DNA of 64,000 bases from Candidatus Uhrbacteria bacterium RIFCSPLOWO2_01_FULL_47_17 (GTDB lineage: Bacteria > Patescibacteriota > Patescibacteriia > UBA9934 > GWF2-40-263). Where the stretch lies: the NCBI GenBank assembly GCA_001791305.1, contig MGEI01000004.1, positions 61,101-125,100 on the forward strand, read 5' to 3'. Position numbers and translations under genes: made by a program. Below are positions 1 to 64,000 of this stretch, one piece after another. How positions within the stretch are numbered: the first letter of the stretch is position 1; each line of letters starts with the position of its first letter. Under the pieces are notes generated by a model that made no database searches, was not told the DNA's origin, and was given only the letters and a program-made list of their open reading frames with translations.

Positions 1-2
1 AG

Positions 3-93
3 TTGATCCAAAAAGGATCTGTACGCGGAACAATGTATGATTGGAATAAAACAGCAGCAAAGACATGGGAAATTCTGCGCGGTCTGGTATAAT
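3..93 (+). CDS. 3' end (30 codons) of an upstream gene running off the window edge; ends TAA inside the TATAAT box of the next gene
   Basis: Open frame from position 3 (…LIQKGSVRGTMYDWNKTAAKTWEILRGLV*); protein-like composition; no start in window. Confidence 0.25.
85..93 (+). promoter_or_regulatory. Extended -10 box TGGTATAAT 8 nt upstream of the trmB-like ATG (leaderless-type start)
   Basis: tggtataat at 85-93, ATG at 102; no SD between. Confidence 0.45.
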
Positions 94-101
94 CAAATCC
101 T

Positions 102-875
102 ATGGATCAATTGTTAACAGAATTAAAGCGTCTTGGCCTTTCGGAAAAAGAGGCGCAGGTTTATCTTTCCGCCCTCGAACTTGGACCCGCGCCGGTTCAA
201 GATATTTCGCATAAAGCAAAAGTGAACCGCGCAACCACGTATGTCATGATCGAGGCGCTCGCAACGCGCGGGCTCATGTCCACGTTTGTGAAAGGGAAGA
301 AACGTTTTTATGTTCCGGAAAGTCCGGATCGTTTGATGTCGATCCTTCGCATTCAACAAAAAGAGTTGGAAGAAAAACACAACGAATTTCAAAAAACATT
401 ACCAATGCTTCTCGCGCTGTTTAATGCAGAAGGGGCGAAGCCGCAAATTCGGTATCTCGAGGGATCAGAAGGTTTGAAAACCCTTCGCGAGACGTTTGAA
501 AAAATGGAAGGGGAGTTTGTGGAAATTGTTCCGTATGACGATGTTCTTGCCACAAGCGAGATCATGGATGATCACGAACGTCATACGCGCGAATTGCATT
601 TAGCAAAAACGCCGCACCGCGCGATTGTGGTGATGGAGAATCCAGATCCATCAAAGATTCCAAACGTTGGAGTTGGAGAAGTACGATTTGTTTCCTCAAA
701 AGAGTTTCCGATGCACGGAGAAATTATTGTGCGTGGAAATCATGTCTTTTTGTTCTCGTACAGATCTGCTGTGCTTGCGGTTGTAATTATCAGTAAAGAA
801 ATTGCCGATGCTGTGCGTGGATTATTTAATTTAGCTTGGAGAGGGGCTGCGGAATATCCATCAAAAAAATCTTAA
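102..875 (+). CDS. TrmB-family HTH transcriptional regulator
   Basis: N-terminal wHTH (LSEKEAQVYLSALELGPAPVQDISHKAKVNRATTYVMIEAL) plus C-terminal TrmB-like domain; 257 aa. Confidence 0.7.
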   Translation: MDQLLTELKRLGLSEKEAQVYLSALELGPAPVQDISHKAKVNRATTYVMIEALATRGLMSTFVKGKKRFYVPESPDRLMSILRIQQKELEEKHNEFQKTLPMLLALFNAEGAKPQIRYLEGSEGLKTLRETFEKMEGEFVEIVPYDDVLATSEIMDDHERHTRELHLAKTPHRAIVVMENPDPSKIPNVGVGEVRFVSSKEFPMHGEIIVRGNHVFLFSYRSAVLAVVIISKEIADAVRGLFNLAWRGAAEYPSKKS

Positions 876-914
876 GTTTTTTTCAAAAAAAGAATCGTCG
901 AACGGTTCGACGAT
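876..914 (-). terminator. Rho-independent terminator oriented for minus-strand transcripts leaving the GC-rich island (perfect palindrome ATCGTCGAACGGTTCGACGAT, then U-run on minus strand)
   Basis: Palindrome 894-914; rc gives hairpin followed by UCUUUUUUUG. Confidence 0.5.
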
Positions 915-1325
915 AGGGAAGGACAGGAAGAGGCTGCTCACCAAGGTGGGAGCGGACGTGTGAGAACATTCAAAGAGCTGTCAGAAAGTGAGAACGGAGT
1001 TCGACGGGCGTATCCTGGGAAAAGAAGTCAGCTACCGAGCGCGCAGTGCATGTGTGGTTTGATTGCCGCGGGATTCCCAAGGAGAGGATTCCTTGAGTTG
1101 GCATACATGCGTAGGGCTCTTTTTGTAGCATCGTTCAATTCACGCGCAATCGCCGTCATGACACAGACCCCTGGAGAAGAGCTGTCATGACGTGATTTCG
1201 GATACGGGTTACGGAACTCATACGTACCTCATTTGACAGACATCTGTGCCATCACTTGTCACCTCTTCCTCTCGTTTGGAAGAGAAGATAAATCTATCAT
1301 GTTTTTGGAAAAATGTCAACATTAT

Positions 1326-1358
1326 AAACAAAAACACCCGTTAGGGTGTTTTTTCTCG
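1326..1358. terminator. Bidirectional intrinsic terminator (AAAAACACCC-GTTA-GGGTGTTTTTT)
   Basis: 6-bp GC stem 1334-1349 flanked by A-run and T-run; lies at left edge of GC-rich island. Confidence 0.55.
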
Positions 1359-1479
1359 TTTTGAGGGAGAGATTGGTCTTTCGACCTATTCACATCACGA
1401 GAGATCATGAGGTGGATAGGTCGAGCCGCGCGAGATGCGAGAGAGTGCAGCAGCGCGACTGGTTGAGGGTTGAAATGGG

Positions 1480-1815
1480 TTACCCAAGCGTCTTCAGGAT
1501 CGCGCCACCGATGTGGATGCCGGCAAGTCCGGCGTAGACCACGCTCGTAAGCGCAACACCAATCCGCGAGAGCAGAAGGTGGCGATGGCTCCAAAGGATC
1601 CCTGCCGCGATTACGACCAAGAAGATCTTCGCGATTGCGAACGTGTGCACTCCGTGAAGGAGGGCGTGGTTCATGATCGGATTCGCTTCGGTCGCGAGTC
1701 CGGATTGGATCCAGTAGAGCGTCGCACCTGCGTCGAGGAGATTCAGTATGCACAGAATCATCTCAGCGCGACGAAACAGAATCACCTGCTCGAGTGCCTT
1801 TGCGATGTCCGACAT
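1480..1815 (-). CDS. Small polytopic membrane protein (possibly DUF5658-like); first gene of GC-rich island
   Basis: 111 aa from ATG (MSDIAKALEQ…) preceded by GGAGGA SD; 3-4 hydrophobic helices; GC ~60%. Confidence 0.45.
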   Translation of the reverse strand: MSDIAKALEQVILFRRAEMILCILNLLDAGATLYWIQSGLATEANPIMNHALLHGVHTFAIAKIFLVVIAAGILWSHRHLLLSRIGVALTSVVYAGLAGIHIGGAILKTLG

Positions 1816-1857
1816 GTCATCCTCCAAAACGTTTTGGGTACGATGATTCTAGAGCCC

Positions 1858-1880
1858 CCTCTCCTTTCGAAGGAGAGGGC
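1858..1880. repeat. Perfect 10-bp GC-rich hairpin CCCTCTCCTT-TCG-AAGGAGAGGG ~40 nt upstream of the 1480-1815 gene; related copy upstream of rlmN (27626-27650)
   Basis: Exact inverted repeat seen in sequence; similar CCCTCTCC…GGAGGG hairpin 10 nt upstream of rlmN start. Confidence 0.5.
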
Positions 1881-2742
1881 GGGGGGAGAGGTGTCGCATG
1901 AGAATTCAGATTCCACAAATCACTTTGCGATTTCTGAAGACTGCGCGACGGAACTGCGTGAAAATGGGTAGCTTTCCCACTTCACGCAGCCCGTCGCGCG
2001 AGGTTCAACAAGGCTCCGTCAGAGATCATCATCGAGGTTCCGGTTCTCCTCGATTTGTCTTAGATGAGCAGATATCATCTCCAGAGTTTGTGGATGCGTG
2101 CCAACATCCTGATCGATCTCGTTGACCATCGATCGTTCTGGTTTCACCAAGTCCTTGGTACTTATACTAGGCGTCTTGCAATTCGACGCCCCAAGGTGCA
2201 GCTTCAGATTTTTTCGGACCAACATTCAGTCCTATCGATCGCTTGTGACACGATCGATAAAATCCTAGGATGTTTTACATGCTTACGTCGACAGCTGATC
2301 GTCAACGCTGCATCGGGAACAGAAGATGTACATGGATCCTCCTTGATCCTGTCGTTGTGCTCGCTCCCAATCGGCGGAGAGCGAACAGGTTGCGCCACAA
2401 AGCACACTCAAATGCGACCGGTGCCATCAAAGGCTAACCGAGCCGCGAACCGCCGGGCGCGTGCGATACCCGCCGGCAAACATGTCCGACCTTCAAATGG
2501 CCGAACCGAGGTCGTTACGCACGGCGCGTATACGAGCTCGGAAAGCCGGGCGATGGTTCGTGGAGTGTCCACTAGCATCGCCCAAGTTTCCAATTCGTAG
2601 ACTTGAGATCTTCACCGGCCAATGGAGGGCCAGGGTCTCTTTTTTTCTTCATGCTTCGATCGCCTAACATCGAGCATTGCTTTCCTGAGGGATGACGCTT
2701 ATCTCAATGGTGACTCCTTGTGTTTCGTTGAGGGTTGGTCGC

Positions 2743-2889
2743 TCAGCGCGTGATCTTCTTGATCAGACCGCGGGCCACATCCATGCACTTGAAGCACGCG
2801 ACGAGGCCGAAGGTCAAAACCCGAACGGTCAGCGGGGCGAGATCGTCGAGAAATTCTCGATGCTCGGCCTTGAGAGCTTCTTCGCTCAT
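2743..2889 (-). CDS. Small hypothetical protein (48 aa, MSEEALKAEHREFLDDLAPLTVRVLTFGLVACFKCMDVARGLIKKITR)
   Basis: GGAGG SD 5 nt upstream of ATG; stop of upstream small ORF overlaps its SD (AAGTAGGAGGTTCCCATG); GC-rich island. Confidence 0.45.
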   Translation of the reverse strand: MSEEALKAEHREFLDDLAPLTVRVLTFGLVACFKCMDVARGLIKKITR

Positions 2890-2898
2890 GGGAACCTC

Positions 2899-3024
2899 CT
2901 ACTTCTTCTTGCCGAACGGGTTGCGGACCCACTCGAGGACCGCAACGCCAAGGGCGAGGGGGATGAGGATGACCATCAGGCCAACCGGGGTCGGCATGTG
3001 GGCGTCGATTTGCTTCTGGGTCAT
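2899..3024 (-). CDS. Small single-TM membrane peptide (41 aa, MTQKQIDAHMPTPVGLMVILIPLALGVAVLEWVRNPFGKKK)
   Basis: GGAGGATAC-ATG SD; hydrophobic core; translationally coupled to next small ORF. Confidence 0.45.
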   Translation of the reverse strand: MTQKQIDAHMPTPVGLMVILIPLALGVAVLEWVRNPFGKKK

Positions 3025-3057
3025 GTATCCTCCGGATCGTCGCGCGATGCGAGCGAT

Positions 3058-3427
3058 CTAGTTGTAGGTGAGCGCGCGCGCCCGCTTTTCGAGGAGCGGG
3101 AGCAGAGCGATGACTTCGTTCGACGACAGGTGAACCATCCACTCCGACGTGTTCATGCCGATCACGTGGCCGAGCTTGAACGCACGGGTAAGCTTGCGCA
3201 CACCGTTGCGTCCGATGAACTCGCCGTTGTCGCCGATGATCCAGGCCGGGGTCACGCCGAAGCGCTTGACCAGCCAGGTTTCGGAGACGCGATCGATTTC
3301 GCGCTCGGCGAATTCCATCTCGGCCTCGCACTTGAAGAGATCGAGGTCGAAGCCGGCTTCGACGAGGGTCAGTTCCAGTTGCGTGAGACGGCTGCTTTTG
3401 CCCGATTGGGCGATCTGCAGGTTCATG
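3058..3427 (-). CDS. Hypothetical protein (123 aa from ATG; alternative GTG start at 3495 gives 145 aa)
   Basis: ATG preceded by GAGG SD; ORF-track 3058..3495 begins at a GTG without SD; GC-rich island. Confidence 0.45.
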
Positions 3428-3515
3428 TCTGCCTCGTGCCTCGAGATTCTCGAGAGCATTCTGACTGTTGAGAAATCAGGTACCTTCCGATCCACAAAGA
3501 TGGAGGCAAGGGATC

Positions 3516-3643
3516 CAGTGACCTCCCGAAGGCGGTGTAGACCATGAATATCTTGCGTATGAAATGAGTAAGCTTGCGCCTAGTCAAGCCATTTGATATT
3601 CGCTGGGTGTCTCTTTCAAAGACGCCCAGTTGCTCTCTCCTCC
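3516..3643. repeat. Copy R1 of a ~130-nt duplicated leader/regulatory element (second copy 5892-6027)
   Basis: ~80% identity over ~95 nt with R2 (cagtgacc[t/g]cccgaagg…catga[a/g]tatc[t/g]tgcgtatg[a/g]aatgagt…tcaagccatttgata…tttcaaagacg…gctctctcc); sits immediately upstream of minus-strand operon. Confidence 0.6.
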
Positions 3644-3674
3644 ATTTTTGTGGGGCGAAGGGGGAAGGGCTGCA

Positions 3675-3806
3675 GAGTGAAAAAGTGGAAAAGTGAAAGA
3701 GTGAAGGAAGGAAATTTACTATTTGACGATTTGTTTAAAGAACAATCAAATAAATAATTTCCTTCACTTTTTCACTCTTTGACTTTTTTACTTTGTTTTC
3801 TTTCTC
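3675..3806. repeat. Purine-tract inverted-repeat element (AGTGAAAGAGTGAAGGAA arms around AT-rich loop), copy 1 of 4
   Basis: Left arm gagtgaaaaagtggaaaagtgaaagagtgaaggaagg, right arm ttccttcactttttcactctttgactttttt; low-GC element inside GC-rich island. Confidence 0.55.
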
Positions 3807-3848
3807 TGCAAGATGCCGCGAGCGTTTGCTCGTGATCTCTTGGGAGAC

Positions 3849-3893
3849 GGTCGATGAGGTGTAGCGAAGTAAGTGCTACATGCCTCATCGACC
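3849..3893. repeat. Strong hairpin GGTCGATGAGG(TGTAGC…GCTACA)CCTCATCGACC downstream of island gene D
   Basis: 11-bp perfect outer stem plus 6-bp inner stem; not followed by U-run. Confidence 0.45.
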
Positions 3894-3947
3894 GCAAGGT
3901 CTTTGTTTAAGAAGTCGTTAGACTCGACTTATGTGCAGGCTTGAGAC

Positions 3948-5120
3948 CTAGCCCTTGCGATTGCCCTTCTGCTGGAAGCGGCGGGGCTGGGTCTTCTGGG
4001 CCTGGGGGCCGGTGTAGAAGGCGGCGTGGAGCTTGTCCTGCTCCGCACTCGCCTCATACACAGCCGCGTTGGTCTCGAGGTCGCCGAGGATCTCCGTTTC
4101 GGCCTTGGCGACCGACTGGGGATTCTCGATGAACTTCGCGGCGCACTTCGGGCAGAGGGCGTAGTGGGTCATCAAGTGACTCACGTCCACCGGGCCACGC
4201 TTCGCCTCGTAGTTCATCTCCTGCATGTCCTCGAGCCGGGGGGCCTGCATGTCGTCGACCGAACCGACGAACGCCGTGCCCTTTTCGAGCGCGTGCTCGC
4301 ACTCGCGACCCTGGACGCACCGGACGAACGTCTCGCCAGTGCGGGGGTGCTTGAGCGGCTGGCCCAGGAAGACGGTCTTGCGGAAGTCCGAGTCCTGCTT
4401 GCGCCGCGCCGCCTTCTGCTCTTCGACCCGCTGCTTGCTCGCCGCCGCCCGCGCCTCTTCGGGGCGGACGATGTCGAGGGCCCTGTCGAGGAACATCAGG
4501 TCGTTGCGGTTGAGACCCCGCTGCATGGCGCCCTTGGCCGAGACCGCGTAGTTGCGCAGGTCGGCTTCGGTGGTGCGGCGATCGAGTTTCGTGTCGAGCA
4601 GGGCGAGCTTGAGAACCAGCATCTTTTCCACCGGACGCGTTTCGCCGGTGATGACGCAGGTCCACTCCTCGACCGGTTTCGCCTCGACCTTGTCCTCGAC
4701 CTTGGGGGCCTCGGGCTTGGTCTCGACGACGGTCTCGGTCGCTTCGGCCACGAGGGCTTCCACGATCTCGACCACCGGCGCGGGCATCAGCGACGCGAGC
4801 TGGTTGTTGTTCAGGCCAGCGAGGATGTCGCTCGGCGAGAACTTCTGCAGCTCGGCCACGTTGGCGCCGCCCTCGACCAGGCTCATCACCTTGTCGAGCG
4901 TGTCCACCGCCGGCGCCTTGCCGTCGGGGCACAGCCACTCGATGTCGACGCCCTTCTCCACGAGCGCCACGGTCGAGTTGAGCACTTCCTTGCCGATCGT
5001 CGCCAGGTTCTCGCGCTTCGCAGTGCGCAGAGCCTCGGACTTGTCGGCCTTGGCCGTGTTCGGATCGATGGTGACGCCGCGGTTGAGGAACTTGGCGACG
5101 AAGGTATGGGTCGTGGACAT
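3948..5120 (-). CDS. Hypothetical acidic protein with C-terminal Cys/His zinc-ribbon-like motifs (390 aa)
   Basis: ATG (MSTTHTF…) with GGAG SD; ORF-track 490-aa version extends through an in-frame GC-rich leader; C-terminus C-x5-C-x-H … C-x2-C; acidic/Lys-rich middle (KPEAPKVEDKVEAKPVEE). Confidence 0.5.
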   Translation of the reverse strand: MSTTHTFVAKFLNRGVTIDPNTAKADKSEALRTAKRENLATIGKEVLNSTVALVEKGVDIEWLCPDGKAPAVDTLDKVMSLVEGGANVAELQKFSPSDILAGLNNNQLASLMPAPVVEIVEALVAEATETVVETKPEAPKVEDKVEAKPVEEWTCVITGETRPVEKMLVLKLALLDTKLDRRTTEADLRNYAVSAKGAMQRGLNRNDLMFLDRALDIVRPEEARAAASKQRVEEQKAARRKQDSDFRKTVFLGQPLKHPRTGETFVRCVQGRECEHALEKGTAFVGSVDDMQAPRLEDMQEMNYEAKRGPVDVSHLMTHYALCPKCAAKFIENPQSVAKAETEILGDLETNAAVYEASAEQDKLHAAFYTGPQAQKTQPRRFQQKGNRKG

Positions 5121-5478
5121 GATGAACTCCGTGCGCGAGACTAGCTCGACGCGTTGTGAACCTATAGGAACACTGAATGCCCTTTTGGGGCTAGGACAAC
5201 TTTGGCCACCCGGCCTCAGCATCACAGATTCCGCAAGCTTGCACTTACGAACTCTGAAAGCTCGGCGACGGACTGTGTTGAAAGGGAGTGCCTTTCGCCA
5301 CAGCCGTCGCCAGATCTCGAGAAGAAGACTCGTGCCGCTCAACACTCGAGATGTTGAGTTCACTGTATGTATCCACATCCAATCGCCTGACATTGGATGC
5401 TTCTGTTTGCTGTTAGGCAATCATCGTTCTAACCTTTCCTTTGCTCTGTAACCTGAGCTAGGTGTGAGTTGAGGTCGG

Positions 5479-5607
5479 CTAGTCGACGCTGCGCTGGGCG
5501 GCGGTGACGAGCTTGGCGGCGGCGATGAGCTCGTTCGGGGTCTTGAACTGGCGCAAGTCGATGTAGGCCCGTTCGAGAATCTCGACTGCGGCAATGATCT
5601 GAATCAT
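5479..5607 (-). CDS. Small hypothetical protein (42 aa, MIQIIAAVEILERAYIDLRQFKTPNELIAAAKLVTAAQRSVD)
   Basis: GGAGTACCC-ATG SD; GC-rich island. Confidence 0.4.
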   Translation of the reverse strand: MIQIIAAVEILERAYIDLRQFKTPNELIAAAKLVTAAQRSVD

Positions 5608-5651
5608 GGGTACTCCGTGCGAACTCGGTGGTTCGCGTCTGGGTGGTTGGG

Positions 5652-5801
5652 CTACTTGACGAGGACCAGAGGCGCGAGCGAGCTGGCGAAGAGCAGCAGC
5701 ATGGCGACTTCGCCGGTGCAGAGCTTGCCGAGGATCTCGAACGCGCGATCGCTGCTCGTGGGGATGAAGTACGGGAGGGAGACGGTGAGGTTCTTGATCA
5801 T
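5652..5801 (-). CDS. Small hydrophobic-tailed protein (49 aa, MIKNLTVSLPYFIPTSSDRAFEILGKLCTGEVAMLLLFASSLAPLVLVK)
   Basis: GGAG 9 nt upstream of ATG; first ORF downstream of repeat R2. Confidence 0.4.
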   Translation of the reverse strand: MIKNLTVSLPYFIPTSSDRAFEILGKLCTGEVAMLLLFASSLAPLVLVK

Positions 5802-5891
5802 GGTGTCGATCTCCGTGCGAACTCGATGGCTCGCGTCTGGGCTGTGGACTGGTCGATTCGTTCGACGCAGGAATCCGAGGGTAGGTCGATT

Positions 5892-6027
5892 CAGTGACCG
5901 CCCGAAGGCTGGTGTGAATCATGAGTATCGTGCGTATGGAATGAGTGAGGGTTAACCCAGTCAAACCATTTGATACTCACCGCTCTCATTCGCCGAAGCG
6001 TTTTGAAAGACGGTTTGCTCTCTCCCC
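5892..6027. repeat. Copy R2 of the duplicated ~130-nt leader element
   Basis: See R1; the palindrome at the equivalent position differs (GGGTTAACCC here vs AAGCTT in R1). Confidence 0.6.
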
Positions 6028-6211
6028 TCAGGTTTCTGAGTCGAGTTACATAAAAAGACCCATTGCTTTGCGTATCCAAGCATGAGAGATACGAAAACCA
6101 ATCGGTCTTATTATTTGCTATCAGTGAATGGGACTGGATAGCTCAGCTCTCTCCCCGTTTGAGTTGTAAGGTGAAGAAGTGATCTTGTCGCTTCGTCATC
6201 TTGATGGACAT

Positions 6212-6240
6212 ACTATATCACTTTTTGTCAGTTTTGTCAA
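6212..6240 (-). promoter_or_regulatory. Sigma70-like promoter TTGACA-N17-TATAGT on minus strand, reading into the GC-rich island
   Basis: rc of 6212-6240 = TTGACAAAACTGACAAAAAGTGATATAGT; lies in low-GC flank at island right boundary. Confidence 0.45.
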
Positions 6241-6318
6241 GACCCACACTTAGGAAATAGTGAGAATTAGGCTAGAATTAGCCAAATCAAGTTGTCAGGA
6301 AGTTCTGGAATGGAAAGG

Positions 6319-6415
6319 GGTAGCCGCAGGCTTCAGCCTGCGCCGGGTGGGAATATGGCTATTTCATATTTCGAGATACACCTTCGGGTACACGCAGGCT
6401 GAAGCCTGCGGCTAC
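6319..6415. repeat. Perfect 23-bp inverted repeat (GTAGCCGCAGGCTTCAGCCTGCG … CGCAGGCTGAAGCCTGCGGCTAC) with 51-bp spacer, followed by T-run; contains the GGCTTCAGCC motif
   Basis: Exact arms 6319-6341 and 6393-6415; then cgcgtttttatgttataat. Confidence 0.6.
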
Positions 6416-6425
6416 CGCGTTTTTA

Positions 6426-6434
6426 TGTTATAAT
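6426..6434 (+). promoter_or_regulatory. Extended -10 box TGTTATAAT 10 nt upstream of holB ATG (short/leaderless 5' end)
   Basis: tgttataat 6426-6434, ATG 6445, no SD. Confidence 0.4.
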
Positions 6435-6444
6435 TTCCACACCT

Positions 6445-7407
6445 ATGCCACCATCCCCATTTTACAACCTTATTGGACACGAACGTGTTCAGGATGTTTT
6501 GGGTCGAATGATTGAACGAGACCGTTTGCCGCACGCCTTTTTGTTTGTGGGGCCGCATCATCTGGGAAAAACGCTTGTGGCGAGGCAGCTGATTCGGGCG
6601 ATCTCGAAGGAGGCCGAAGGAGCGGCGTCTATGGACGTGATCGAACTTGGGTGTCTTACGGATGAGAAGACGGGAAAGAAGAAGGCACAGATTTCGGTTG
6701 AGCAGGTTCGCGAAGTTTGCGAGAGACTTGCGATGAGTGCAATGAACGGTGGATGGAAAATTGCGTTTATTAAAAATGCAGATGCGCTTTCAAACGCGGC
6801 GGCGAATGCGCTTTTGAAAACACTTGAAGAACCAAAAGGGAAAACGTTGTTCATTCTGCGCGCGCCTTCCGTTGAGTCTGTTCTTCCAACCGTTGCGTCA
6901 CGTTGTCAGGTGATGCGTTTTCATCCGGTGTCGAGAACTACGCTTGCAACAGCACTCGTCAAAAAAGGACACGCGAAACCAGATGCGGAAATCGCAGCGG
7001 CCATCTCGCTTGGTCGCCCGGGTCGTGCATTTCGGTATCTCACAAAAAGTGAAGACCGATCACAAACAGATATTGGGGTGGAACAAGCGATCGATTTGTT
7101 CTCCTCAGACATTGCAAAACAAATTCGACTTACATCCGGACTGCTTCCAAAAGAAGATGTAAACAAACGTTCGGCCGCAGATCAGACGGTACGATTATGG
7201 CAGCGCGTATTGCGCGATGAATTATTGCGATCTGTTGGATGCGAAGAACTCGTTGTATATCGATCGGACACTTCCCGTAACCCAAGGCTTCAGCCTTGGC
7301 ACGTCTCTCGACTGATCGCCACACTCAAAAAAACAGAAGAGGGAAGAACGGCGATTGCGCATAATACAAATCCACAATTAACGTTAGAGCACATTTTATT
7401 TTCGTGA
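6445..7407 (+). CDS. holB: DNA polymerase III delta' subunit (clamp-loader AAA+)
   Basis: Walker A GPHHLGKT, clamp-loader layout, 320 aa. Confidence 0.85.
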   Translation: MPPSPFYNLIGHERVQDVLGRMIERDRLPHAFLFVGPHHLGKTLVARQLIRAISKEAEGAASMDVIELGCLTDEKTGKKKAQISVEQVREVCERLAMSAMNGGWKIAFIKNADALSNAAANALLKTLEEPKGKTLFILRAPSVESVLPTVASRCQVMRFHPVSRTTLATALVKKGHAKPDAEIAAAISLGRPGRAFRYLTKSEDRSQTDIGVEQAIDLFSSDIAKQIRLTSGLLPKEDVNKRSAADQTVRLWQRVLRDELLRSVGCEELVVYRSDTSRNPRLQPWHVSRLIATLKKTEEGRTAIAHNTNPQLTLEHILFS

Positions 7408-7454
7408 CATACGTGGGTGGGCATAAAACCCACCCCTACAATCGCAAATTTTTT

Positions 7455-8498
7455 ATGAAAAAAATTTTACCTCTTTTAATCCTGTTCGTTCTTGCGGGTG
7501 CGGGATGTTCCGCGGCGCCAAAAGCAAATAAAGCGGACGGTGGAATTTTGAAAACCGTTGATGCGGGAAAAATTTGGTCACAAAGTTCGCTTGTGCCAAC
7601 AGCAAAGGGAATCGGCACACTCGCAACCGCAAACATCATTACCATGGAAATGGATCCGCAGGATAAAAATGTCTTGTATGTGGGAACGCGTGAAGATGGA
7701 TTTCTCTATTCGGATGACGCCGGAGTTTCTTGGCGCCAACCAAGAGATAAAGCGCTCTCAACCGGATTTATTCCATCCATCAAGATGGATCCAAAAAATG
7801 TGTGTACGGTTTATGTCGCAAAGGGTCCGCGTCTTTACAAGACCATCGACTGTATGCGCACGTTTCAAAATGATGCGTACATTGAGAGTCGTGAAAAAGT
7901 GAGTGTCGTGAAAGTGGCGGTGGATTGGTTTAATCCGCAAACGGTTTGGATTGGACTTTCAAATGGTGATATTCAAAAAAGTTTGGATGGCGGAAAAACG
8001 TGGAGCAATGTGCTTCACGTGAAAGATGTCATTACAGATATTCTCATCAACCAATCCGACAGCCGCATGGTGCTTGTTTCAACATCGTTAAAAGGTATGA
8101 TGAAAACCGGAGATGGCGGAGCAACATGGGAAGCCGCAGAGCTGAAAGGAATGGCCGGAGCGACAACGGTTTATGATTTGATTCAATCAAAAAATTCTCA
8201 GACGGTGATTGCGGCAACGAAATATGGTCTCATTCGTTCCACAAGTTTTGGGGCGGTTTGGGAACCGATCAAACTTGTGACCGCGCCAGGGCAAGTAAAT
8301 ATTCAAGCGGTCGGCATGGATGTCTCAAATCCGGACGTTCTGTATTACGCAACCACCGCAACGTTTTATAAATCGCAAGACGGCGGCGCAACCTGGCAAA
8401 CAGGAAAGCTCCCCTCAAATCGCCTCCCTCGCGCGATTCTCGTTGACCCAAGTTTGAATACCGTGTTATATATCGGAGTCGCAACGGAGGCGAAGTAG
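7455..8498 (+). CDS. Lipoprotein with BNR/sortilin-type repeats (Ycf48-like beta-propeller)
   Basis: Signal peptide with lipobox LAGAGC; repeated S-x-D-x-G-x-T-W motifs (DAGKIW, DGGKTW, DGGATW). Confidence 0.7.
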   Translation: MKKILPLLILFVLAGAGCSAAPKANKADGGILKTVDAGKIWSQSSLVPTAKGIGTLATANIITMEMDPQDKNVLYVGTREDGFLYSDDAGVSWRQPRDKALSTGFIPSIKMDPKNVCTVYVAKGPRLYKTIDCMRTFQNDAYIESREKVSVVKVAVDWFNPQTVWIGLSNGDIQKSLDGGKTWSNVLHVKDVITDILINQSDSRMVLVSTSLKGMMKTGDGGATWEAAELKGMAGATTVYDLIQSKNSQTVIAATKYGLIRSTSFGAVWEPIKLVTAPGQVNIQAVGMDVSNPDVLYYATTATFYKSQDGGATWQTGKLPSNRLPRAILVDPSLNTVLYIGVATEAK

Positions 8499-8584
8499 CC
8501 CAAGGCTTCAGCCTTGGTTCTCCATGTTAGATACAATGATCAATCAGATGCAGTGACCAAGGCTAAAGCCTCAGATTACGATAA

Positions 8585-9151
8585 ATGAAATCGACTATGC
8601 ATATATTCCTGTCATCCAAGAAGCCTTTATTCGACGCGGTACTTGATCACTTGCATAAAGAACTCGGAACCCTTCGTACCGGACGCGCAACTCCACAACT
8701 TGTGGAGGATATTCGTGTAAGCGCATATGACTCGACGATGGAGCTTAAAGGACTCGCATCGATTTCGGTTCAAGATGCAAAAACAATTGTGATTGATCCA
8801 TGGGATAAGGGATTAACGCAAGCGATCGAGAAAGCGATTCGTGATTCTGGAACAGGCCTCTCGCCCGCAGCAGATGGCGGAGTGATTCGCATTATGCTTC
8901 CTCCGATGACAGAGGAAAATCGCGTGAAGCTTGTGAAGCTCATGAAAGAAAAATTGGAAGATTCACGCATCGCGCTTCGAGGAGTGCGTGAAGGGGTTCG
9001 TGATGAGATTCTCGAGAAGGAGAAGAACAAAGACATGAGCGAAGACGAAAAGTTCAAGTTGCTCGACGAACTCGAGAAGCTGACGAAAGAGTTTAATGAG
9101 CAGATCAGTGCAATGGGAGAGAAGAAAGAAGATGAAATCATGACCGTGTAA
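8585..9151 (+). CDS. frr: Ribosome recycling factor
   Basis: LRTGRATPQLVEDIRV…; 188 aa, typical RRF length and motifs. Confidence 0.9.
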   Translation: MKSTMHIFLSSKKPLFDAVLDHLHKELGTLRTGRATPQLVEDIRVSAYDSTMELKGLASISVQDAKTIVIDPWDKGLTQAIEKAIRDSGTGLSPAADGGVIRIMLPPMTEENRVKLVKLMKEKLEDSRIALRGVREGVRDEILEKEKNKDMSEDEKFKLLDELEKLTKEFNEQISAMGEKKEDEIMTV

Positions 9152-9153
9152 TT

Positions 9154-10479
9154 ATGGAGCATTCAAAAATCACCATGGAAAAAATTGTTTCACTCGCGAA
9201 AACTCGCGGGTTTGTTTTCCCTGGTTCGGATATTTACGGCGGACTCGCAAACTCATGGGACTACGGTCCACTTGGAGTTGAATTGAAAAACAACATTAAA
9301 CAAACATGGTGGAAAATGTTTGTGCAAGAGCGCCTCGACATGGTTGGGATCGATGCCGCACTCATCATGAATCCAAAAGTCTGGGAAGCGTCGGGGCACG
9401 TCGCTACGTTTAGTGATCCGCTCGTCGAATGTAAAACATGTCATGAGCGTTATCGCGCCGATCAGATCGATCTTGGGGCGCCATGTGTAAAATGCGGCAA
9501 CAAGGGAACGTTTACCGATCCTGCATCGTTTAATCTCATGATGAAAACATGGCTCGGTCCAAAAGAGGACGCGAGTGCTGTTGCGTATTTCCGACCAGAA
9601 ACCGCGCAGGCGATGTTTGTGGATTTTCCGAATGTGATTACATCGAGTCGTAAGCGCGTTCCGTTTGGAATGGCACAGATTGGAAAAGCGTTCCGCAATG
9701 AAATTACTCCGGGAAATTTTATTTTCCGCACACGCGAGTTTGAACAAATGGAGATCGAGTACTTCGTGCATCCATCCGATTGGGAGAAGTTCTTTGAAGA
9801 GTGGCTCGCGAATATGTACAAGTTTATGGACCGCGTCGGAATAGACGCGGCTCGTTCGCATAATCTCGAAGTCGCAAAAGATGAGCTCGCGCACTACTCG
9901 AAACGTACAGTCGACATTGAATTTGATTATCCGTTCGGACGCAAAGAATTGTACGGACTCGCATATCGCACAGACTTCGATCTTTCCACACATGCGAAAT
10001 ACTCTGGATCGAACATCGTGTATACAGACCCAATGACAAACGAGAAATATGTTCCGCATGTGATTGAACCCTCTTTTGGTGTCGATCGCACACTTCTCGC
10101 TGTTCTCCTCTCGGCCTACGACGAGGAAACAGTCGCATCCGAAGAAGGGGAAGGAGACACACGCGTTGTTTTGCGATTCAAAAAAGAAATTGCCCCAATC
10201 AAGATTGCTATTTTGCCACTCAGTAAAAAAGAAGAACTTTCAAACGTCGCGCGCCCAATCGCAGAAGCGCTTGCAAAATATTGGCGTGTTGACTATGACG
10301 AAACGCAATCCATTGGAAAGCGTTACCGACGTCAAGACGAAATCGGAACGCCGTATTGTGTCACGGTCGACTTCGAGTCACTCGAAGACAAAGCAGTCAC
10401 CATTCGCGATCGCGATACGATGAAACAAGAACGGGTACCAATTGCCGAGCTCGAAGTGTGGTTCAAAAAACAATTTTAA
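9154..10479 (+). CDS. glyQS: Glycine--tRNA ligase (homodimeric class II type)
   Basis: FVFPGSDIYGGLANSWDYGPLGVELKNN…, class II motifs, 441 aa. Confidence 0.9.
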   Translation: MEHSKITMEKIVSLAKTRGFVFPGSDIYGGLANSWDYGPLGVELKNNIKQTWWKMFVQERLDMVGIDAALIMNPKVWEASGHVATFSDPLVECKTCHERYRADQIDLGAPCVKCGNKGTFTDPASFNLMMKTWLGPKEDASAVAYFRPETAQAMFVDFPNVITSSRKRVPFGMAQIGKAFRNEITPGNFIFRTREFEQMEIEYFVHPSDWEKFFEEWLANMYKFMDRVGIDAARSHNLEVAKDELAHYSKRTVDIEFDYPFGRKELYGLAYRTDFDLSTHAKYSGSNIVYTDPMTNEKYVPHVIEPSFGVDRTLLAVLLSAYDEETVASEEGEGDTRVVLRFKKEIAPIKIAILPLSKKEELSNVARPIAEALAKYWRVDYDETQSIGKRYRRQDEIGTPYCVTVDFESLEDKAVTIRDRDTMKQERVPIAELEVWFKKQF

Positions 10480-10480
10480 A

Positions 10481-10605
10481 AAAAGTGAAAGAGTGATGGA
10501 GTGGAAGAGTGAAGGAATGAGACAACTTTTTCTTTTTTGAAACGATGAAACAAAAACAAAAAGCTGTTTCTCTTCCACCACTCTTTAACTATTTCACTCT
10601 ATCAC
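10481..10605. repeat. Purine-tract inverted-repeat element, copy 2 (AAGTGAAAGAGTGATGGAGTGGAAGAGTGAAGGAATG … CTCTTCCACCACTCTTTAACTATTTCACTCTATCACTC)
   Basis: Same AGTGAA-repeat family as 3675-3806; between glyQS stop and M16 peptidase start. Confidence 0.55.
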
Positions 10606-10622
10606 TCTGCCTCCCCCCCCCT

Positions 10623-11891
10623 ATGCCCCACCAAAACTTCACTTTAAAAAATGGTATGCGCGTTCACTTGGTTCCGGTTTCTGGAACGCAAGCGGTGACG
10701 GTTTTGGTTCTCACAAAAGTTGGATCGCGTTACGAAACACCAACCCTCAGCGGGGCATCGCACTTTATTGAGCACCTCATGTTTAAGGGAACAAAGCGCC
10801 GTCCAACAACGCTCGACATTTCTCGTGCGCTCGACTCGGTCGGGGCACAATACAACGCATACACAAACAAACACGAGACGGGGTACTACATCAAAATCGA
10901 CGCGAAACACACATCGCTCGCGGTCGACATGTTGCATGACATGGTATTCAACTCGAAGTTTGATCAAAAAGAATTGGATCGCGAGCGCGGGGTGATCATT
11001 GAAGAGATCAACATGTATCAGGATAGTCCGATGAGACATGTCGAGGATTTGCTCGAAGGTCTTGTGTTTGATGGAAACACGCTCGGATGGGAAATTGCGG
11101 GATCGCACAAAACCATGAAAGAAATGAAACGCGATGAGATTATTGCGTTTCGTGATTCGCATTACATTCCGTCGCGTATGGTTGTGTCTGTTGCGGGAAA
11201 TATTCCAAAAGATATTAAGAAGACGCTCGAAAAAACATTTGGAAGCGTAAAGATCAGCAAGGCGGAACATCCAACGTTCGCGCCGTTTGTAAAATCGAGC
11301 ACAAAGAAAAAAGTAAACGTTCAATTTAAAAAGACGGAACAGATTCACCTCATGTTCGGATTTCCCTCGTTTGGAATCGGTGACGATCGCAATGAGGCCC
11401 TCGCACTCCTGTCTTGCATTCTCGGCGGCACCATGAGTTCACGTTTGTTCATCTCGGTTCGTGAACGCAAGGGTCTCGCGTACATGGTGCGCTCGAGTAA
11501 CACAGCGTATGACGACGCGGGTGTGTTTTCCGTTCAAGCTGGACTCGATAAATCTCGCGTGCTGCTTGCGTACAAGACGATTATGCAAGAGCTTCGCAAA
11601 ATTAAACGCGAAGGCGTGACCGCAAAAGAAGTGAAAGAGGCGATTGATCACGTGCGCGGAAGTATGTTGCTTGCGATGGAAAGCTCTTCGTTCCAAGCGG
11701 AATGGTACGGCGATGACGAATTGTTTCTGAACAGAGTTCGCACCCCAGAACAATTCATGGCCAAACTTTCGAAGATCACCGCGGCAGATATCAAAGCGAT
11801 CGCAAACGAAGTGATCAACGAAAAGAATATGAAAATGGCGGTCATTGGACCGTATAAAAATGAAATGGATTTTTTGAAATCCATTTCGTAA
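10623..11891 (+). CDS. M16-family zinc peptidase (insulinase-like)
   Basis: HFIEHLMFKGT (HxxEH inverted zincin motif); start taken at MPHQNF because ORF-track N-extension is the repeat element. Confidence 0.85.
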   Translation: MPHQNFTLKNGMRVHLVPVSGTQAVTVLVLTKVGSRYETPTLSGASHFIEHLMFKGTKRRPTTLDISRALDSVGAQYNAYTNKHETGYYIKIDAKHTSLAVDMLHDMVFNSKFDQKELDRERGVIIEEINMYQDSPMRHVEDLLEGLVFDGNTLGWEIAGSHKTMKEMKRDEIIAFRDSHYIPSRMVVSVAGNIPKDIKKTLEKTFGSVKISKAEHPTFAPFVKSSTKKKVNVQFKKTEQIHLMFGFPSFGIGDDRNEALALLSCILGGTMSSRLFISVRERKGLAYMVRSSNTAYDDAGVFSVQAGLDKSRVLLAYKTIMQELRKIKREGVTAKEVKEAIDHVRGSMLLAMESSSFQAEWYGDDELFLNRVRTPEQFMAKLSKITAADIKAIANEVINEKNMKMAVIGPYKNEMDFLKSIS

Positions 11892-11897
11892 TTGTAT

Positions 11898-11919
11898 GGG
11901 TGCCCCTTGTGGGTACCCA
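11898..11919. repeat. 22-nt exact repeat GGGTGCCCCTTGTGGGTACCCA (hairpin-forming); second copy inside murG
   Basis: Identical 22-mer at 63654-63675; chance match in 64 kb is negligible. Confidence 0.7.
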
Positions 11920-11930
11920 TACGAATCGAT

Positions 11931-12704
11931 ATGAAAACCATCATCGGCAACTGGAAAATGAATTTGGGAGTGCGTGAAAGCGTGGCGCTTGCACGTTCTT
12001 CTTTGTTGCTGCTGCGTGGAAAAAAAGTCGCGCCACACATGGTTATTTGTCCCTCGACCATTGCGCTTTCCGAAGTGCGCAAAGTTGTTGCGCGCAGTGG
12101 ATGCGGTCTTGGTGCGCAGAACGTCTCGAGCGAGGAACAGGGTGCGTTCACTGGCGAGACGTCCGCTCGGATGTTGTTCGAGGTAGGTGCGACTCATGTG
12201 ATCATTGGACACTCTGAGCGTCGTCATCTTTTCGGAGAAACAGACGAAGGTGTTAACGCAAAGATGTTGAAGGCGCTCGAACATAACCTGACACCGATCG
12301 TTTGCGTGGGAGAAACAAAAGAAGAACGCACTGCGGGGCATGTGAAAAAAGTTATTTTGCACCAATTGGGTACGGCGTTTAAAACCGTGCGCCCGAAATT
12401 CTCGGAAACTCTGTTTGTGGCGTATGAACCCGTGTGGGCAATCGGAACAGGAGAGACGCCAAGCGTTCAAGAAATTGTCGAAGTTCACACGTATATCCGC
12501 GAGATTCTCGGCGAATTATTTCCAACCGCACCAGAAACAGCATTCGCTGTATTGTATGGAGGAAGCGTGAATGGAGAAAATGCGTACAGTTTTTTGCGCG
12601 AGAAAGAAATTGATGGGCTTCTGGTTGGTGGCGCAAGCGTGAAAATTCATCAGCTCAAAGAAATTGTAGATGCGGCATGTGAAGTTTTAATCGCTCAATC
12701 CTAA
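11931..12704 (+). CDS. tpiA: Triosephosphate isomerase
   Basis: MKTIIGNWKMN…, catalytic GHSERR and AYEPVWAIGTG motifs. Confidence 0.9.
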   Translation: MKTIIGNWKMNLGVRESVALARSSLLLLRGKKVAPHMVICPSTIALSEVRKVVARSGCGLGAQNVSSEEQGAFTGETSARMLFEVGATHVIIGHSERRHLFGETDEGVNAKMLKALEHNLTPIVCVGETKEERTAGHVKKVILHQLGTAFKTVRPKFSETLFVAYEPVWAIGTGETPSVQEIVEVHTYIREILGELFPTAPETAFAVLYGGSVNGENAYSFLREKEIDGLLVGGASVKIHQLKEIVDAACEVLIAQS

Positions 12705-12708
12705 TTGT

Positions 12709-13548
12709 ATGATTTGGATTATTCCTCTTGTGATTATTGCCGTGAGCTCAACCGTCCTTGTTTTGCTTTTGATTCGCAAAATGCCACAACTGCGCGTGAT
12801 TAATGTGGATTCCATTCCAAAAGAGCGCGCACGCAAAATTAAAGAACAACTTATTTTGCAAAAATTTCAGCGTGTGAGCGGAAAAAAGTTGAAAGGGGTT
12901 TCCGCATTTGCTGTGATGTCAGGGCGAACGGTTTCGCGCGCGGGGCGTCGTTTAGTTCAGCGGTTGTATCATCTTGAGCAGTATTACCAAAAATTGAAAC
13001 GTTCCGCCTCGGAAGGGCAACATGCGTACGATGCAGAAACCATTCATCGTCTGGTGGAAGAAGCAGAAACGCTACGCCAAAAAGATGAATTGATTCCGGC
13101 GGAAAAAATGTACATCGACATCATCAGTCACAACCCAAAGAGTGTAGATGCTTACGAAGGGCTCGGAAACTTATATCTCGCCAATAATCAATTTGATCAA
13201 GCGCGCGAAACGCTTCAATTTAGTTTGCGCCTTGCACCGAATGATGCAAGTGTTCTTGTGTCGCTCGCACAACTTGAATTAAAGCTTGAACAACCGAAGG
13301 CCGCACTCGTTCATGTAAAAAAAGCGATTCAGAAGCGTCCTAAGAATCCAAAGTATTTGGATTTGTTCATCGAGATTTCCCTGAAGGCTGGATCCTTAAA
13401 AGACGCACAGGAAGGGATTAAGCGTCTGAAAGAGGTGAACCCAGAAAACCAAAAGATTCAAGATTTTGAAGAGAGGTTTTCAGAGCAAAAAGCTGCTTAT
13501 ATGACGAAGTCCCACACATCCTCGGACGACGCTTCACAAACGGAATGA
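12709..13548 (+). CDS. TPR-repeat protein with N-terminal TM anchor
   Basis: N-terminal hydrophobic helix; TPR-like repeats (AYEGLGNLYLANNQFDQA…). Confidence 0.55.
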   Translation: MIWIIPLVIIAVSSTVLVLLLIRKMPQLRVINVDSIPKERARKIKEQLILQKFQRVSGKKLKGVSAFAVMSGRTVSRAGRRLVQRLYHLEQYYQKLKRSASEGQHAYDAETIHRLVEEAETLRQKDELIPAEKMYIDIISHNPKSVDAYEGLGNLYLANNQFDQARETLQFSLRLAPNDASVLVSLAQLELKLEQPKAALVHVKKAIQKRPKNPKYLDLFIEISLKAGSLKDAQEGIKRLKEVNPENQKIQDFEERFSEQKAAYMTKSHTSSDDASQTE

Positions 13549-13578
13549 AGTTTGTTATGATTCCGCGCGTCGTCATAT

Positions 13579-13654
13579 GCCGAAGTAGCTCAGTTGGTAG
13601 AGCAACGGTTTTGTAAACCGTAGGTCACGGGTTCGAGTCCCGTCTTCGGCTCCA
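13579..13654 (+). tRNA. tRNA-Thr (anticodon TGT)
   Basis: Cloverleaf folded by hand: acceptor GCCGAAG/CTTCGGC, anticodon loop TTTGTAA, T-loop TTCGAGT, 3' CCA encoded. Confidence 0.85.
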
Positions 13655-13676
13655 GTGTAATTTTATGCGATATTTT

Positions 13677-13762
13677 GGGCAGATACTCAAGCGGTCAACG
13701 AGGGGAGACTGTAAATCTCCTGGCTCACGCCTTCGAAGGTTCGAATCCTTCTCTGCCCACCA
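13677..13762 (+). tRNA. tRNA-Tyr (anticodon GTA), class II with long variable arm
   Basis: Acceptor GGGCAGA/TCTGCCC, anticodon loop CTGTAAA, long variable arm, CCA encoded. Confidence 0.85.
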
Positions 13763-13765
13763 GTT

Positions 13766-13841
13766 GCCGTTGTAGCTCAGTCGGTAGAGCACATCCATGG
13801 TAAGGATGAGGTCACCAGTTCAATCCTGGTCAACGGCTCCA
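13766..13841 (+). tRNA. tRNA-Thr (anticodon GGT)
   Basis: Acceptor GCCGTTG/CAACGGC, anticodon loop ATGGTAA, CCA encoded. Confidence 0.85.
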
Positions 13842-13952
13842 TACCGAAAAAGATTGAATCTTCCTTGTCCCTCGCGAGCTTCGAGCAACAAGCAAGAGTC
13901 CATCTTGACACAATCACAGATTCAGGCTAACGTTCGACCATAAATTCATCCT

Positions 13953-14108
13953 ATGTCACAAGAAAACCTCATCAAATTGGAATGTAAAGATTGTAAGCGC
14001 GCTGGCTATAATAGCCACAAGAACAAGAAAACCTTGAAAGAGCGCTTGGAACTCAGCAAATTCTGCAAGTGGTGCAACAAGCACACTCTTCACAAAGAGA
14101 CGAAATAA
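13953..14108 (+). CDS. rpmG: 50S ribosomal protein L33 (zinc-ribbon form); below ORF-track size cutoff
   Basis: MSQENLIKLECKDCKRAGYNSHKNKKTLKERLELSKFCKWCNKHTLHKETK; two CxxC pairs; tRNA-Thr-Tyr-Thr/rpmG synteny. Confidence 0.85.
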   Translation: MSQENLIKLECKDCKRAGYNSHKNKKTLKERLELSKFCKWCNKHTLHKETK

Positions 14109-14134
14109 CACCCCATCACGGGGTGTTTTCGTTT
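14108..14134 (+). terminator. Rho-independent terminator after rpmG (ACACCCC-ATCAC-GGGGTGT + TTTCGTTT)
   Basis: 7-bp GC stem plus U-run. Confidence 0.6.
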
Positions 14135-14164
14135 GATGAATGTTTGTGATATCATCGAAGCAAT

Positions 14165-14446
14165 ATGACTACACGCTATATTGGAATCACAGAGCTTCGA
14201 CGCAGTATGTCTACCATTGCTCGCAGAAGCAAAACAAAAAAAGAACGGTTTATTCTTGAGGGGAAAGATGGTTCTTGTTTTGAATTACGTCCCATTGCTA
14301 AATCCGTTACAAAAAAAGCTGTGCCGGCAAAAAAACGGGTTTATAAAAAAGAATTTATAGAGGGATTGAAACAAGCGATCGCAGAGGCAGATGCTGGGCC
14401 CGTCTACTCTCATAAGCAGGTTAAGAAAATGTTTCAGATCAAGTGA
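14165..14446 (+). CDS. Type II antitoxin (Phd/YefM- or RelB-like)
   Basis: 93 aa, basic, IGITELRRSMSTIARR… N-terminal antitoxin-like fold; stop/start overlap (TGAtATG) with downstream toxin. Confidence 0.55.
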   Translation: MTTRYIGITELRRSMSTIARRSKTKKERFILEGKDGSCFELRPIAKSVTKKAVPAKKRVYKKEFIEGLKQAIAEADAGPVYSHKQVKKMFQIK

Positions 14447-14447
14447 T

Positions 14448-14717
14448 ATGAAATTTTATCTTGATTATGCGCCAGGAGCTACAAAAGATCTTGCTGGTTT
14501 GTCAGATCAAATTCGAACCATGATCGTGAAAAAACTGGAAACGTATTTTCAACAAGATAACCCGCTTGCCTTCGCCAAACCACTTCAAGGAGATTTTAAA
14601 GGCTTCTATCGATTCCGTATTGGAGATTATCGCGCCGTTTTTCGAAAAAAAGCGGATGGGACGATTACAATCATTTTGATTCTGCGCGTTCAACATCGAA
14701 AAGATATTTATGAATAA
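14448..14717 (+). CDS. RelE/ParE-family type II toxin
   Basis: 89 aa; FRIGDYRAVF…ILRVQHRKDIY motif typical of RelE/ParE. Confidence 0.7.
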   Translation: MKFYLDYAPGATKDLAGLSDQIRTMIVKKLETYFQQDNPLAFAKPLQGDFKGFYRFRIGDYRAVFRKKADGTITIILILRVQHRKDIYE

Positions 14718-14749
14718 ATTCTCGTCCTTGTGGCGAGTGTTTTGTTTGA

Positions 14750-14758
14750 TGGTATAAT
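14750..14758 (+). promoter_or_regulatory. Extended -10 box TGGTATAAT 6 nt upstream of ATG (leaderless start for 14765 gene)
   Basis: tggtataat 14750-14758; ATG 14765. Confidence 0.45.
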
Positions 14759-14764
14759 CAATTC

Positions 14765-16093
14765 ATGCATAAATTCTTTTCTTCTTTTCTTCTCGCCCTC
14801 TTTCTTCTCGTTTCCCCCTCGAGTTCTTTTGTGTTTGCGGAAGAATCTATGCAAGCTGTGGAGGCGGAGAAGTCTCAGTTGCAGACGCAGCTTCAGCAGA
14901 TTGAGGCGCAGATTGCCCAGTTTCAAAAAGATTTGGTGAATATTAAGGGGGAGAAGAATACTCTCCAGAATAAAATTAAGCAGCTGCAAAAAGAACAGGC
15001 CACGCTTGCTCTTCGGATAAAACAGACGGCACTTGAGGTGGAAGAGATGGATGAACAGATTGTGGCGACAAAATCTTTGATTGAGCGGAACCAGTTGCGT
15101 ACGGAAACATTAAAAGCAGAGCTTGCGGAATTGTTGCGCCAGATGAATAAAAATGATCAGCGAACGTTGTTGTTTGTTTTATTTTCCGAGCACGACTTGT
15201 TTGATGCGCTTTCCGAGATTCAACAATTTGCGCACGTAACATCCGGGCTTGATGTTCTGATCGACCAGTTGCACAAAACACGAGAGGATCTTGGGGTTCA
15301 AAAGAATCGATTGGATGCCGAACAAGACCATGTTGAAAAATTATTGGCGGTGCAGACGCTGCAGCAACAAGCGTTAAAGGGGTCTGTGAGTGAACAGTCA
15401 ACATTATTAACGCAAACAAAAGGCAAAGAGAAAAATTATCAAGTATCGCTTTCAGATTCACAAAAACAAGCCGCTCAAATTCGCACGCGACTTTATCGAT
15501 TGCTAGACGTTGGAAAACAAATCACCTTTGGTCAGGCGGTGGAGATTGCGCAATGGGTTTCTGCGCAGACCGGTGTGCGCGCGTCGTTTCTGCTTGCAGT
15601 GCTCACACAAGAATCTAACCTAGGAAAAAACGTTGGAACCTGTAACCGTCCAGGAGATCCACCAGAAAAAAGCTGGAAGGTGATCATGAAGCCTACACGA
15701 GACCAGGAGCCGTTTAAAACCATCACAGAGGAGCTTGGACTTGATCCTGACACAACCGCTGTTTCATGCCCAATGCGCGATAAAAAAGGCAATCAAGTTG
15801 GTTGGGGAGGAGCCATGGGTCCCGCGCAGTTTATTCCTTCTACCTGGATGGGGTACCGCGCGAAGGTCGCAAACATCACGGGTAAGACCGCAAACCCATG
15901 GGATATCCGAGACGCCTTTATTGCCTCGGCACTCAAACTCGGCAATGATGGCGCAAAAACAAAAGAAGGCGAGTGGGCGGCGGCCATGCGCTATTTTTCC
16001 GGGTCAACGAATGTGCGGTTCAGATTCTATGGAGACCAGGTGGTCGCGCGAGCAAATGAGTACCAGGCGGATATTGAGGCGCTGAAAAAGTAA
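14765..16093 (+). CDS. Secreted lytic murein transglycosylase (MltB/SLT_2-like catalytic domain) with long N-terminal coiled coil
   Basis: Signal peptide; heptad-rich N-terminus; WGGAMGPAQFIPSTW motif matching MltB GPMQFMPSTW. Confidence 0.65.
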   Translation: MHKFFSSFLLALFLLVSPSSSFVFAEESMQAVEAEKSQLQTQLQQIEAQIAQFQKDLVNIKGEKNTLQNKIKQLQKEQATLALRIKQTALEVEEMDEQIVATKSLIERNQLRTETLKAELAELLRQMNKNDQRTLLFVLFSEHDLFDALSEIQQFAHVTSGLDVLIDQLHKTREDLGVQKNRLDAEQDHVEKLLAVQTLQQQALKGSVSEQSTLLTQTKGKEKNYQVSLSDSQKQAAQIRTRLYRLLDVGKQITFGQAVEIAQWVSAQTGVRASFLLAVLTQESNLGKNVGTCNRPGDPPEKSWKVIMKPTRDQEPFKTITEELGLDPDTTAVSCPMRDKKGNQVGWGGAMGPAQFIPSTWMGYRAKVANITGKTANPWDIRDAFIASALKLGNDGAKTKEGEWAAAMRYFSGSTNVRFRFYGDQVVARANEYQADIEALKK

Positions 16094-16150
16094 GAAAAGT
16101 CAAAGAGTTAAAAAGTCAAAAAGTGAAGGAGATGACACTATTTTCATTTT
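16085..16150. repeat. Single-arm copy (3) of the purine-tract repeat family (AAAAGTCAAAGAGTTAAAAAGTCAAAAAGTGAAGGAG)
   Basis: Near-identical to rc of right arm of copy 1 (caaagtaaaaaagtcaaagagtgaaaaagtgaaggaa). Confidence 0.5.
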
Positions 16151-16183
16151 TTGAGATTCCTGTATAATCGCGAGCGCGAGTCC

Positions 16184-16257
16184 TAGGGGCGTCGTTCAAT
16201 GGTAGGACGAAGGTTTCCAAAACCTTTGACGTGGGTTCGATTCCCTCCGCCCCTGCC
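16184..16257 (+). tRNA. tRNA-Trp (anticodon CCA)
   Basis: Acceptor AGGGGCG/CGCCCCT, anticodon loop TTCCAAA, T-loop TTCGATT; one T-stem mismatch; overlapped by a spurious ORF-track start. Confidence 0.8.
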
Positions 16258-16362
16258 AAAAAGATCCACAGTATGTGGATCTTTTTTGTTTTTCTTGCGA
16301 ATAATCTAGGCTTGATTTATAGTTTAATCAATCTTTTTTCGAAAGATAAAACCAAAAACTCT

Positions 16363-17253
16363 ATGTCAGAATTTCGAAGGTCCGAAGGACGAGATGTTGT
16401 TATGCATAAAAAGGTACAGTCGCTTGCGCCGGGAGAATCATCAAAGGAAGAACGTGAACTTGCCGCGGAACTTGTGCGAAGAGAGTTGATTGATTTTTAT
16501 CAAAAATTTGATCCAAATTATTTTTATTCGGACGAACAAGAAACAGGGAAGCAGCTCTATGAACAGATTCTTCAAAATTCAGCTCTTGTATCTGTCCTTG
16601 CCGGAGAAGCATCTGTTGGAACACTCGGAGATGAGGTCTGGGACATGTTGCAGGAACTCACAAGGAAAGAACAAAAATTCGGCGATGTTCTTTCGAAGGG
16701 CAATACGCTTGATGACCTGGAACCACTCCTTGAAGCCGCGCAGATTTCGGCGCTGTCTCCTGATCGTCGTGCGTATGTAGGAGGAAGAACGGTCAATCAT
16801 TTTTATCGTTTTCTTTTTCCTCAAAAATACGATCGCAAACTCGCTCATTTCGATCAAGAGAATTTGCATGCAGTTCCTGCATCATTTGCAAAAGATTTTT
16901 TGCAATACGTGGCGACCATGGAAGAACCAAATGAGGAAGATGCAGATAAAATTTCTCACATGATGAGCACGGAAGGATCGGACGTTTTTGTCTTCTGGAC
17001 GCTCGCTCCGTATATGCATGATGAACTCATGAGAGAAGGACACGACGCCAAACAATCCATGGAAAGAATTTTTGATTGGATTCGTGAAGGATTTGACCGT
17101 CAACAAGCGGGTGAAAATTACGTTTGTCATTTTCCCGCGGCTGAATTTGTGAGGACACGAGATCGATTTTCTGTTCTTGGATATGATGAACGTATGCCAT
17201 CCCATCTTTTGGCTCGATTAAATGCAAAGAAGGTGATTGAACATCTTGAGTGA
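16363..17253 (+). CDS. Hypothetical protein (start uncertain; must begin after tRNA-Trp)
   Basis: Long ORF with protein-like composition; no recognisable motifs. Confidence 0.4.
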   Translation: MSEFRRSEGRDVVMHKKVQSLAPGESSKEERELAAELVRRELIDFYQKFDPNYFYSDEQETGKQLYEQILQNSALVSVLAGEASVGTLGDEVWDMLQELTRKEQKFGDVLSKGNTLDDLEPLLEAAQISALSPDRRAYVGGRTVNHFYRFLFPQKYDRKLAHFDQENLHAVPASFAKDFLQYVATMEEPNEEDADKISHMMSTEGSDVFVFWTLAPYMHDELMREGHDAKQSMERIFDWIREGFDRQQAGENYVCHFPAAEFVRTRDRFSVLGYDERMPSHLLARLNAKKVIEHLE

Positions 17254-17312
17254 TCTTGACAGCCACTCTCTTTTTGGTACACTTTTCCATGCGTTCATAA
17301 AGGGGGTTTTTC

Positions 17313-18275
17313 ATGTTTAAGGATGTTCGTAAATTGGGAAAGAAAGCACGCAATGAAGTTTACGCGTGGCTTGGAACCATCGAATCGCTTTCGTACAAGG
17401 TTGATTGTATCACGGATCATATTCCGGAATATGCGCATCAGCATCTTTCTTTCGATCTTGGTACGTCTATTCCTGCTGCGTTGCGCGAAGGGCGTTTGCT
17501 TCTCCTGATTTTTCTTCGGACGAATGCATCTCTCGACGCTGGTTGGCATGTGCTTACCATTGACCGAGTCACCTGCCGAGTCGATCGATGGCTTTCTTCC
17601 GCGGAAGTTTTGAGGGATCCGAATGATGACTTTCCGTATCTCATCACCGTCGACGATGTGCGTCCGTCTCTTTCTGAAGCTCTTGAAGATCGCTCCGTGA
17701 TCCGCATCGTTCATTCGGCTGTTTCATTGTTGAGCCTTCCAATCGTTCTTGCGCGTTTTCCACTTGAGCGCGTGTATCGTACATGGTTTCAACATCGCCA
17801 AGAAGAGATCACTGCGTCGCAAGGGTACAGTCGTCGTTTTGCGTCCGTGGTCGCGTGCGTTGGTACACAACTCGACACCGAAACGCGTGCGGTTTTGCAA
17901 AAGTCCATGCTTGCGCTTTGGAAGTTTGAGCAATCCTTGAAACGTACCGTGGATGTAACAGAAGCGGAAACGGTTCTCATGCGTGCGGATGTGTGTGTGA
18001 CGCAGTCCAATAATCCGCTCGATTGGCAGCCATACGACCCGGGACCGCTTGTTGAATCCTGGGCGTGGACGGATCATGAGGGCGAAGTCATTGCGAGTGG
18101 ATGCGTGTATCAAGATCTTCAGGCGAAATCACTTGATGCAACAACAACACATTTGCGCGTCCTCGGTTCTTTTTTCGAAGGCGTAGATGCCGAGCAATTG
18201 TGCGCGTGTCATCACAAGAAAACCGTGATCGATAAGCGAAACGCATCCGTGCATCCGACAACCATTCAGGCTTAG
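17313..18275 (+). CDS. Hypothetical protein
   Basis: 320-aa ORF, AAAGGGGG SD-like 9 nt upstream; upstream TTGACA-N16-TACACT. Confidence 0.45.
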   Translation: MFKDVRKLGKKARNEVYAWLGTIESLSYKVDCITDHIPEYAHQHLSFDLGTSIPAALREGRLLLLIFLRTNASLDAGWHVLTIDRVTCRVDRWLSSAEVLRDPNDDFPYLITVDDVRPSLSEALEDRSVIRIVHSAVSLLSLPIVLARFPLERVYRTWFQHRQEEITASQGYSRRFASVVACVGTQLDTETRAVLQKSMLALWKFEQSLKRTVDVTEAETVLMRADVCVTQSNNPLDWQPYDPGPLVESWAWTDHEGEVIASGCVYQDLQAKSLDATTTHLRVLGSFFEGVDAEQLCACHHKKTVIDKRNASVHPTTIQA

Positions 18276-18494
18276 CCGCTCAAGAGATGAGCGGTTTTTT
18301 TGTTGGAAAATTATTTTTTCTCGAGATCACAGTTTTTTTTGTTTGTTTCTCGATTTGCGTTCGCGTTGAACGCGCGATCATTCCACCTTTTTTGACAGCT
18401 GTCGCGTTTTCTGCCAACCCCTGCGCATTGTCCGCACGAGCGATTTCCGTTGTCGTCGCTTCGGCAAGCGTATTTAAGACGAGCTCGAGTGTTG

Positions 18495-18872
18495 TCATGT
18501 GATCTCGTAAGTTCTGTTGTTTGAGTCCTTTGTGTGCGGCGAATATCCTTTTCTTAAATAGGTTTCCATGGCGCGATTGATGGATTTTTCAGGATCGTGT
18601 GTTTCCTCGATGCGTTCATAGCCAACCTGGGCCAACCATTGTTTGATGGGTTCAGCTTTTGGAGAATGAATGCTTTGTATAATACGAAGCATTGTTTCAA
18701 CATCCGTACATTCTGTTGGGTATTTTTTACCATCTTTAGCCTCAAACTTGAGCTTTACGATATTATCGTAAAGCTCAAAACCTTCTTCTTTTAGGCGGGT
18801 TTTAAGATCGTTCCAATAACGACTTGGGATACTACTTTCTGTAATAGCGCCAACAATATCAATGATACTCAA
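18495..18872 (-). CDS. DinD/antirepressor-like C-terminal domain protein lacking the Bro-N N-terminal domain (TTG start; possible gene remnant)
   Basis: …ECTDVETMLRIIQSIHSPKAEPIKQWLAQVGYERIEETHDPEKSINRAMETYLRKGYS resembles C-terminal half of DinD/Bro-N proteins; no ATG, frame opens right after recQ stop. Confidence 0.4.
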   Translation of the reverse strand: MSIIDIVGAITESSIPSRYWNDLKTRLKEEGFELYDNIVKLKFEAKDGKKYPTECTDVETMLRIIQSIHSPKAEPIKQWLAQVGYERIEETHDPEKSINRAMETYLRKGYSPHTKDSNNRTYEIT

Positions 18873-18924
18873 ATACCACCGCTCATTGATTGTATCCCAA
18901 TATCGGCGTACTTCTTTATTTTCT

Positions 18925-18959
18925 ACATCAACCGTACGAGAAAATCGTACGGTTGATGT
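18925..18959. terminator. Perfect 14-bp hairpin ACATCAACCGTACG-agaaaat-CGTACGGTTGATGT followed by TTTAAATTTT
   Basis: Exact inverted repeat between recQ stop and DinD-like fragment. Confidence 0.5.
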
Positions 18960-18977
18960 TTAAATTTTGGAATGAGT

Positions 18978-21131
18978 TTATAAAAACAATCGCGCAATTC
19001 TTAACTCCTCATACGTGTATTTCCCTTCAAGAATATTAAACACGGCCGTCAATAATTTTGTTGGTGAGGCTTGGAAGGCTTTTTCAATTTCGATAAATTG
19101 TTTTGCGGGTGGCTTTAGATGCATCACGTCGAGATCAGGATCTTCTTCGACTAATTTTAAAACATGTTGTACGACGGTACTTTTATTCAGCATGCGTTCT
19201 TTTGCTATTTGTTCGATATCAAATTTTTTTTCGAGAAGTTCCTTTGTTTTTTGAAACGTTGAACTCTCACGGCTTACGCTTGACGTACGCACATGCGGCG
19301 CATCGACATCCACTTCTTGTGTGCGTTCCGCAAGGTTGTGTGCCTTTGCATACACTTGTACGAGGAGCAAGAACTGTGTGCCGAATTGTTTCAGCTTGCG
19401 TTCGCCAACTCCAAAGATTTTGCCGAAGCTTGAAAGAGACCGCGGAAGATAATACGCGATTTCTTGCAACGTTTTGTCTCCAAAGATAACGAACGGCGGA
19501 ACGTTTTGTTCTTCCGCAATGGATCGACGGAGCGCACGCAGTTGCTCGAACAGCGCGGACTCATAAGGTAACACATTCTCGTTCGCGCCTTTTTTGGGTT
19601 GTATTGTGAGAGCAAAGGATTTTGGTTTCGGAAGCAGAATGGGTGTGCGATCGCGCAAACTGATCTTTCCGATCGTGCTCACGCCAATCGTGGGGAACTC
19701 ACCCATTTGTTTCACGAGATATTTTTTGACGAGCAACAAATCCACATACTCACGTAAACGATTCATGGGAACGTCTTTTGCGACGCCGTAGACCGAGAGT
19801 TGATCATGATGATTCTCAAGAATCTTTTTTTGTTTTGAACCTCGAAGCACGTCGCAAATGTATGCAAGTCCAAATCGTTCGCCGGTTCTGAGAACGGCAG
19901 AAAGAATTTTCTGCGCGACTTCTGTCGCATCATGAATTTCTTCCGGCTCGCTTGAGCAGTTGTCACATGTTCCGCAATTCTCGAGCTCAACAGGTTCGCC
20001 AAAATACTCGAGGAGGAATTTTCGTCTGCACGATCGGAGTTCTCCGTATTCAATCACTTGCGAAAGTTTTTTCTCGGCGAGTGCGCGTTCGCGATCGTCA
20101 TCAATTTGTTGAATAAAGAAATCCTGTTTGCGCTTGTCGCCATATGAGTAAAACAAAACACAATCGCTTGGTAAACTGTCGCGACCCGCACGTCCGGTTT
20201 CTTGGTAATACCCTTCGACGGTTTTTGGAAGATCCATGTGAACGACAAGTCGAACATCCGGCTTGTCGATTCCCATTCCGAATGCAATTGTTGCAACAAT
20301 GATCGAGACTTGATCGCGTATGAATCGCTCCTGAGTCCTCGAACGAACATCCGCCGAGAGACCTGCATGATAAGCTGCGGATGTAAATCCGGCTTTGTTT
20401 AAATCAACCGCGAGGGATTCTGTATCTTTTCGAGAAAAACAATAGATGATGATGGATTCGCCTTTATGTGCCTTCAGAAGCTCGATAAGCTGTCCGAACG
20501 ACTGGAGTTTCGGCTTCACGGTGTAATGAAGATTTGGTCGGTTGTGACTCGACAAGAACACAAATGCGTCCGGCATGTCGAGCTCGGCGAGAATATCTTT
20601 GCGCACGCGCATGGTGGCGGTTGCGGTGAGTGCAACGACGGGAACATTCGGAAATGATCGCTTCAACTCTTTGAGGTTTCGATATTCTGGACGGAAATCA
20701 TGCCCCCATTCGGAAATACAGTGAGCTTCATCAATCGCAAGCAAGCTCACGCGTAAAGATCGCAAAAACAACTGGAATTCCACGCGCGCGAGGCGCTCTG
20801 GAGCGATATACAAAATCTTCAGCGCGCCCGAGCGTGCTTCAGCTTGGATATCTTCGATCTCCGCTTGGTCAAGAGAACTGTTGAGGTACGCGGCATTAAT
20901 GCCGTTTGCTCGGAGCGTATCTACCTGATCTTTCATGAGCGCGATGAGTGGAGAGATCACAAGAGTGAGCCCTTCAAACATAAGCGCGGGCAATTGAAAA
21001 CACAAAGATTTCCCGCCACCCGTAGGCATGAGGACGAGCGTATTTTTCTTTTCAAGAATGTTTAAGATGATTTCCTTCTGCAATGGACGGAATTCATCGT
21101 AACCAAAATAGGTTTTTAATGTTTCATGCAT
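18978..21131 (-). CDS. recQ: ATP-dependent DNA helicase RecQ
   Basis: Walker [13 protein letters not shown] box ([17 protein letters not shown]), RecQ Zn-finger Cys cluster, WH and HRDC-like tail; 717 aa. Confidence 0.95.
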
Positions 21132-21486
21132 AAAAAAATACGCCGGCAGTGACGCGTGGCGTTTTGTGAATCGCTTATAGAGTGAGTTTAGAAGTTTTTT
21201 TCTGTTTTGTCAAACGCGATTGGGGATAAAAAAATACACGAGGTTTACTTCGTGTATTTTTTTTGCATCGACGAATCGATTACGCAGCCGCTTCTTCTGT
21301 TGCTTCTGCTTCTGGAGCGGCTTCTGGTGCAGCTGTTTCTTCAACAACTTCTTCTGCATCGGTAGCGGCTACATCCTCTGTTGTTTCGTCTTGCATAAGG
21401 TTCTTTGCATGAATGAGGGTGCAAGTGTGTCATGGATGAAAGGATGTGTCAATGAAAAAACCACCCGAAGCCTTGGCGTAGGGTGG

Positions 21487-22827
21487 TTAGGGAATGGACT
21501 TCAAGGCTTCGTCGAACCGGTTGATGGCGGCGATGGTGATCGCCGGATCTTGGGCGTAGGAGAAGCGGATGAAGTTTGGTTGGAGAAACGGCGTGCCGTG
21601 GACGACCGCGATGCCATGCTCGCACGCGAGGTAGCTTCCGAGGTCTTTCACGGTTTCAATGTGTGTGGTTGTGTTTGCGAGCGCGCCATTGAAGAATTGA
21701 TCCGGGCGCAGTCCTCGCCCGAGCCATTTCGTCACGTCCACAAAGGCGTAGTAGCCTTGGTCGGCGATCGAGGTGTACCCGCGCGCGGTCATTTCACGGC
21801 GAAAGATGTTGCGACTCGCACTCGTGCGTTTCGTGATGCGTTTCACCCAAGGGTGATTGCGCACGTCCGAACTTGAGTAGACCTCGAGGGCACACGCTTC
21901 GCCCAGAACGTTCGGCAGAACGGTGTGCGAGGCGATGCCTTGGATGGTTTTTGCGAATTTTTCGTCACCGCATGCGAGATGTGCCATGCGCACATTGCTT
22001 GCACCGACGGACTTTGTGAGGCCATCGAGAAGCGTCACACATGCGCGATCTTCTGCAGAGAAGGATCCGAGAATTTCGGCCCAATCGTAGAGCGGGACAT
22101 CGTCGTCGATCACGAGTTGGTACATGAGATCGATGAGGATGTATTTGATGCCATGAAATCGTGCGCGCTCGATGAGCGTTTTGATTTCATTTGGCGAATA
22201 CCACGCACCTGTTGGATTGTCCGGAGTGGTGATGATGAGCGCATCGGCTGTGCCGCACAGGCCGAGGCATGCGGTGATGCCATCGGGCGTCATGCGCAGA
22301 TTCGTTTTGCTCTGAGCCGGAGCGCAAAGCAGATTGAATCCGTTTACATACGTCCCGTGGGCGTAGGAAACCCACGGTGCTGCGGATGTGACGACTGTGA
22401 GGCCGATTTTGCCGGTGAGCATGTGGATTGCCTGATACCACTTTTGAAGGGCATCACGACCGCCGTCTGTCACGAGAATGTTGTCGGGAGTCAGACCAAT
22501 TCGGTCGAGTTTCCAGAAATTCTCGAGCAGAGCCTGTCGAACACGCAGACTTCCGTTTGGAGATCCGTACGCCGTTGTTTGCGTGTTTGGCAAGAAGAGA
22601 ACGAGCGCGTTTGCAAGTTCGTCAGGACGAATCCCGCTGAGTGTTGCTCCGCCGTCACCTTGAGAGGCGTCATAGACGGGCGACTCTGGATGCTGTCGTG
22701 TGTACACCCCCAGTTCCGACTTGATGAGGAACATGTTCGAGATCGGGAGTTGCCGACGCATGGAGGCGACCGGTCGAATCAGTGCTTTCTCAGGGTCAAA
22801 CCAACGCGCGACTTGGGACATGAGCAT
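21487..22827 (-). CDS. Class I/II PLP-dependent aminotransferase
   Basis: LTKSVGASNVRMAHL matches the S-x-S-K…G-x-R PLP-lysine region; ~446 aa. Confidence 0.75.
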   Translation of the reverse strand: MLMSQVARWFDPEKALIRPVASMRRQLPISNMFLIKSELGVYTRQHPESPVYDASQGDGGATLSGIRPDELANALVLFLPNTQTTAYGSPNGSLRVRQALLENFWKLDRIGLTPDNILVTDGGRDALQKWYQAIHMLTGKIGLTVVTSAAPWVSYAHGTYVNGFNLLCAPAQSKTNLRMTPDGITACLGLCGTADALIITTPDNPTGAWYSPNEIKTLIERARFHGIKYILIDLMYQLVIDDDVPLYDWAEILGSFSAEDRACVTLLDGLTKSVGASNVRMAHLACGDEKFAKTIQGIASHTVLPNVLGEACALEVYSSSDVRNHPWVKRITKRTSASRNIFRREMTARGYTSIADQGYYAFVDVTKWLGRGLRPDQFFNGALANTTTHIETVKDLGSYLACEHGIAVVHGTPFLQPNFIRFSYAQDPAITIAAINRFDEALKSIP

Positions 22828-23055
22828 TTTCTTCCTTTGTCCTCATGAAATTGAGGCGGCGGTACTTTAAACTAAATGGGATGATTTGTCCAAATCAGCC
22901 AAGTGTTGTAAAACAATACTATTAATTCTCTGAATGTTTTTATGTTTGGAAAAAATGAATCAAAAACAAAAACAACACATGATAATTTAAGAAAAAAGGT
23001 GTTCAACATGTTTGATAGAATGAGGGGTGAGTGTTTTTTCAAAAAAGCCGCATAA

Positions 23056-23091
23056 AAAAGACTCCCCGTCGCCGAAAGGCTATGGGGAGTT
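23056..23091 (-). terminator. Rho-independent terminator closing the kinase-vWA-PK-like operon
   Basis: rc: ACTCCCCATAGCCTTTCGGCGACGGGGAGT then CTTTTTTAT, immediately after the 23092 stop. Confidence 0.6.
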
Positions 23092-24159
23092 TTAGGTATA
23101 AGCCTCTTCGAATACCCGAAAGGCATTGATGGCCGTGTTGAGGAGGTCCTTGTGAAGACAGAGTTCGTCACAAAGGAGAAAACGTTTGTAGCCGATCTCG
23201 GCGAGCCAAGCGAGCTCAGAGAAGTCAGCACAGGACGGGGTTGGGTCGTGAAAGATGCGCACGATCAGGTCGAGAAGGTTCGGATCCTGAGCATGCGCAT
23301 GAATAGCCTGTAGCGCGCGGAGTTTTTCCGGTGGCGGCATGGCGCGTGTTGCAATCGAGAGCAAGATTCGTGAACCTACGCAGGCTTCCGGGTCTTTTTT
23401 GATAATCAGCTTCACAGCCTTCAGAATATCGTGCGGTCGCTGCACTTCGATGAAGAGATCTCCACGAGCTGCCGCGAGTACCACACCATCCGTCTTTTTG
23501 AATGCATTCTCAACGAACCGCAATCCTTTTTCGTTTTCGATCTTGAGCCAGAGTTCCGCGTCTTGTCCGACGAGTTCTCGAAGTTGATCGACATCCGATT
23601 GGGATTCCGTGTAGGAGAGAAAAAATCGGGTGAACCCCGCACGTTTCGCCGCCTCAATCTTGCGAAGCTCGTGATCTGTGAACAGATTTCCGAGGACTTC
23701 GAGACTGGGGTGTCGAATATGCAGAGATTCACCGTGATTCACTTTGTATTTCGGGCCGAACGTTCGGCCGTCTTTGAAGATCAATCTTCGACCACCGTCT
23801 TCGATCCAATCCAGTGTTGCAAAGTCCGCACCGGCCTTGAAGGCAACAATGCGAGCGCTTGGATCACGCAGATCGATACGAATCGGATGGTTCAATATGA
23901 CTTCGAGGTGACCTTCGTGCTCGCGAGCTTCCTCGACGCGCAGTTGGCGACCTTTGACGTCGTAGAACAGGGGAACGGGCGCGTCACGAACTTGTAGGTT
24001 CGAGATCGCCGCTTCCAATTCTTCGATCGGAGCCGTGGCCGGATTCACCCGGATTCCGTCGAGACGCGCATCAATTGCGAACTCGGGGAAGTGGGCGAAT
24101 CCGGGCCACAGCGTTGCGATCAACTCAAATGAGTGATCCGACATCATTCCCCTCGTCAT
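23092..24159 (-). CDS. Minimal pyruvate-kinase-fold protein (PEP/pyruvate-binding TIM barrel with B-domain-like insert, no C-terminal regulatory domain)
   Basis: RVNPATA (cf. PK RLNFSHG), KGRQLRVEE (cf. KGPEIR), KIENEKG…DGVVLAAARGDLFIEV (cf. SKIENQEG…DGIMVARGDLGVEI), SIATRAM (cf. CATQMLESM); likely start at internal Met after GAGGGG (24144); overlaps vWA gene 3' end. Confidence 0.55.
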   Translation of the reverse strand: MTRGMMSDHSFELIATLWPGFAHFPEFAIDARLDGIRVNPATAPIEELEAAISNLQVRDAPVPLFYDVKGRQLRVEEAREHEGHLEVILNHPIRIDLRDPSARIVAFKAGADFATLDWIEDGGRRLIFKDGRTFGPKYKVNHGESLHIRHPSLEVLGNLFTDHELRKIEAAKRAGFTRFFLSYTESQSDVDQLRELVGQDAELWLKIENEKGLRFVENAFKKTDGVVLAAARGDLFIEVQRPHDILKAVKLIIKKDPEACVGSRILLSIATRAMPPPEKLRALQAIHAHAQDPNLLDLIVRIFHDPTPSCADFSELAWLAEIGYKRFLLCDELCLHKDLLNTAINAFRVFEEAYT

Positions 24160-25081
24160 CCAACCCGTGGGTGATCGAGCGGCCGTCGGAGACCGCGTTC
24201 GCGAAGATCGGCTTCAGCGCCGCCATGACGACACGCACTTGCTCGGGCGTCTGACGACTCTCAAGTTCGCGCTTGAACGCTTCGATCTTGCCGGAGTAAT
24301 GACCGAGAATGCCGAAGATCACGTCCACGATGCGGTTCTCATCCGGAAGCAGAGCAATGTGATCCGCGCCGATGAGATCTTCCCAAGTCTTCGTGATCCA
24401 TGCCTGATCGCTGCTGCTGTCATACGGCTTTTGGATGAGGTACACGGAGAATTTCCGTGTGAGCTCTGCGAACACTTCCTTCGTGGTCATCTTCTTGTCG
24501 ATTTTCACACGTGCAATATCACGCGCACGCGCGACCGTCACTTCATCATACGGCGCTTCGTCCGTGTTGAAGATCACAATCGGCTTGCGGCTTTGGTTTG
24601 GCACATGCACGTTGCGTGCGATGTAGAGTGCCGCGAGTTCGGAAGTCTCATGACCGCCGCCTCCGCCACCTTTCGTGTGAACCAGTTCGCCGAGCCGAAC
24701 TTCGTGTCCTGCTTTCCCGCGCGTGAATTCACGCACTTGGAGCGGATACCGCTCGTTGTGCATTGCGTCACCGAATGCGCAGAATGCGACGTCTGTATCT
24801 TCGGAAAGATACATCGTGCGCAGTTCGTGATCTAGGTACAAGGCTTTCGTGCGTACCGTGATCGGCCAGCTCGACATCGAACCAGTCATGTCGTTTACGA
24901 GCAGGAGAGCGTTCTCTGCCGCGGTCGTGATGGATTCCGGGAGCAAATCCCAATCCTTCGTGCCTTTCTGTTCCGCTTCCGCATAGCTGCGATTTGCATC
25001 ATGCGTGTACGTTGCGCGGGCCCGCGGCGGATCATAGTCCGGCATCCAGCTTGAACCTTTGTAGTTAGATGATTCACTCAT
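24125..25081 (-). CDS. von Willebrand factor type A (vWA, MIDAS) domain protein, TerY-like
   Basis: MIDAS motif LLVNDMTGSMSS; ~318 aa; ATG overlaps kinase TGA (ATGA) with AGGAG SD inside kinase 3' end. Confidence 0.7.
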   Translation of the reverse strand: MSESSNYKGSSWMPDYDPPRARATYTHDANRSYAEAEQKGTKDWDLLPESITTAAENALLLVNDMTGSMSSWPITVRTKALYLDHELRTMYLSEDTDVAFCAFGDAMHNERYPLQVREFTRGKAGHEVRLGELVHTKGGGGGGHETSELAALYIARNVHVPNQSRKPIVIFNTDEAPYDEVTVARARDIARVKIDKKMTTKEVFAELTRKFSVYLIQKPYDSSSDQAWITKTWEDLIGADHIALLPDENRIVDVIFGILGHYSGKIEAFKRELESRQTPEQVRVVMAALKPIFANAVSDGRSITHGLDDEGNDVGSLI

Positions 25082-26355
25082 GGCACACTCCTGATCGGGT
25101 TTTCACCCGGGTTGAACAACTCACGGCCAAACGTTTTGCGCCGCAAGCTGCGTGTAAAATCGAACAGTCGATCCGCGTACTGCGGGCGATGTTCGATCTT
25201 CTTTTCGATCAATCGCTTGATCAGATCGGAAAGAACAGGGGGAACATGATCGGGGAAATGATCTTCGTCCACCGCACTCATGTTTCCACCGTTCAACAGA
25301 TACAACGCAACTTTTCCAAGCGCGTAGATATCCATCTGACGAATCGGCGGCTCACCACGTACTTGCTCAAGCGGAGCGAAGTGGTCGGTGTAGCCAAGCG
25401 AACTCGATGCATCCGTCGGCTTCACACTCGCAAGACCAAAGTCCACGAGCGAAACCGCATACGTCTGTTCGTTCACAATGATGTTCTGCGGCTTCAGATC
25501 GCTGTGGATTACACCGTGTACATGCAAGTATTGCAAGATGTTCATCAAGCGTTCAAGAATCCATGCAACGCTTTCCGGATGGATCGCGCCGTCACGTTTC
25601 ACAATCGCTTCGAGCGTCTCGCCTGGAATGTAGCTCATCACGATCGCGAGCGTTCCGTCTTCAAGACGAATCACACGACGAATCGCGGGAATGCCATGAT
25701 GACGCAGATCCCACATCTTGCGCGCTTCGTCGAGCAGATTGGCTTGGCGTGCAGCGTTCAGTTTGGAGCAGTGCTTTACACAAACGGGTTTCTCGACTGT
25801 GAGATCCGTTGCAAGATAGGTGCGACCAATCGCGCCTTCTGCAATGAATTTCTCAATCTGATACTCGCCACCAATGATGCGCTTTGCGGCATCTTTGGGT
25901 TTTGCGGGTGCCGCGTCGATTGTTTTCGTTGGGATGTGGTCGCAGTAGAGACAGGCGTTGCCTGGATCATCTGTGCGAATGACACCACCGCGTTCATAGA
26001 TAGGGAACTCACCACAGCGCTTGTTTTCACAAGGCTCGGTTTGTTCCATAATCTGCGCAATCATATTGACCACGCGCAAAACTTGCACACTCGGAACATT
26101 GATTCCAGTCGCTTGCACCGCACGCGTAAACGCTTCGGTATTTGCGAGGTCGAAAATGTCGCCGAAGGTAAAGGTCTTCAAGGCTCGTTCACCAAGAGCG
26201 TGAACCAGAATTTCGTTTGTGTCTCGAGAGGATGTCTCAAGAACACGTGAAATGAGTTTCTCAAGCGCCTTTCGCTTGTAATCCGGCACTTCTCTTGTGC
26301 GCGCGAGTTCATTTGGACTGAAGTCTCCGGGCATCTGTTCTCCTATTTGTTCCAT
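25078..26355 (-). CDS. Hanks-type Ser/Thr protein kinase with N-terminal ~160-aa helical + zinc-ribbon region
   Basis: Gly loop AEGAIGRTY, VCVKH lysine, catalytic loop HSDLKPQNIIV (non-RD), DFGLA, APLE; N-terminus CENKRC…CLYCDH. Confidence 0.85.
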   Translation of the reverse strand: MEQIGEQMPGDFSPNELARTREVPDYKRKALEKLISRVLETSSRDTNEILVHALGERALKTFTFGDIFDLANTEAFTRAVQATGINVPSVQVLRVVNMIAQIMEQTEPCENKRCGEFPIYERGGVIRTDDPGNACLYCDHIPTKTIDAAPAKPKDAAKRIIGGEYQIEKFIAEGAIGRTYLATDLTVEKPVCVKHCSKLNAARQANLLDEARKMWDLRHHGIPAIRRVIRLEDGTLAIVMSYIPGETLEAIVKRDGAIHPESVAWILERLMNILQYLHVHGVIHSDLKPQNIIVNEQTYAVSLVDFGLASVKPTDASSSLGYTDHFAPLEQVRGEPPIRQMDIYALGKVALYLLNGGNMSAVDEDHFPDHVPPVLSDLIKRLIEKKIEHRPQYADRLFDFTRSLRRKTFGRELFNPGENPIRSVP

Positions 26356-26419
26356 TTGAAAGGAACTGGCCTTATCTTACGTATTTTCGGCTTTGCGTCA
26401 AATGGTGTGTGTTGTCGAA

Positions 26420-26452
26420 AAGAAAAACAAAACTCCCATTACGGGAGTTTTT
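26420..26452 (-). terminator. rlmN terminator overlapping its stop codon (AAACTCCC-GTAA-TGGGAGTTT + U-run on minus strand)
   Basis: Hairpin 26429-26450, then TGTTTTTCTTTTCG on minus strand. Confidence 0.55.
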
Positions 26453-27614
26453 CTTCTAGATTTGCACTTTCATTCTTAATCAATTGTCCGCATGCGGCGT
26501 CGATCTCGGAACCTTTCGAGTAACGGATCGTGTACGTCACACCGTTCTTTTCGAGAACATGTCCGAACGCTTCGATCGTTTCCGCTTCACTCGATGTGTA
26601 GCCACTTTCCGTAAAATTGAATGGGATGAGGTTTACGCGAATTTTTCCAATGCGGTTCACGAACACCGCGAGTTGCTTTGCGGCGGGAAGAGAATCGTTT
26701 ACACCTTTCAACATCACATATTCAAACGTAAGGTGATGGCGGCGGTTGCCGAATTTTTTCAAGTATTTGCGTGTCCATTCGTCGAGCTTTGGAAGGAACT
26801 CGTCGTAGGATGTTTTGACGATCTCTTTTCGAACCTTTGTATCCGCACTGTGAAGAGAAACAGCCATGCGCACGTGCGGCCATTCTGCGTCCGTCAGGAT
26901 TTGCTCGAGACGAGGCAAGATGCCGACGGTCGAGACCGTGATGTGTGTGAGTCCAATGTCGGTCTGCGCGATAATTGTATTCAAACTTGCTTTTGTGTTT
27001 TCATAGTTCGCGAGCGGCTCACCCATGCCCATGTACACAATATTACTGATGCGACCGTGATCAACAACGCGCGGCGTTTCTGTTTGTGCCGAGTCTTCCT
27101 CTTCTTCGTCATCAAGCTCGAAGGCGTCTTGTTGTTTTGGTGCTGGTTTCGAGGAACCCTCGCTCTTTGTAATCTCTGGATGGTCTTTCAAAAAATACTT
27201 CCACAAACGGATTTGGTCGACGATTTCATCCGTATCGAGGTTTCGAGTCAGTCCCATTTTTCCGGTCGCGCAGAACGAACAGGCCATGGCACAGCCGATC
27301 TGAGTCGAGACACAGATGGTCCATTGCTCGCGGCGGTTTTTCATGAGGACCGTCTCGATATACTTGTCGCCTTCGACTTTCACGATAGCCTTGAACGTTT
27401 CTTTTTTGGAATCATTCTGGATCAATTGTGTTGTAAGCGAAATGAAGGGAACGTCCGCTTCGAGTTTTTCGCGCATGTCTTTTGGCAACGTCGAAACATC
27501 CGCCCAAGAGCGAACAGAGACATCAAACAATGCGGTTTCAACTTGCTTCAAGCGAAACGCTTTCATGTCCGGAAAGAGGGATTGGATTTTTTCAGCTCGT
27601 GAAATATAGGACAT
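26439..27614 (-). CDS. rlmN: 23S rRNA (adenine2503-C2)-methyltransferase RlmN (radical SAM) with acidic insertion
   Basis: CxxxCxxC (GCAMACSFCATG), MGMGEP; ~35-aa Glu/Asp-rich insert (DDEEEEDSAQTETP); start taken at MSYISRA because upstream codons are the GC hairpin. Confidence 0.85.
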   Translation of the reverse strand: MSYISRAEKIQSLFPDMKAFRLKQVETALFDVSVRSWADVSTLPKDMREKLEADVPFISLTTQLIQNDSKKETFKAIVKVEGDKYIETVLMKNRREQWTICVSTQIGCAMACSFCATGKMGLTRNLDTDEIVDQIRLWKYFLKDHPEITKSEGSSKPAPKQQDAFELDDEEEEDSAQTETPRVVDHGRISNIVYMGMGEPLANYENTKASLNTIIAQTDIGLTHITVSTVGILPRLEQILTDAEWPHVRMAVSLHSADTKVRKEIVKTSYDEFLPKLDEWTRKYLKKFGNRRHHLTFEYVMLKGVNDSLPAAKQLAVFVNRIGKIRVNLIPFNFTESGYTSSEAETIEAFGHVLEKNGVTYTIRYSKGSEIDAACGQLIKNESANLEEKLP

Positions 27615-27785
27615 AGATGGGGTTACCCCTCTCCCTTCCGAGGGGGAGGGCATGGGTGGGGGTATTATTCACCGCAGAATGCCCGAAAAACTTGAATCCG
27701 TCAAAGAATCGATTGACAAACATTCATTTTTGGCGTATCGTTGCGTTTCAGAATCGTTCATTTGACCCAAAACGGAGCGTTCTCA

Positions 27786-28045
27786 TGAAGCGTGTTTCCA
27801 CTTTGATCCTGATCCTTGCGATCCTCGGTGTGATCGGTGATTGCATCGGCATCTACAATGGCGGCATCAATCTTGATCGGCACATCCCGTTTCTGCTTCC
27901 GGCTGTGTTCCTCTTGTTCTGGTTCATGCTCGCATGGGCTGAGAACCGCCCAACAAATCGTTTGCAGAGCGAAACTCCCGCAAACGACGACGGGATTCCA
28001 GAGCACGCAAGAATGCGCGCAAACACCCCTGACGGTCTCGGCTAG
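27786..28045 (+). CDS. Small two-TM membrane protein
   Basis: MKRVSTLILILAILGVIGDCIG…; GGAG upstream; upstream TTGACA-like box at 27708. Confidence 0.4.
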
Positions 28046-28134
28046 TTTCTCAACCCTGAACATCTCGTTCAGGGTTTTTCTTTGCCAACAAAAAAAATCC
28101 TCCGGCACATAGCCAGAGGATTTTTTTTGTTGCG

Positions 28135-29934
28135 TTATGCAACTCCGTGTTTCTTGCGTTCAAACTCTTTCAAATATTTTTTGCGGATACGAACCGTCTT
28201 TGGTGTTACCTCGACCAATTCGTCGTTGTCGATGTACTCAAGAGCGCGCTCGAGCGTCATGTCGAGTGCTGGTGTTAATTTCACGGCCATGTCTGCTCCG
28301 GCGGAGCGCATGTTGGTGAGTTTCTTTTCGCGGATGGCGTTTACCACTATGTTGTCCTTCATGGACATTCCAATCACCATTCCTTCATACACTTCTGCTC
28401 CTGCTCCAACGAAGAGAACTCCGCGAGCTTCAAGGCCTTCAAGAGCGTAAGGAGTTGTAATGCCATCAAATCCATTAATGATGGATCCTGTTGAGCGGCG
28501 TTCGATCTCACCTTTGTATTCGCCATAGTGTGCGAATTGGTGAGAGAGCGTTCCTTCGCCTTTTGTACTTGTAACGAATTCAGATTGATATCCGAGGAGT
28601 CCACGTGTTGGAATATGGTATTCAAGACGTGTGTTTCCGTTTTCGGATTGCATGTTTAACATTTCACCGCGGCGTTTTCCGAGTTGTTCAATAACAATTC
28701 CCGCGAGTTGGTCTGGAACATCCACAACCACAATCTCGATCGGTTCTTGTTTTTGTCCGTTTACTTCTTGGAAAATAACGCGTGGTTGAGAAACTTGAAG
28801 TTCAAATCCTTCGCGACGCATCTGCTCGATCAAAATCGACAAGTGCATTTCTCCACGACCACTGACCGTAAAGACGTCCGCCGTGTCCGAGAATTCAATT
28901 TTCATTCCGACGTTGACTTCGAGTTCTTTCAAGAGTCTTTCTCGAATTTGTCTCGAGGTAACTAATTTTCCTTCGCGTCCAGCAAACGGTGAGTTGTTCA
29001 CCATGAAGTCCATTTTCAAGGTAGGCGCATCGATGGCAATACTCGGCAACGGTTCTGCAGTTGCGCTTTCGGCGATAGTGTCCCCAACGTAAATGTCTGG
29101 GATTCCCGCAATCTGCACAATGTCTCCCGCTTCTGCCTCTTGGACTTCAATCTTGTTCAATCCTTTGTTGGTAAGAAGTTTTGTAATTTTATTTGTCTTG
29201 CGTGTTCCGTCTGGCGTAATAACCGTAACGGTCATTCCAGCGCGAACCGTTCCTTCGTAGATGCGTCCAACCGCGAGGCGGCCGATGTAAGAATCATACG
29301 CGAGGTTTGCGGGTTGCATGCGCATGGGAACAGATGTGTTGTTTTGTGCTGGGGGAACCGTTTTCAAAATGAGATCAAAAAGAGGTTGAAGATCTTTGGA
29401 TTCGTCCGTAAGTTCCATCTTTGCAATCCCTTCACGGGCAATCGCGTAAATATGTTTGAAGTCGAGTTGCTCATCGGTGGCTCCGAGTTCGACGAAGAGA
29501 TCGAAAATCATGTTGAGCACAACATCTGGACGCGCCGATGGTTTGTCGATTTTGTTGATGACAACAATCGGCTTGAGTCCGAGCGCGAGCGACTTGCGAA
29601 GCACGAACTTGGTTTGCGGCATTGGGCCTTCATAGGCGTCAACGAGAAGCAAAACAGAGTCCACCATGCGCAGAACGCGTTCCACCTCTGAACCAAAGTC
29701 TGCGTGGCCTGGAGTGTCCACAATGTTGATTTTTGTGTCGCCAATTTGAATGGCGGTATTTTTTGCGTAAATGGTAATTCCACGCTCTTTTTCAAGTTCG
29801 TTTGAATCCATCACACAAACCTCAATAACGTCACGTTCATTGAACGTTCCGGATTGTTTGAGCATGGCGTCCACAAGCGTGGTCTTACCGTGGTCAACGT
29901 GAGCGATAATCGCAATGTTTCGAAAGTCTTTCAT
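28135..29934 (-). CDS. typA: Translational GTPase BipA/TypA
   Basis: [31 protein letters not shown]… near-canonical BipA N-terminus; 599 aa. Confidence 0.9.
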
Positions 29935-29999
29935 AGTGGCGAAAGGATACCCAAAAAAAGAGGCACTGTCAATGGGACAACGCCTCTTTTCCGTTCTGA

Positions 30000-30791
30000 T
30001 CAATTTTTTGCGAGCACGGCAGGTTCTTCTGTTTTTTCCGATTTCTTTTCTTGTGCCTCAAGACGGCGTTTAATTTCCTCTTGTGTCATACCTGCGAGAG
30101 CGTAGGCGCGTGCAAGGTTGATGCGCTCAATGTATTGTTTGAGTTTGTCTTGAAGTTCCATAAGGTCTCCCGCAACAACGATGGGCGGAATAAACGCTTG
30201 AACATCAGGATCTGGAATCATTTCAACGGTTTCATTTTCTGGATGGAAGACGAGCGCAAGAAAAGAAGCCCACTCTTCATCAGATATCGTGTCAATGTTT
30301 ACGTTAAATGCGGGGTTCTCTTCTGTTCCTGTATTCTCAGACGTTAGACCGAATATATCTGATGGAATGTCCTCATCAAGACCAGAGTGTCTGCGTCTGT
30401 CTGTGCACTTGAGATGTAACTTGCTAAATAGATCAACGACGTACGCTTTTGCGTTATCCAACTTGAGATACGGATTTATTTTTGGACGTTCAGCAACCTC
30501 TGGAGGTTTTTCGGGAAGGCCTTTGAGGATTGGGAGATCAAGTTGTTTCGGAAGATCCTCAATTTCACGTGCCGCGCGCGCCATGTCTGTTTCCGGTGTT
30601 GCGTGTGCCTCATCGACCTGTTCGTCCGGTGTTTTCTCGAGAGAGCTCGAGTCTCTTGTAGGTTCTTCGGAAATTTCCTCAGATGGTTTCACGATTGCCA
30701 CCGGAGCCTCCTCATTCGAGACCATTCTTTCCATCCCAAACAAACCCGCCGCGGCAAGTCCCAATTTCGTAAGTGTGTGTTTATAGCTCAT
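30000..30791 (-). CDS. Hypothetical secreted/anchored protein, acidic low-complexity N-terminus
   Basis: Start at MSYKHTLTKLGLAAAGLFG (signal-like); remainder of ORF-track extension lacks a start context. Confidence 0.45.
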   Translation of the reverse strand: MSYKHTLTKLGLAAAGLFGMERMVSNEEAPVAIVKPSEEISEEPTRDSSSLEKTPDEQVDEAHATPETDMARAAREIEDLPKQLDLPILKGLPEKPPEVAERPKINPYLKLDNAKAYVVDLFSKLHLKCTDRRRHSGLDEDIPSDIFGLTSENTGTEENPAFNVNIDTISDEEWASFLALVFHPENETVEMIPDPDVQAFIPPIVVAGDLMELQDKLKQYIERINLARAYALAGMTQEEIKRRLEAQEKKSEKTEEPAVLAKN

Positions 30792-30832
30792 ATGGAAGTA
30801 GTGTAGCAGGGGAATGGAAAATAAAAAACCGC

Positions 30833-31462
30833 CTAGTTTCTGGCGGTTGAGTCTTCGGGAAAGAATTGTTTGTAGATGACCTGCGCGGTAATGAGCTGTT
30901 CCACGAGGCTGCCGTGAATGAACATGGGGTGTTGGTTGAAGCGATCGTATCGCGGAAGTGTCTTCATGGTTCCGACGATGATTTCGTAGCCGTTTTCTCT
31001 CATCCAATCTTCCCAGATCAGAATTTCTGCGGCTTGGTCTTGTGTGCGTACGTGCGCGAGGGTCGCTTCGCCTTCCGGCGTAATATAGAGAAGGAGCGCG
31101 GCGTCTCGTTCGCGCTCTTCAAGCGATTGGGTGCGAGCGTAAATACGACCTTGCTCAAGTGGAACCGTGGTTCCGGGTTTCGTGATGTCGCGGACGTTTT
31201 TGAGGAGGGCAAATTGTTCTTCAATCAAGCCTGCGCCGATTCCGTGAACCAATTGTGGTTCGTTTCGAGATTGGGTGTCGATCATCTCCGCCATGAAGAG
31301 CTTCGCAAGACGAAGTTCATCTTTGAAAGAGAGTCGCCAATCGCGCGCAATGAGAGCGATTTGTTCGGCGCTCCAGCAAAAAATGCCGTGCAGGGTGTCT
31401 TTTCGATCTTTTCCGAGCAAGAATGTTCCCATCGGATAAACATGCGCATTCACGAGTTGCAT
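30833..31462 (-). CDS. Hypothetical protein, paralog A of an FCWS-motif family (paralog B at 34073-34711)
   Basis: Shares G-x-FCWS-x-x-QI, HGIGAGLIEEQF/EGTVAGKIAQQF and C-terminal blocks with the 34073 gene. Confidence 0.5.
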   Translation of the reverse strand: MQLVNAHVYPMGTFLLGKDRKDTLHGIFCWSAEQIALIARDWRLSFKDELRLAKLFMAEMIDTQSRNEPQLVHGIGAGLIEEQFALLKNVRDITKPGTTVPLEQGRIYARTQSLEERERDAALLLYITPEGEATLAHVRTQDQAAEILIWEDWMRENGYEIIVGTMKTLPRYDRFNQHPMFIHGSLVEQLITAQVIYKQFFPEDSTARN

Positions 31463-31514
31463 ACGGCCTCCTCGAGTCGGTAAACAGACGTTATCAGATT
31501 GGTGGAGCGTGTCA

Positions 31515-31548
31515 AAAAGAAAAAACCGCTCACGTGGGTGAGGCGGTT
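31515..31548 (-). terminator. Intrinsic terminator (AACCGCCTCACCCACGTGAGCGGTT + U-run), member of a 3-copy similar-terminator set
   Basis: Hairpin overlaps stop of 31547 gene; motif AAAAAACCGCTCACG shared with 32205 and 32490 copies. Confidence 0.55.
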
Positions 31549-32176
31549 AAGGGGAGTCGAGCGAGGCGAGGGTGATGCGCGCGCGCTTGAGCTTGTTGCG
31601 CACGGAGCGAAGCGTGAGGTCTGCGTCGCGGATGTCGCGCAGGCAGTCAGCAATGAGGACGTTTTCGTAATGCAGGCGAATGCCCGGCATGATGTTTGGT
31701 TTCATGAGCGTGAGGCGATATGCGCTAAGACGATTTCGAATGGCTGCAACGTGACGCTTGTTCGATACGATCGCCTGTTCAAGATCCGCAACATATTGCG
31801 TGCAAAATTCCAGATTCATTCGACGAGCCGCGCTCGACACTTCTTTTTGCGTGGGGAGGGCGAAGGTGAGTTCGACTTGCGTAACGCCATGAGTGATTTC
31901 GTACCGATCCGTCAGTTGCTTGACCATCTGACCCACATCAACACCAGAACGAAATCGACCGATCGCCGCGTTTTCGAGCATGGCAAGGTTCAGGATCAAT
32001 CGATCGCTTTTCCCACCGTTCCACAAGCGTAGATCAAAATCCGCAGGGTGAATGTGCGCCACAAGAAACTGATGCCCCCTCTTGCCACCACGATTCGGAG
32101 CCTGCACAACCAGAACCATGTTTTCTGACATGTCCGCACCTCCCATGAAAGAACGAGACACAAAAGAGTACCGCAA
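31547..32176 (-). CDS. Hypothetical protein (possible start at MSENMV, 32131)
   Basis: 209-aa ORF; no recognisable motif. Confidence 0.4.
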   Translation of the reverse strand: MRYSFVSRSFMGGADMSENMVLVVQAPNRGGKRGHQFLVAHIHPADFDLRLWNGGKSDRLILNLAMLENAAIGRFRSGVDVGQMVKQLTDRYEITHGVTQVELTFALPTQKEVSSAARRMNLEFCTQYVADLEQAIVSNKRHVAAIRNRLSAYRLTLMKPNIMPGIRLHYENVLIADCLRDIRDADLTLRSVRNKLKRARITLASLDSP

Positions 32177-32204
32177 AAAACCGAATCTGTCAATCGGTAG
32201 CGAA

Positions 32205-32240
32205 AGAAAAAACCGCTCACGAGTGTGAGACGGTTGAAAA
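32205..32240 (-). terminator. Intrinsic terminator after minus-strand tRNA pair (AAAAAACCGCTCACGAGTGTGAGACGGTT family)
   Basis: Hairpin + U-run on minus strand directly 3' of tRNA-Lys. Confidence 0.5.
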
Positions 32241-32243
32241 AAG

Positions 32244-32317
32244 TACGCCTTGAGGGAATTGAACCCACGACCAACAGATTAAAAGTCTGCTGCTCTACCA
32301 AACTGAGCTAAAGGCGC
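32244..32317 (-). tRNA. tRNA-Lys (anticodon TTT)
   Basis: rc: GCGCCTT acceptor, anticodon loop CTTTTAA, T-loop TTCAATT; 74 nt, CCA not encoded. Confidence 0.85.
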
Positions 32318-32342
32318 GACTGTCGAGCGTGTCTCGACACGG

Positions 32343-32415
32343 AGCTGGCGAAGGGAGTTGAACCCGCAACCTGCTGATTACAAATCAGCTGCTCTGCCAA
32401 TTGAGCTACACCAGC
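32343..32415 (-). tRNA. tRNA-Thr (anticodon TGT), second copy
   Basis: rc: acceptor GCTGGTG/CGCCAGC (G1-C72, C2-G71), D-arm GCTCAATTGGCAGAGC, anticodon loop TTTGTAA; 19-bp palindrome TGTCGAGCGTGTCTCGACA lies between the two tRNAs. Confidence 0.75.
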
Positions 32416-32442
32416 GGCGTCATCCAAGTTGAATGACCGAAT

Positions 32443-32471
32443 AAGATACTCGTTTTTTAGGATTTTGTCAA
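32443..32471 (-). promoter_or_regulatory. Promoter TTGACAAAAT…-N17-TATCTT driving the minus-strand tRNA-Thr/tRNA-Lys pair
   Basis: rc = TTGACAAAATCCTAAAAAACGAGTATCTT; ~17 nt upstream of tRNA 5' end. Confidence 0.5.
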
Positions 32472-32489
32472 GCTTTTGGTTGTGGAGGT

Positions 32490-32519
32490 AAAAAAACCGC
32501 TCACGAGGGAGACGGTTTA
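32490..32519 (-). terminator. Intrinsic terminator overlapping NUDIX gene stop (AAAAAAACCGCTCACGAGGGAGACGGTT family)
   Basis: Third member of the similar-terminator set. Confidence 0.5.
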
Positions 32520-33290
32520 GGAACGGAAAATTTGCTTGATGACGATGTGGTGAGAGGCAACAAAGTTTCGACCTGGGTTCAGGGCTTCTTGGAACCAGAG
32601 GACGTCCAGGAATTCGTGTCGCGTCAGGATCACGCCAACGGACTCTGCTGTGTCTCCTTGGTAGGCAACGCTTTTCACAAATCGATCGAACAGATCGTTT
32701 GGGAGGCTGAGCACAAAGATCGAGCACACGTACGTTTCGGGCCACTGGATGGAATAGAGCGTGAGGTCATCGATGTGTTTCAGTCCATGAAGACATTTTG
32801 CGACTTCATGATGACGGATCTCTTCCAAGAGTTCGCGGTAGGCGGCGGGCAAAACGTCTTCGCCAACATGGGGAGATCCACCAAAGAGGGAATACTTTCC
32901 TTGGCATTCCGTATTCGGATGCTTCAAGTCTTTGCGTTGCAAAAGCATGGCCGAACGATCTTCATTGCAAATGACGATCGTAACCGCACGCGCGTGGTCG
33001 TCTGGTGCGTTTCCGAACTTCATCCAAGACTCAACAGCCAGACGAACTTCCTGAGAAACTTCGTCTAAGACCATGCAGTTTACGAGCGCGGTTTCAAGAG
33101 CACCGCAGTACAAGCGATTCTGCTCGGATCTGAGTTCGAGTCCGGCACAGTCTGTTGGATCAAGATCAAGCACGCGAAACACCCAAGCGTTGGGTGGTTC
33201 TTTCTCGTGCGACTTTTGTTCACCGAGTTCTAAGATGCGACGCATGTCGATGTCCTCCTGTTTGTGATCGACAAGGGATTTAAACAGCAA
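32517..33290 (-). CDS. NUDIX hydrolase
   Basis: Nudix box GGSPHVGEDVLPAAYRELLEEI (G-x5-E-x7-REUxEE). Confidence 0.65.
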   Translation of the reverse strand: MLFKSLVDHKQEDIDMRRILELGEQKSHEKEPPNAWVFRVLDLDPTDCAGLELRSEQNRLYCGALETALVNCMVLDEVSQEVRLAVESWMKFGNAPDDHARAVTIVICNEDRSAMLLQRKDLKHPNTECQGKYSLFGGSPHVGEDVLPAAYRELLEEIRHHEVAKCLHGLKHIDDLTLYSIQWPETYVCSIFVLSLPNDLFDRFVKSVAYQGDTAESVGVILTRHEFLDVLWFQEALNPGRNFVASHHIVIKQIFRS

Positions 33291-33358
33291 AACGGTTTTG
33301 TGTCAACGAAAAACACCCAGGCTTTTTGAGCGAGGATGTTGGAAGAAGGGTTGATCGA

Positions 33359-33679
33359 TCAGAGGACGTATGTGTCTTCGAACGATGCGTGTACCGCGTG
33401 CAGGGTGGTTGAACCCGGCAGGCTGTATGTGATGACGTAGACGGTCACGAGATGTCGACCGTTTTGTTCGCCATGCACGGACACGCGCGCTTCGACGAGG
33501 CAGACGCCGTTGATCACGACGTAGTACACGGTGCGGTCGCCCGACATGCGTGTTCCGTCCGTGATCGCGTACTCGAGTCCGTCGAGACGCTCGAGGCTCG
33601 GAATGACGTGCTCGCTCACCTGTGCCTTGAGGGCGCGGAGGGCGAGCTGCTGCAAGCGGCTGAAACCAGATTCGGACAT
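33359..33679 (-). CDS. Hypothetical protein in GC-rich islet 2 (106 aa)
   Basis: AAGGAGAG SD before ATG; local GC ~60%. Confidence 0.4.
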   Translation of the reverse strand: MSESGFSRLQQLALRALKAQVSEHVIPSLERLDGLEYAITDGTRMSGDRTVYYVVINGVCLVEARVSVHGEQNGRHLVTVYVITYSLPGSTTLHAVHASFEDTYVL

Positions 33680-33726
33680 GTGACTCTCCTTGTGGGGTGC
33701 GCTGTTGTGGAAGAACTAGTTCCTTA

Positions 33727-33900
33727 CTAGCTCTTCGGGATCAGGAAACCGGAAACGCGGCCGAGAGTGCTGCCGATCGTGCTTACGCGTTCTTGCAGAC
33801 CTTCGGACGCGAGAGCGACGAAGGCGCTGAGGATTGCGAGGAAGCCGACCGAGAGGACGACCGTCAGGATGATCCAGGCGATTTGGTATGCCGTACGCAT
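33727..33900 (-). CDS. Small two-TM membrane peptide in GC-rich islet 2 (57 aa, MRTAYQIAWIILTVVLSVGFLAILSAFVALASEG…)
   Basis: GGAGGCAAATTC-ATG SD; ORF-track 90-aa version is 5'-extended. Confidence 0.4.
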   Translation of the reverse strand: MRTAYQIAWIILTVVLSVGFLAILSAFVALASEGLQERVSTIGSTLGRVSGFLIPKS

Positions 33901-33957
33901 GAATTTGCCTCCAAATGGATGAGTTGGGAAAGAAACGGAACCATGAATTAACCAACA

Positions 33958-33986
33958 ATAATAGCACAAAAAGGCGATTTTGTCAA
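33958..33986 (-). promoter_or_regulatory. Promoter TTGACAAAAT…-N17-TATTAT for GC-rich islet 2
   Basis: rc = TTGACAAAATCGCCTTTTTGTGCTATTAT; ~45-nt leader then SD. Confidence 0.5.
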
Positions 33987-34035
33987 CCTCTGCACCCATC
34001 CGTCGCTAAAGCTATGGAGGGTGATTCATCGGGGC

Positions 34036-34064
34036 GATGAATCAAAAAACAGCCATTTTGTGGC
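34036..34064 (-). terminator. Intrinsic terminator of FCWS paralog B (AACAGCCACAAAATGGCTGTT + U-run)
   Basis: Hairpin 34038-34062 with A-run on plus strand. Confidence 0.55.
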
Positions 34065-34072
34065 TGTTGAGC

Positions 34073-34711
34073 TTAGGAGGCTTCGGATGTAAGAATCGCG
34101 TGGACAATGATTCCTGCAATGAGAAGCTTGATGATATCGCCTTGAACGAGTGTTGGAACATCAAGGTCGTCGTCACCCATGACTGGCAGATGCTGAAGGA
34201 AACTTTGCCATGTGGTGCGTTGATCGTCACCGATCCAGGAGAAAGAAAGAACCGTGAGGCCTTGAAGTTGATTGCGTATAATCACCATGTTTGGTGTTCC
34301 ATTCGGGTCCGTGTAGTACATGATCGCGTTTTGATGTGCTTTGTCGGAAGCATCAATGAAACAGCCGACGATACGCGCGGGCGGAGGGGGTGGAAGCTCC
34401 GTGAGCTGTTTTCCCGCTCCGATTTCAAACAGATTCGTGATGACCTCGAATTGTTGTGCGATTTTACCCGCGACGGTTCCTTCGATGAAGATCGGTTGAC
34501 GCGTATGCGTTTTTGGAATCACGGCATATTGAGGATCGCACAAATCCACCGCGATTCTTGTTGTTTGTTGAACGGGTATGGACCATGTCTCCATTGCGCG
34601 ACAAATTTGATCGCCGCTCCAGCAGAAGGCACCGGCCCAACGCTTGGTGGTTTGATCAAACGCAGCAAGATACGAGCCGGCAGAATGAACAAAGATGGCT
34701 TTCAGTTCCAA
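34073..34711 (-). CDS. Hypothetical protein, paralog B of the FCWS-motif family
   Basis: AGAFCWSGDQI…; chosen over the overlapping + strand ORF 34037..34792 on homology to 30833 gene. Confidence 0.5.
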   Translation of the reverse strand: MELKAIFVHSAGSYLAAFDQTTKRWAGAFCWSGDQICRAMETWSIPVQQTTRIAVDLCDPQYAVIPKTHTRQPIFIEGTVAGKIAQQFEVITNLFEIGAGKQLTELPPPPPARIVGCFIDASDKAHQNAIMYYTDPNGTPNMVIIRNQLQGLTVLSFSWIGDDQRTTWQSFLQHLPVMGDDDLDVPTLVQGDIIKLLIAGIIVHAILTSEAS

Positions 34712-34817
34712 GATTCACCTCCCCGAATGAACGAAGAACAAAGAATAAGACAAATGTTGAAAATCGTCAATAACAAAACACCTCGCCCATGAGCAAGGTG
34801 TTTATTTTTTGTGAGGA

Positions 34818-35099
34818 TTACGCCGCCTTGTTTTCCATTGGACGTGCAATGGAAATCGCGATTGGGCGTCCTTGAAAATCTTTTCCATCCAAGCCGGCAA
34901 TGACTGCCAAAGCTTCTTCGTCAGAAGACATTTCCACAAAGCCGAATCCGCGACTCTTGCCTGTGAATTTATCTGTGATAATACGAGCTGAAACGACTGT
35001 TCCGAATTCGCCGAATGCGGCACGAAGGTCATCTTCCGTTGTTTTCCAAGGAATGCTACCCACGAAAAGCTTGTTGTTCATAATAGAAACAAGACACAA
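34818..35099 (-). CDS. RNA-binding protein (single RRM domain)
   Basis: RNP-2 LFVGSI and RNP-1 RGFGFVEM. Confidence 0.8.
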   Translation of the reverse strand: MCLVSIMNNKLFVGSIPWKTTEDDLRAAFGEFGTVVSARIITDKFTGKSRGFGFVEMSSDEEALAVIAGLDGKDFQGRPIAISIARPMENKAA

Positions 35100-35179
35100 T
35101 AATTAAGGCACCGTCCTATTGTGACTAACAGGGCTGGTAAGGAATAGAATGCCACAGATAAAAGAGAGGTGCAAGGCGC

Positions 35180-35854
35180 ATGGTTTTGTCCACAGGTCTT
35201 GCAGATGTGATGCGCTATAATGTTCGCGGTCCATTGGCTGGAGGTTTCATGCGTTCGATGCTTGCACCGGAACTGATCGTCATTACGGGGCCTATGTGTT
35301 CCGGGAAGACGGAAGAGTTGATTCGTTACATGCGTCAGGGTGAACATGCGAAGCTGAACATGCTTGTCGTGAAGCCGAGCGTGGATACACGCGACGGTCA
35401 AGCGCTCGCGATCAAATCGCGTAACGGTCACAATCTCGTGGCGATCGATGTTCCAAACGCGCAAGCGATTTTGGAACATGTGACGCCCGAGCATCTCTGG
35501 ATCGGCGTGGATGAAGCGCACTTTTTCGACATCGAACTGGTTGCGGTTGTGATGCAACTTGTTCGCATGGGAAAGCGCGTCATCGTTTCCGGTTTGGATC
35601 TCGACTACCGCGAAAAGCCGTTTGAGGTTCTTGCACAACTGATGGCGCTTGCCCAAGAAGTGCAGAAACTCACGGCGGTGTGTTCCAAGTGTCGCGTTCG
35701 ACACGCCTCTCGTTCTCAGCGTCTCACGGACGACACCTCCCGCATTGCGGTTGGTGACAAAGAGTATGAACCGCGTTGCTTGCAATGCTTTGTCCCTCCA
35801 AACGGAGTGGCTCATTCACAGCATTCTTCCTCGATCGACACGCTTTCTTCCTGA
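35180..35854 (+). CDS. tdk: Thymidine kinase (start probably internal Met at 35249)
   Basis: P-loop GPMCSGKTEELIR, VIGVDEAHFF, C-terminal CxxC…C zinc site. Confidence 0.85.
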   Translation: MVLSTGLADVMRYNVRGPLAGGFMRSMLAPELIVITGPMCSGKTEELIRYMRQGEHAKLNMLVVKPSVDTRDGQALAIKSRNGHNLVAIDVPNAQAILEHVTPEHLWIGVDEAHFFDIELVAVVMQLVRMGKRVIVSGLDLDYREKPFEVLAQLMALAQEVQKLTAVCSKCRVRHASRSQRLTDDTSRIAVGDKEYEPRCLQCFVPPNGVAHSQHSSSIDTLSS

Positions 35855-35887
35855 CCTCACATGAGGTCTTTTTTTATTCCGTCTCCA

Positions 35888-35916
35888 TTGACAAAATGCA
35901 AAAAAACTGGTACATA
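35888..35916 (+). promoter_or_regulatory. Promoter CATTGACAAAATGC-N-TACATA upstream of icd-like gene
   Basis: TTGACA 35888-35893, 17-nt spacer, TACATA 35911-35916; downstream gene has AAGGAGGG SD. Confidence 0.5.
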
Positions 35917-35948
35917 ACGCTCGCACATGACGTGCGAAGGAGGGCGAA

Positions 35949-36959
35949 ATGTCAGACAGACTTTCTGTTGTCGCGATCGAGGGTGATGGGATTGGCCACG
36001 AAGTGTTCAAGGCTATGCAGCGCGTCGTGGACGTAGTGATGGATCATCGCATCGATTGGATTCCGGCGCTTGCGGGTCTTGAGTGCGCAGAAGCAAACGG
36101 CGGCGATCCGTTGCCGCAAGTCACGCTCGATCTCATTCGCAAACACCGCGTCGCGATCAAAGGTCCGACGACCACGCCGAGTGGTGGTGGGTTCAAGAGT
36201 GTGAATGTTCGACTTCGTCAAGAACTCGAACTCCATTCCTGTGTGCGTCCCGCGTTGCACATTCCCGGCCTTGCGAAATCGCGACTGTGTGATCTCATGG
36301 TCGTCCGCGAGGGTGTCGAAGGGTATTACGACTGTTGGGAAGAGCGCAACAAGCACGATGTCGTCTTTGCGCATGCGCGATTCTCGAAAGCGGGATTCAT
36401 GCGGACCGTTCGACAGGCGACTCGAATCGCTCTTTCGCGTCACAAGAAACTAACACTCGTACTCAAGACCAATATCTTGAAGGAGTGGGGTGCGCTTTAC
36501 ACGGAAGCGTTCAATGAAGTCGTGGACATCGCGGTCAAATGTGATGGACTCGAAACGAATTACCTGCACATGGATGCAGCGCTCATGATGATGATCATGT
36601 ATCCGGAGCGGTTCGATGTGATCGTCACAGAGAATCTGTTCGGTGATGTGATGTCCGATGCGGCCGCAGGGCTTGTCGGCGGACTCGGTGTTGCGCCTGG
36701 TGCATGCTACGGAGACGAATATGCACTCTTCGAAGCTGTTCATGGTTCGGCTCCCGACATTGCGGGTCGCGGAATCGCGAATCCGACGGCGCTCATTCTC
36801 TCGAGCGCAATGATGCTTGAGTACGACGGCTTTCACCATGAGGCACAGCTCATCCGCGAGACCGTCCTTCGCACCATCCTCGAGGGTGATCGCACGGGCG
36901 ACATGGGCGGCACGCTCAACACGGAACAATTCACGGACGCGATTCTGCGTCGTCTCTAA
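35949..36959 (+). CDS. Isocitrate/isopropylmalate dehydrogenase family enzyme (Icd-like)
   Basis: [30 protein letters not shown] closely matches Icd [39 protein letters not shown]. Confidence 0.8.
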   Translation: [336 protein letters not shown]

Positions 36960-37016
36960 CCGATTGGATTTTTCCGACCGGTTTTTTTATTGTCAATTCT
37001 GGTATAATAGAGTCCT

Positions 37017-37517
37017 ATGAAAAAACAATCCCTTGTGATTTCTCTTTCGATTGCCGTTGCTTTTGTGTTAATCGTTTTGCTTGTGTATCGAGTCAATATG
37101 TCTCGAACAACACCAACACAACAAACACAAAGCCAGCCCGTACAAACTGAACCATCACCAACCGTCTACAAAGATCTTGTTGAAATTACTTCGCCGCTTC
37201 CAGATAGTGTGATTGATCTTATGGATCCGGAGACGGTCGTAACCGTTACAGGAAAGGCGCGAGGAAACTGGTTTTTTGAAGCGTCGTTTCCTGTTGAACT
37301 TTTGAATGAAACAGGAGATGTTCTTGCGATAGGAATCGCGCAAGCTGACGGAGAATGGATGACCACAGATTATGTTCCGTTTCAAGCGAGCGTGAAGTTT
37401 AAAGCAACGATTGCACAAACGGGTTCGATCGGCGCGCTTGTTTTGAGAAAAGACAATCCATCGGGTGAACCTGCCTATGATGACGCGTTTACCGTCCCTG
37501 TTCGATTTGTTCCTTAA
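37017..37517 (+). CDS. Membrane-anchored Gmad2/Ig-like domain protein
   Basis: N-terminal TM; Gmad2-like beta domain (TVTGKARGNWFFEASFPVEL…). Confidence 0.45.
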   Translation: MKKQSLVISLSIAVAFVLIVLLVYRVNMSRTTPTQQTQSQPVQTEPSPTVYKDLVEITSPLPDSVIDLMDPETVVTVTGKARGNWFFEASFPVELLNETGDVLAIGIAQADGEWMTTDYVPFQASVKFKATIAQTGSIGALVLRKDNPSGEPAYDDAFTVPVRFVP

Positions 37518-37520
37518 CGT

Positions 37521-38810
37521 ATGTCCGCAAAGCATCTGTTCAAAAATTATTCTTCCATTGCGACAACAGGTTTGCGTCGTGACGCACTTGCGATTGTAGA
37601 AGCGGGATTACGTGCGGTTGAAACGCAAGCTGCGGTTCATCAAGCTGTCTCGCTCAAGAAAGATGTTTTAAAAATGGGAGACAAAACGTTTTCTTTGAAA
37701 TCGTATCGTCGGGTGTTTGTTGTTGGAATTGGAAAAGCGGCGCTTGAAGCCGCGAAGGCTCTCGAGGAAATTCTTGGGGATCGAATTCAGGACGGAATTG
37801 TGCTTGATGTGAAGCAAGGAAAATTAAAACGGATGAAAAGTATCGCGGGCACACATCCATTTCCGAGTTATGAAAACATTCGTGCGACCGGAGAAATTGT
37901 TGGATTGTTGAAAGCGGTTGATTCGCAAGATCTCGTTATTGCCATCATTTCGGGTGGAGGCTCTGCACTCCTGTGCTGGCCGCATCAACTCGAGTGTGGA
38001 GATTTGACCGCCATGACGCGTGTCCTTATGCAAAAAGGTGCAACCATTCACGAGATGAACACGGTGCGTAAACACACCTCCGATATTCAAGGGGGACAAT
38101 TCGTTCGACTTGCATATCCTGCCACGATCGCAGGACTCATTTTTTCCGACGTGCCTGGCGATGAATTAAGTTTGGTGGCAAGCGGCCCGACGTTTCTTGA
38201 TACATCTACCGCCAAAGACGCAAAACGGATTTTGGAAAAATACCACGTGCTTTCCATGTGTAAATTGCCGGAATGTCACTTGGTCGAAACACCAAAAGAT
38301 CCGTCCCTTTTTACGCACGTCACAAACAGGTCGGTTGTTTCAAATGCGCACGCAACCGCCGCGATGATGAAACAAGCAAAGACGCTCGGATACAAACCAG
38401 TTTTGTATTCAAACAAGCTTGAAGGGGAAGCGCATGAAAAGGGAAAAATGTTTGCAGGACTTGTGAAGCCGGGCGAAGTATTGATTGCGGGGGGAGAGAC
38501 AACGGTTCACGTTCGTGGAAAAGGGAATGGTGGGCGTAATCAAGAATTTGCCCTCGGAGCACTCGGTTCGATTGGGGAAGATGCGCTCGTCCTTTCCTGT
38601 GCGTCCGATGGGATTGATCACTCGTCTGTTGCCGGTGCATTTGTGGACGTAAACGTTCGAGCAAAAGCAAAAATACTCGGGCTGAAACCGGAAACATATC
38701 TTGCAAAAAATAACTCGTACAATTTTTTTCAGAAGACAAAGTCGTATCTCGATACGGGAGTGATGGGGATGAATGTGTCGGATTTGATGCTTGCGATGCG
38801 TGTACGGTGA
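37521..38810 (+). CDS. Glycerate 2-kinase (MOFRL family)
   Basis: DUF4147 + MOFRL layout; VFVVGIGKAALEAAKALEE…. Confidence 0.75.
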   Translation: MSAKHLFKNYSSIATTGLRRDALAIVEAGLRAVETQAAVHQAVSLKKDVLKMGDKTFSLKSYRRVFVVGIGKAALEAAKALEEILGDRIQDGIVLDVKQGKLKRMKSIAGTHPFPSYENIRATGEIVGLLKAVDSQDLVIAIISGGGSALLCWPHQLECGDLTAMTRVLMQKGATIHEMNTVRKHTSDIQGGQFVRLAYPATIAGLIFSDVPGDELSLVASGPTFLDTSTAKDAKRILEKYHVLSMCKLPECHLVETPKDPSLFTHVTNRSVVSNAHATAAMMKQAKTLGYKPVLYSNKLEGEAHEKGKMFAGLVKPGEVLIAGGETTVHVRGKGNGGRNQEFALGALGSIGEDALVLSCASDGIDHSSVAGAFVDVNVRAKAKILGLKPETYLAKNNSYNFFQKTKSYLDTGVMGMNVSDLMLAMRVR

Positions 38811-38976
38811 ACTTGCAGTACATCGTCGACTACGCCAAAACGAAACGTGCTGTGCAGGGAGGAGTAGGGCGTGCGATAACAAAAAATACGGCCAATAGAT
38901 GGGAGGGAGTCCGCGACCGGGTCCCGTCTATTGGCCGTATTTTTTTGTTGTCGCTAAGCCCGTACTCTCTGTGCAT

Positions 38977-40356
38977 TTATTTTCCCCGGAGAAAAAAGAC
39001 GTGTGCAATCGTTTTTAAAAGAATTTCCATGTCGAAGAGGAAGGATCTGTGTTTCAAGTAGTAGAGATCGTATTGCAGTTTGCGTTTGGATTCCGTTGCG
39101 TTGCCGGCGTACACATGAAGCTGTGCCCATCCAATAAGGCCCGGGCGAATCGCGTGGCGCGATTCGAAGTAGGGAATTTCATCTCGGAGTTGCTCGACGA
39201 TTCCCGCTTGTTCTGGACGTGGGCCAATGAGGCTCATGTCACCACGCAGGATGTTGATCCATTGCGGAAGCTCGTCGAGGCGTGTTGTGCGTAGGAATCT
39301 CCCAACAACGGTGACGCGCGGATCGTGATCGGATGTCCAAGTATTGTTTGGGGTTCCCGCATGCATGGTTCGGTATTTGTAAATGGTGAATGGGGTGCCG
39401 TTTACAGAGAGGCGTGTTTGGGTGAAAAAGATTTTTCCGCGGTCGGAGAGTTTGATGAGAAGAGCGATGGGGAGAAAGGTGAGGAGGAACACGCTCGCAA
39501 TAAGAAGCGAAAAGAGGATATCAAGCACGCGTTTGATCATGGGGTAAAAACCCACTTGGTCTCGATGTGTATGTTCAAGAAGCCACCAGTCGTTGAGGTT
39601 GCTTGTGTAGACGCAACGAAACACATCTTCGTAAAAATCATCGAATCGGATAAATGTTGCTCCGTGGGAATGAAGGTGAGCAAAGAGTTTAAGTGTTTGA
39701 TCGGAAAAGGATGTGTTTGCCGGAACGACAAAGACGAGGGATTGATGTGCACGGTGTGTTTTTTCGATGAGGGTGAGGAGGGCGGAATCAGGAACAGAAT
39801 GAACGGTAAAAATATTCGTCATGTCATCAAGTTCTTTTTTACATGCGTTATATTCTTGTTCGAGATTGATAAAGTACACTTCCTGACGAGTAATATGTTT
39901 TGTGATCGATCGAATGAAGAATTGCCAAAGGGTTGAGAAGAGAAGAATGTAAAGGGTGTCGACGAGCAAGAATCGTCGTGGGGTGATGATGAGGTTTGGT
40001 TGAAGATAGAAAAAAACAATCGCGACAACAAAACCGAGCGCGTTTGCACCAATGAGGGCAGAAAAGAGATCGATGGGACGTTTATGTGTTTTAAGATCGA
40101 AGAGACCAAAGGCGTAAGAAAGAATGAGCCAGATAAGAGCAATCGTGCCAAAAAGAAAAACGTGTGCTTGAAGTTGTTCTTCCGAAAGTCCTGTGGGGAA
40201 TCGCCACAAAATGGTGAGCCATAAACTGATAGCAAAAATTATCATCGTAGGAAGGACGAGAAAGATGAGATGAATCCAGACGTTTTTATGTGTGAGAGAC
40301 ATAGATTGATGTGTTCTATCATACCGTGAAAAAATTGGGTATGATAGGGGGCACAT
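38977..40356 (-). CDS. Polyprenyl-phosphate sugar phosphotransferase (WbaP/bacterial sugar transferase family)
   Basis: Multi-TM N-terminus; C-terminal RPGLIGWAQ…DxxY region typical of bacterial sugar transferases. Confidence 0.8.
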   Translation of the reverse strand: MCPLSYPIFSRYDRTHQSMSLTHKNVWIHLIFLVLPTMIIFAISLWLTILWRFPTGLSEEQLQAHVFLFGTIALIWLILSYAFGLFDLKTHKRPIDLFSALIGANALGFVVAIVFFYLQPNLIITPRRFLLVDTLYILLFSTLWQFFIRSITKHITRQEVYFINLEQEYNACKKELDDMTNIFTVHSVPDSALLTLIEKTHRAHQSLVFVVPANTSFSDQTLKLFAHLHSHGATFIRFDDFYEDVFRCVYTSNLNDWWLLEHTHRDQVGFYPMIKRVLDILFSLLIASVFLLTFLPIALLIKLSDRGKIFFTQTRLSVNGTPFTIYKYRTMHAGTPNNTWTSDHDPRVTVVGRFLRTTRLDELPQWINILRGDMSLIGPRPEQAGIVEQLRDEIPYFESRHAIRPGLIGWAQLHVYAGNATESKRKLQYDLYYLKHRSFLFDMEILLKTIAHVFFLRGK

Positions 40357-40395
40357 TGACGATTGCTCGCAATCTGTTTAAATGTGCTCGTATTT

Positions 40396-41424
40396 ATGAA
40401 AAAAGCGTTTATCACAGGTATCACCGGGCAAGACGGGTCATATCTCGCGGAATTGTTGTTGGAGAAAGGGTATGAGGTGCATGGTATGATTCGCCGTTCG
40501 AGCAGTTTTAACACAAATCGAATTAATCACATTTATCAAGATTTGCATCAGCGCGATCTTCGTTTAATGTTGCATTATGGTGATTTGTCTGATGCCAGCA
40601 TTGTAAGTCGGCTTTTACAAAAAATTCAACCGGATGAAATTTATAATCTGGGCGCACAAAGCCATGTGCAAGTAAGTTTTGAATTACCAGAATATACAGG
40701 AAATGTTGATGCACTCGGCACACTTCGTATTTTAGATGCCATACGAGATCTCGGTATCCCTTCAAAATATTATCAAGCAGGATCTTCCGAAATGTTTGGC
40801 AAGGTCTTGGAGACACCACAAAAAGAGACGACTCCATTTTACCCGCGCAGTCCATATGGATGTGCAAAAGTGTATGCGCATCATCTTACTGTGAATTATC
40901 GCGAAGCACATGGTATTTTTGCTTGTAACGGAATTTTATTCAATCATGAATCGCCGCGTCGAGGTGGAACATTTGTAACAAAAAAAATCATTGACGCATT
41001 GAAAGAGATCCAAGCTGGCAAACAAGAGAGAATTTTTCTTGGGAATTTAAATGCACTGCGTGACTGGGGGTATGCAAAAGATTATGTGGAAGCTATGTGG
41101 CTCATGTTACAACAAGAACAAGCTGACGATTATGTAATTGCCACAGGTGAAACACATAGTGTTCGTGAATTTGTGGAGGTCGCCGCAAAACATTTTGGAA
41201 TGAATATAATTTGGCAGGGATTTGGAATGGAAGAAAAAGGAATCGATGCAACGTCAGGAAAAATCATTGTGGAGATTGATGCACGTTATTTTCGACCATC
41301 CGAGGTTGAGACATTATTAGGTGATGCACGGAAAGCGCATGAAAAATTAGGTTGGAAGCCAAAAGTTGGATTTCAAGAATTGATCAAAATCATGATCGAT
41401 GATGAATTACATGTTAGAACGTAA
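40396..41424 (+). CDS. gmd: GDP-mannose 4,6-dehydratase
   Basis: [40 protein letters not shown]… near-canonical Gmd. Confidence 0.9.
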
Positions 41425-41426
41425 AT

Positions 41427-42593
41427 ATGATTCAGCTCATAAAATCTTCCTTTTATCAAGAGCATGAAACAAAGCAAAAGCTTGCTGAGTTTATCGTATC
41501 TGCGCAGATCTTGAGCATGGGTGAACAATGTCGATCGTTTGAAGAAAAATTTGCACAAAAACAGAGGCGAAAATTTGCTGTTTATGTTAGCAGTGGCAGT
41601 ATGGCAAATCTCGTCCTAATTCAATCACTTCGTAATTTAGGTATTTTAAAGGTGGGGGATCGAGTAGGATTTTCTGCATTAACATGGCCAACCAACGTCA
41701 TGCCACTTTTTCAATTGGGTCTTATTCCTGTCCCAATCGACTGTCGATTAGAGACCTTGAATGTATCTCCCATGGAATTAGGAAAACATTTGGAACATTT
41801 GGATGCTCTTTTTTTGACGAACGTATTAGGATTTTCGGATGATGTATCGCGCATAAAATCGATGTGTGCTCAAAAGAATATTGTGTTGATTGAAGATAAT
41901 TGTGAATCGCTCGGATCCATGGTTGATGGGATATGTTTGGGTAATTTTGGACTTGCTTCAACATTTTCATTTTTTGTCGGTCATCATCTATCTACAATCG
42001 AAGGCGGAATGATTTGTACGGATGATGAAGATCTTTATCACATGCTTGTGATGACTCGAGCACATGGATGGGACCGCAATCTCTCAAAAGAGAAACAAGA
42101 TAATTTGAGAAAGATAAATGGCATTGATGCATTTTTTTCAAAATATGTTTTTCATGATTTGGCCTTTAATGCAAGACCTACAGAAATAAACGGATTTTTG
42201 GGATGTGTACAAATTGATTTTTGGGATGAAATCGTTCAAAAACGAGCAAATAATTTTCAACTGTTTGTTGATGTGTTGAATCAGAACTCTGATTTCATTC
42301 CACTAAACGTTCATCACATGGATCTTGTTTCAAATTTTGCTATGCCAGTTGTGTGCCGGACAAAAGAACTATCTGATGCATACAAGAAATTGTTTTTAGA
42401 TATGGATGTCGAAATTCGTCCGGTGATTGCGGGAGACATGACAAAACAAATTTTTTATAAGAAACACGCACACACGGCAATGGTGTGCCCAAATTCAGAG
42501 TTGGTTCATCAGAATGGTTTTTATTTTGGCAATAATCCTGAAATGACAACAGAAGAATTAAGTCAACTTACACAACTATTACGTAAAAAATAG
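41427..42593 (+). CDS. DegT/DnrJ/EryC1-family sugar aminotransferase/dehydratase (GDP-perosamine synthase- or ColD-like)
   Basis: PLP-dependent DegT fold; adjacent to gmd. Confidence 0.75.
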   Translation: MIQLIKSSFYQEHETKQKLAEFIVSAQILSMGEQCRSFEEKFAQKQRRKFAVYVSSGSMANLVLIQSLRNLGILKVGDRVGFSALTWPTNVMPLFQLGLIPVPIDCRLETLNVSPMELGKHLEHLDALFLTNVLGFSDDVSRIKSMCAQKNIVLIEDNCESLGSMVDGICLGNFGLASTFSFFVGHHLSTIEGGMICTDDEDLYHMLVMTRAHGWDRNLSKEKQDNLRKINGIDAFFSKYVFHDLAFNARPTEINGFLGCVQIDFWDEIVQKRANNFQLFVDVLNQNSDFIPLNVHHMDLVSNFAMPVVCRTKELSDAYKKLFLDMDVEIRPVIAGDMTKQIFYKKHAHTAMVCPNSELVHQNGFYFGNNPEMTTEELSQLTQLLRKK

Positions 42594-42596
42594 TGT

Positions 42597-43547
42597 ATGC
42601 TTGATGTGCAGACAAAAATATTCGTTGCAGGACATCGGGGGCTTGTCGGCTCCGCGCTTGTTCGAGCCCTTGAAAGAAATGGGCATATGAATATTATTGT
42701 GCGTACAAGGTCTGAATTAGATCTGATGGACCCTGAAGCGGTTCAGTTCTTTTTTCAAACGGAGAAGCCTCAGGTGGTTATTGATGCTGCCGCGAAGGTG
42801 GGAGGTATTATGGCAAATATTCAAGCCCCCGCAGATTTTATTTTCCAAAATTTGCAAATACAAAATAATTTGATTCACGGGGCATACAAAAATGGTGTTA
42901 AAAAATTTGTTTTTTTGGGATCGTCTTGTATCTACCCACGTTTATCTCAACAACCAATGAAAGAGGAATATTTCATGACCGGTCCACTTGAGCCTACAAA
43001 TGAGGCATATGCCATCGCAAAGATTGCTGGAATAAACATGTGTCAATCATACAACAAGCAATATGGCACAGATTTTATATCCTTGATGCCAACGAATATT
43101 TATGGATTTCAAGATAATTTCAGTCTTGAAACAGGGCACGCACTTCAAGCAATGATGCATCGATTTCATAAAGCAAAGATGGAACAAGTTCCGTTCATTA
43201 CGCTTTGGGGTAGCGGAGAAGTGTATCGTGAATTTATGTTTTCAGACGATGCTGCTGATGCGATATTGTTTCTTGCGAACAATTATTCAGGTAGTGAGAT
43301 TGTAAATATTGGAACGGGAGTTGATGTGCAAATCAAGGAACTCGCAGAAATCATCAAACGAGTCGTTGGTTATCAGGGAGAAATTCAGTGGGACTTAACA
43401 AAACCAGAAGGTATGCCAAGAAAATTGATGGACGTGCAGAAATTGAATAATTTAGGATGGAAACACACACGTTCTCTCGAGGAGGGTATAATACAAACAT
43501 ACAAGTGGTTTCTTGAAAATGCTGCGTGTAATGTATCTGTCAATTAA
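42597..43547 (+). CDS. fcl: GDP-L-fucose synthase (GDP-4-keto-6-deoxymannose 3,5-epimerase/4-reductase)
   Basis: KIFVAGHRGLVGSALVRALE…; SDR-like fold. Confidence 0.85.
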   Translation: MLDVQTKIFVAGHRGLVGSALVRALERNGHMNIIVRTRSELDLMDPEAVQFFFQTEKPQVVIDAAAKVGGIMANIQAPADFIFQNLQIQNNLIHGAYKNGVKKFVFLGSSCIYPRLSQQPMKEEYFMTGPLEPTNEAYAIAKIAGINMCQSYNKQYGTDFISLMPTNIYGFQDNFSLETGHALQAMMHRFHKAKMEQVPFITLWGSGEVYREFMFSDDAADAILFLANNYSGSEIVNIGTGVDVQIKELAEIIKRVVGYQGEIQWDLTKPEGMPRKLMDVQKLNNLGWKHTRSLEEGIIQTYKWFLENAACNVSVN

Positions 43548-43556
43548 ATTTTCATT

Positions 43557-44375
43557 ATGGATATACTGATCCGTCCAACAACACAGTGGTGGAAATTTGA
43601 TTGGAAGGAATTCTGGCAGTTTCGAGATTTGTTTTATTTTTTTGCATGGCGGGATATTAAGGTTCGCTATAAACAAACAGCCATTGGTGCACTTTGGGCC
43701 GTGTTTCAACCATTTGTGACCATGGTTGTGTTCACAATCTTTTTTGGAAATCTGGCAAAAATCTCATCGGATGGAATTCCATATCCAATTTTTGTGTACG
43801 TCGGACTTTTATTTTGGACCTTGTTTAGCGCAGGTTTATCCGATGTGAGTAATACATTCATTGGAAATCAAAACATCATCACCAAAGTTTACTTTCCACG
43901 CATTATTTTGACATTTACGAGTTTGACAACATCGATAATTGATTTTTTTGTGGCCTGTATTGTTCTTATTGGAATGATGATTTGGTATCACTTTATTCCA
44001 TCGACAATTGCGTTAATTTTTATTCCGTTTTTATTTGTCATCACATTTTTAACGACAGTGGGAATCGGGTTGTTTTTTTCTTCTTTTAATGTGAAATACC
44101 GAGATGTGCGTTTTATTTTACCGTTTTTCATACAACTTCTTTTGTTTTTGACCCCAGTCATCTACCCTGTAAGTCTTGTGTCTCCTGAGTGGCGTTGGGT
44201 TCTAGGATTCAATCCAATGTCCGGTGTGATTGATACAGCGCGTGTTGTACTTCTCGGAGTTGGTCATGTTGATTGGCTACTTTTAAGCATTTCGATGTTT
44301 GTGAGTGTGGTCTATTGCTTGATTGGATACGGGTATTTCAAGGGGACCGAACGTTATTTTGCAGATGTGATTTAA
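43557..44375 (+). CDS. wzm: ABC-2 type polysaccharide export permease
   Basis: 6-TM ABC-2 permease profile. Confidence 0.75.
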   Translation: MDILIRPTTQWWKFDWKEFWQFRDLFYFFAWRDIKVRYKQTAIGALWAVFQPFVTMVVFTIFFGNLAKISSDGIPYPIFVYVGLLFWTLFSAGLSDVSNTFIGNQNIITKVYFPRIILTFTSLTTSIIDFFVACIVLIGMMIWYHFIPSTIALIFIPFLFVITFLTTVGIGLFFSSFNVKYRDVRFILPFFIQLLLFLTPVIYPVSLVSPEWRWVLGFNPMSGVIDTARVVLLGVGHVDWLLLSISMFVSVVYCLIGYGYFKGTERYFADVI

Positions 44376-44399
44376 CTGATTGTTTTATTTCTCTTTATT

Positions 44400-45614
44400 A
44401 TGTCTGCAATTATTGAAGTGAATAACTTAGGAAAAAAATACTTAATTGGTGAGAAGGAACGTTATTTAGCGTTGCGCGATAAGTTGGCACACCCAATAAA
44501 AGCACTCAAAAATACTCGGTCGAGTGAAGTATTTTGGGCACTTAGTGATATAAGTTTTTCTGTCGAGAAAGGCGAAGTGTTAGGTATTATTGGAAAAAAT
44601 GGTTCTGGAAAAAGTACATTGTTAAAAATTTTGTCTAAAATTACTCCTCCAACAACAGGGGAAGTTTGTTTGCGTGGACGTGTTGGTAGTCTACTAGAAG
44701 TAGGCACAGGATTTCATCCTGAACTTACTGGTCGAGAGAATATTTATTTAAGTGGATCGATTCTTGGAATGCGTAAAAAAGAGATAGATAAAAAATTCGA
44801 GGAAATCGTAAATTTTTCTGGTGTGGAGGCATTTCTTGATACGCCGATTAAACGTTATTCATCCGGAATGTCTGTTCGACTCGGATTTGCGGTTGCGGCT
44901 CATCTTGAGCCAGAGATTTTGTTAGTGGACGAAGTTTTGGCTGTTGGGGATGCAGAATTTCAAAAAAAGTGTTTAGGAAAAATGGGGGAGATTACAAAAC
45001 AGGGTGCGCGAACAATCATTTTTATAAGTCATAACATGGCGGCGATTAATCAGTTGTGCGACAGGGTTCTTTTGTTAGAAAATGGACATATTAAAAAAAA
45101 TGATACTCCCGAAAGTGTCGTGAGTGAATACCTTCGTGATTTGACACATCAAGGTGGTATTTGGGAACGCACATCATCCAAAACAGTAGCTGAAGATCAT
45201 TTTGTGAAATCTGTTATTTTACAAAACAGTAAAAAAATTAATACAAGAGTTTTTTTTGCTAACGAATCTATTCGGATACAATGTTGCATTGTAAGCAAGA
45301 AGCAGGAAAATATATTTTTGGCAGTCGGTATTCGTGATGTGCTCTCAAATCAAATCATTCATCTGAATAGTAAAAATCAGAAAGAAAAATTACAGACGAA
45401 GGCGGGCAAGAATATGTTTCAAGTAGAATTTGAAAATATTTTAAGTGCAGGTGAATATTATGTGACCGTATGGATTGGAGATGCGAGTTTTGTAACGCAA
45501 GATTATGTGAGAGATTGTATTTCATTTTCGGTAGATCTGTCGAATTTGGATACGAGCTATCATTTTGGATCTGTTATTGTTCCAGCGACATGGTCAATGG
45601 TTCATTTAGATTAG
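44400..45614 (+). CDS. wzt: Polysaccharide export ABC ATPase with C-terminal carbohydrate-binding extension
   Basis: Walker A GKNGSGKST, signature YSSGMSVRL, Walker B LLVDEV. Confidence 0.85.
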   Translation: MSAIIEVNNLGKKYLIGEKERYLALRDKLAHPIKALKNTRSSEVFWALSDISFSVEKGEVLGIIGKNGSGKSTLLKILSKITPPTTGEVCLRGRVGSLLEVGTGFHPELTGRENIYLSGSILGMRKKEIDKKFEEIVNFSGVEAFLDTPIKRYSSGMSVRLGFAVAAHLEPEILLVDEVLAVGDAEFQKKCLGKMGEITKQGARTIIFISHNMAAINQLCDRVLLLENGHIKKNDTPESVVSEYLRDLTHQGGIWERTSSKTVAEDHFVKSVILQNSKKINTRVFFANESIRIQCCIVSKKQENIFLAVGIRDVLSNQIIHLNSKNQKEKLQTKAGKNMFQVEFENILSAGEYYVTVWIGDASFVTQDYVRDCISFSVDLSNLDTSYHFGSVIVPATWSMVHLD

Positions 45615-45662
45615 AGTTAGAAATATTGATTCGTTAAGAATTATTTTGGGTGAGCACAATTT

Positions 45663-46604
45663 ATGGCATTTAAAAAAGGCGCCCAGAGACCATTCCGTTT
45701 TCATTTTTTTACGGTTTGGTCACACGGACTTTTTCACATCGATGAAATACTTTCTCTTTTACGCAAGGATGAGAATATTGAAATTCTTCGTATTGAGAGA
45801 AATACATTTAAAAATATACGTCGTTTCATTTTTGATTTTTATGGAAGTGATGCGGTTCCTGTTTCGCATTTGAGAGCAAAATTAGCGTATCTGTTCCAAC
45901 AACGAGGACCAAAGGAGGTAATTAATATTTTTGTAAAAAATTACAATCCGCAGGAAGTCTGGGTTGGTTCTCATCCGTTTCGCAAGGAGCAGTGTCAGTA
46001 TATTGTGGAAATAAAAAAACAGATTCGTAATTTATACAATCCAAAAGCGAAGGATCCAAATTTCTGCGTATTCCCCCTTGATAAAGGAGTTTCGCATGAA
46101 CACATGATTCACGCGTCTGATCGCGAGGAGCAGGTGGATTATTATTTGAAACTATTAGGCCATAAAAACGGAATCGAAACTATCGTCAATGACGATAAGG
46201 GTCTCTTATTTGAAAAACCCTATCATATTCATAGACCTGTACAGTATTCTTTTCATCGGCTCCCCATCCATGCACTTTTGGCGAGTATTCTTACGGAAGA
46301 AAAAGGTGTAAGTAAAAAACTTGTGCCAATTATCGATACTCCTCATTTTAAAGGGTTACAAATAGACAGCTTGTATTATAAAAAATACTTAGAGACATTT
46401 CGATTCAGCTATTTGTGCGATGACTATTCGTTGGAGCGGTTTATGCAAGGAAAAAAGATGACAAAGGCAGAGCTTTTGCAACTGCCTCCCATTTTAGTAA
46501 AATCATTAGACAATGGGAAATTTCAGGTATTAGATGGTGTTCATCGTGCGTCTCTGTTACTTTTTGCTGAGATCGAAAAAATAAAATGTGTTCTGTATGA
46601 ATAG
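45663..46604 (+). CDS. Hypothetical protein in polysaccharide locus
   Basis: ORF only; no recognised motif. Confidence 0.35.
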   Translation: MAFKKGAQRPFRFHFFTVWSHGLFHIDEILSLLRKDENIEILRIERNTFKNIRRFIFDFYGSDAVPVSHLRAKLAYLFQQRGPKEVINIFVKNYNPQEVWVGSHPFRKEQCQYIVEIKKQIRNLYNPKAKDPNFCVFPLDKGVSHEHMIHASDREEQVDYYLKLLGHKNGIETIVNDDKGLLFEKPYHIHRPVQYSFHRLPIHALLASILTEEKGVSKKLVPIIDTPHFKGLQIDSLYYKKYLETFRFSYLCDDYSLERFMQGKKMTKAELLQLPPILVKSLDNGKFQVLDGVHRASLLLFAEIEKIKCVLYE

Positions 46605-47262
46605 TTCCACCCCCATTTCGCTTATTTCTATCCTACAGGTTCTCGGTGATGATTATGTTCTCTTAAAAAAGAATGTTGATTTTCCATTGTTTGTTCCAGG
46701 AAGTGATATTGATATTTTAGTAGTCGATCGTTTTATTGCCTCTCGTAGCTTGTGTCAATATTTGCAAGAAAATTTGTCTTTAGAAGACACGTTTGTACAT
46801 ATACAGGAAGAGGCTCAGCATCTATTTGTTGATGTTATACGAGATAATAAACTATGGATTCGAATAGATCTTATAGATCAATTCGGGTATTTTAGGCGTT
46901 TTTCTGTACAGGAATCTTTAAAGATTCAACTTTTTCGTTCCAAAATTAGTTTGAGTGTTGATGGTGCGCGTATTTTTGTTCCATCCAATGAGTTCGATAT
47001 TTTGATGAGATACATGGAATATCTTGAATGGTTTGAAATACGCCCAGATAAGATTAAACATCTCGAATATATTTTACAATGTTCAAATGAACAAGAGCAG
47101 AAGCAATTGATCGATCATTTGCACCAATATATTTCGCTTTTTCATAAAAAATGGCAGGGGGATGTTCCTCAACGCGAGAATAGAATAAAGAGGTTTGCAA
47201 AATACATAATACGATTTTATCGACGAATTTCGCACATCATTTTGCGTATCCGAAATAAATAA
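46588..47262 (+). CDS. Hypothetical protein in polysaccharide locus
   Basis: ORF only. Confidence 0.35.
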   Translation: MFCMNSSTPISLISILQVLGDDYVLLKKNVDFPLFVPGSDIDILVVDRFIASRSLCQYLQENLSLEDTFVHIQEEAQHLFVDVIRDNKLWIRIDLIDQFGYFRRFSVQESLKIQLFRSKISLSVDGARIFVPSNEFDILMRYMEYLEWFEIRPDKIKHLEYILQCSNEQEQKQLIDHLHQYISLFHKKWQGDVPQRENRIKRFAKYIIRFYRRISHIILRIRNK

Positions 47263-47274
47263 CGGATCATTTTT

Positions 47275-48090
47275 ATGATGTATTCATTAAAGATTTTTTG
47301 TGACTGGATGCTGCCCATCGAATTAGAGTTCGATGAGCCAGTAGAGTTGTATGTTGATAAAATTCACGTTGATGTTTCGTTGTGTAAAAAAATTCTCTTG
47401 CTTGTTGAGCCAGATGAGTTGACCCGTTTTTCCGATTGGGTTATTCAGAATCATTCGTACTATCATGCGATCTTGACGCACGAAGAGAAAATATTGAATG
47501 CATGCCCCAACGCACATCTGATGGTATTTGGGCCACCATGGGTTCATTCATATGCGTTTCCGCAAAAAACGTTCGGCGTTTCAACGGTCGTTGGGTTAAA
47601 AAAACAACTGCCAGGACATTGGTTGCGACTTGCATTATGGAGGCGGCAAGAGGAAATATTGATCCCAAAAAAATTTTATACGAGCGAACGAGGGGGTAAG
47701 ATTTTTTGGCGTCTTATGCATCGGATCAAAAACGTTCATATGCCTCTGCTCGGCGAAAGTAAACTCCCTTTATTTGATGCGCAATTTCATATTGCGATTG
47801 AAAATTGTAAAAAAACTTATTGGTTCACAGAAAAATTAACAGATTGTTTTCAAACAAAAACAATTCCTATTTATTGGGGATGTCCCAACATTGGAAATTA
47901 TTTTGATATGCGAGGCATGATTTTGGTAGAGAGTGTTGACGATATTATTGTTGAATGTAACAAGCTCACACCAAGTACGTATGAACAAATGTTGAAATAT
48001 GCGAATGCTAATTATGAAACATCTCTGCGCTATGTTGATTTTGCAGGACGTGTAAAAGAAAAGATTCAAATAGTGATGTCTGTGGAATAG
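47275..48090 (+). CDS. Putative GT10-family alpha-1,3-fucosyltransferase
   Basis: FHIAIENCKKTYWFTEKLTDCFQTKTIPIYWG resembles GT10 motif YLAFENS…Y(V/I)TEKLW; GDP-fucose pathway genes adjacent. Confidence 0.45.
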   Translation: MMYSLKIFCDWMLPIELEFDEPVELYVDKIHVDVSLCKKILLLVEPDELTRFSDWVIQNHSYYHAILTHEEKILNACPNAHLMVFGPPWVHSYAFPQKTFGVSTVVGLKKQLPGHWLRLALWRRQEEILIPKKFYTSERGGKIFWRLMHRIKNVHMPLLGESKLPLFDAQFHIAIENCKKTYWFTEKLTDCFQTKTIPIYWGCPNIGNYFDMRGMILVESVDDIIVECNKLTPSTYEQMLKYANANYETSLRYVDFAGRVKEKIQIVMSVE

Positions 48091-48092
48091 AT

Positions 48093-49034
48093 ATGAAAAA
48101 CGACTTATCAATCGATGTTGTCATTCCGGTATTTAATGGTGCGGCCTTCATTGAAGAGGCTTTGATTTCTGTTGTGCAACAAACATTTCTTCCGCATCAG
48201 ATATTTGTGATCAATGATGGCTCAACAGATAATACTTCTGAAATCGTGGAGAAATTTGCCAAAACAAGCACTGTACCTATCATACAGATACAGAAAAAAA
48301 ATGGTGGACCAAGTTCCGCTCGTAATGCGGGTATTCGGATGAGTACGAGTCAGTATATTGCTTTTTTGGATGCAGATGATGTTTGGCAAGCAGATAAACT
48401 TTCTTCACAAATATCGATTTTCGAAGCATCCTCAGACGAGACTTTAGGAATCGTCTATGGACGATATTCACTCATGAATGAACAAGGTGTTGAGATCCAT
48501 GAGACGTTTTATAATCCAAAGGTATGTTTAAAAGGTTTGATCTTTTCTTCTTTGTTGGGATCAAATAAAATCTGCGGAAGTGGAAGTGCTGTGTTGATAA
48601 AACGAACTTGTTTTGATTGTGTTGGATATTTCGACGAAACATTACGAGCAGCGGAAGATTGGGATATGTGGCTCCGATTGGCGGAACGGTACATGTTTGA
48701 TTATGTTGATCATGTAGTTGTTCGAATACGTAGACATGGGGCAAGTATGCAAAAGAATCAAAAAACGTTTTTTTTGAATCAGTTGGCTTTTTATCGCAAA
48801 TGGACGTACATGTTATCAGATCAGAGTCAGGCAGGTGATGAGTGGGCAATATTTTTGGTCGATCAATTGTTACTTAGTATTCGATTTTTCAATTTTGATA
48901 CAATATTTGTGACAGCAATTTATTCAATCCCAAAAGACACAAAAAAGAAAATTTTTTGGAAGTCGCATGGTTTTATCCTTTTGTATATATGTAGAAGAGT
49001 TTTGTATATCATTTCTTGTAAAATAAAAAAGTGA
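48093..49034 (+). CDS. Family 2 glycosyltransferase
   Basis: VVIPVFNGAAFIEEAL…INDGSTDNT, DxD. Confidence 0.75.
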   Translation: MKNDLSIDVVIPVFNGAAFIEEALISVVQQTFLPHQIFVINDGSTDNTSEIVEKFAKTSTVPIIQIQKKNGGPSSARNAGIRMSTSQYIAFLDADDVWQADKLSSQISIFEASSDETLGIVYGRYSLMNEQGVEIHETFYNPKVCLKGLIFSSLLGSNKICGSGSAVLIKRTCFDCVGYFDETLRAAEDWDMWLRLAERYMFDYVDHVVVRIRRHGASMQKNQKTFFLNQLAFYRKWTYMLSDQSQAGDEWAIFLVDQLLLSIRFFNFDTIFVTAIYSIPKDTKKKIFWKSHGFILLYICRRVLYIISCKIKK

Positions 49035-50029
49035 TAAATATGTCGTACGTATCATCTTTTCAAAACGTACAACCAAAAATCAGTGTTATTATGCCCGTTT
49101 ATAACGGGTCTCGTTATTTATGTGAAGCAATCGAAAGCATCTTAAAACAAACGTACAGTGATTTTGAATTGATTATCGTTGATGATTTTTCAACCGATAA
49201 TACTGTTGATTTGATAAAAGAATATCAAGCAAAAGACAAGCGTGTTCATCTATATAAAAACGCATTCACGAAGGGGATTGTTGGTTCGTTAAATACGGGC
49301 TTGGCCCACGCTTCCGGTTTGTATATTGCAAGGGCAGATGCGGATGATGTGAATCTACCATCACGATTCATGGATCAAGTTAACATGTTAGAACAGAATC
49401 CAGATATCGTATTGGTGGGTGCGGGATGTCGAGTTTTTTCAGAGAAAGGATTCGGAAAATCGATTTATCGACCCAGTTCAGCAGTTGAATTGGCGTGGCG
49501 TCTTATCAGCGATACGTATTTTTGTCATCCTGTGACGATGTATCGAAAAGAAATCGCCACAGCATTTCATGGATACGCACAAAAAGAAGCGGAAGATTTC
49601 GATTTATTCTCTAGGATTATTAAAAAACACCAAACAAGAAATTTGCACAAAGTATTACTAAACTATCGCGAGCATTCATCGAATCGTTCAAAAGAAGCTG
49701 CGCAAGCGATTGCTAAAAGTGTACACAATATTTTCTTAGATAATTTTGAATACTATTTTGGAACAACGAGAAATGCAGATAAATTCTTTGCATTTCAGCA
49801 TGATGGAATTATGCATGTGAGTGATTTTATTTTAATCACACGCATGAACCTCCAAATTATTCGAAAGATATTGTTGGATTATCACATATCTTTTTTCTCT
49901 CGAGAAGTATTTTTTTGCACCAATAAAATATTCTTCTTGCAATGTCGTGCGCTTTTTTCGCGATGGATATCAAGCTTAAAAATGATCTTACGTTCATTCT
50001 ATCGATACTTACTTGGAAAGTCGTTATGA
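49031..50029 (+). CDS. Family 2 glycosyltransferase
   Basis: ISVIMPVYNGSRYLCEAIESILKQTY…IIVDDFSTDNT. Confidence 0.75.
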   Translation: MINMSYVSSFQNVQPKISVIMPVYNGSRYLCEAIESILKQTYSDFELIIVDDFSTDNTVDLIKEYQAKDKRVHLYKNAFTKGIVGSLNTGLAHASGLYIARADADDVNLPSRFMDQVNMLEQNPDIVLVGAGCRVFSEKGFGKSIYRPSSAVELAWRLISDTYFCHPVTMYRKEIATAFHGYAQKEAEDFDLFSRIIKKHQTRNLHKVLLNYREHSSNRSKEAAQAIAKSVHNIFLDNFEYYFGTTRNADKFFAFQHDGIMHVSDFILITRMNLQIIRKILLDYHISFFSREVFFCTNKIFFLQCRALFSRWISSLKMILRSFYRYLLGKSL

Positions 50030-51099
50030 AAATTCTCTATACAGCATTGAAATATGATTACGGTGATCCTGCCCGAGGGTATAGTTTTGAACACTATAAT
50101 TTTTATGATGCCCTTATAAAAATGGAGGGGGGAAAACATGAAATTCTCTATTTTCCATTTGATGAAATTGGCGCATCCCTTGGCAGGGAAGGATTGAATA
50201 AAAAGATGTTAGAGGTTGTACGATCAGAAAAACCGGATTTGTGCTTCTTTTTTCTTTTTGAACATGAATTCGATTTTGAAACAATTAATGAAATCACTCA
50301 GAATTCAGGAAGCAAAACATTTGCATGGTTTTCGGACGATCAATGGCGGTTTCAAAATTATTCAAAACATTACGCACCTTGTTTTCATTGGATATCCACA
50401 ACAGATAAACGAGCTGTGGAAAAATATAGAAAAATTGGTGTTTACAATGTCATTAAATCTCAGTGGGCCTGCAATCATTATTTGTATCATCCAAAAGATC
50501 GTGTGAACATTGGACAACCAGTTCGTAATGAAATTACATTTGTTGGACAGCCACACGGAAATCGTAAGCAAGTTATTCGTGCGTTGGAAAAAAGACATCT
50601 CCCCGTCGTCTGCTATGGGAATGGCTGGCCTCAAGGAAGAATTTCTCAAGAAGAAATGATTGAGGTATTTGAATGTAGTAAAATAAATCTGAACTTAACA
50701 AAGGCGAGTGCTGTACGACGCATGCCAAATTTTGTGTATGTGTTTTTGCATAAGGAGAATGGTGTGATTAAATTGAGATCTTGGAAAAAGATTTGGGAAG
50801 ATCTCCGTTTTTCATTTCGAAAAACACAAGAGCAAATTAAAGGGCGTAATTTTGAAGTACCTGGATGTGGAGGGTTTCTTCTGACTGGATATGCGGAAGA
50901 TTTGGAAAAATATTATGTGGAAGGAAAAGAGGTTGTTGTATTTCGTGGAATTAAAGATCTTGCAAAAAAAGCGTATTATTATTCAACACATGAAGAAGAG
51001 CGTAAACAGATCGCGCGTGCGGGATTCGAACGAACGGTGAAGGATCATACGTATGAAAAACGATTTCAAGAAATTTTTCACATAATGGGCTTGGAATAA
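50026..51099 (+). CDS. CgeB-like glycosyltransferase (DUF3880/GT1-like)
   Basis: Start MKILYTALKYDYGDP (ATGA overlap with upstream GT2); CgeB-family layout. Confidence 0.45.
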   Translation: MKILYTALKYDYGDPARGYSFEHYNFYDALIKMEGGKHEILYFPFDEIGASLGREGLNKKMLEVVRSEKPDLCFFFLFEHEFDFETINEITQNSGSKTFAWFSDDQWRFQNYSKHYAPCFHWISTTDKRAVEKYRKIGVYNVIKSQWACNHYLYHPKDRVNIGQPVRNEITFVGQPHGNRKQVIRALEKRHLPVVCYGNGWPQGRISQEEMIEVFECSKINLNLTKASAVRRMPNFVYVFLHKENGVIKLRSWKKIWEDLRFSFRKTQEQIKGRNFEVPGCGGFLLTGYAEDLEKYYVEGKEVVVFRGIKDLAKKAYYYSTHEEERKQIARAGFERTVKDHTYEKRFQEIFHIMGLE

Positions 51100-51101
51100 T
51101 T

Positions 51102-51863
51102 ATGCCTAGAATGAGTGTCATTCTTCCTGTGTTTAACGCAGAGAAGACAATTCAACAATCTATTCAGAGTGTGCTGAATCAAACCTTTAGGGACTTTGAA
51201 TTGATTGTGATTGATGATGGTTCAACAGATGAAACACAAAAAATTATTCAAGGGATTCAGGATGCTCGTGTTATTTGCATAAAAAATGAAAAAAATCTTG
51301 GTTTGCAAAAAACATTGAATCTTGGATTACAAAAAGCAGTTGGGACATACATTGCACGGATAGACGCGGATGATACTTGGATTGATCGCAACAAGTTGTT
51401 ACACCAAATTTCGTTTTTAGATACCCGTCCTCTTGTCGTTCTTGTTGGTACGGGTGCTGTTGTGATGAAAGCTGGTCAAGAACTATTTCGTTTCCTTAAC
51501 CCATCTTCTGACGTCGATATTCGTCGAATTCTTTTGGGGAAAAATACGTTTGTTCATTCAAGTGTTGTATTTAAACGAGACGCAGCACTGCGTGTTGGAG
51601 GGTATTCAGAAGATGTGACGGTAACGCATGTGGAGGATCATGATCTTTGGTTAAAATTAGGGACACAAGGTATGCTCGCGAATTTGGCGGAGTATGATAT
51701 ACAATACACGTTGTCAGAGACACAAATTAGCAGCCGCCATAAGCGTATTCAATTTTTTCGAGATGTTTTACTGGTCAATAAATATGCAAATAAGTATCCA
51801 GGAAAATGGCGAGCATGGATTCGCGGGTTGATGAGGTTGGGATATTATGGTTTTTTGAAATAA
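51102..51863 (+). CDS. Family 2 glycosyltransferase
   Basis: MSVILPVFNAEKTIQQSIQSVLNQTFRDFELIVIDDGSTDET. Confidence 0.75.
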   Translation: MPRMSVILPVFNAEKTIQQSIQSVLNQTFRDFELIVIDDGSTDETQKIIQGIQDARVICIKNEKNLGLQKTLNLGLQKAVGTYIARIDADDTWIDRNKLLHQISFLDTRPLVVLVGTGAVVMKAGQELFRFLNPSSDVDIRRILLGKNTFVHSSVVFKRDAALRVGGYSEDVTVTHVEDHDLWLKLGTQGMLANLAEYDIQYTLSETQISSRHKRIQFFRDVLLVNKYANKYPGKWRAWIRGLMRLGYYGFLK

Positions 51864-51867
51864 TTAT

Positions 51868-52767
51868 ATGCGTTTTAGTATCGTCATTCCAACATTTGAG
51901 CGGCAACAATCACTTCATGAGTGTTTGTCTTCGATTTTATTACAATCACGTCTTCCAGACGAGGTAATTATTGTAGATGATGGTACGCTGTCAGAAGTGT
52001 TTATTACAGATGAAAGAGAGCGATTTAAACAATCGAAATGCACACTTTCATATTACAGAAAAGATCATGTGCAAGTATCACGAGGCACTTCCATTTCACG
52101 CAATATCGGAATGAGCCTCGCACGTGAGGAGGTTGTATTTATTTTGGATGATGACTTGTTTCTTGAAAAAAATTTTCTGGATGAGATTATGTCTGTTTGG
52201 GAGCGTGAAGATTGCACAAGTATTATCGGGATTGGTGGTGTGATTTTAAACAACCGAAAAAAGTCTTTGCTTGAATTATTTTTCAATCATGTATTTGTTC
52301 TTGAATCAACATATTCGTGGGATGTGACGGATGTGGGGTATCAAACATGGAATGATGGAATCCAAAAGTGTGTTCGTGGTTTTTATGAGCATGGTGGTGC
52401 TTGTTCGTACCGAAAAACATTCGTGATGAAATTGGGTGGTTTTACCGTGTTGAATGATGGACGAACAGCGCTTGAAGATGTTGAGTTTGCACTGCGTGCA
52501 AAACGTTCAGGACTTGGTTATTTTATTGAACCGCGCGCTCGCACAGAACATAACCATGCTTTAGGCGGACGAACATCTAAATGGAGGAGTGCATTTCAGG
52601 AAAGTCAAAACAGAAAATGGATTTTTCAAACGATGTGTAAGCAAGACGTTCTGCATCAGCTTTGGTTTGTGTGGTCATCTACCGGATGGATACTGCGACA
52701 ATTTTTGAGTGGGCAGTTTCAAAAGGGATTTGGTATGATTATTGGTTTTTTTGTGCGAAACGTATGA
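51868..52767 (+). CDS. Family 2 glycosyltransferase
   Basis: FSIVIPTFERQQSLHECL…VIIVDDG. Confidence 0.7.
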   Translation: MRFSIVIPTFERQQSLHECLSSILLQSRLPDEVIIVDDGTLSEVFITDERERFKQSKCTLSYYRKDHVQVSRGTSISRNIGMSLAREEVVFILDDDLFLEKNFLDEIMSVWEREDCTSIIGIGGVILNNRKKSLLELFFNHVFVLESTYSWDVTDVGYQTWNDGIQKCVRGFYEHGGACSYRKTFVMKLGGFTVLNDGRTALEDVEFALRAKRSGLGYFIEPRARTEHNHALGGRTSKWRSAFQESQNRKWIFQTMCKQDVLHQLWFVWSSTGWILRQFLSGQFQKGFGMIIGFFVRNV

Positions 52768-53876
52768 ATATTCTTTATGTCATTACGAAATCTTCTCGTG
52801 GAGGTGCACAACAGCATGTTCGTGATCTTGCAATAGCATTTCAGGATCAAAAAAATACGGTCACTGTTGCGATTGGTGAGAAAGGCGGATGGTTACACGA
52901 TCAGTTGACGGAACGTGGAATCGGAGTCGAATATGTTCGTTTATCACGAACATGGAATCCGCTTGTTTTTTTTGCATACATGATCGACCTGATGCGTATT
53001 CTGAAGAATATTAAACCCGAGATCGTGCATTTTCATAGCTCACATACGTTAATCGGTACATGGATTGTTCGTTTTTGTTTTACGCATATTAAATCAATTG
53101 TTACTGTTCATGGCTTAAGTTTGCTTTATCCAGGAGCAGCAAAAAAATGGATACAAGCAATATACGCATTTTTTTTGCGCAGCGTTTTTTTGAGTGCAGA
53201 TCGAGTAATTTCTGTATGTTTATTTGATAAAAAAATACTGCTCGAACAAAAACTTGTTACACAGAATAACATAGAGATGATCCATAATGGAGTATTTACA
53301 CCTGCTTTTTTTACGCCTGAGGAGGCTCGAATGCAAATTGGACTTCCGTTAGGTGTAACGATCATTGGAACTCTTGCCCGCTTTTCGTATCAAAAAAATC
53401 TTTCATTTTTGATTGAATCTTTTGCTGCATGGAATCACCCAAGCGCCTTGCTTTGTTTGATCGGAAGTGGAACAGAGGAAGGGATGTTGAAACAACTTGT
53501 GCGCGATCAAGGGATTGAGGATCGCGTATTTTTTCGACAAGGAGATGCAACTGTATTGAAAGCGTTTTCCTGTTTCGTTCTTTCATCCCGTTACGAAGGT
53601 TTTCCGTACGTTCTTCTTGAATCCGCTCTTGCCCAAGTTCCTCTTATTGCCACAAATGTAGGAGGAGTTTCTGAACTGATTGAACAAAATCAAACAGGCT
53701 GGTTGATCCCATCTAGCGACATTCCTGCACTTGTACAAGCATTGAATGATGTTGTGTTCGATGCAGATCGCGCGAAAAGATATGCACGTGCAGCACAAGC
53801 TCGCGTACAGTCAAATTTTATGATTGAATCGATGATTCAAAAAATAGATAGACTTTATCAGTCGCTCAACGACTAA
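52764..53876 (+). CDS. Family 4 (GT1-fold) glycosyltransferase
   Basis: Start MNILYVITKSSRGGAQQHV (ATGA overlap); EGFPYVLLESALAQVPLIATNVGG. Confidence 0.75.
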   Translation: MNILYVITKSSRGGAQQHVRDLAIAFQDQKNTVTVAIGEKGGWLHDQLTERGIGVEYVRLSRTWNPLVFFAYMIDLMRILKNIKPEIVHFHSSHTLIGTWIVRFCFTHIKSIVTVHGLSLLYPGAAKKWIQAIYAFFLRSVFLSADRVISVCLFDKKILLEQKLVTQNNIEMIHNGVFTPAFFTPEEARMQIGLPLGVTIIGTLARFSYQKNLSFLIESFAAWNHPSALLCLIGSGTEEGMLKQLVRDQGIEDRVFFRQGDATVLKAFSCFVLSSRYEGFPYVLLESALAQVPLIATNVGGVSELIEQNQTGWLIPSSDIPALVQALNDVVFDADRAKRYARAAQARVQSNFMIESMIQKIDRLYQSLND

Positions 53877-53919
53877 ACATGCTTTTGTATTAGAAATTGA
53901 TACTGCTTCGTTTCGCGCA

Positions 53920-55242
53920 TTACATAAGCCTCTTCTTCGTCTCCACCTTATATCCCTCCACGGCCGGTTGATCAAATGCGTTTACACTCATGAGCTGCGC
54001 AAGATACATCATCTCCACCATACGAAATTGCAAATAATACCCCAGTTCTTTTTCTGAAACAGCCTCAAGTTCGATCGAGAGGAATGGGCGTTTGAGTTTT
54101 TGATAGGTCGCTGTGACGCCACCCACGATTTCGGACATGAGTTCATCGAGCGATTTTCCTGGAAGATGCTCGACCATGTTTGGAAAGAGAAGTTTTGAGG
54201 GGACACGACCACCCCCTGCTCCCTCCTTCATAAAGGAGGGAGTTCTTGCGATGGAAATAATATTCGTAAACTTATCATCTGGACCACCGAAGTAGAGTTG
54301 TGCCATCGAGTGTAAATCGGTTGAACCAATCGAAACAATCGGTGTGATGCCGGCGTGCACAACATGACCATCCAAATCTTTTTCTTTCCCTACACTTTCG
54401 CCCATCAGTTGTCGATACCACTTTCCGAGCGATTCGAGTTCCGGCGCAAACAGAAATGTATTGTGAATGGATCGGCCTTTTTTTGCATGCGCATATGTTG
54501 CATAAGCAGAAACAAGCGCATGATTTTGTGCGGTGTCACCCAAGAGTCCGTCTTCGACCGCTCCTCGTGCACCCTCGACCAGTTTGCGAACGTCATATCC
54601 TGCAACAGCGAGGGGAAACAATCCAACAGCAGAGAAGACACTGTACCGACCTCCAACCTTTGCGGGAATTCCGAGATGATCGATCTTTTGTTTTTTTGCT
54701 GCTTCGAAGAACTTTGACCCGTCATCACTTATTACGACAAGGCGATCGCGTACATCTTTATATAGCTTCTTGAGTGCGGCCAATAATGCTTCTGTGTTTG
54801 CCATTGTCTCCGTCGTTCCACCTGACTTACTGATCGATACGATCAGGAATTGTTTTTTGTTTTTAAGTTGTTTCGTGAGTTTTTCGAGAACCAAAGAAAA
54901 ATGTGTACTCGAGACTGTGTCGAGAAACAACATCTCGACATTTTTTCGAGGAAGCGCATCATAAACTGCCTGCGTTCCAAGATTTGAACCACCAATGCCA
55001 ATCACAACAACGATCTTTAATTGTTTGGTTCGATATCCTTCAGCTCGTTCGAGAATCGCATCGATATGCGTCGAAAACGGGAGATTGATGGAACATTCAA
55101 GGTCATCGAATTCGCTTTTCTCTCGAACATTGACCAGATGTCGACGATACGACTCGAGTTGTTTGGCCGACGTGCCGAGTTCTTTTGCAGAGATTCCTGA
55201 ATTTTTTGTGGAGATGATCATAGAAAAATGTATTTCCGACAT
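53920..55242 (-). CDS. pgi: Glucose-6-phosphate isomerase (short bifunctional-type Pgi)
   Basis: SIS-domain motifs (…LVVISDDGSK…GGRYSVFSAVGLFPLAVAGYD…); start at MSEIHF. Confidence 0.8.
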   Translation of the reverse strand: MSEIHFSMIISTKNSGISAKELGTSAKQLESYRRHLVNVREKSEFDDLECSINLPFSTHIDAILERAEGYRTKQLKIVVVIGIGGSNLGTQAVYDALPRKNVEMLFLDTVSSTHFSLVLEKLTKQLKNKKQFLIVSISKSGGTTETMANTEALLAALKKLYKDVRDRLVVISDDGSKFFEAAKKQKIDHLGIPAKVGGRYSVFSAVGLFPLAVAGYDVRKLVEGARGAVEDGLLGDTAQNHALVSAYATYAHAKKGRSIHNTFLFAPELESLGKWYRQLMGESVGKEKDLDGHVVHAGITPIVSIGSTDLHSMAQLYFGGPDDKFTNIISIARTPSFMKEGAGGGRVPSKLLFPNMVEHLPGKSLDELMSEIVGGVTATYQKLKRPFLSIELEAVSEKELGYYLQFRMVEMMYLAQLMSVNAFDQPAVEGYKVETKKRLM

Positions 55243-55398
55243 CTTACCGTTTTTGCGCTCTTTTCGCGAGTGTCTTTTTCTACCTTTCCAACTTTTCCGA
55301 CCTCTCGGACTTTCTTCACTTATCCACACCCCGCGCCGACTTTGTGAATTTCTGATAAAATATCTTTAGTTTTAAGATTTATTCATTATTTTTTTCGT

Positions 55399-55614
55399 AT
55401 GTTCATGAAAGGCGAAAAGTGCGGCGTACATTGCGTTGCTTGGTGGCTTTTACTCGTTGGTGGACTTAACTGGGGACTTGTTGGTCTTTTCAACTGGAAC
55501 CTTGTTGAAGTTCTCTTTGGCGCATGGCCAATGCTCGTAAAGATTGTTTACATCTTGGTCGGACTTTCGGCGGTGTCTATGTTGATGAAGAAGTCTTGCA
55601 AGGCGTGTAAGTAG
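55399..55614 (+). CDS. DUF378-family small membrane protein
   Basis: VAWWLLLVGGLNWGLVGLFNWNLVE… typical DUF378. Confidence 0.6.
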   Translation: MFMKGEKCGVHCVAWWLLLVGGLNWGLVGLFNWNLVEVLFGAWPMLVKIVYILVGLSAVSMLMKKSCKACK

Positions 55615-55750
55615 GGAAAAAAGGAGAAAGTAGAGAGTAGAAAGCAGAAAGGGGGGGAAACATTTTTCGTTTTCTTTCATGATCTATTTTTGAAAACTAC
55701 TTTTTCTTTTTTTCCTTTCTATTTTCTACTTACCCCTTTCTACTTTTTCT
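55612..55750. repeat. Purine-tract inverted-repeat element, copy 4 (AGTAGAAAG-repeat variant)
   Basis: Left arm aggagaaagtagagagtagaaagcagaaaggggggg, right arm cctttctattttctacttacccctttctacttttt; runs directly into bcp ATG. Confidence 0.5.
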
Positions 55751-56218
55751 ATGAAACTCAAACTTGGTGATAAGGCTCCGGATTTCTTGTTACCCGATCA
55801 ACTCGGGAAGATGCATTCCCTCAAAGATCAAAAAGGGAAATGGGTGCTTTTGTATTTTTATCCAAAGGACGACACACCAGGATGTACCAAAGAAGCGTGT
55901 TCGATTCGTGATAACTTTCCGAAGTTCAAGAAACTTGGGCTTGTTGTGTTTGGGGCGAGTGTTGATTCCTCGAAAAGCCACGCGAAGTTTGTTCAGAAAT
56001 ATGAACTTCCGTTCACACTTCTCGCTGATGATGACAAGGAACTTGTGAAGGCTTACGGCGTTTGGGGCAAGAAGAAGTTTATGGGTCGCGAATATATGGG
56101 AACCAAACGTTGGTCGTTCCTCATCGATCCAAAAGGCAAGATCATAAAGATTTACGAAGATGTAAAGCCAGAGAAACATGTGGATGAAGTCCTCGCGGAT
56201 TTAAAAGAACTCATGTGA
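55751..56218 (+). CDS. bcp: Thiol peroxidase Bcp (peroxiredoxin)
   Basis: YFYPKDDTPGCTKEACS peroxidatic Cys motif. Confidence 0.85.
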   Translation: MKLKLGDKAPDFLLPDQLGKMHSLKDQKGKWVLLYFYPKDDTPGCTKEACSIRDNFPKFKKLGLVVFGASVDSSKSHAKFVQKYELPFTLLADDDKELVKAYGVWGKKKFMGREYMGTKRWSFLIDPKGKIIKIYEDVKPEKHVDEVLADLKELM

Positions 56219-56224
56219 TATACT
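56216..56224 (+). promoter_or_regulatory. Extended -10 box TGATATACT 9 nt upstream of rplI ATG
   Basis: tgatatact 56216-56224; ATG 56234; no SD. Confidence 0.4.
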
Positions 56225-56233
56225 GACCCTCGT

Positions 56234-56677
56234 ATGAAAGTTATTCTTCTTGAAAACGTTGCGAGTCTTGGTAAACAAGATCAGGTCGTGGAAGTCTCTG
56301 ACGGACACGCCCAGAATTTTTTGTTTCCGCAGAATTTGGCTGTGCCAGCAACGGAAGAGGCGCTTCGAAACATGAAAGAACGCGAGACGATCGCGAAGAA
56401 ACAATCGCAAAAGGCGATCGTGGCCACGGGTAAACTTGCGGAGAAGCTCGATGGTTATGAGATCACGATTGAAGAGAAGGTGAATGAGGACAGTGTACTT
56501 TATGCGGCTGTCACAAAAAAGATGATTGCGAAAGCTTTAAAAAAAGCAGGATTTGATGTCAAAGAAGAAATGGTTGATCTCGCGGAGCCTCTCAAGAGTC
56601 CTGGAACAAAGACGATTACGATCGAACTCCCGCACGATTTTGAAGCAGAAGTTCGTCTCACGATTGAAGGCGTCTAA
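56234..56677 (+). CDS. rplI: 50S ribosomal protein L9
   Basis: MKVILLENVASLGKQDQVVEVSDGHAQNFLFPQNLA…. Confidence 0.85.
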   Translation: MKVILLENVASLGKQDQVVEVSDGHAQNFLFPQNLAVPATEEALRNMKERETIAKKQSQKAIVATGKLAEKLDGYEITIEEKVNEDSVLYAAVTKKMIAKALKKAGFDVKEEMVDLAEPLKSPGTKTITIELPHDFEAEVRLTIEGV

Positions 56678-56876
56678 ATTTAGACAGAGTTTTCAAACTC
56701 TGTTTTTCGTTTGTCTTGCGTTCGTTGGCTCGTTCGGGCCTGTTGTATTTTGTGAATTCACAAGAGCAGTCCGCCCTTCGGCAAGCCACCGCAGACGGGC
56801 TCTCCGCAAGCGATTGTGACTTCACAAAATACAACATGCCCTCACTGTGCCTTAACGAACTCCTAACTTTTCCTCT

Positions 56877-58514
56877 ATGCATAAATTTATTTTCGTTGTT
56901 GGTGGCGTCATGTCTGGCGTTGGAAAAGGCGCGGCGACTGCATCGCTTGGGCGTGTGCTTCAAGAAAAAGGATATAAGGTCACGGCGATTAAAATCGATC
57001 CGTATATTAACGTTGATGCGGGAACCATGAATCCAGTTGAGCACGGCGAGGTGTTTGTGACGGTCGACGGTGACGAGACGGATCAAGACGTTGGAAACTA
57101 CGAGCGTTTTCTCGAAACCTCGATTTTGTCGATCAATTACATGACAACTGGTCGTGTGTATCAGTCCGTCATTCAACGCGAGCGCAATCTTGGTTATGGC
57201 GGTCGAACGGTTCAAGTTGTGCCAGATGTTCCAAATGAAGTGATCGAACGCATTGAGAACGCGACGGAGCGGGCGAACGCAGATTTTACCTTGATCGAGA
57301 TTGGAGGAACTGTCGGTGAGTACGAGAACATTTTGTTTCTTGAAGCAGCTCGACTCATGCGCATGAAGTATCCAGACCAAGTACGAAACATCCTCGTGAG
57401 TTACATGCCAGTGCCTGGATCTCTCGGCGAGATGAAGACAAAACCAACGCAACAAGCGGTTAGAACCATGATGGCGGCCGGGATGTATCCGGATTTTGTG
57501 ATTGCAAGATCCACATTGCAAATCGACGAGCCGCGTAAAAAGAAACTCGCGATGTTCTCAAATGTCCACGCTGAACAAGTCATTGGTTCGCCGGATGTAA
57601 AATCGATCTATGAAATTCCAGTCGTGTTCGAGAAACAACAGTTCGGCGATAAGATTTTGAAATCATTTGGCATGAAAGAATTGCCAGAGAAAAAATTGGT
57701 GAAGTGGAAGAGGCTGCTTGCCTCGATTGTAAACACAAAAGGGGAAGTGAAGATCGGTGTGATCGGCAAGTACTTCTCGACGGGAGACTTCACCCTTTCG
57801 GACGCGTACATCTCCGTCATCGAAGCGATCAAGCATGCGTCGTGGGCGAATGGCCGCACGCCGAAACTTGTTTGGCTGAACTCGGAAGCGTACGAGAAGA
57901 GCCCCGCGAAGTTGAAAGAACTCGATGATCTCGACGGTGTTGTCATTCCTGGAGGATTTGGATCGCGCGGGATTGAGGGAAAGATTAAAGCGATTCGCTA
58001 CTGTCGCGAAAACAAAATTCCGTATCTTGGACTCTGTTATGGAATGCAATGTGCGGTGATCGAGTACGCTCGCAATGTGCTGAAGCTGAAAGATGCGAAT
58101 ACGACGGAGATTAATCCAAAAACAAAACATCCGGTGATTCACTTGTTGCCGGGACAAGAAGAGAAGATGAAAGAGGGAAGTTATGGCGGCACGCTGCGTC
58201 TCGGATCGTATCCGTGTAAGCTCGCCGCAAACACCACAGCGCGAAAAGCCTACGACGAGCCACAAGTCGACGAGCGTCATCGTCATCGCTATGAGTTTAA
58301 CAACGAATATCGCGCCGCGCTCGAAAAGGCCGGGCTTGTGATCTCGGGAGTGAATCCAGAGCAAGATCTCGTCGAGATTGTTGAGCTGAAGAACCATCCG
58401 TTCTTTGTTGGAGTCCAATTCCACCCAGAGTTTCAATCAAGACCGCTCAGTCCACATCCGTTGTTTAAGGCCTTTGTGAAGGCGGCGGTTGGGAAGAAGG
58501 GCAGAAAGGGCTGA
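56877..58514 (+). CDS. pyrG: CTP synthase
   Basis: MHKFIFVVGGVMSGVGKGAATASLGRVL…; GATase domain GLCYGMQ, Cys-His. Confidence 0.95.
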   Translation: MHKFIFVVGGVMSGVGKGAATASLGRVLQEKGYKVTAIKIDPYINVDAGTMNPVEHGEVFVTVDGDETDQDVGNYERFLETSILSINYMTTGRVYQSVIQRERNLGYGGRTVQVVPDVPNEVIERIENATERANADFTLIEIGGTVGEYENILFLEAARLMRMKYPDQVRNILVSYMPVPGSLGEMKTKPTQQAVRTMMAAGMYPDFVIARSTLQIDEPRKKKLAMFSNVHAEQVIGSPDVKSIYEIPVVFEKQQFGDKILKSFGMKELPEKKLVKWKRLLASIVNTKGEVKIGVIGKYFSTGDFTLSDAYISVIEAIKHASWANGRTPKLVWLNSEAYEKSPAKLKELDDLDGVVIPGGFGSRGIEGKIKAIRYCRENKIPYLGLCYGMQCAVIEYARNVLKLKDANTTEINPKTKHPVIHLLPGQEEKMKEGSYGGTLRLGSYPCKLAANTTARKAYDEPQVDERHRHRYEFNNEYRAALEKAGLVISGVNPEQDLVEIVELKNHPFFVGVQFHPEFQSRPLSPHPLFKAFVKAAVGKKGRKG

Positions 58515-58585
58515 GAAGGCGGAAAGGTCGAAAAATAAAAAAGAATCAAAATCGCCATAAAAGTGGCGATTTTTGCTTGGAATCA

Positions 58586-58614
58586 TTGACAAAATGCCCA
58601 ATTTATGGTATATT
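58586..58614 (+). promoter_or_regulatory. Promoter CATTGACAAAATGC-N17-TATATT for GC-rich islet 3
   Basis: TTGACA 58586-58591, TGgTATATT 58606-58614. Confidence 0.55.
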
Positions 58615-58657
58615 GCTCTGTCTCAAATAGGATTTTGTAGATCCGGGAGGTGCCTGA

Positions 58658-59121
58658 TGGAGACACAGGGCGTGAAGGAAGTTCCTTCCAATGATGATGT
58701 GGTAACTCGAATGGCGTTTGCGATGGGCGCGTTTTTCATGACCGCTCTCACGCTTGCGGCTGTCTTTGCCATTTGGAAAATCCACATTGCCACAGACTTT
58801 CGGAATATCGTGGGTGGCGGGATCTTGATTGTCGTTTTTGCGTCGATCATGAGTCGATTTATGTCCAGGCAAACGGATCCGGTTCGTACGGCGTTTATTG
58901 GAAACATCATCATGATGTGGACGTACGCTTCCGTCTTCGACGCATACATCAAGCGAAAGCCCCCAGCAATTTTGGATCTTGCCCTTGCGGTAATAATGGT
59001 CTACCAGATCATCTTGGCGCTTCGCAGTGCGGCTCTCGCGCTGAACTGGACGATCCCGATTCTGTTAGGTCAGCAGCTGGTCCTGGGTGCGAGTCTGTAC
59101 GGCTTGTATCATCTCCTCTAA
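58658..59121 (+). CDS. Polytopic membrane protein (GC-rich islet 3)
   Basis: GGGAGG SD then METQGVKEV…; 4 predicted TM helices; GC ~58%. Confidence 0.4.
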
Positions 59122-59148
59122 ACCCGTCGCATTGCGACAGGAGGTTCC

Positions 59149-59676
59149 ATGGTTTCTTTGCTCGAGATCATCTTTGCGACCGTGACCCTTGTCTGGGCTG
59201 GTCTGCTCGTTTACCGGCAGAACTGGCTGGTTGCTTACAAAGCAGCAGCCTACTTGCTCGGCGCGTTCCTCCTGTTCGCGATGTGGAATCGTCCACTCGC
59301 CGGCCAGTGGGGCATGACGAGCTACGGCCCGTTCATCGTGATTCTCGCGACGATCGGCGTTGCGATCGTGGGCAACTGGGCCTATCGTCGTTGGAGTGCG
59401 GATAATCGTGTGACAATCGCGATCGCGATCATGTCGCTCGGTTTGGTACTGGTGTTCTGGTATCCGTTCTTCGTAGCGGGTCCAAGCTCCATCACCCCGT
59501 CGATCCCGACGGCCCCGACGCCCGTAGCTTCGGCTCCGACTCCGGCGCCCTCAGCCCCTCCTTCGTCTGCTCCAGTTTCCCGTCCGCGTCGTGCACCTCA
59601 GGTGTTCGACCTGTCGGATTGCCCGAACCTGTCGTACGAATGGCAGAAGGACCTCGGATGTCCCCAGGCCAACTAG
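59149..59676 (+). CDS. Polytopic membrane protein with Pro/Ala/Ser-rich C-terminal tail (GC-rich islet 3)
   Basis: GGAGG SD; TM helices then PSIPTAPTPVASAPTPAPSAPPSSAP tail ending CPNLSYEWQKDLGC. Confidence 0.4.
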   Translation: MVSLLEIIFATVTLVWAGLLVYRQNWLVAYKAAAYLLGAFLLFAMWNRPLAGQWGMTSYGPFIVILATIGVAIVGNWAYRRWSADNRVTIAIAIMSLGLVLVFWYPFFVAGPSSITPSIPTAPTPVASAPTPAPSAPPSSAPVSRPRRAPQVFDLSDCPNLSYEWQKDLGCPQAN

Positions 59677-59683
59677 CCTCTTA

Positions 59684-59718
59684 CCCGAGCTTGTTTCACA
59701 AGCTCGGGTATTTTCTTT
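59684..59718 (+). terminator. Rho-independent terminator after islet 3 (CCCGAGCTTG-TTTCAC-AAGCTCGGG + U-run)
   Basis: 10-bp stem then TATTTTCTTT. Confidence 0.6.
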
Positions 59719-59774
59719 GAAAAAAGCTTGAAAAGCTTTAAATGTCAGAAATGGGGATAACGCTCTGAAAATAC

Positions 59775-59803
59775 TTGACGGAAAACCCCTTTTTCTTTAT
59801 ACT
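59775..59803 (+). promoter_or_regulatory. Sigma70-like promoter TTGACG-N17-TATACT upstream of rpmA
   Basis: cttgacggaaaacccctttttctttatact. Confidence 0.55.
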
Positions 59804-59833
59804 TTCGGACGAATCAACTATTTACTATTTTCT

Positions 59834-60115
59834 ATGGCACATAAAAAAGCCGGAGGGTCTACCTCGCTTGGACGCGATTCCGTGTCAAAGCGTCTTGGGG
59901 TAAAGATCTCCGATGGACAAATTATCAAAGCTGGACAGATTCTTGTTCGCCAACGCGGAACAAAAATTCATCCAGGATTGAATGTCAAAAAAGGCAAAGA
60001 TGACACTTTGTATGCGGCAATCGACGGTTTCGTGAAATTCACCCAAAAGAAAATGAAGAATTTTCATGGAGTTCTCGCAACACGCCGTTTCGCAAGCATT
60101 TCAGAAAAAAGATAA
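59834..60115 (+). CDS. rpmA: 50S ribosomal protein L27
   Basis: [24 protein letters not shown]… canonical L27. Confidence 0.9.
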
Positions 60116-60154
60116 CGTGCATTGCACGTTATTTTGTTATATACTATTCCTGAT

Positions 60155-60391
60155 ATGGATCCACAAATGCAAACCAAAATTGAAGAGGTTCTCACCATGA
60201 TTCGCCCAGCACTCCGAATGGACGGAGGTGGAATCGAGCTTGTGGCATATGATGCAGAAAAGGGAATCGTGAGTGTTAAAATGCAAGGTGCGTGCGTTGG
60301 GTGCCCTATGTCTCAAATCACCTTGAAGATGGGGGTGGAGGCTGCACTTCGCGATGCGATCCCATCAATCACGGAAGTTATTTCTGTTTAG
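60155..60391 (+). CDS. NifU-like Fe-S cluster scaffold domain protein (Nfu)
   Basis: IRPALRMDGGGIELV…GACVGCPMSQITLK (CxxC). Confidence 0.7.
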   Translation: MDPQMQTKIEEVLTMIRPALRMDGGGIELVAYDAEKGIVSVKMQGACVGCPMSQITLKMGVEAALRDAIPSITEVISV

Positions 60392-60394
60392 TAC

Positions 60395-60796
60395 ATGAAA
60401 TTTTCAAAACGTCTTCAGTTTTTTTTCACCGATATGCATGAGTGGCTCCGCACCAAAACGGGAGCCTGGTGTTTTGTCTCAGCCCTTTTTTTGTTGGCGC
60501 TTACGGTTGCGCTTCCTATTTGGCGTATCTTGCCCCTTGCAGAATCGCGACCGTTTATTCCGCTTCATTATAATATTTACCTAGGGGTGGATAGACTGGG
60601 TCCTTGGTATCAAATTTTTATTGTCCCCGCACTCGGATTCGGATTGTTTTTGTTTCATCTCGTTTTACAAACGATCGCCTTTCGAAAAGAAAAATTGCTT
60701 GCAACCATGCTTGCGATTGCGATTGTGCTTATCGAAGCCATTTTACTCTTTGCGATGACACTCATTGTTCTTCTCAATTTATCCTATGCCGCTTAA
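60395..60796 (+). CDS. Hypothetical 4-TM membrane protein
   Basis: Hydrophobic ORF between nfu and mraY. Confidence 0.35.
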   Translation: MKFSKRLQFFFTDMHEWLRTKTGAWCFVSALFLLALTVALPIWRILPLAESRPFIPLHYNIYLGVDRLGPWYQIFIVPALGFGLFLFHLVLQTIAFRKEKLLATMLAIAIVLIEAILLFAMTLIVLLNLSYAA

Positions 60797-61841
60797 ATCG
60801 TTTGAACTTGTTCGCATTTTATTTTTGAGCTCGATCGCCTTTTTGTTTGCGTTTGCTTGGGCGCCCTTTCTTGTTCATCAGCTCAAGCAATGGAAAATGG
60901 GAAAGTCGATTCGTGCTGCTGCTGACGCACCAATCTTCGCAATGCTCCACGCAAAAAAACAAGGGACACCAACCATGGGTGGTTTACTCATCTGGGGTAC
61001 CGTTCTCTTTCTCGCGATTTTATTTTCCATGATCGCACCACATGTTCCCGCAAATTCTTTGCTCGGGCACTTGAATTTTCTTTCCAGATCCGAAACGCTC
61101 CTGCCACTTGGCGCGCTTGTTGCCTCCGCAATCGTTGGGCTTTTGGATGATTATTACAACGTGAAGGGGATTGGTCCAAAGGGCGGAGGGCTCCGGATGC
61201 GTCATCGAATGCTCATCTACACCGCGATTGCGGCGGTTGGTGCGTGGTGGTTTCGTATGAAACTTGATTGGGATCTTTTACATGTGCCTTTTTTGGGGGA
61301 TTTCAACATCGGCATGTGGTACGTTCCATTTTTTATCCTCGTGATCGTTGCAACGGCGTTCTCGGTGAATGAAACAGACGGTCTCGATGGCCTCGCAGGA
61401 GGAACACTCATGACATCGTTTGCTGCCTATGCAATCATCTCTTTTTCCCAAGGCAGATACGACCTCGCCATTTTTTGTGGGGTTATCCTCGGTGCCCTCC
61501 TCGCATTCCTTTGGTTCAATATTCACCCAGCAGCATTTTTTATGGGAGACACCGGAGCGATGTCGCTTGGCGTCACGCTCGGTATTGTGGCGATGCTCAC
61601 AAACACAGCGTTCATTTTGCCGGTGATTGGCCTGGTGTTTGTGCTCGAATCATTATCGGTCATCACGCAGTTATCTTGGAAAAGAATTTTTAAACGGAAA
61701 TTATTCCGGTCTGCGCCGTTTCATCATCACCTCGAAGCGATTGATTGGCCCGAACCTCAAATTGTCATGCGCCTCTGGGTTGTGTCGATGGTTTCGGCTG
61801 CGCTCGGGGTTGCGCTGATTCTTCTTGACGCGTTGATGTGA
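60786..61841 (+). CDS. mraY: Phospho-N-acetylmuramoyl-pentapeptide transferase
   Basis: KQGTPTMGG, NETDGLDGLAGG, 10-TM profile; start at MPLKSF. Confidence 0.9.
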   Translation: MPLKSFELVRILFLSSIAFLFAFAWAPFLVHQLKQWKMGKSIRAAADAPIFAMLHAKKQGTPTMGGLLIWGTVLFLAILFSMIAPHVPANSLLGHLNFLSRSETLLPLGALVASAIVGLLDDYYNVKGIGPKGGGLRMRHRMLIYTAIAAVGAWWFRMKLDWDLLHVPFLGDFNIGMWYVPFFILVIVATAFSVNETDGLDGLAGGTLMTSFAAYAIISFSQGRYDLAIFCGVILGALLAFLWFNIHPAAFFMGDTGAMSLGVTLGIVAMLTNTAFILPVIGLVFVLESLSVITQLSWKRIFKRKLFRSAPFHHHLEAIDWPEPQIVMRLWVVSMVSAALGVALILLDALM

Positions 61842-61842
61842 T

Positions 61843-62952
61843 ATGGACACACGCGAACGCGGAACAATGGATTATGGACTCATCGGAATTGTTTCCGTGA
61901 TGATTTTGTTTGGGCTTATCATGCTTCTTTCCGCGTCTTCACCGAACGCTTATAAACAATTTGGAGACAGTTACTACTTTTTAAAACATCAGGTAATTTT
62001 TGGATTGATTCCGGGAATGGCCGGACTCCTCTTTTTTTCACGCATCCCGTATACCTTTTGGAAAAAGCACGCGTGGAATTTACTCCTCGTTTCCATCGGT
62101 CTGCTCCTCTTAGTTTTCATTCCTGGATTCTCTGCTGGATTTGGAACATCACACAGCTGGATTTCAATCGGAGGTTTTTTCTCCATTCAGCCGTCGGAAA
62201 TTGTGAAGCTGACGTTTCTCTTTTACCTTGCAGGTTGGCTTGGTGCGCGTGATGAACGCGGAGTGCGAGACATAAACACGGGACTCGTTCCGTTTTTAGC
62301 CGTGCTTGGAATCATCGCCATTCTCATGATTCTCCAACCAGACACAGGAAGTATGACCATTATTGCCGCGATGTCTCTTGTCGTCTATTTTGTCGCGGGT
62401 GCTCCTGTGAAGTATGTTGCGGGACTTATTGCGGCCGGACTTGCAGGGATTTGGTTTTTGATTACGATTACCCCGTATCGTGCAGCGCGTTTTACAACGT
62501 TTTTACATCCCGAGCTTGATCCGCAGGGAATTGGATATCATATCAACCAAGCGTTGCTCGCGCTTGGATCGGGTGGATTCTTTGGGCTTGGGTATGGCCA
62601 CTCACGACAAAAATTTCAGTACTTACCGGAAGTTGCGGGAGATTCTGTTTTTGCGGTGATTGGAGAAGAGATGGGGTTTGTCATTTCGCTTTTTGTCATC
62701 GGTCTGTTTCTCGTTTTGTTTTGGCGATTGATGGAAATTGCAAAACGCGCGCCAGACAAATTTTCAAAATACGTGTGTGTTGGTGTTGCGGCGTGGATTG
62801 TGATACAAGCATTTGAGAATATCGCCTCGATGGCCGCACTCATGCCCATCACAGGAGTCCCACTCCCGTTTATCAGTTACGGTGGAACATCACTCGCCAT
62901 ATTAATGTGTGCAATTGGGGTGGTGCTGAATATTTCGAAGCACACAAAATAA
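61843..62952 (+). CDS. ftsW: Peptidoglycan glycosyltransferase FtsW/RodA (SEDS family)
   Basis: SEDS motifs (…PSEIVKLTF…, PLPFISYGGTS); mraY-ftsW-murG order. Confidence 0.85.
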   Translation: MDTRERGTMDYGLIGIVSVMILFGLIMLLSASSPNAYKQFGDSYYFLKHQVIFGLIPGMAGLLFFSRIPYTFWKKHAWNLLLVSIGLLLLVFIPGFSAGFGTSHSWISIGGFFSIQPSEIVKLTFLFYLAGWLGARDERGVRDINTGLVPFLAVLGIIAILMILQPDTGSMTIIAAMSLVVYFVAGAPVKYVAGLIAAGLAGIWFLITITPYRAARFTTFLHPELDPQGIGYHINQALLALGSGGFFGLGYGHSRQKFQYLPEVAGDSVFAVIGEEMGFVISLFVIGLFLVLFWRLMEIAKRAPDKFSKYVCVGVAAWIVIQAFENIASMAALMPITGVPLPFISYGGTSLAILMCAIGVVLNISKHTK

Positions 62953-62954
62953 TA

Positions 62955-64000
62955 TGAAAATCCTCTTTGCTGGCGGCGGAACTCTCGGCCCCGTTACCCC
63001 TCTCCTCGCGGTGGCCGAGGCTTGGAAAAAACGCGACGCAAATGTTGAGTTTGTTTGGATTGGGACGAAGAGTGGACCGGAACGGGAGTTTGTGGAAAAA
63101 GAAGGAATTCGATTTTTTTGGATTACCCAAGCGCGTTTGGTACGCTGGCTCAATGGTGAATGGCTTTGGTTTCCGCTCGCGATGCTCTCGGCGTTTTCAC
63201 AAGCGTTTCGAATTTTGCGAAAAGAGAAACCGGATATTATTGCGGCTGCGGGTGGATATACAAGTGTGCCGATCGTCATGGTTGGACGCATCATGGGAAT
63301 TCCGTCATGGATTCATCAATCGGACGTAAAACCGATTTTGACAAACCGAGTCCTCGCGCCATTTGCAACATGTATTACGGTTGCGTGGGAAAAGACGCTT
63401 CATGCATTTCCAAAATCAAAAACAATTCTGATCGGCAACCCCGTTCGAGCATCCGTTCGACAAGGAATCAAAGCGCGTGCGGAAATTATGTTTGGGTGTG
63501 ATACGAGCAAGCCAACGGTATTTGTGTTTGGTGGAGGAACAGGGTCACAATGGATCAACAAGGCGGTCGACGAGATTCAGGACGAGCTGCTCGTAATCGC
63601 GAATGTGATTCATCTGACGGGGAAGGGGAAAATGAATGTAGAATCGTCTGTAGGGGTGCCCCTTGTGGGTACCCACGGCAATGGAAATTATTTTGTGATT
63701 GAATCCATGACGGACGAAATGCCGGATGCGTATGCGGTTGCGGATGTTGTTGTCTCGCGCGCAGGTGCAGGCGCGATTTCGGAACTTGCCGCGATGAGAA
63801 AAGCGTCGATAATAATTCCGCTCCCAAATTCGCCGCAAGTGAATAACGCAGAGGTAATTCGTGAAGCAAGTGTTGTTCTCGAACAGTCGTCGAGCACGCC
63901 ACGAGACGTCTTGAATCAGATTCGTCGATTGCTAAACGACCCCATGAAACGCCTGGCCCTCGGCGAGCGACTGTCGATTACCCTTGAGACGGATTGCGCG
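62955..64000 (+). CDS. murG: Undecaprenyl-PP-MurNAc-pentapeptide GlcNAc transferase MurG (3' end beyond window)
   Basis: MKILFAGGGTLGPVTPLLAVAEAW…; C-domain SRAGAGAISE; contains in-frame copy of the 22-nt repeat. Confidence 0.85.
63654..63675. repeat. Second copy of 22-nt exact repeat GGGTGCCCCTTGTGGGTACCCA, in-frame inside a variable loop of murG (encodes …GVPLVGTHG…)
   Basis: Identical to 11898-11919. Confidence 0.7.

Follow-up and report, generated by a model that had tools for sequence, protein, structure and literature searches.

A GC-rich membrane-protein locus between pyrG and rpmA of Uhrbacteria is probably resident, fast-evolving and recombining

The GC-rich unit of two membrane-protein genes that lies between pyrG and rpmA in Candidatus Uhrbacteria bacterium RIFCSPLOWO2_01_FULL_47_17 is probably not an insertion but a resident, vertically inherited, fast-evolving and recombining locus of the Uhrbacteria (Patescibacteria/CPR). 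Vertical descent is argued because synonymous divergence resembles that of the neighbouring genes, relatives retain the promoter and terminator, and the unit is free of repeats, tRNA and mobility genes. From its features we infer that the second gene, ORF2, may encode a surface-displayed knob formed by a disulfide loop. All coordinates refer to the window, the whole 64,000-nt stretch of contig MGEI01000004.1 that was analysed.

A transcription unit between pyrG and rpmA

ORF1 and ORF2 are real genes and form a promoter-to-terminator transcription unit of their own between pyrG and rpmA, both flanking genes having their identity confirmed by Pfam. The unit and its borders comprise the following elements:

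58548-58573, plus strand: probable pyrG terminator, a hairpin and T-run right after the pyrG stop
58586-58614, plus strand: sigma-70-type promoter of the unit, TTGACA-17-TATATT with a TGn extended -10, 11/12 match
58645-58652, plus strand: ORF1 Shine-Dalgarno sequence GGGAGGTG, 6 nt 5' of the ATG, read directly
58657-59121, plus strand: ORF1, 154 aa, polytopic membrane protein (ORF list and hydropathy)
59126-59138, plus strand: small hairpin GTCGC-ATT-GCGAC abutting the ORF2 Shine-Dalgarno sequence, read directly
59139-59144, plus strand: ORF2 Shine-Dalgarno sequence AGGAGG, 4 nt 5' of the ATG, read directly and also found in L010
59149-59676, plus strand: ORF2, 175 aa, membrane protein (ORF list and hydropathy)
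59682-59718, plus strand: intrinsic terminator of the unit, a 13-bp stem (59682-59710) and T-run
59775-59803, plus strand: separate rpmA promoter, TTGACG-17-TATACT, 10/12 match, outside the unit and marking its downstream boundary

A sequence-only reading of this DNA had described two plus-strand membrane-protein ORFs with Shine-Dalgarno sites, and their positions and lengths are exactly as it gave them. The near-consensus promoter, the strong terminator after ORF2 and the separate rpmA promoter that it had pointed to are likewise present.

The signals around the two genes are conserved. The hairpin 3' of pyrG (10-bp stem, -14.2 kcal/mol, z = -3.9) is found at the equivalent spot in most relatives, and the promoter core of the unit is near-invariant among all close relatives, including loci with an RNA-ligase gene 5' of the promoter. 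At locus L010 this promoter drives ORF2 directly, and similar TTGACAAAA...TATATT promoters stand 5' of the ORF2 homologs in L012, L013 and L017. The ORF1 Shine-Dalgarno sequence is kept as GGGAGGTG or GGGGGGTG among relatives. The small hairpin before ORF2 is not significant when folded alone (z = -0.8); L010, L012, L013 and L017 have hairpins of other sequence at this position. The terminator folds at -22.1 kcal/mol (z = -6.7 against shuffles) and is kept among relatives, where its stem has changed in a compensatory way (TACCCGAGCTTG/CAAGCTCGGGTA versus GCCAGGTTTCC/GGAACCTGGC), while the rpmA promoter is invariant across 7 relatives. A search of 58400-60200 against Rfam returned sub-threshold chance matches only. 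Tandem repeats in the region are trivial.

The ORF2 protein and its family

At the protein level ORF2 matches A3C09_01860, a hypothetical protein of Candidatus Uhrbacteria bacterium RIFCSPHIGHO2_02_FULL_47_44, with 100% identity. It divides into three parts:

59149-59484, plus strand: residues 1-112, four-helix membrane anchor, predicted N-out/C-out
59485-59619, plus strand: residues 113-157, Pro/Ser/Ala/Thr-rich stalk with a basic patch, SRPRRAP, at its end
59620-59676, plus strand: residues 158-175 and stop, C-terminal Cys-x12-Cys-Pro loop CPNLSYEWQKDLGCPQAN

Hydropathy gives four hydrophobic helices, and an AlphaFold2 model built from a 33-sequence alignment (pLDDT 82.7) shows four transmembrane helices and a terminal helical hairpin; a model from an 11-sequence alignment (pLDDT 55) was too poor for use. 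The anchor helices span residues 2-23, 28-50, 60-82 and 86-110 with pLDDT of about 90 or higher, the stalk has no secondary structure (pLDDT 60-64), and the Cys-loop region forms short helices at 155-160 and 163-169 (pLDDT 81-86). The Pro/Ala/Ser-rich tail and C-terminal cysteine pair noticed earlier are indeed there, as C158-x12-C171, and the C-terminus reads ...SRPRRAPQVFDLSDCPNLSYEWQKDLGCPQAN. The stalk has a conserved AGPSSITPSIPTAPSPVASAPT followed by a variable stretch, and its indels are in frame. Across the family the tail is composed of 18% P, 13% S, 11% A, 8% T and 7.6% R. Net charge is +2 in each of loops 1 and 3 and about 0 in the N-terminus and loop 2, so by the positive-inside rule, which is the sole basis for this topology, the tail is predicted to lie outside the cell membrane.

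A profile of the close family, run with hmmsearch against 1.84 billion proteins at E <= 1e-3, recovered 33 representatives, 13 of them at E <= 1e-10 and most matched over nearly their full length. The members are 160-197 aa long and all have the same build, with a four-TM anchor of predicted N-out/C-out topology, an unstructured PAST stalk of ~45 residues, an Arg-rich patch and a terminal C-x12-15-C that is usually followed by Pro. ORF2 itself shows all three features of the family (transmembrane helices with basic loops, stalk plus C-x12-15-C, and a full-length profile match). In the alignment of the 33 members no column is invariant except those of the two cysteines, and nearly all members carry the motif C-x3-[LYM]-[ST]-x3-[RK]-x3-G-C-P at the extreme C-terminus. 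This invariance suggests that the two cysteines form a disulfide. Because the ORF2 alleles of L001 and L015 have lost both cysteines, the loop is not indispensable.

Judged from sequence, these proteins are a small, unannotated envelope-protein family that is newly defined here. Neither ORF1 nor ORF2 matched Pfam or NCBIfam, and all 33 family members gave only scattered, non-recurrent transmembrane noise against Pfam. Searches of both proteins against PHROGs yielded nothing below E = 0.2 and PADLOC gave no match, which places neither among phage genes or anti-phage defence genes. For ORF2, PDB sequence profiles returned nothing significant and fold searches were empty or non-specific; a literature search for a described family of this type found nothing relevant.

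ORF1 is restricted to one sub-clade

ORF1 has 4-5 hydrophobic (TM) segments by hydropathy and matched nothing in a PDB sequence-profile search. A profile search of 5.8 billion proteins returned only 6 clusters. The gene is present in 8/9 distinct close loci and absent from L010 and from all distant relatives, a lineage-specific distribution that agrees in part with the earlier reading of acquisition. On this distribution ORF1 is a clade-restricted accessory gene that appears to have been added later between the conserved promoter and ORF2; it may have arisen de novo or have been transferred into the ancestor of the clade. Given its place between promoter and ORF2, it would be co-transcribed with ORF2. 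We rejected the idea that ORF1 is a diverged duplicate of the ORF2 anchor (hhalign probability 1.5%).

The locus holds its position in distant relatives

The ORF1-ORF2 pair occurs inside the pyrG-rpmA interval in L001-L009, L014 and L015. An ORF2 homolog immediately follows pyrG and precedes rpmA in every close relative and in 5/5 distant relatives for which long contigs are available (L012, the JGI contig of P0022, L013, L017 and L018), the distant homologs being 27-35% identical; in four of these five relatives pyrG is 61-92% and L27 67-82% identical to the window's. On one short contig, L011, a PP2C gene instead of pyrG stands 5' of the ORF2 homolog. Genome and metagenome scans based on the close alignment brought in L014-L016 and no further loci. 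In L004, a gene of 171 aa close to L9 was considered as a second ORF2 paralog and rejected from its sequence.

The downstream neighbourhood rpmA-nifU-mraY-ftsW-murG is invariant across the lineage, and the entire L9-pyrG-...-murG block is syntenic among relatives. The interval carries variable cargo in relatives, namely an RNA ligase, a thymidine kinase and a HicA-like pair. Among hallmarks of mobility, flanking repeats at the unit are short chance ones only, no tRNA lies within 25 kb, and the window's ORF list contains no integrase or transposase gene.

Rapid divergence and recombination within ORF2

Close relatives share 90-98% identity in the flanking genes but only 31-49% in ORF1 and 55-74% in ORF2. 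Nucleotide identity is ~85% in pyrG, drops to ~50% across ORF1 and to 36-60% over the ORF2 tail, and is back at ~90% in rpmA. dN/dS is 0.30-0.47 for ORF1, 0.16-0.35 for ORF2 and 0.02-0.16 for the flanks; values below 1 do not show positive selection, and relaxed constraint would yield equal averages. By these estimates both genes are under purifying selection, and their amino acids change 5-20 times faster than those of the neighbours. dS for ORF1 and ORF2 is 0.67-1.69, inside the neighbours' range of 0.24-3.6, although the values are partly saturated. Whole-gene dS like that of the neighbours favours co-inheritance with them.

These measurements also bear on the idea that the ORFs are not genes, GC-rich DNA being prone to long spurious frames. 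A 210-aa ORF in another frame (58773-59405) overlaps both genes; from its out-of-frame GC1/GC3 pattern we took it for a by-product of GC richness and rejected it. For the annotated frames, dN/dS well below 1, in-frame stalk indels, a coherent profile family with invariant cysteines, a confident AlphaFold2 model, Shine-Dalgarno sites and a promoter conserved across relatives leave chance with practically no probability.

Within ORF2, identities of anchor and tail disagree: P0005 and P0010 are 45% identical in the anchor versus 92% in the tail, and P0004 and P0009 are 88% versus 46%. The ORF2 anchor of L014 is L010-type, with a dS of 0.57 against about 1.5 for mraY and nifU, and its tail is L007-type, with a dS of 0.18 to L007 where the anchor has 1.38 and the flanks about 0.5. 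Such discordant histories of anchor and tail indicate intragenic recombination, and since module dS lies either below or above that of the flanks, they point to allele exchange among related lineages and not to import from outside. As read from these alignments, amino-acid change and module exchange concentrate at this locus, a local hotspot within surroundings that are 90-98% conserved.

The same pattern weighs on a possible role in envelope synthesis or division. A lineage-specific accessory factor of these processes, kept beside rpmA-nifU-mraY-ftsW-murG for functional reasons, would fit the invariance of the mraY-ftsW-murG neighbourhood and a membrane protein with a predicted extracytoplasmic Pro-rich segment. 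However, the unit is transcribed separately, with a terminator and the rpmA promoter intervening; it evolves 5-20 times faster than the division genes, and core machinery would not usually exchange alleles or, as some lineages here have done, lose an element such as the Cys loop. As the entire L9-pyrG-...-murG block is syntenic, adjacency to mraY-ftsW-murG may be mere inheritance. We regard this role as unlikely.

Base composition and the question of acquisition

The earlier claim of atypical composition stands, with corrections: the excess at third codon positions is real, but GC of 58650-59680 is 56.5% and not ~58%, and ORF1 reaches only 51.2%. ORF2 carries most of the GC excess (GC 60.4-60.7%, GC3 71%), compared with a GC3 of 63% in ORF1, a GC of 49.3% in pyrG and a GC3 of 38-55% in the flanking genes; across the window, gene GC3 is heterogeneous, from 28 to 85%. 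From its amino acids and the codon usage of the flanks, ORF2 would be expected to have 54.1% GC, and about half of the excess is due to amino-acid composition and half to GC3. Stratified by amino acid (Mantel-Haenszel), the GC3 excess has an odds ratio of 2.3 for ORF2 (p = 2e-6) and 1.6 for ORF1 (p = 0.01).

High GC3 in ORF2 extends to all close relatives and 4/5 distant lineages, for example 66% against 34-48% in the neighbours in L012, 60 against 28-38 in L017 and 62 against 44-49 in L018; the L013 homolog has a host-like GC3 (41%). Its presence in four of the five distant lineages makes it a long-maintained property of the gene and not a sign of recent import.

The sequence-only reading had taken the unit for an acquired cassette, one of several in the window, and had named homologs with host-like composition in the same interval of distant relatives as the finding that would speak against this. 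ORF2 homologs are there, as far out as genomes with pyrG identities of only 61-83%; host-like composition is mostly absent. A recent horizontal transfer of a foreign two-gene cassette would account for GC and GC3 above the neighbours', for a unit with its own promoter and terminator, for an ORF1 with no homologs beyond one sub-clade, and for an interval that accepts variable cargo in relatives. Set against it are ORF2 homologs at the same site in all five distant and all close relatives, neighbour-like dS, conserved regulatory signals, and the absence of repeats, tRNA and integrase; the GC excess, moreover, holds over deep divergence with no amelioration. Nor did kinship with the window's other GC-rich islets hold up, as BLASTP of ORF1 and ORF2 against all six-frame window ORFs of at least 50 aa found no match below E = 0.6 except self, and thus no paralogs. 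For ORF2 the cassette interpretation is largely refuted, and for the unit as a whole we consider it very improbable.

A model for the locus

In the resident-locus interpretation, ORF2 would be the ancestral core, which kept its promoter, terminator and pyrG-rpmA position across the lineage, and ORF1 would have joined later in one sub-clade, between promoter and ORF2. Anchor and tail modules of ORF2 would have been swapped between lineages by homologous recombination. The high GC would come from a protein rich in Pro, Ala, Ser, Thr, Arg and Gly together with GC3 enrichment, which may result from GC-biased gene conversion at this recombining locus. The stalk would carry a small knob, stapled by a disulfide, on the outer side of the cell membrane, where contact with a host cell surface, a phage or some other partner that changes could drive rapid diversification.

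Alternatively, ORF2 could be a membrane-tethered peptide, its Cys loop being set free by a cut at the basic patch to act as a signal or a bacteriocin-like peptide cyclised by a disulfide, with ORF1 as immunity or processing partner. The loop does lie at the extreme C-terminus with Arg-rich residues before it, the alleles are polymorphic with shuffled modules as in pherotype or bacteriocin loci, and a hypervariable membrane partner, ORF1, is presumably co-transcribed. Yet the unit has no adjacent peptidase, ABC exporter, sensor kinase or modification enzyme, PADLOC and Pfam gave no matches, and ORF1 is missing from most lineages that keep ORF2 and lacks any invariant Cys, His or Ser that might point to a catalytic role. 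We know of no precedent for a four-TM leader of a released peptide. Such a peptide system seems improbable.

The resident-locus interpretation can be taken further, to a recognition device specific to Uhrbacteria: a knob on a wall-spanning stalk, with anchor and knob alleles shuffled under frequency-dependent selection by host or phage and recombination keeping the gene GC-rich. We offer this as a speculative possibility, more doubtful than not. If true, CPR bacteria would possess a surface locus that is compact, hypervariable and fixed in position, and ORF2 would be a natural case of GC-biased gene conversion acting on one bacterial gene over the long term.

The locus also indicates that a gene can be a long-standing resident even where it looks like an islet by composition and has a promoter and terminator of its own; GC-based transfer detection would misflag it. 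Members of the ORF2 family serve as a marker of the pyrG-rpmA junction in Uhrbacteria and their relatives. Recognition of hosts or partners by CPR bacteria is almost unexplored, and a search for surface interaction factors could reasonably begin with loci of this kind; for molecular evolution, recombination here goes together with a persistently raised GC3 in a clean case confined to one locus. The family is narrow and its proposed function inferred, which keeps its general importance modest.

Comparison with known systems

AgrB/AgrD cyclic-peptide systems differ from this unit in both components. AgrB is a membrane peptidase with catalytic His and Cys, whereas ORF1 has no Pfam match and no invariant His or Cys, and ORF2 is a four-TM protein of 175 aa and no short precursor.

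ORF2 resembles proteins of the TonB/VirB10/DotF type in having a transmembrane anchor, an extended Pro-rich spacer and a small C-terminal module. Weak PDB sequence matches to DotF (E = 0.38) and VirB10 (E = 4.4), over the TM-plus-linker stretch, are non-significant and compositional. Unlike in these proteins, the anchor of ORF2 has four helices, its C-terminal module is an 18-residue loop and not a folded domain, and no secretion-system or transport genes are nearby.

The D-region of type IV pilins is a short, exposed and variable C-terminal loop closed by two cysteines, which the ORF2 tail resembles without belonging to that class. ORF2 also shares with pilins a hydrophobic N-terminus with a conserved acidic residue (E6). 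It differs in having no class III signal peptide, N-methylation motif or globular beta-sheet pilin domain, four TM helices instead of one, and no pilus genes nearby; neither ORF2 of the window nor any of the 33 family members matched the N_methyl or pilin families of Pfam.

In bacteria, gene GC content has been linked to intragenic recombination (Lassalle et al. 2015, PMC4450053). Like the genes in that study, ORF2 recombines and has a GC3 above that of its neighbours, independent of amino acids. Here the link is a correlation at a single locus, the excess survives deep divergence, and L013 is without it.

In episymbiotic Nanoarchaeota, the genes with most non-synonymous variation encode hypothetical cell-surface proteins, which have the highest density of non-synonymous SNPs (PMC6142677). 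ORF2 has no sequence or fold relationship to them, being built of a four-TM anchor, a PAST stalk and a terminal Cys loop; its locus has a fixed position and documented module exchange, and its surface exposure is predicted. The likeness to the Nanoarchaeota proteins (PMC6142677) is that both are unannotated, lineage-restricted membrane or surface proteins, that both are under purifying selection overall with far more amino-acid change than their housekeeping neighbours, and that both come from radiations of small-genome, presumably host-dependent cells.

Organization of the pyrG-rpmA interval

ORF1 and ORF2 form a transcription unit whose layout is autonomous and conserved, and from which the two genes are probably co-transcribed. 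The sequence-only reading described this anatomy accurately, save that its figure of ~58% GC for 58650-59680 was slightly high; the stretch is GC-rich, at a measured 56.5%.

Features of the pyrG-rpmA interval and its borders
56877-58514, pyrG (CTP_synth_N + GATase, E = 6.5e-100)
58515-59833, pyrG-rpmA interval
58548-58573, hairpin 3' of pyrG (z = -3.9)
58586-58614, promoter, TTGACA-17-TATATT with TG extension (11/12 match)
GGGAGGTG, element between this promoter and ORF1
58657-59121, plus strand, ORF1, 154-aa membrane protein
27-nt spacer between ORF1 and ORF2, containing AGGAGG
59149-59676, plus strand, ORF2, 175-aa membrane protein
59682-59710, terminator, 13-bp stem and T-run (-22.1 kcal/mol, z = -6.7)
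59775-59803, separate promoter of rpmA
59834-60115, rpmA (Ribosomal_L27, E = 7.7e-34)

14 nt 5' of the rpmA -35 hexamer lies a 13-nt box, AAATGGGGATAAC (59749-59761), unchanged in 7 of 7 aligned relatives within a variable spacer; it could bind a regulator of the rpmA-nifU-mraY operon or act as its UP-like element. A short GC-rich hairpin adjoins the ORF2 Shine-Dalgarno site (59126-59138; z = -0.8, not significant in the window alone), and hairpins with other stem sequences occupy the same place in L010 (~555-570) and directly 5' of the Shine-Dalgarno site of the ORF2 homolog in L012, L013 and L017.

Conservation of the locus in close relatives

The ORF2 protein matches hypothetical protein A3C09_01860 of Candidatus Uhrbacteria bacterium RIFCSPHIGHO2_02_FULL_47_44 at 100% identity, and ten more clusters of ORF2-like proteins have 51-74% identity. 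Every long-enough contig carrying one of these ten has the gene order PGI / DUF378 / ahpC / L9 / pyrG / [ORF1-like] / ORF2-like / rpmA / nifU / 133-aa membrane protein / mraY / ftsW / murG. The promoter core is almost invariant among close relatives, and the terminator stem is maintained through compensatory changes. One close relative, L010, lacks ORF1, and there the same promoter drives ORF2 via a 5' leader of ~85 nt. With mraY, ftsW and murG downstream, the locus could encode an envelope or division accessory factor, a reading to which we give a minor but real chance.

Some close relatives, namely L001/2/3 (L001:4041-5369), L007 (4134-5390) and L015 (about 2000-3500), carry a T4 Rnl1-type RNA ligase gene (PF09511) between pyrG and the conserved promoter; it is missing from this place in the window, L004, L008, L009 and L014, so that the pyrG-promoter junction has a presence/absence polymorphism.

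Three observations concern neighbouring genes. L014 (CAYOCD010000003.1) is titled "uncultured Gammaproteobacteria bacterium"; its ahpC-L9-pyrG-...-ftsW block has 80-98% protein identity to the Uhrbacteria window in equal gene order, and the taxonomic label or the contig binning is probably wrong. In L004, three unannotated genes (75, 104 and 171 aa; 1336-2600) occupy the usual place of ahpC, and ahpC homology (76% over 134 aa at ~2558), uncalled as a gene, may mark a pseudogene. The 133-aa hydrophobic protein (window 60395-60796), which all relatives examined carry between nifU and mraY (40-95% identity), has no Pfam or NCBIfam match and is a further lineage-specific membrane protein set within the division/cell-wall cluster.

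ORF2 is resident in distant relatives

Searching 1.84 billion representative proteins with the close-family ORF2 profile (E <= 1e-3) found 33 proteins, all of 102-197 aa. In the full-length members, four hydrophobic helices lead into a linker rich in Pro/Ser/Ala/Thr and then an Arg/Ser-rich stretch, and the protein ends in C-x12-15-C, as a rule with Pro and then the stop codon after it; of the 33-sequence alignment, only the columns of the two cysteines are invariant. Five distant homologs on long contigs (27-35% identity to the window protein) all lie directly 3' of pyrG and 5' of rpmA-nifU-...-mraY-ftsW-murG, and ORF1 is present in none of the five. In the four distant loci whose DNA was compared, identity to the window is 61-92% for pyrG and 67-82% for L27, and like promoters (TTGACAAAA...TG.TATATT) stand 5' of the ORF2 homologs of L012, L013 and L017. 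On one short contig, L011, a PP2C gene takes the place of pyrG upstream. The interval carries differing extra genes: a thymidine kinase in L012 (ORF2 homolog to rpmA, 5559-6167), a 113-aa gene and a HicA-like toxin gene in L013 (5593-6166), and two 78-aa ORFs in L017 (5600-6082), so accessory genes have landed here repeatedly.

The proposal that ORF2 is part of an acquired, inserted cassette is thus contradicted by its homologs in the same interval of distant relatives; ORF2 is vertically resident at this site across the lineage. No flanking repeats above chance surround the unit, and neither tRNA nor mobility genes lie near it. Recent acquisition of ORF1 and ORF2, which their GC content had suggested, is accordingly very improbable. 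The proposed family of cassettes common to three GC-rich islets also lacks support: ORF1 and ORF2 are unrelated to each other and have no paralogs in the window, and the other islets encode a DUF5658 protein, an aminotransferase, a pyruvate-kinase-like protein and a 490-aa ORF (GC3 85%).

ORF1 is clade-specific. Among 5.8 billion proteins its profile recovered just six clusters, all within the close clade. The protein has 4-5 hydrophobic segments and conserves an N-terminal METxxKEVPS, D47, D74-P75, D107, R123 and Q139-x-L-x-LGA-x-LY, with no invariant Cys, His or Ser.

Base composition

Window GC is 46.5% overall and very uneven (34 to 67% across 1-kb windows). The excess at this locus is mainly located in ORF2 (GC 60%, GC3 71%; odds ratio for GC3 2.3, p = 2e-6), with ORF1 at GC 51% and GC3 63% (1.6, p = 0.01) and neighbouring genes at GC3 38-55%. 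Encoding the ORF2 protein with the codon usage of the eight flanking genes would yield 54.1% GC, vs 60.7% observed, so synonymous choice and protein composition (Pro, Ala, Ser, Thr, Arg, Gly) each explain roughly half of its excess over the local ~46%.

A foreign gene is expected to drift towards host composition. The GC3 of ORF2 homologs is 57-77 in all close relatives (neighbours 26-51), 66 in L012 (34-48), 60 in L017 (28-38) and 62 in L018 (44-49); L013, at 41 (23-50), has no excess. The GC3 excess is intrinsic to the gene. Lassalle et al. 2015 (PMC4450053) report that intragenic recombination is associated with GC content in bacteria and interpret this as GC-biased gene conversion; the lasting excess together with demonstrable recombination in ORF2 fits this association. 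GC-biased gene conversion is therefore the likely cause, and selection on codons or mRNA a possible one.

Elsewhere in the window, 1000-6000 is the most GC-rich part (up to 67%), with a DUF5658 membrane protein (1480-1827, minus strand) and the 490-aa ORF (3948-5420, minus strand), which has no Pfam match; truly foreign DNA is more plausible here than at the ORF1/ORF2 locus. A long AT-rich block at 40000-53500 (34-40% GC, gene GC3 28-37%) holds consecutive plus-strand ORFs, and its start may carry sugar-nucleotide, glycosyltransferase and ABC-exporter genes, which it resembles by eye.

Divergence and recombination

Where the pyrG, L27 and mraY proteins of relatives keep 90-98% identity, that of ORF1 drops to 31-49% and that of ORF2 to 55-74%. 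Nei-Gojobori dS of both ORFs (0.67-1.69) falls inside the adjacent-gene range (0.24-3.6), and dN is 5-20 times higher than in adjacent genes. Constraint is purifying but weak: dN/dS is 0.30-0.47 for ORF1 and 0.16-0.35 for ORF2, and 0.02-0.16 for L9, pyrG, L27, nifU, the 133-aa gene and mraY. That the two frames are a non-coding artefact is next to inconceivable.

Nucleotide identity against relatives falls in two troughs, from about 85% in pyrG to about 50-55% in ORF1, then from 72-93% in the ORF2 anchor (the four-helix membrane part) to 36-60% in its tail (stalk and terminal Cys loop), with about 90% in rpmA. These two modules differ in history, and neither agrees with the flanks. L010 is the window's sister by nifU, the 133-aa gene and mraY (95-98%), and their anchors are just 59% identical; the anchors of L010 and L014 are 89% identical, with flanks at 79-90%, and have a dS of 0.57 vs ~1.5 for mraY and nifU. 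Between L007 and L014, dS is 0.18 in the tail, 1.38 in the anchor and ~0.5 in the flanks. Protein identity is 45% in the anchor vs 92% in the tail for ORF2-family proteins P0005 and P0010, and 88% vs 46% for P0004 and P0009. Related lineages have thus exchanged ORF2 modules by homologous recombination, the breakpoint falling close to the anchor/stalk boundary.

Structure and proposed role of ORF2

AlphaFold2, run with the 33-sequence alignment (pLDDT 82.7), predicts helices at 2-23, 28-50, 60-82 and 86-110 (about 90 or higher), an unstructured ~116-154 (~60) and a small helix-turn-helix at 155-169 containing both cysteines (81-86). Fold and sequence comparison with solved structures gave only generic helical bundles or compositional matches. 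Family-wide, loops 1 and 3 each have net charge +2, with no net charge on the N-terminus or loop 2; by the positive-inside rule both termini would be outside, placing stalk and Cys loop in an extracytoplasmic setting where disulfide closure is plausible. Two alleles (L001:6001-6537, L015:4001-4540) are without both tail cysteines (...SRSSDGSEELSPRAKQALENATP) and retain the LSPRAKQA-type core that in L004 lies between them, so the disulfide is dispensable in at least one lineage. Release of the Cys-loop peptide, with ORF1 as partner, is an unlikely use of this tail.

We instead favour a stalked surface knob, by which ORF2 would meet a changing external partner. The locus is of an ordinary kind, a lineage-specific, fast-evolving membrane-protein gene; its architecture is tidy and previously unannotated, and its evolutionary signature is instructive. 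In host-attached ultrasmall prokaryotes the most variable genes are those for cell-surface proteins (PMC6142677), a pattern that the proposed role of ORF2 fits.
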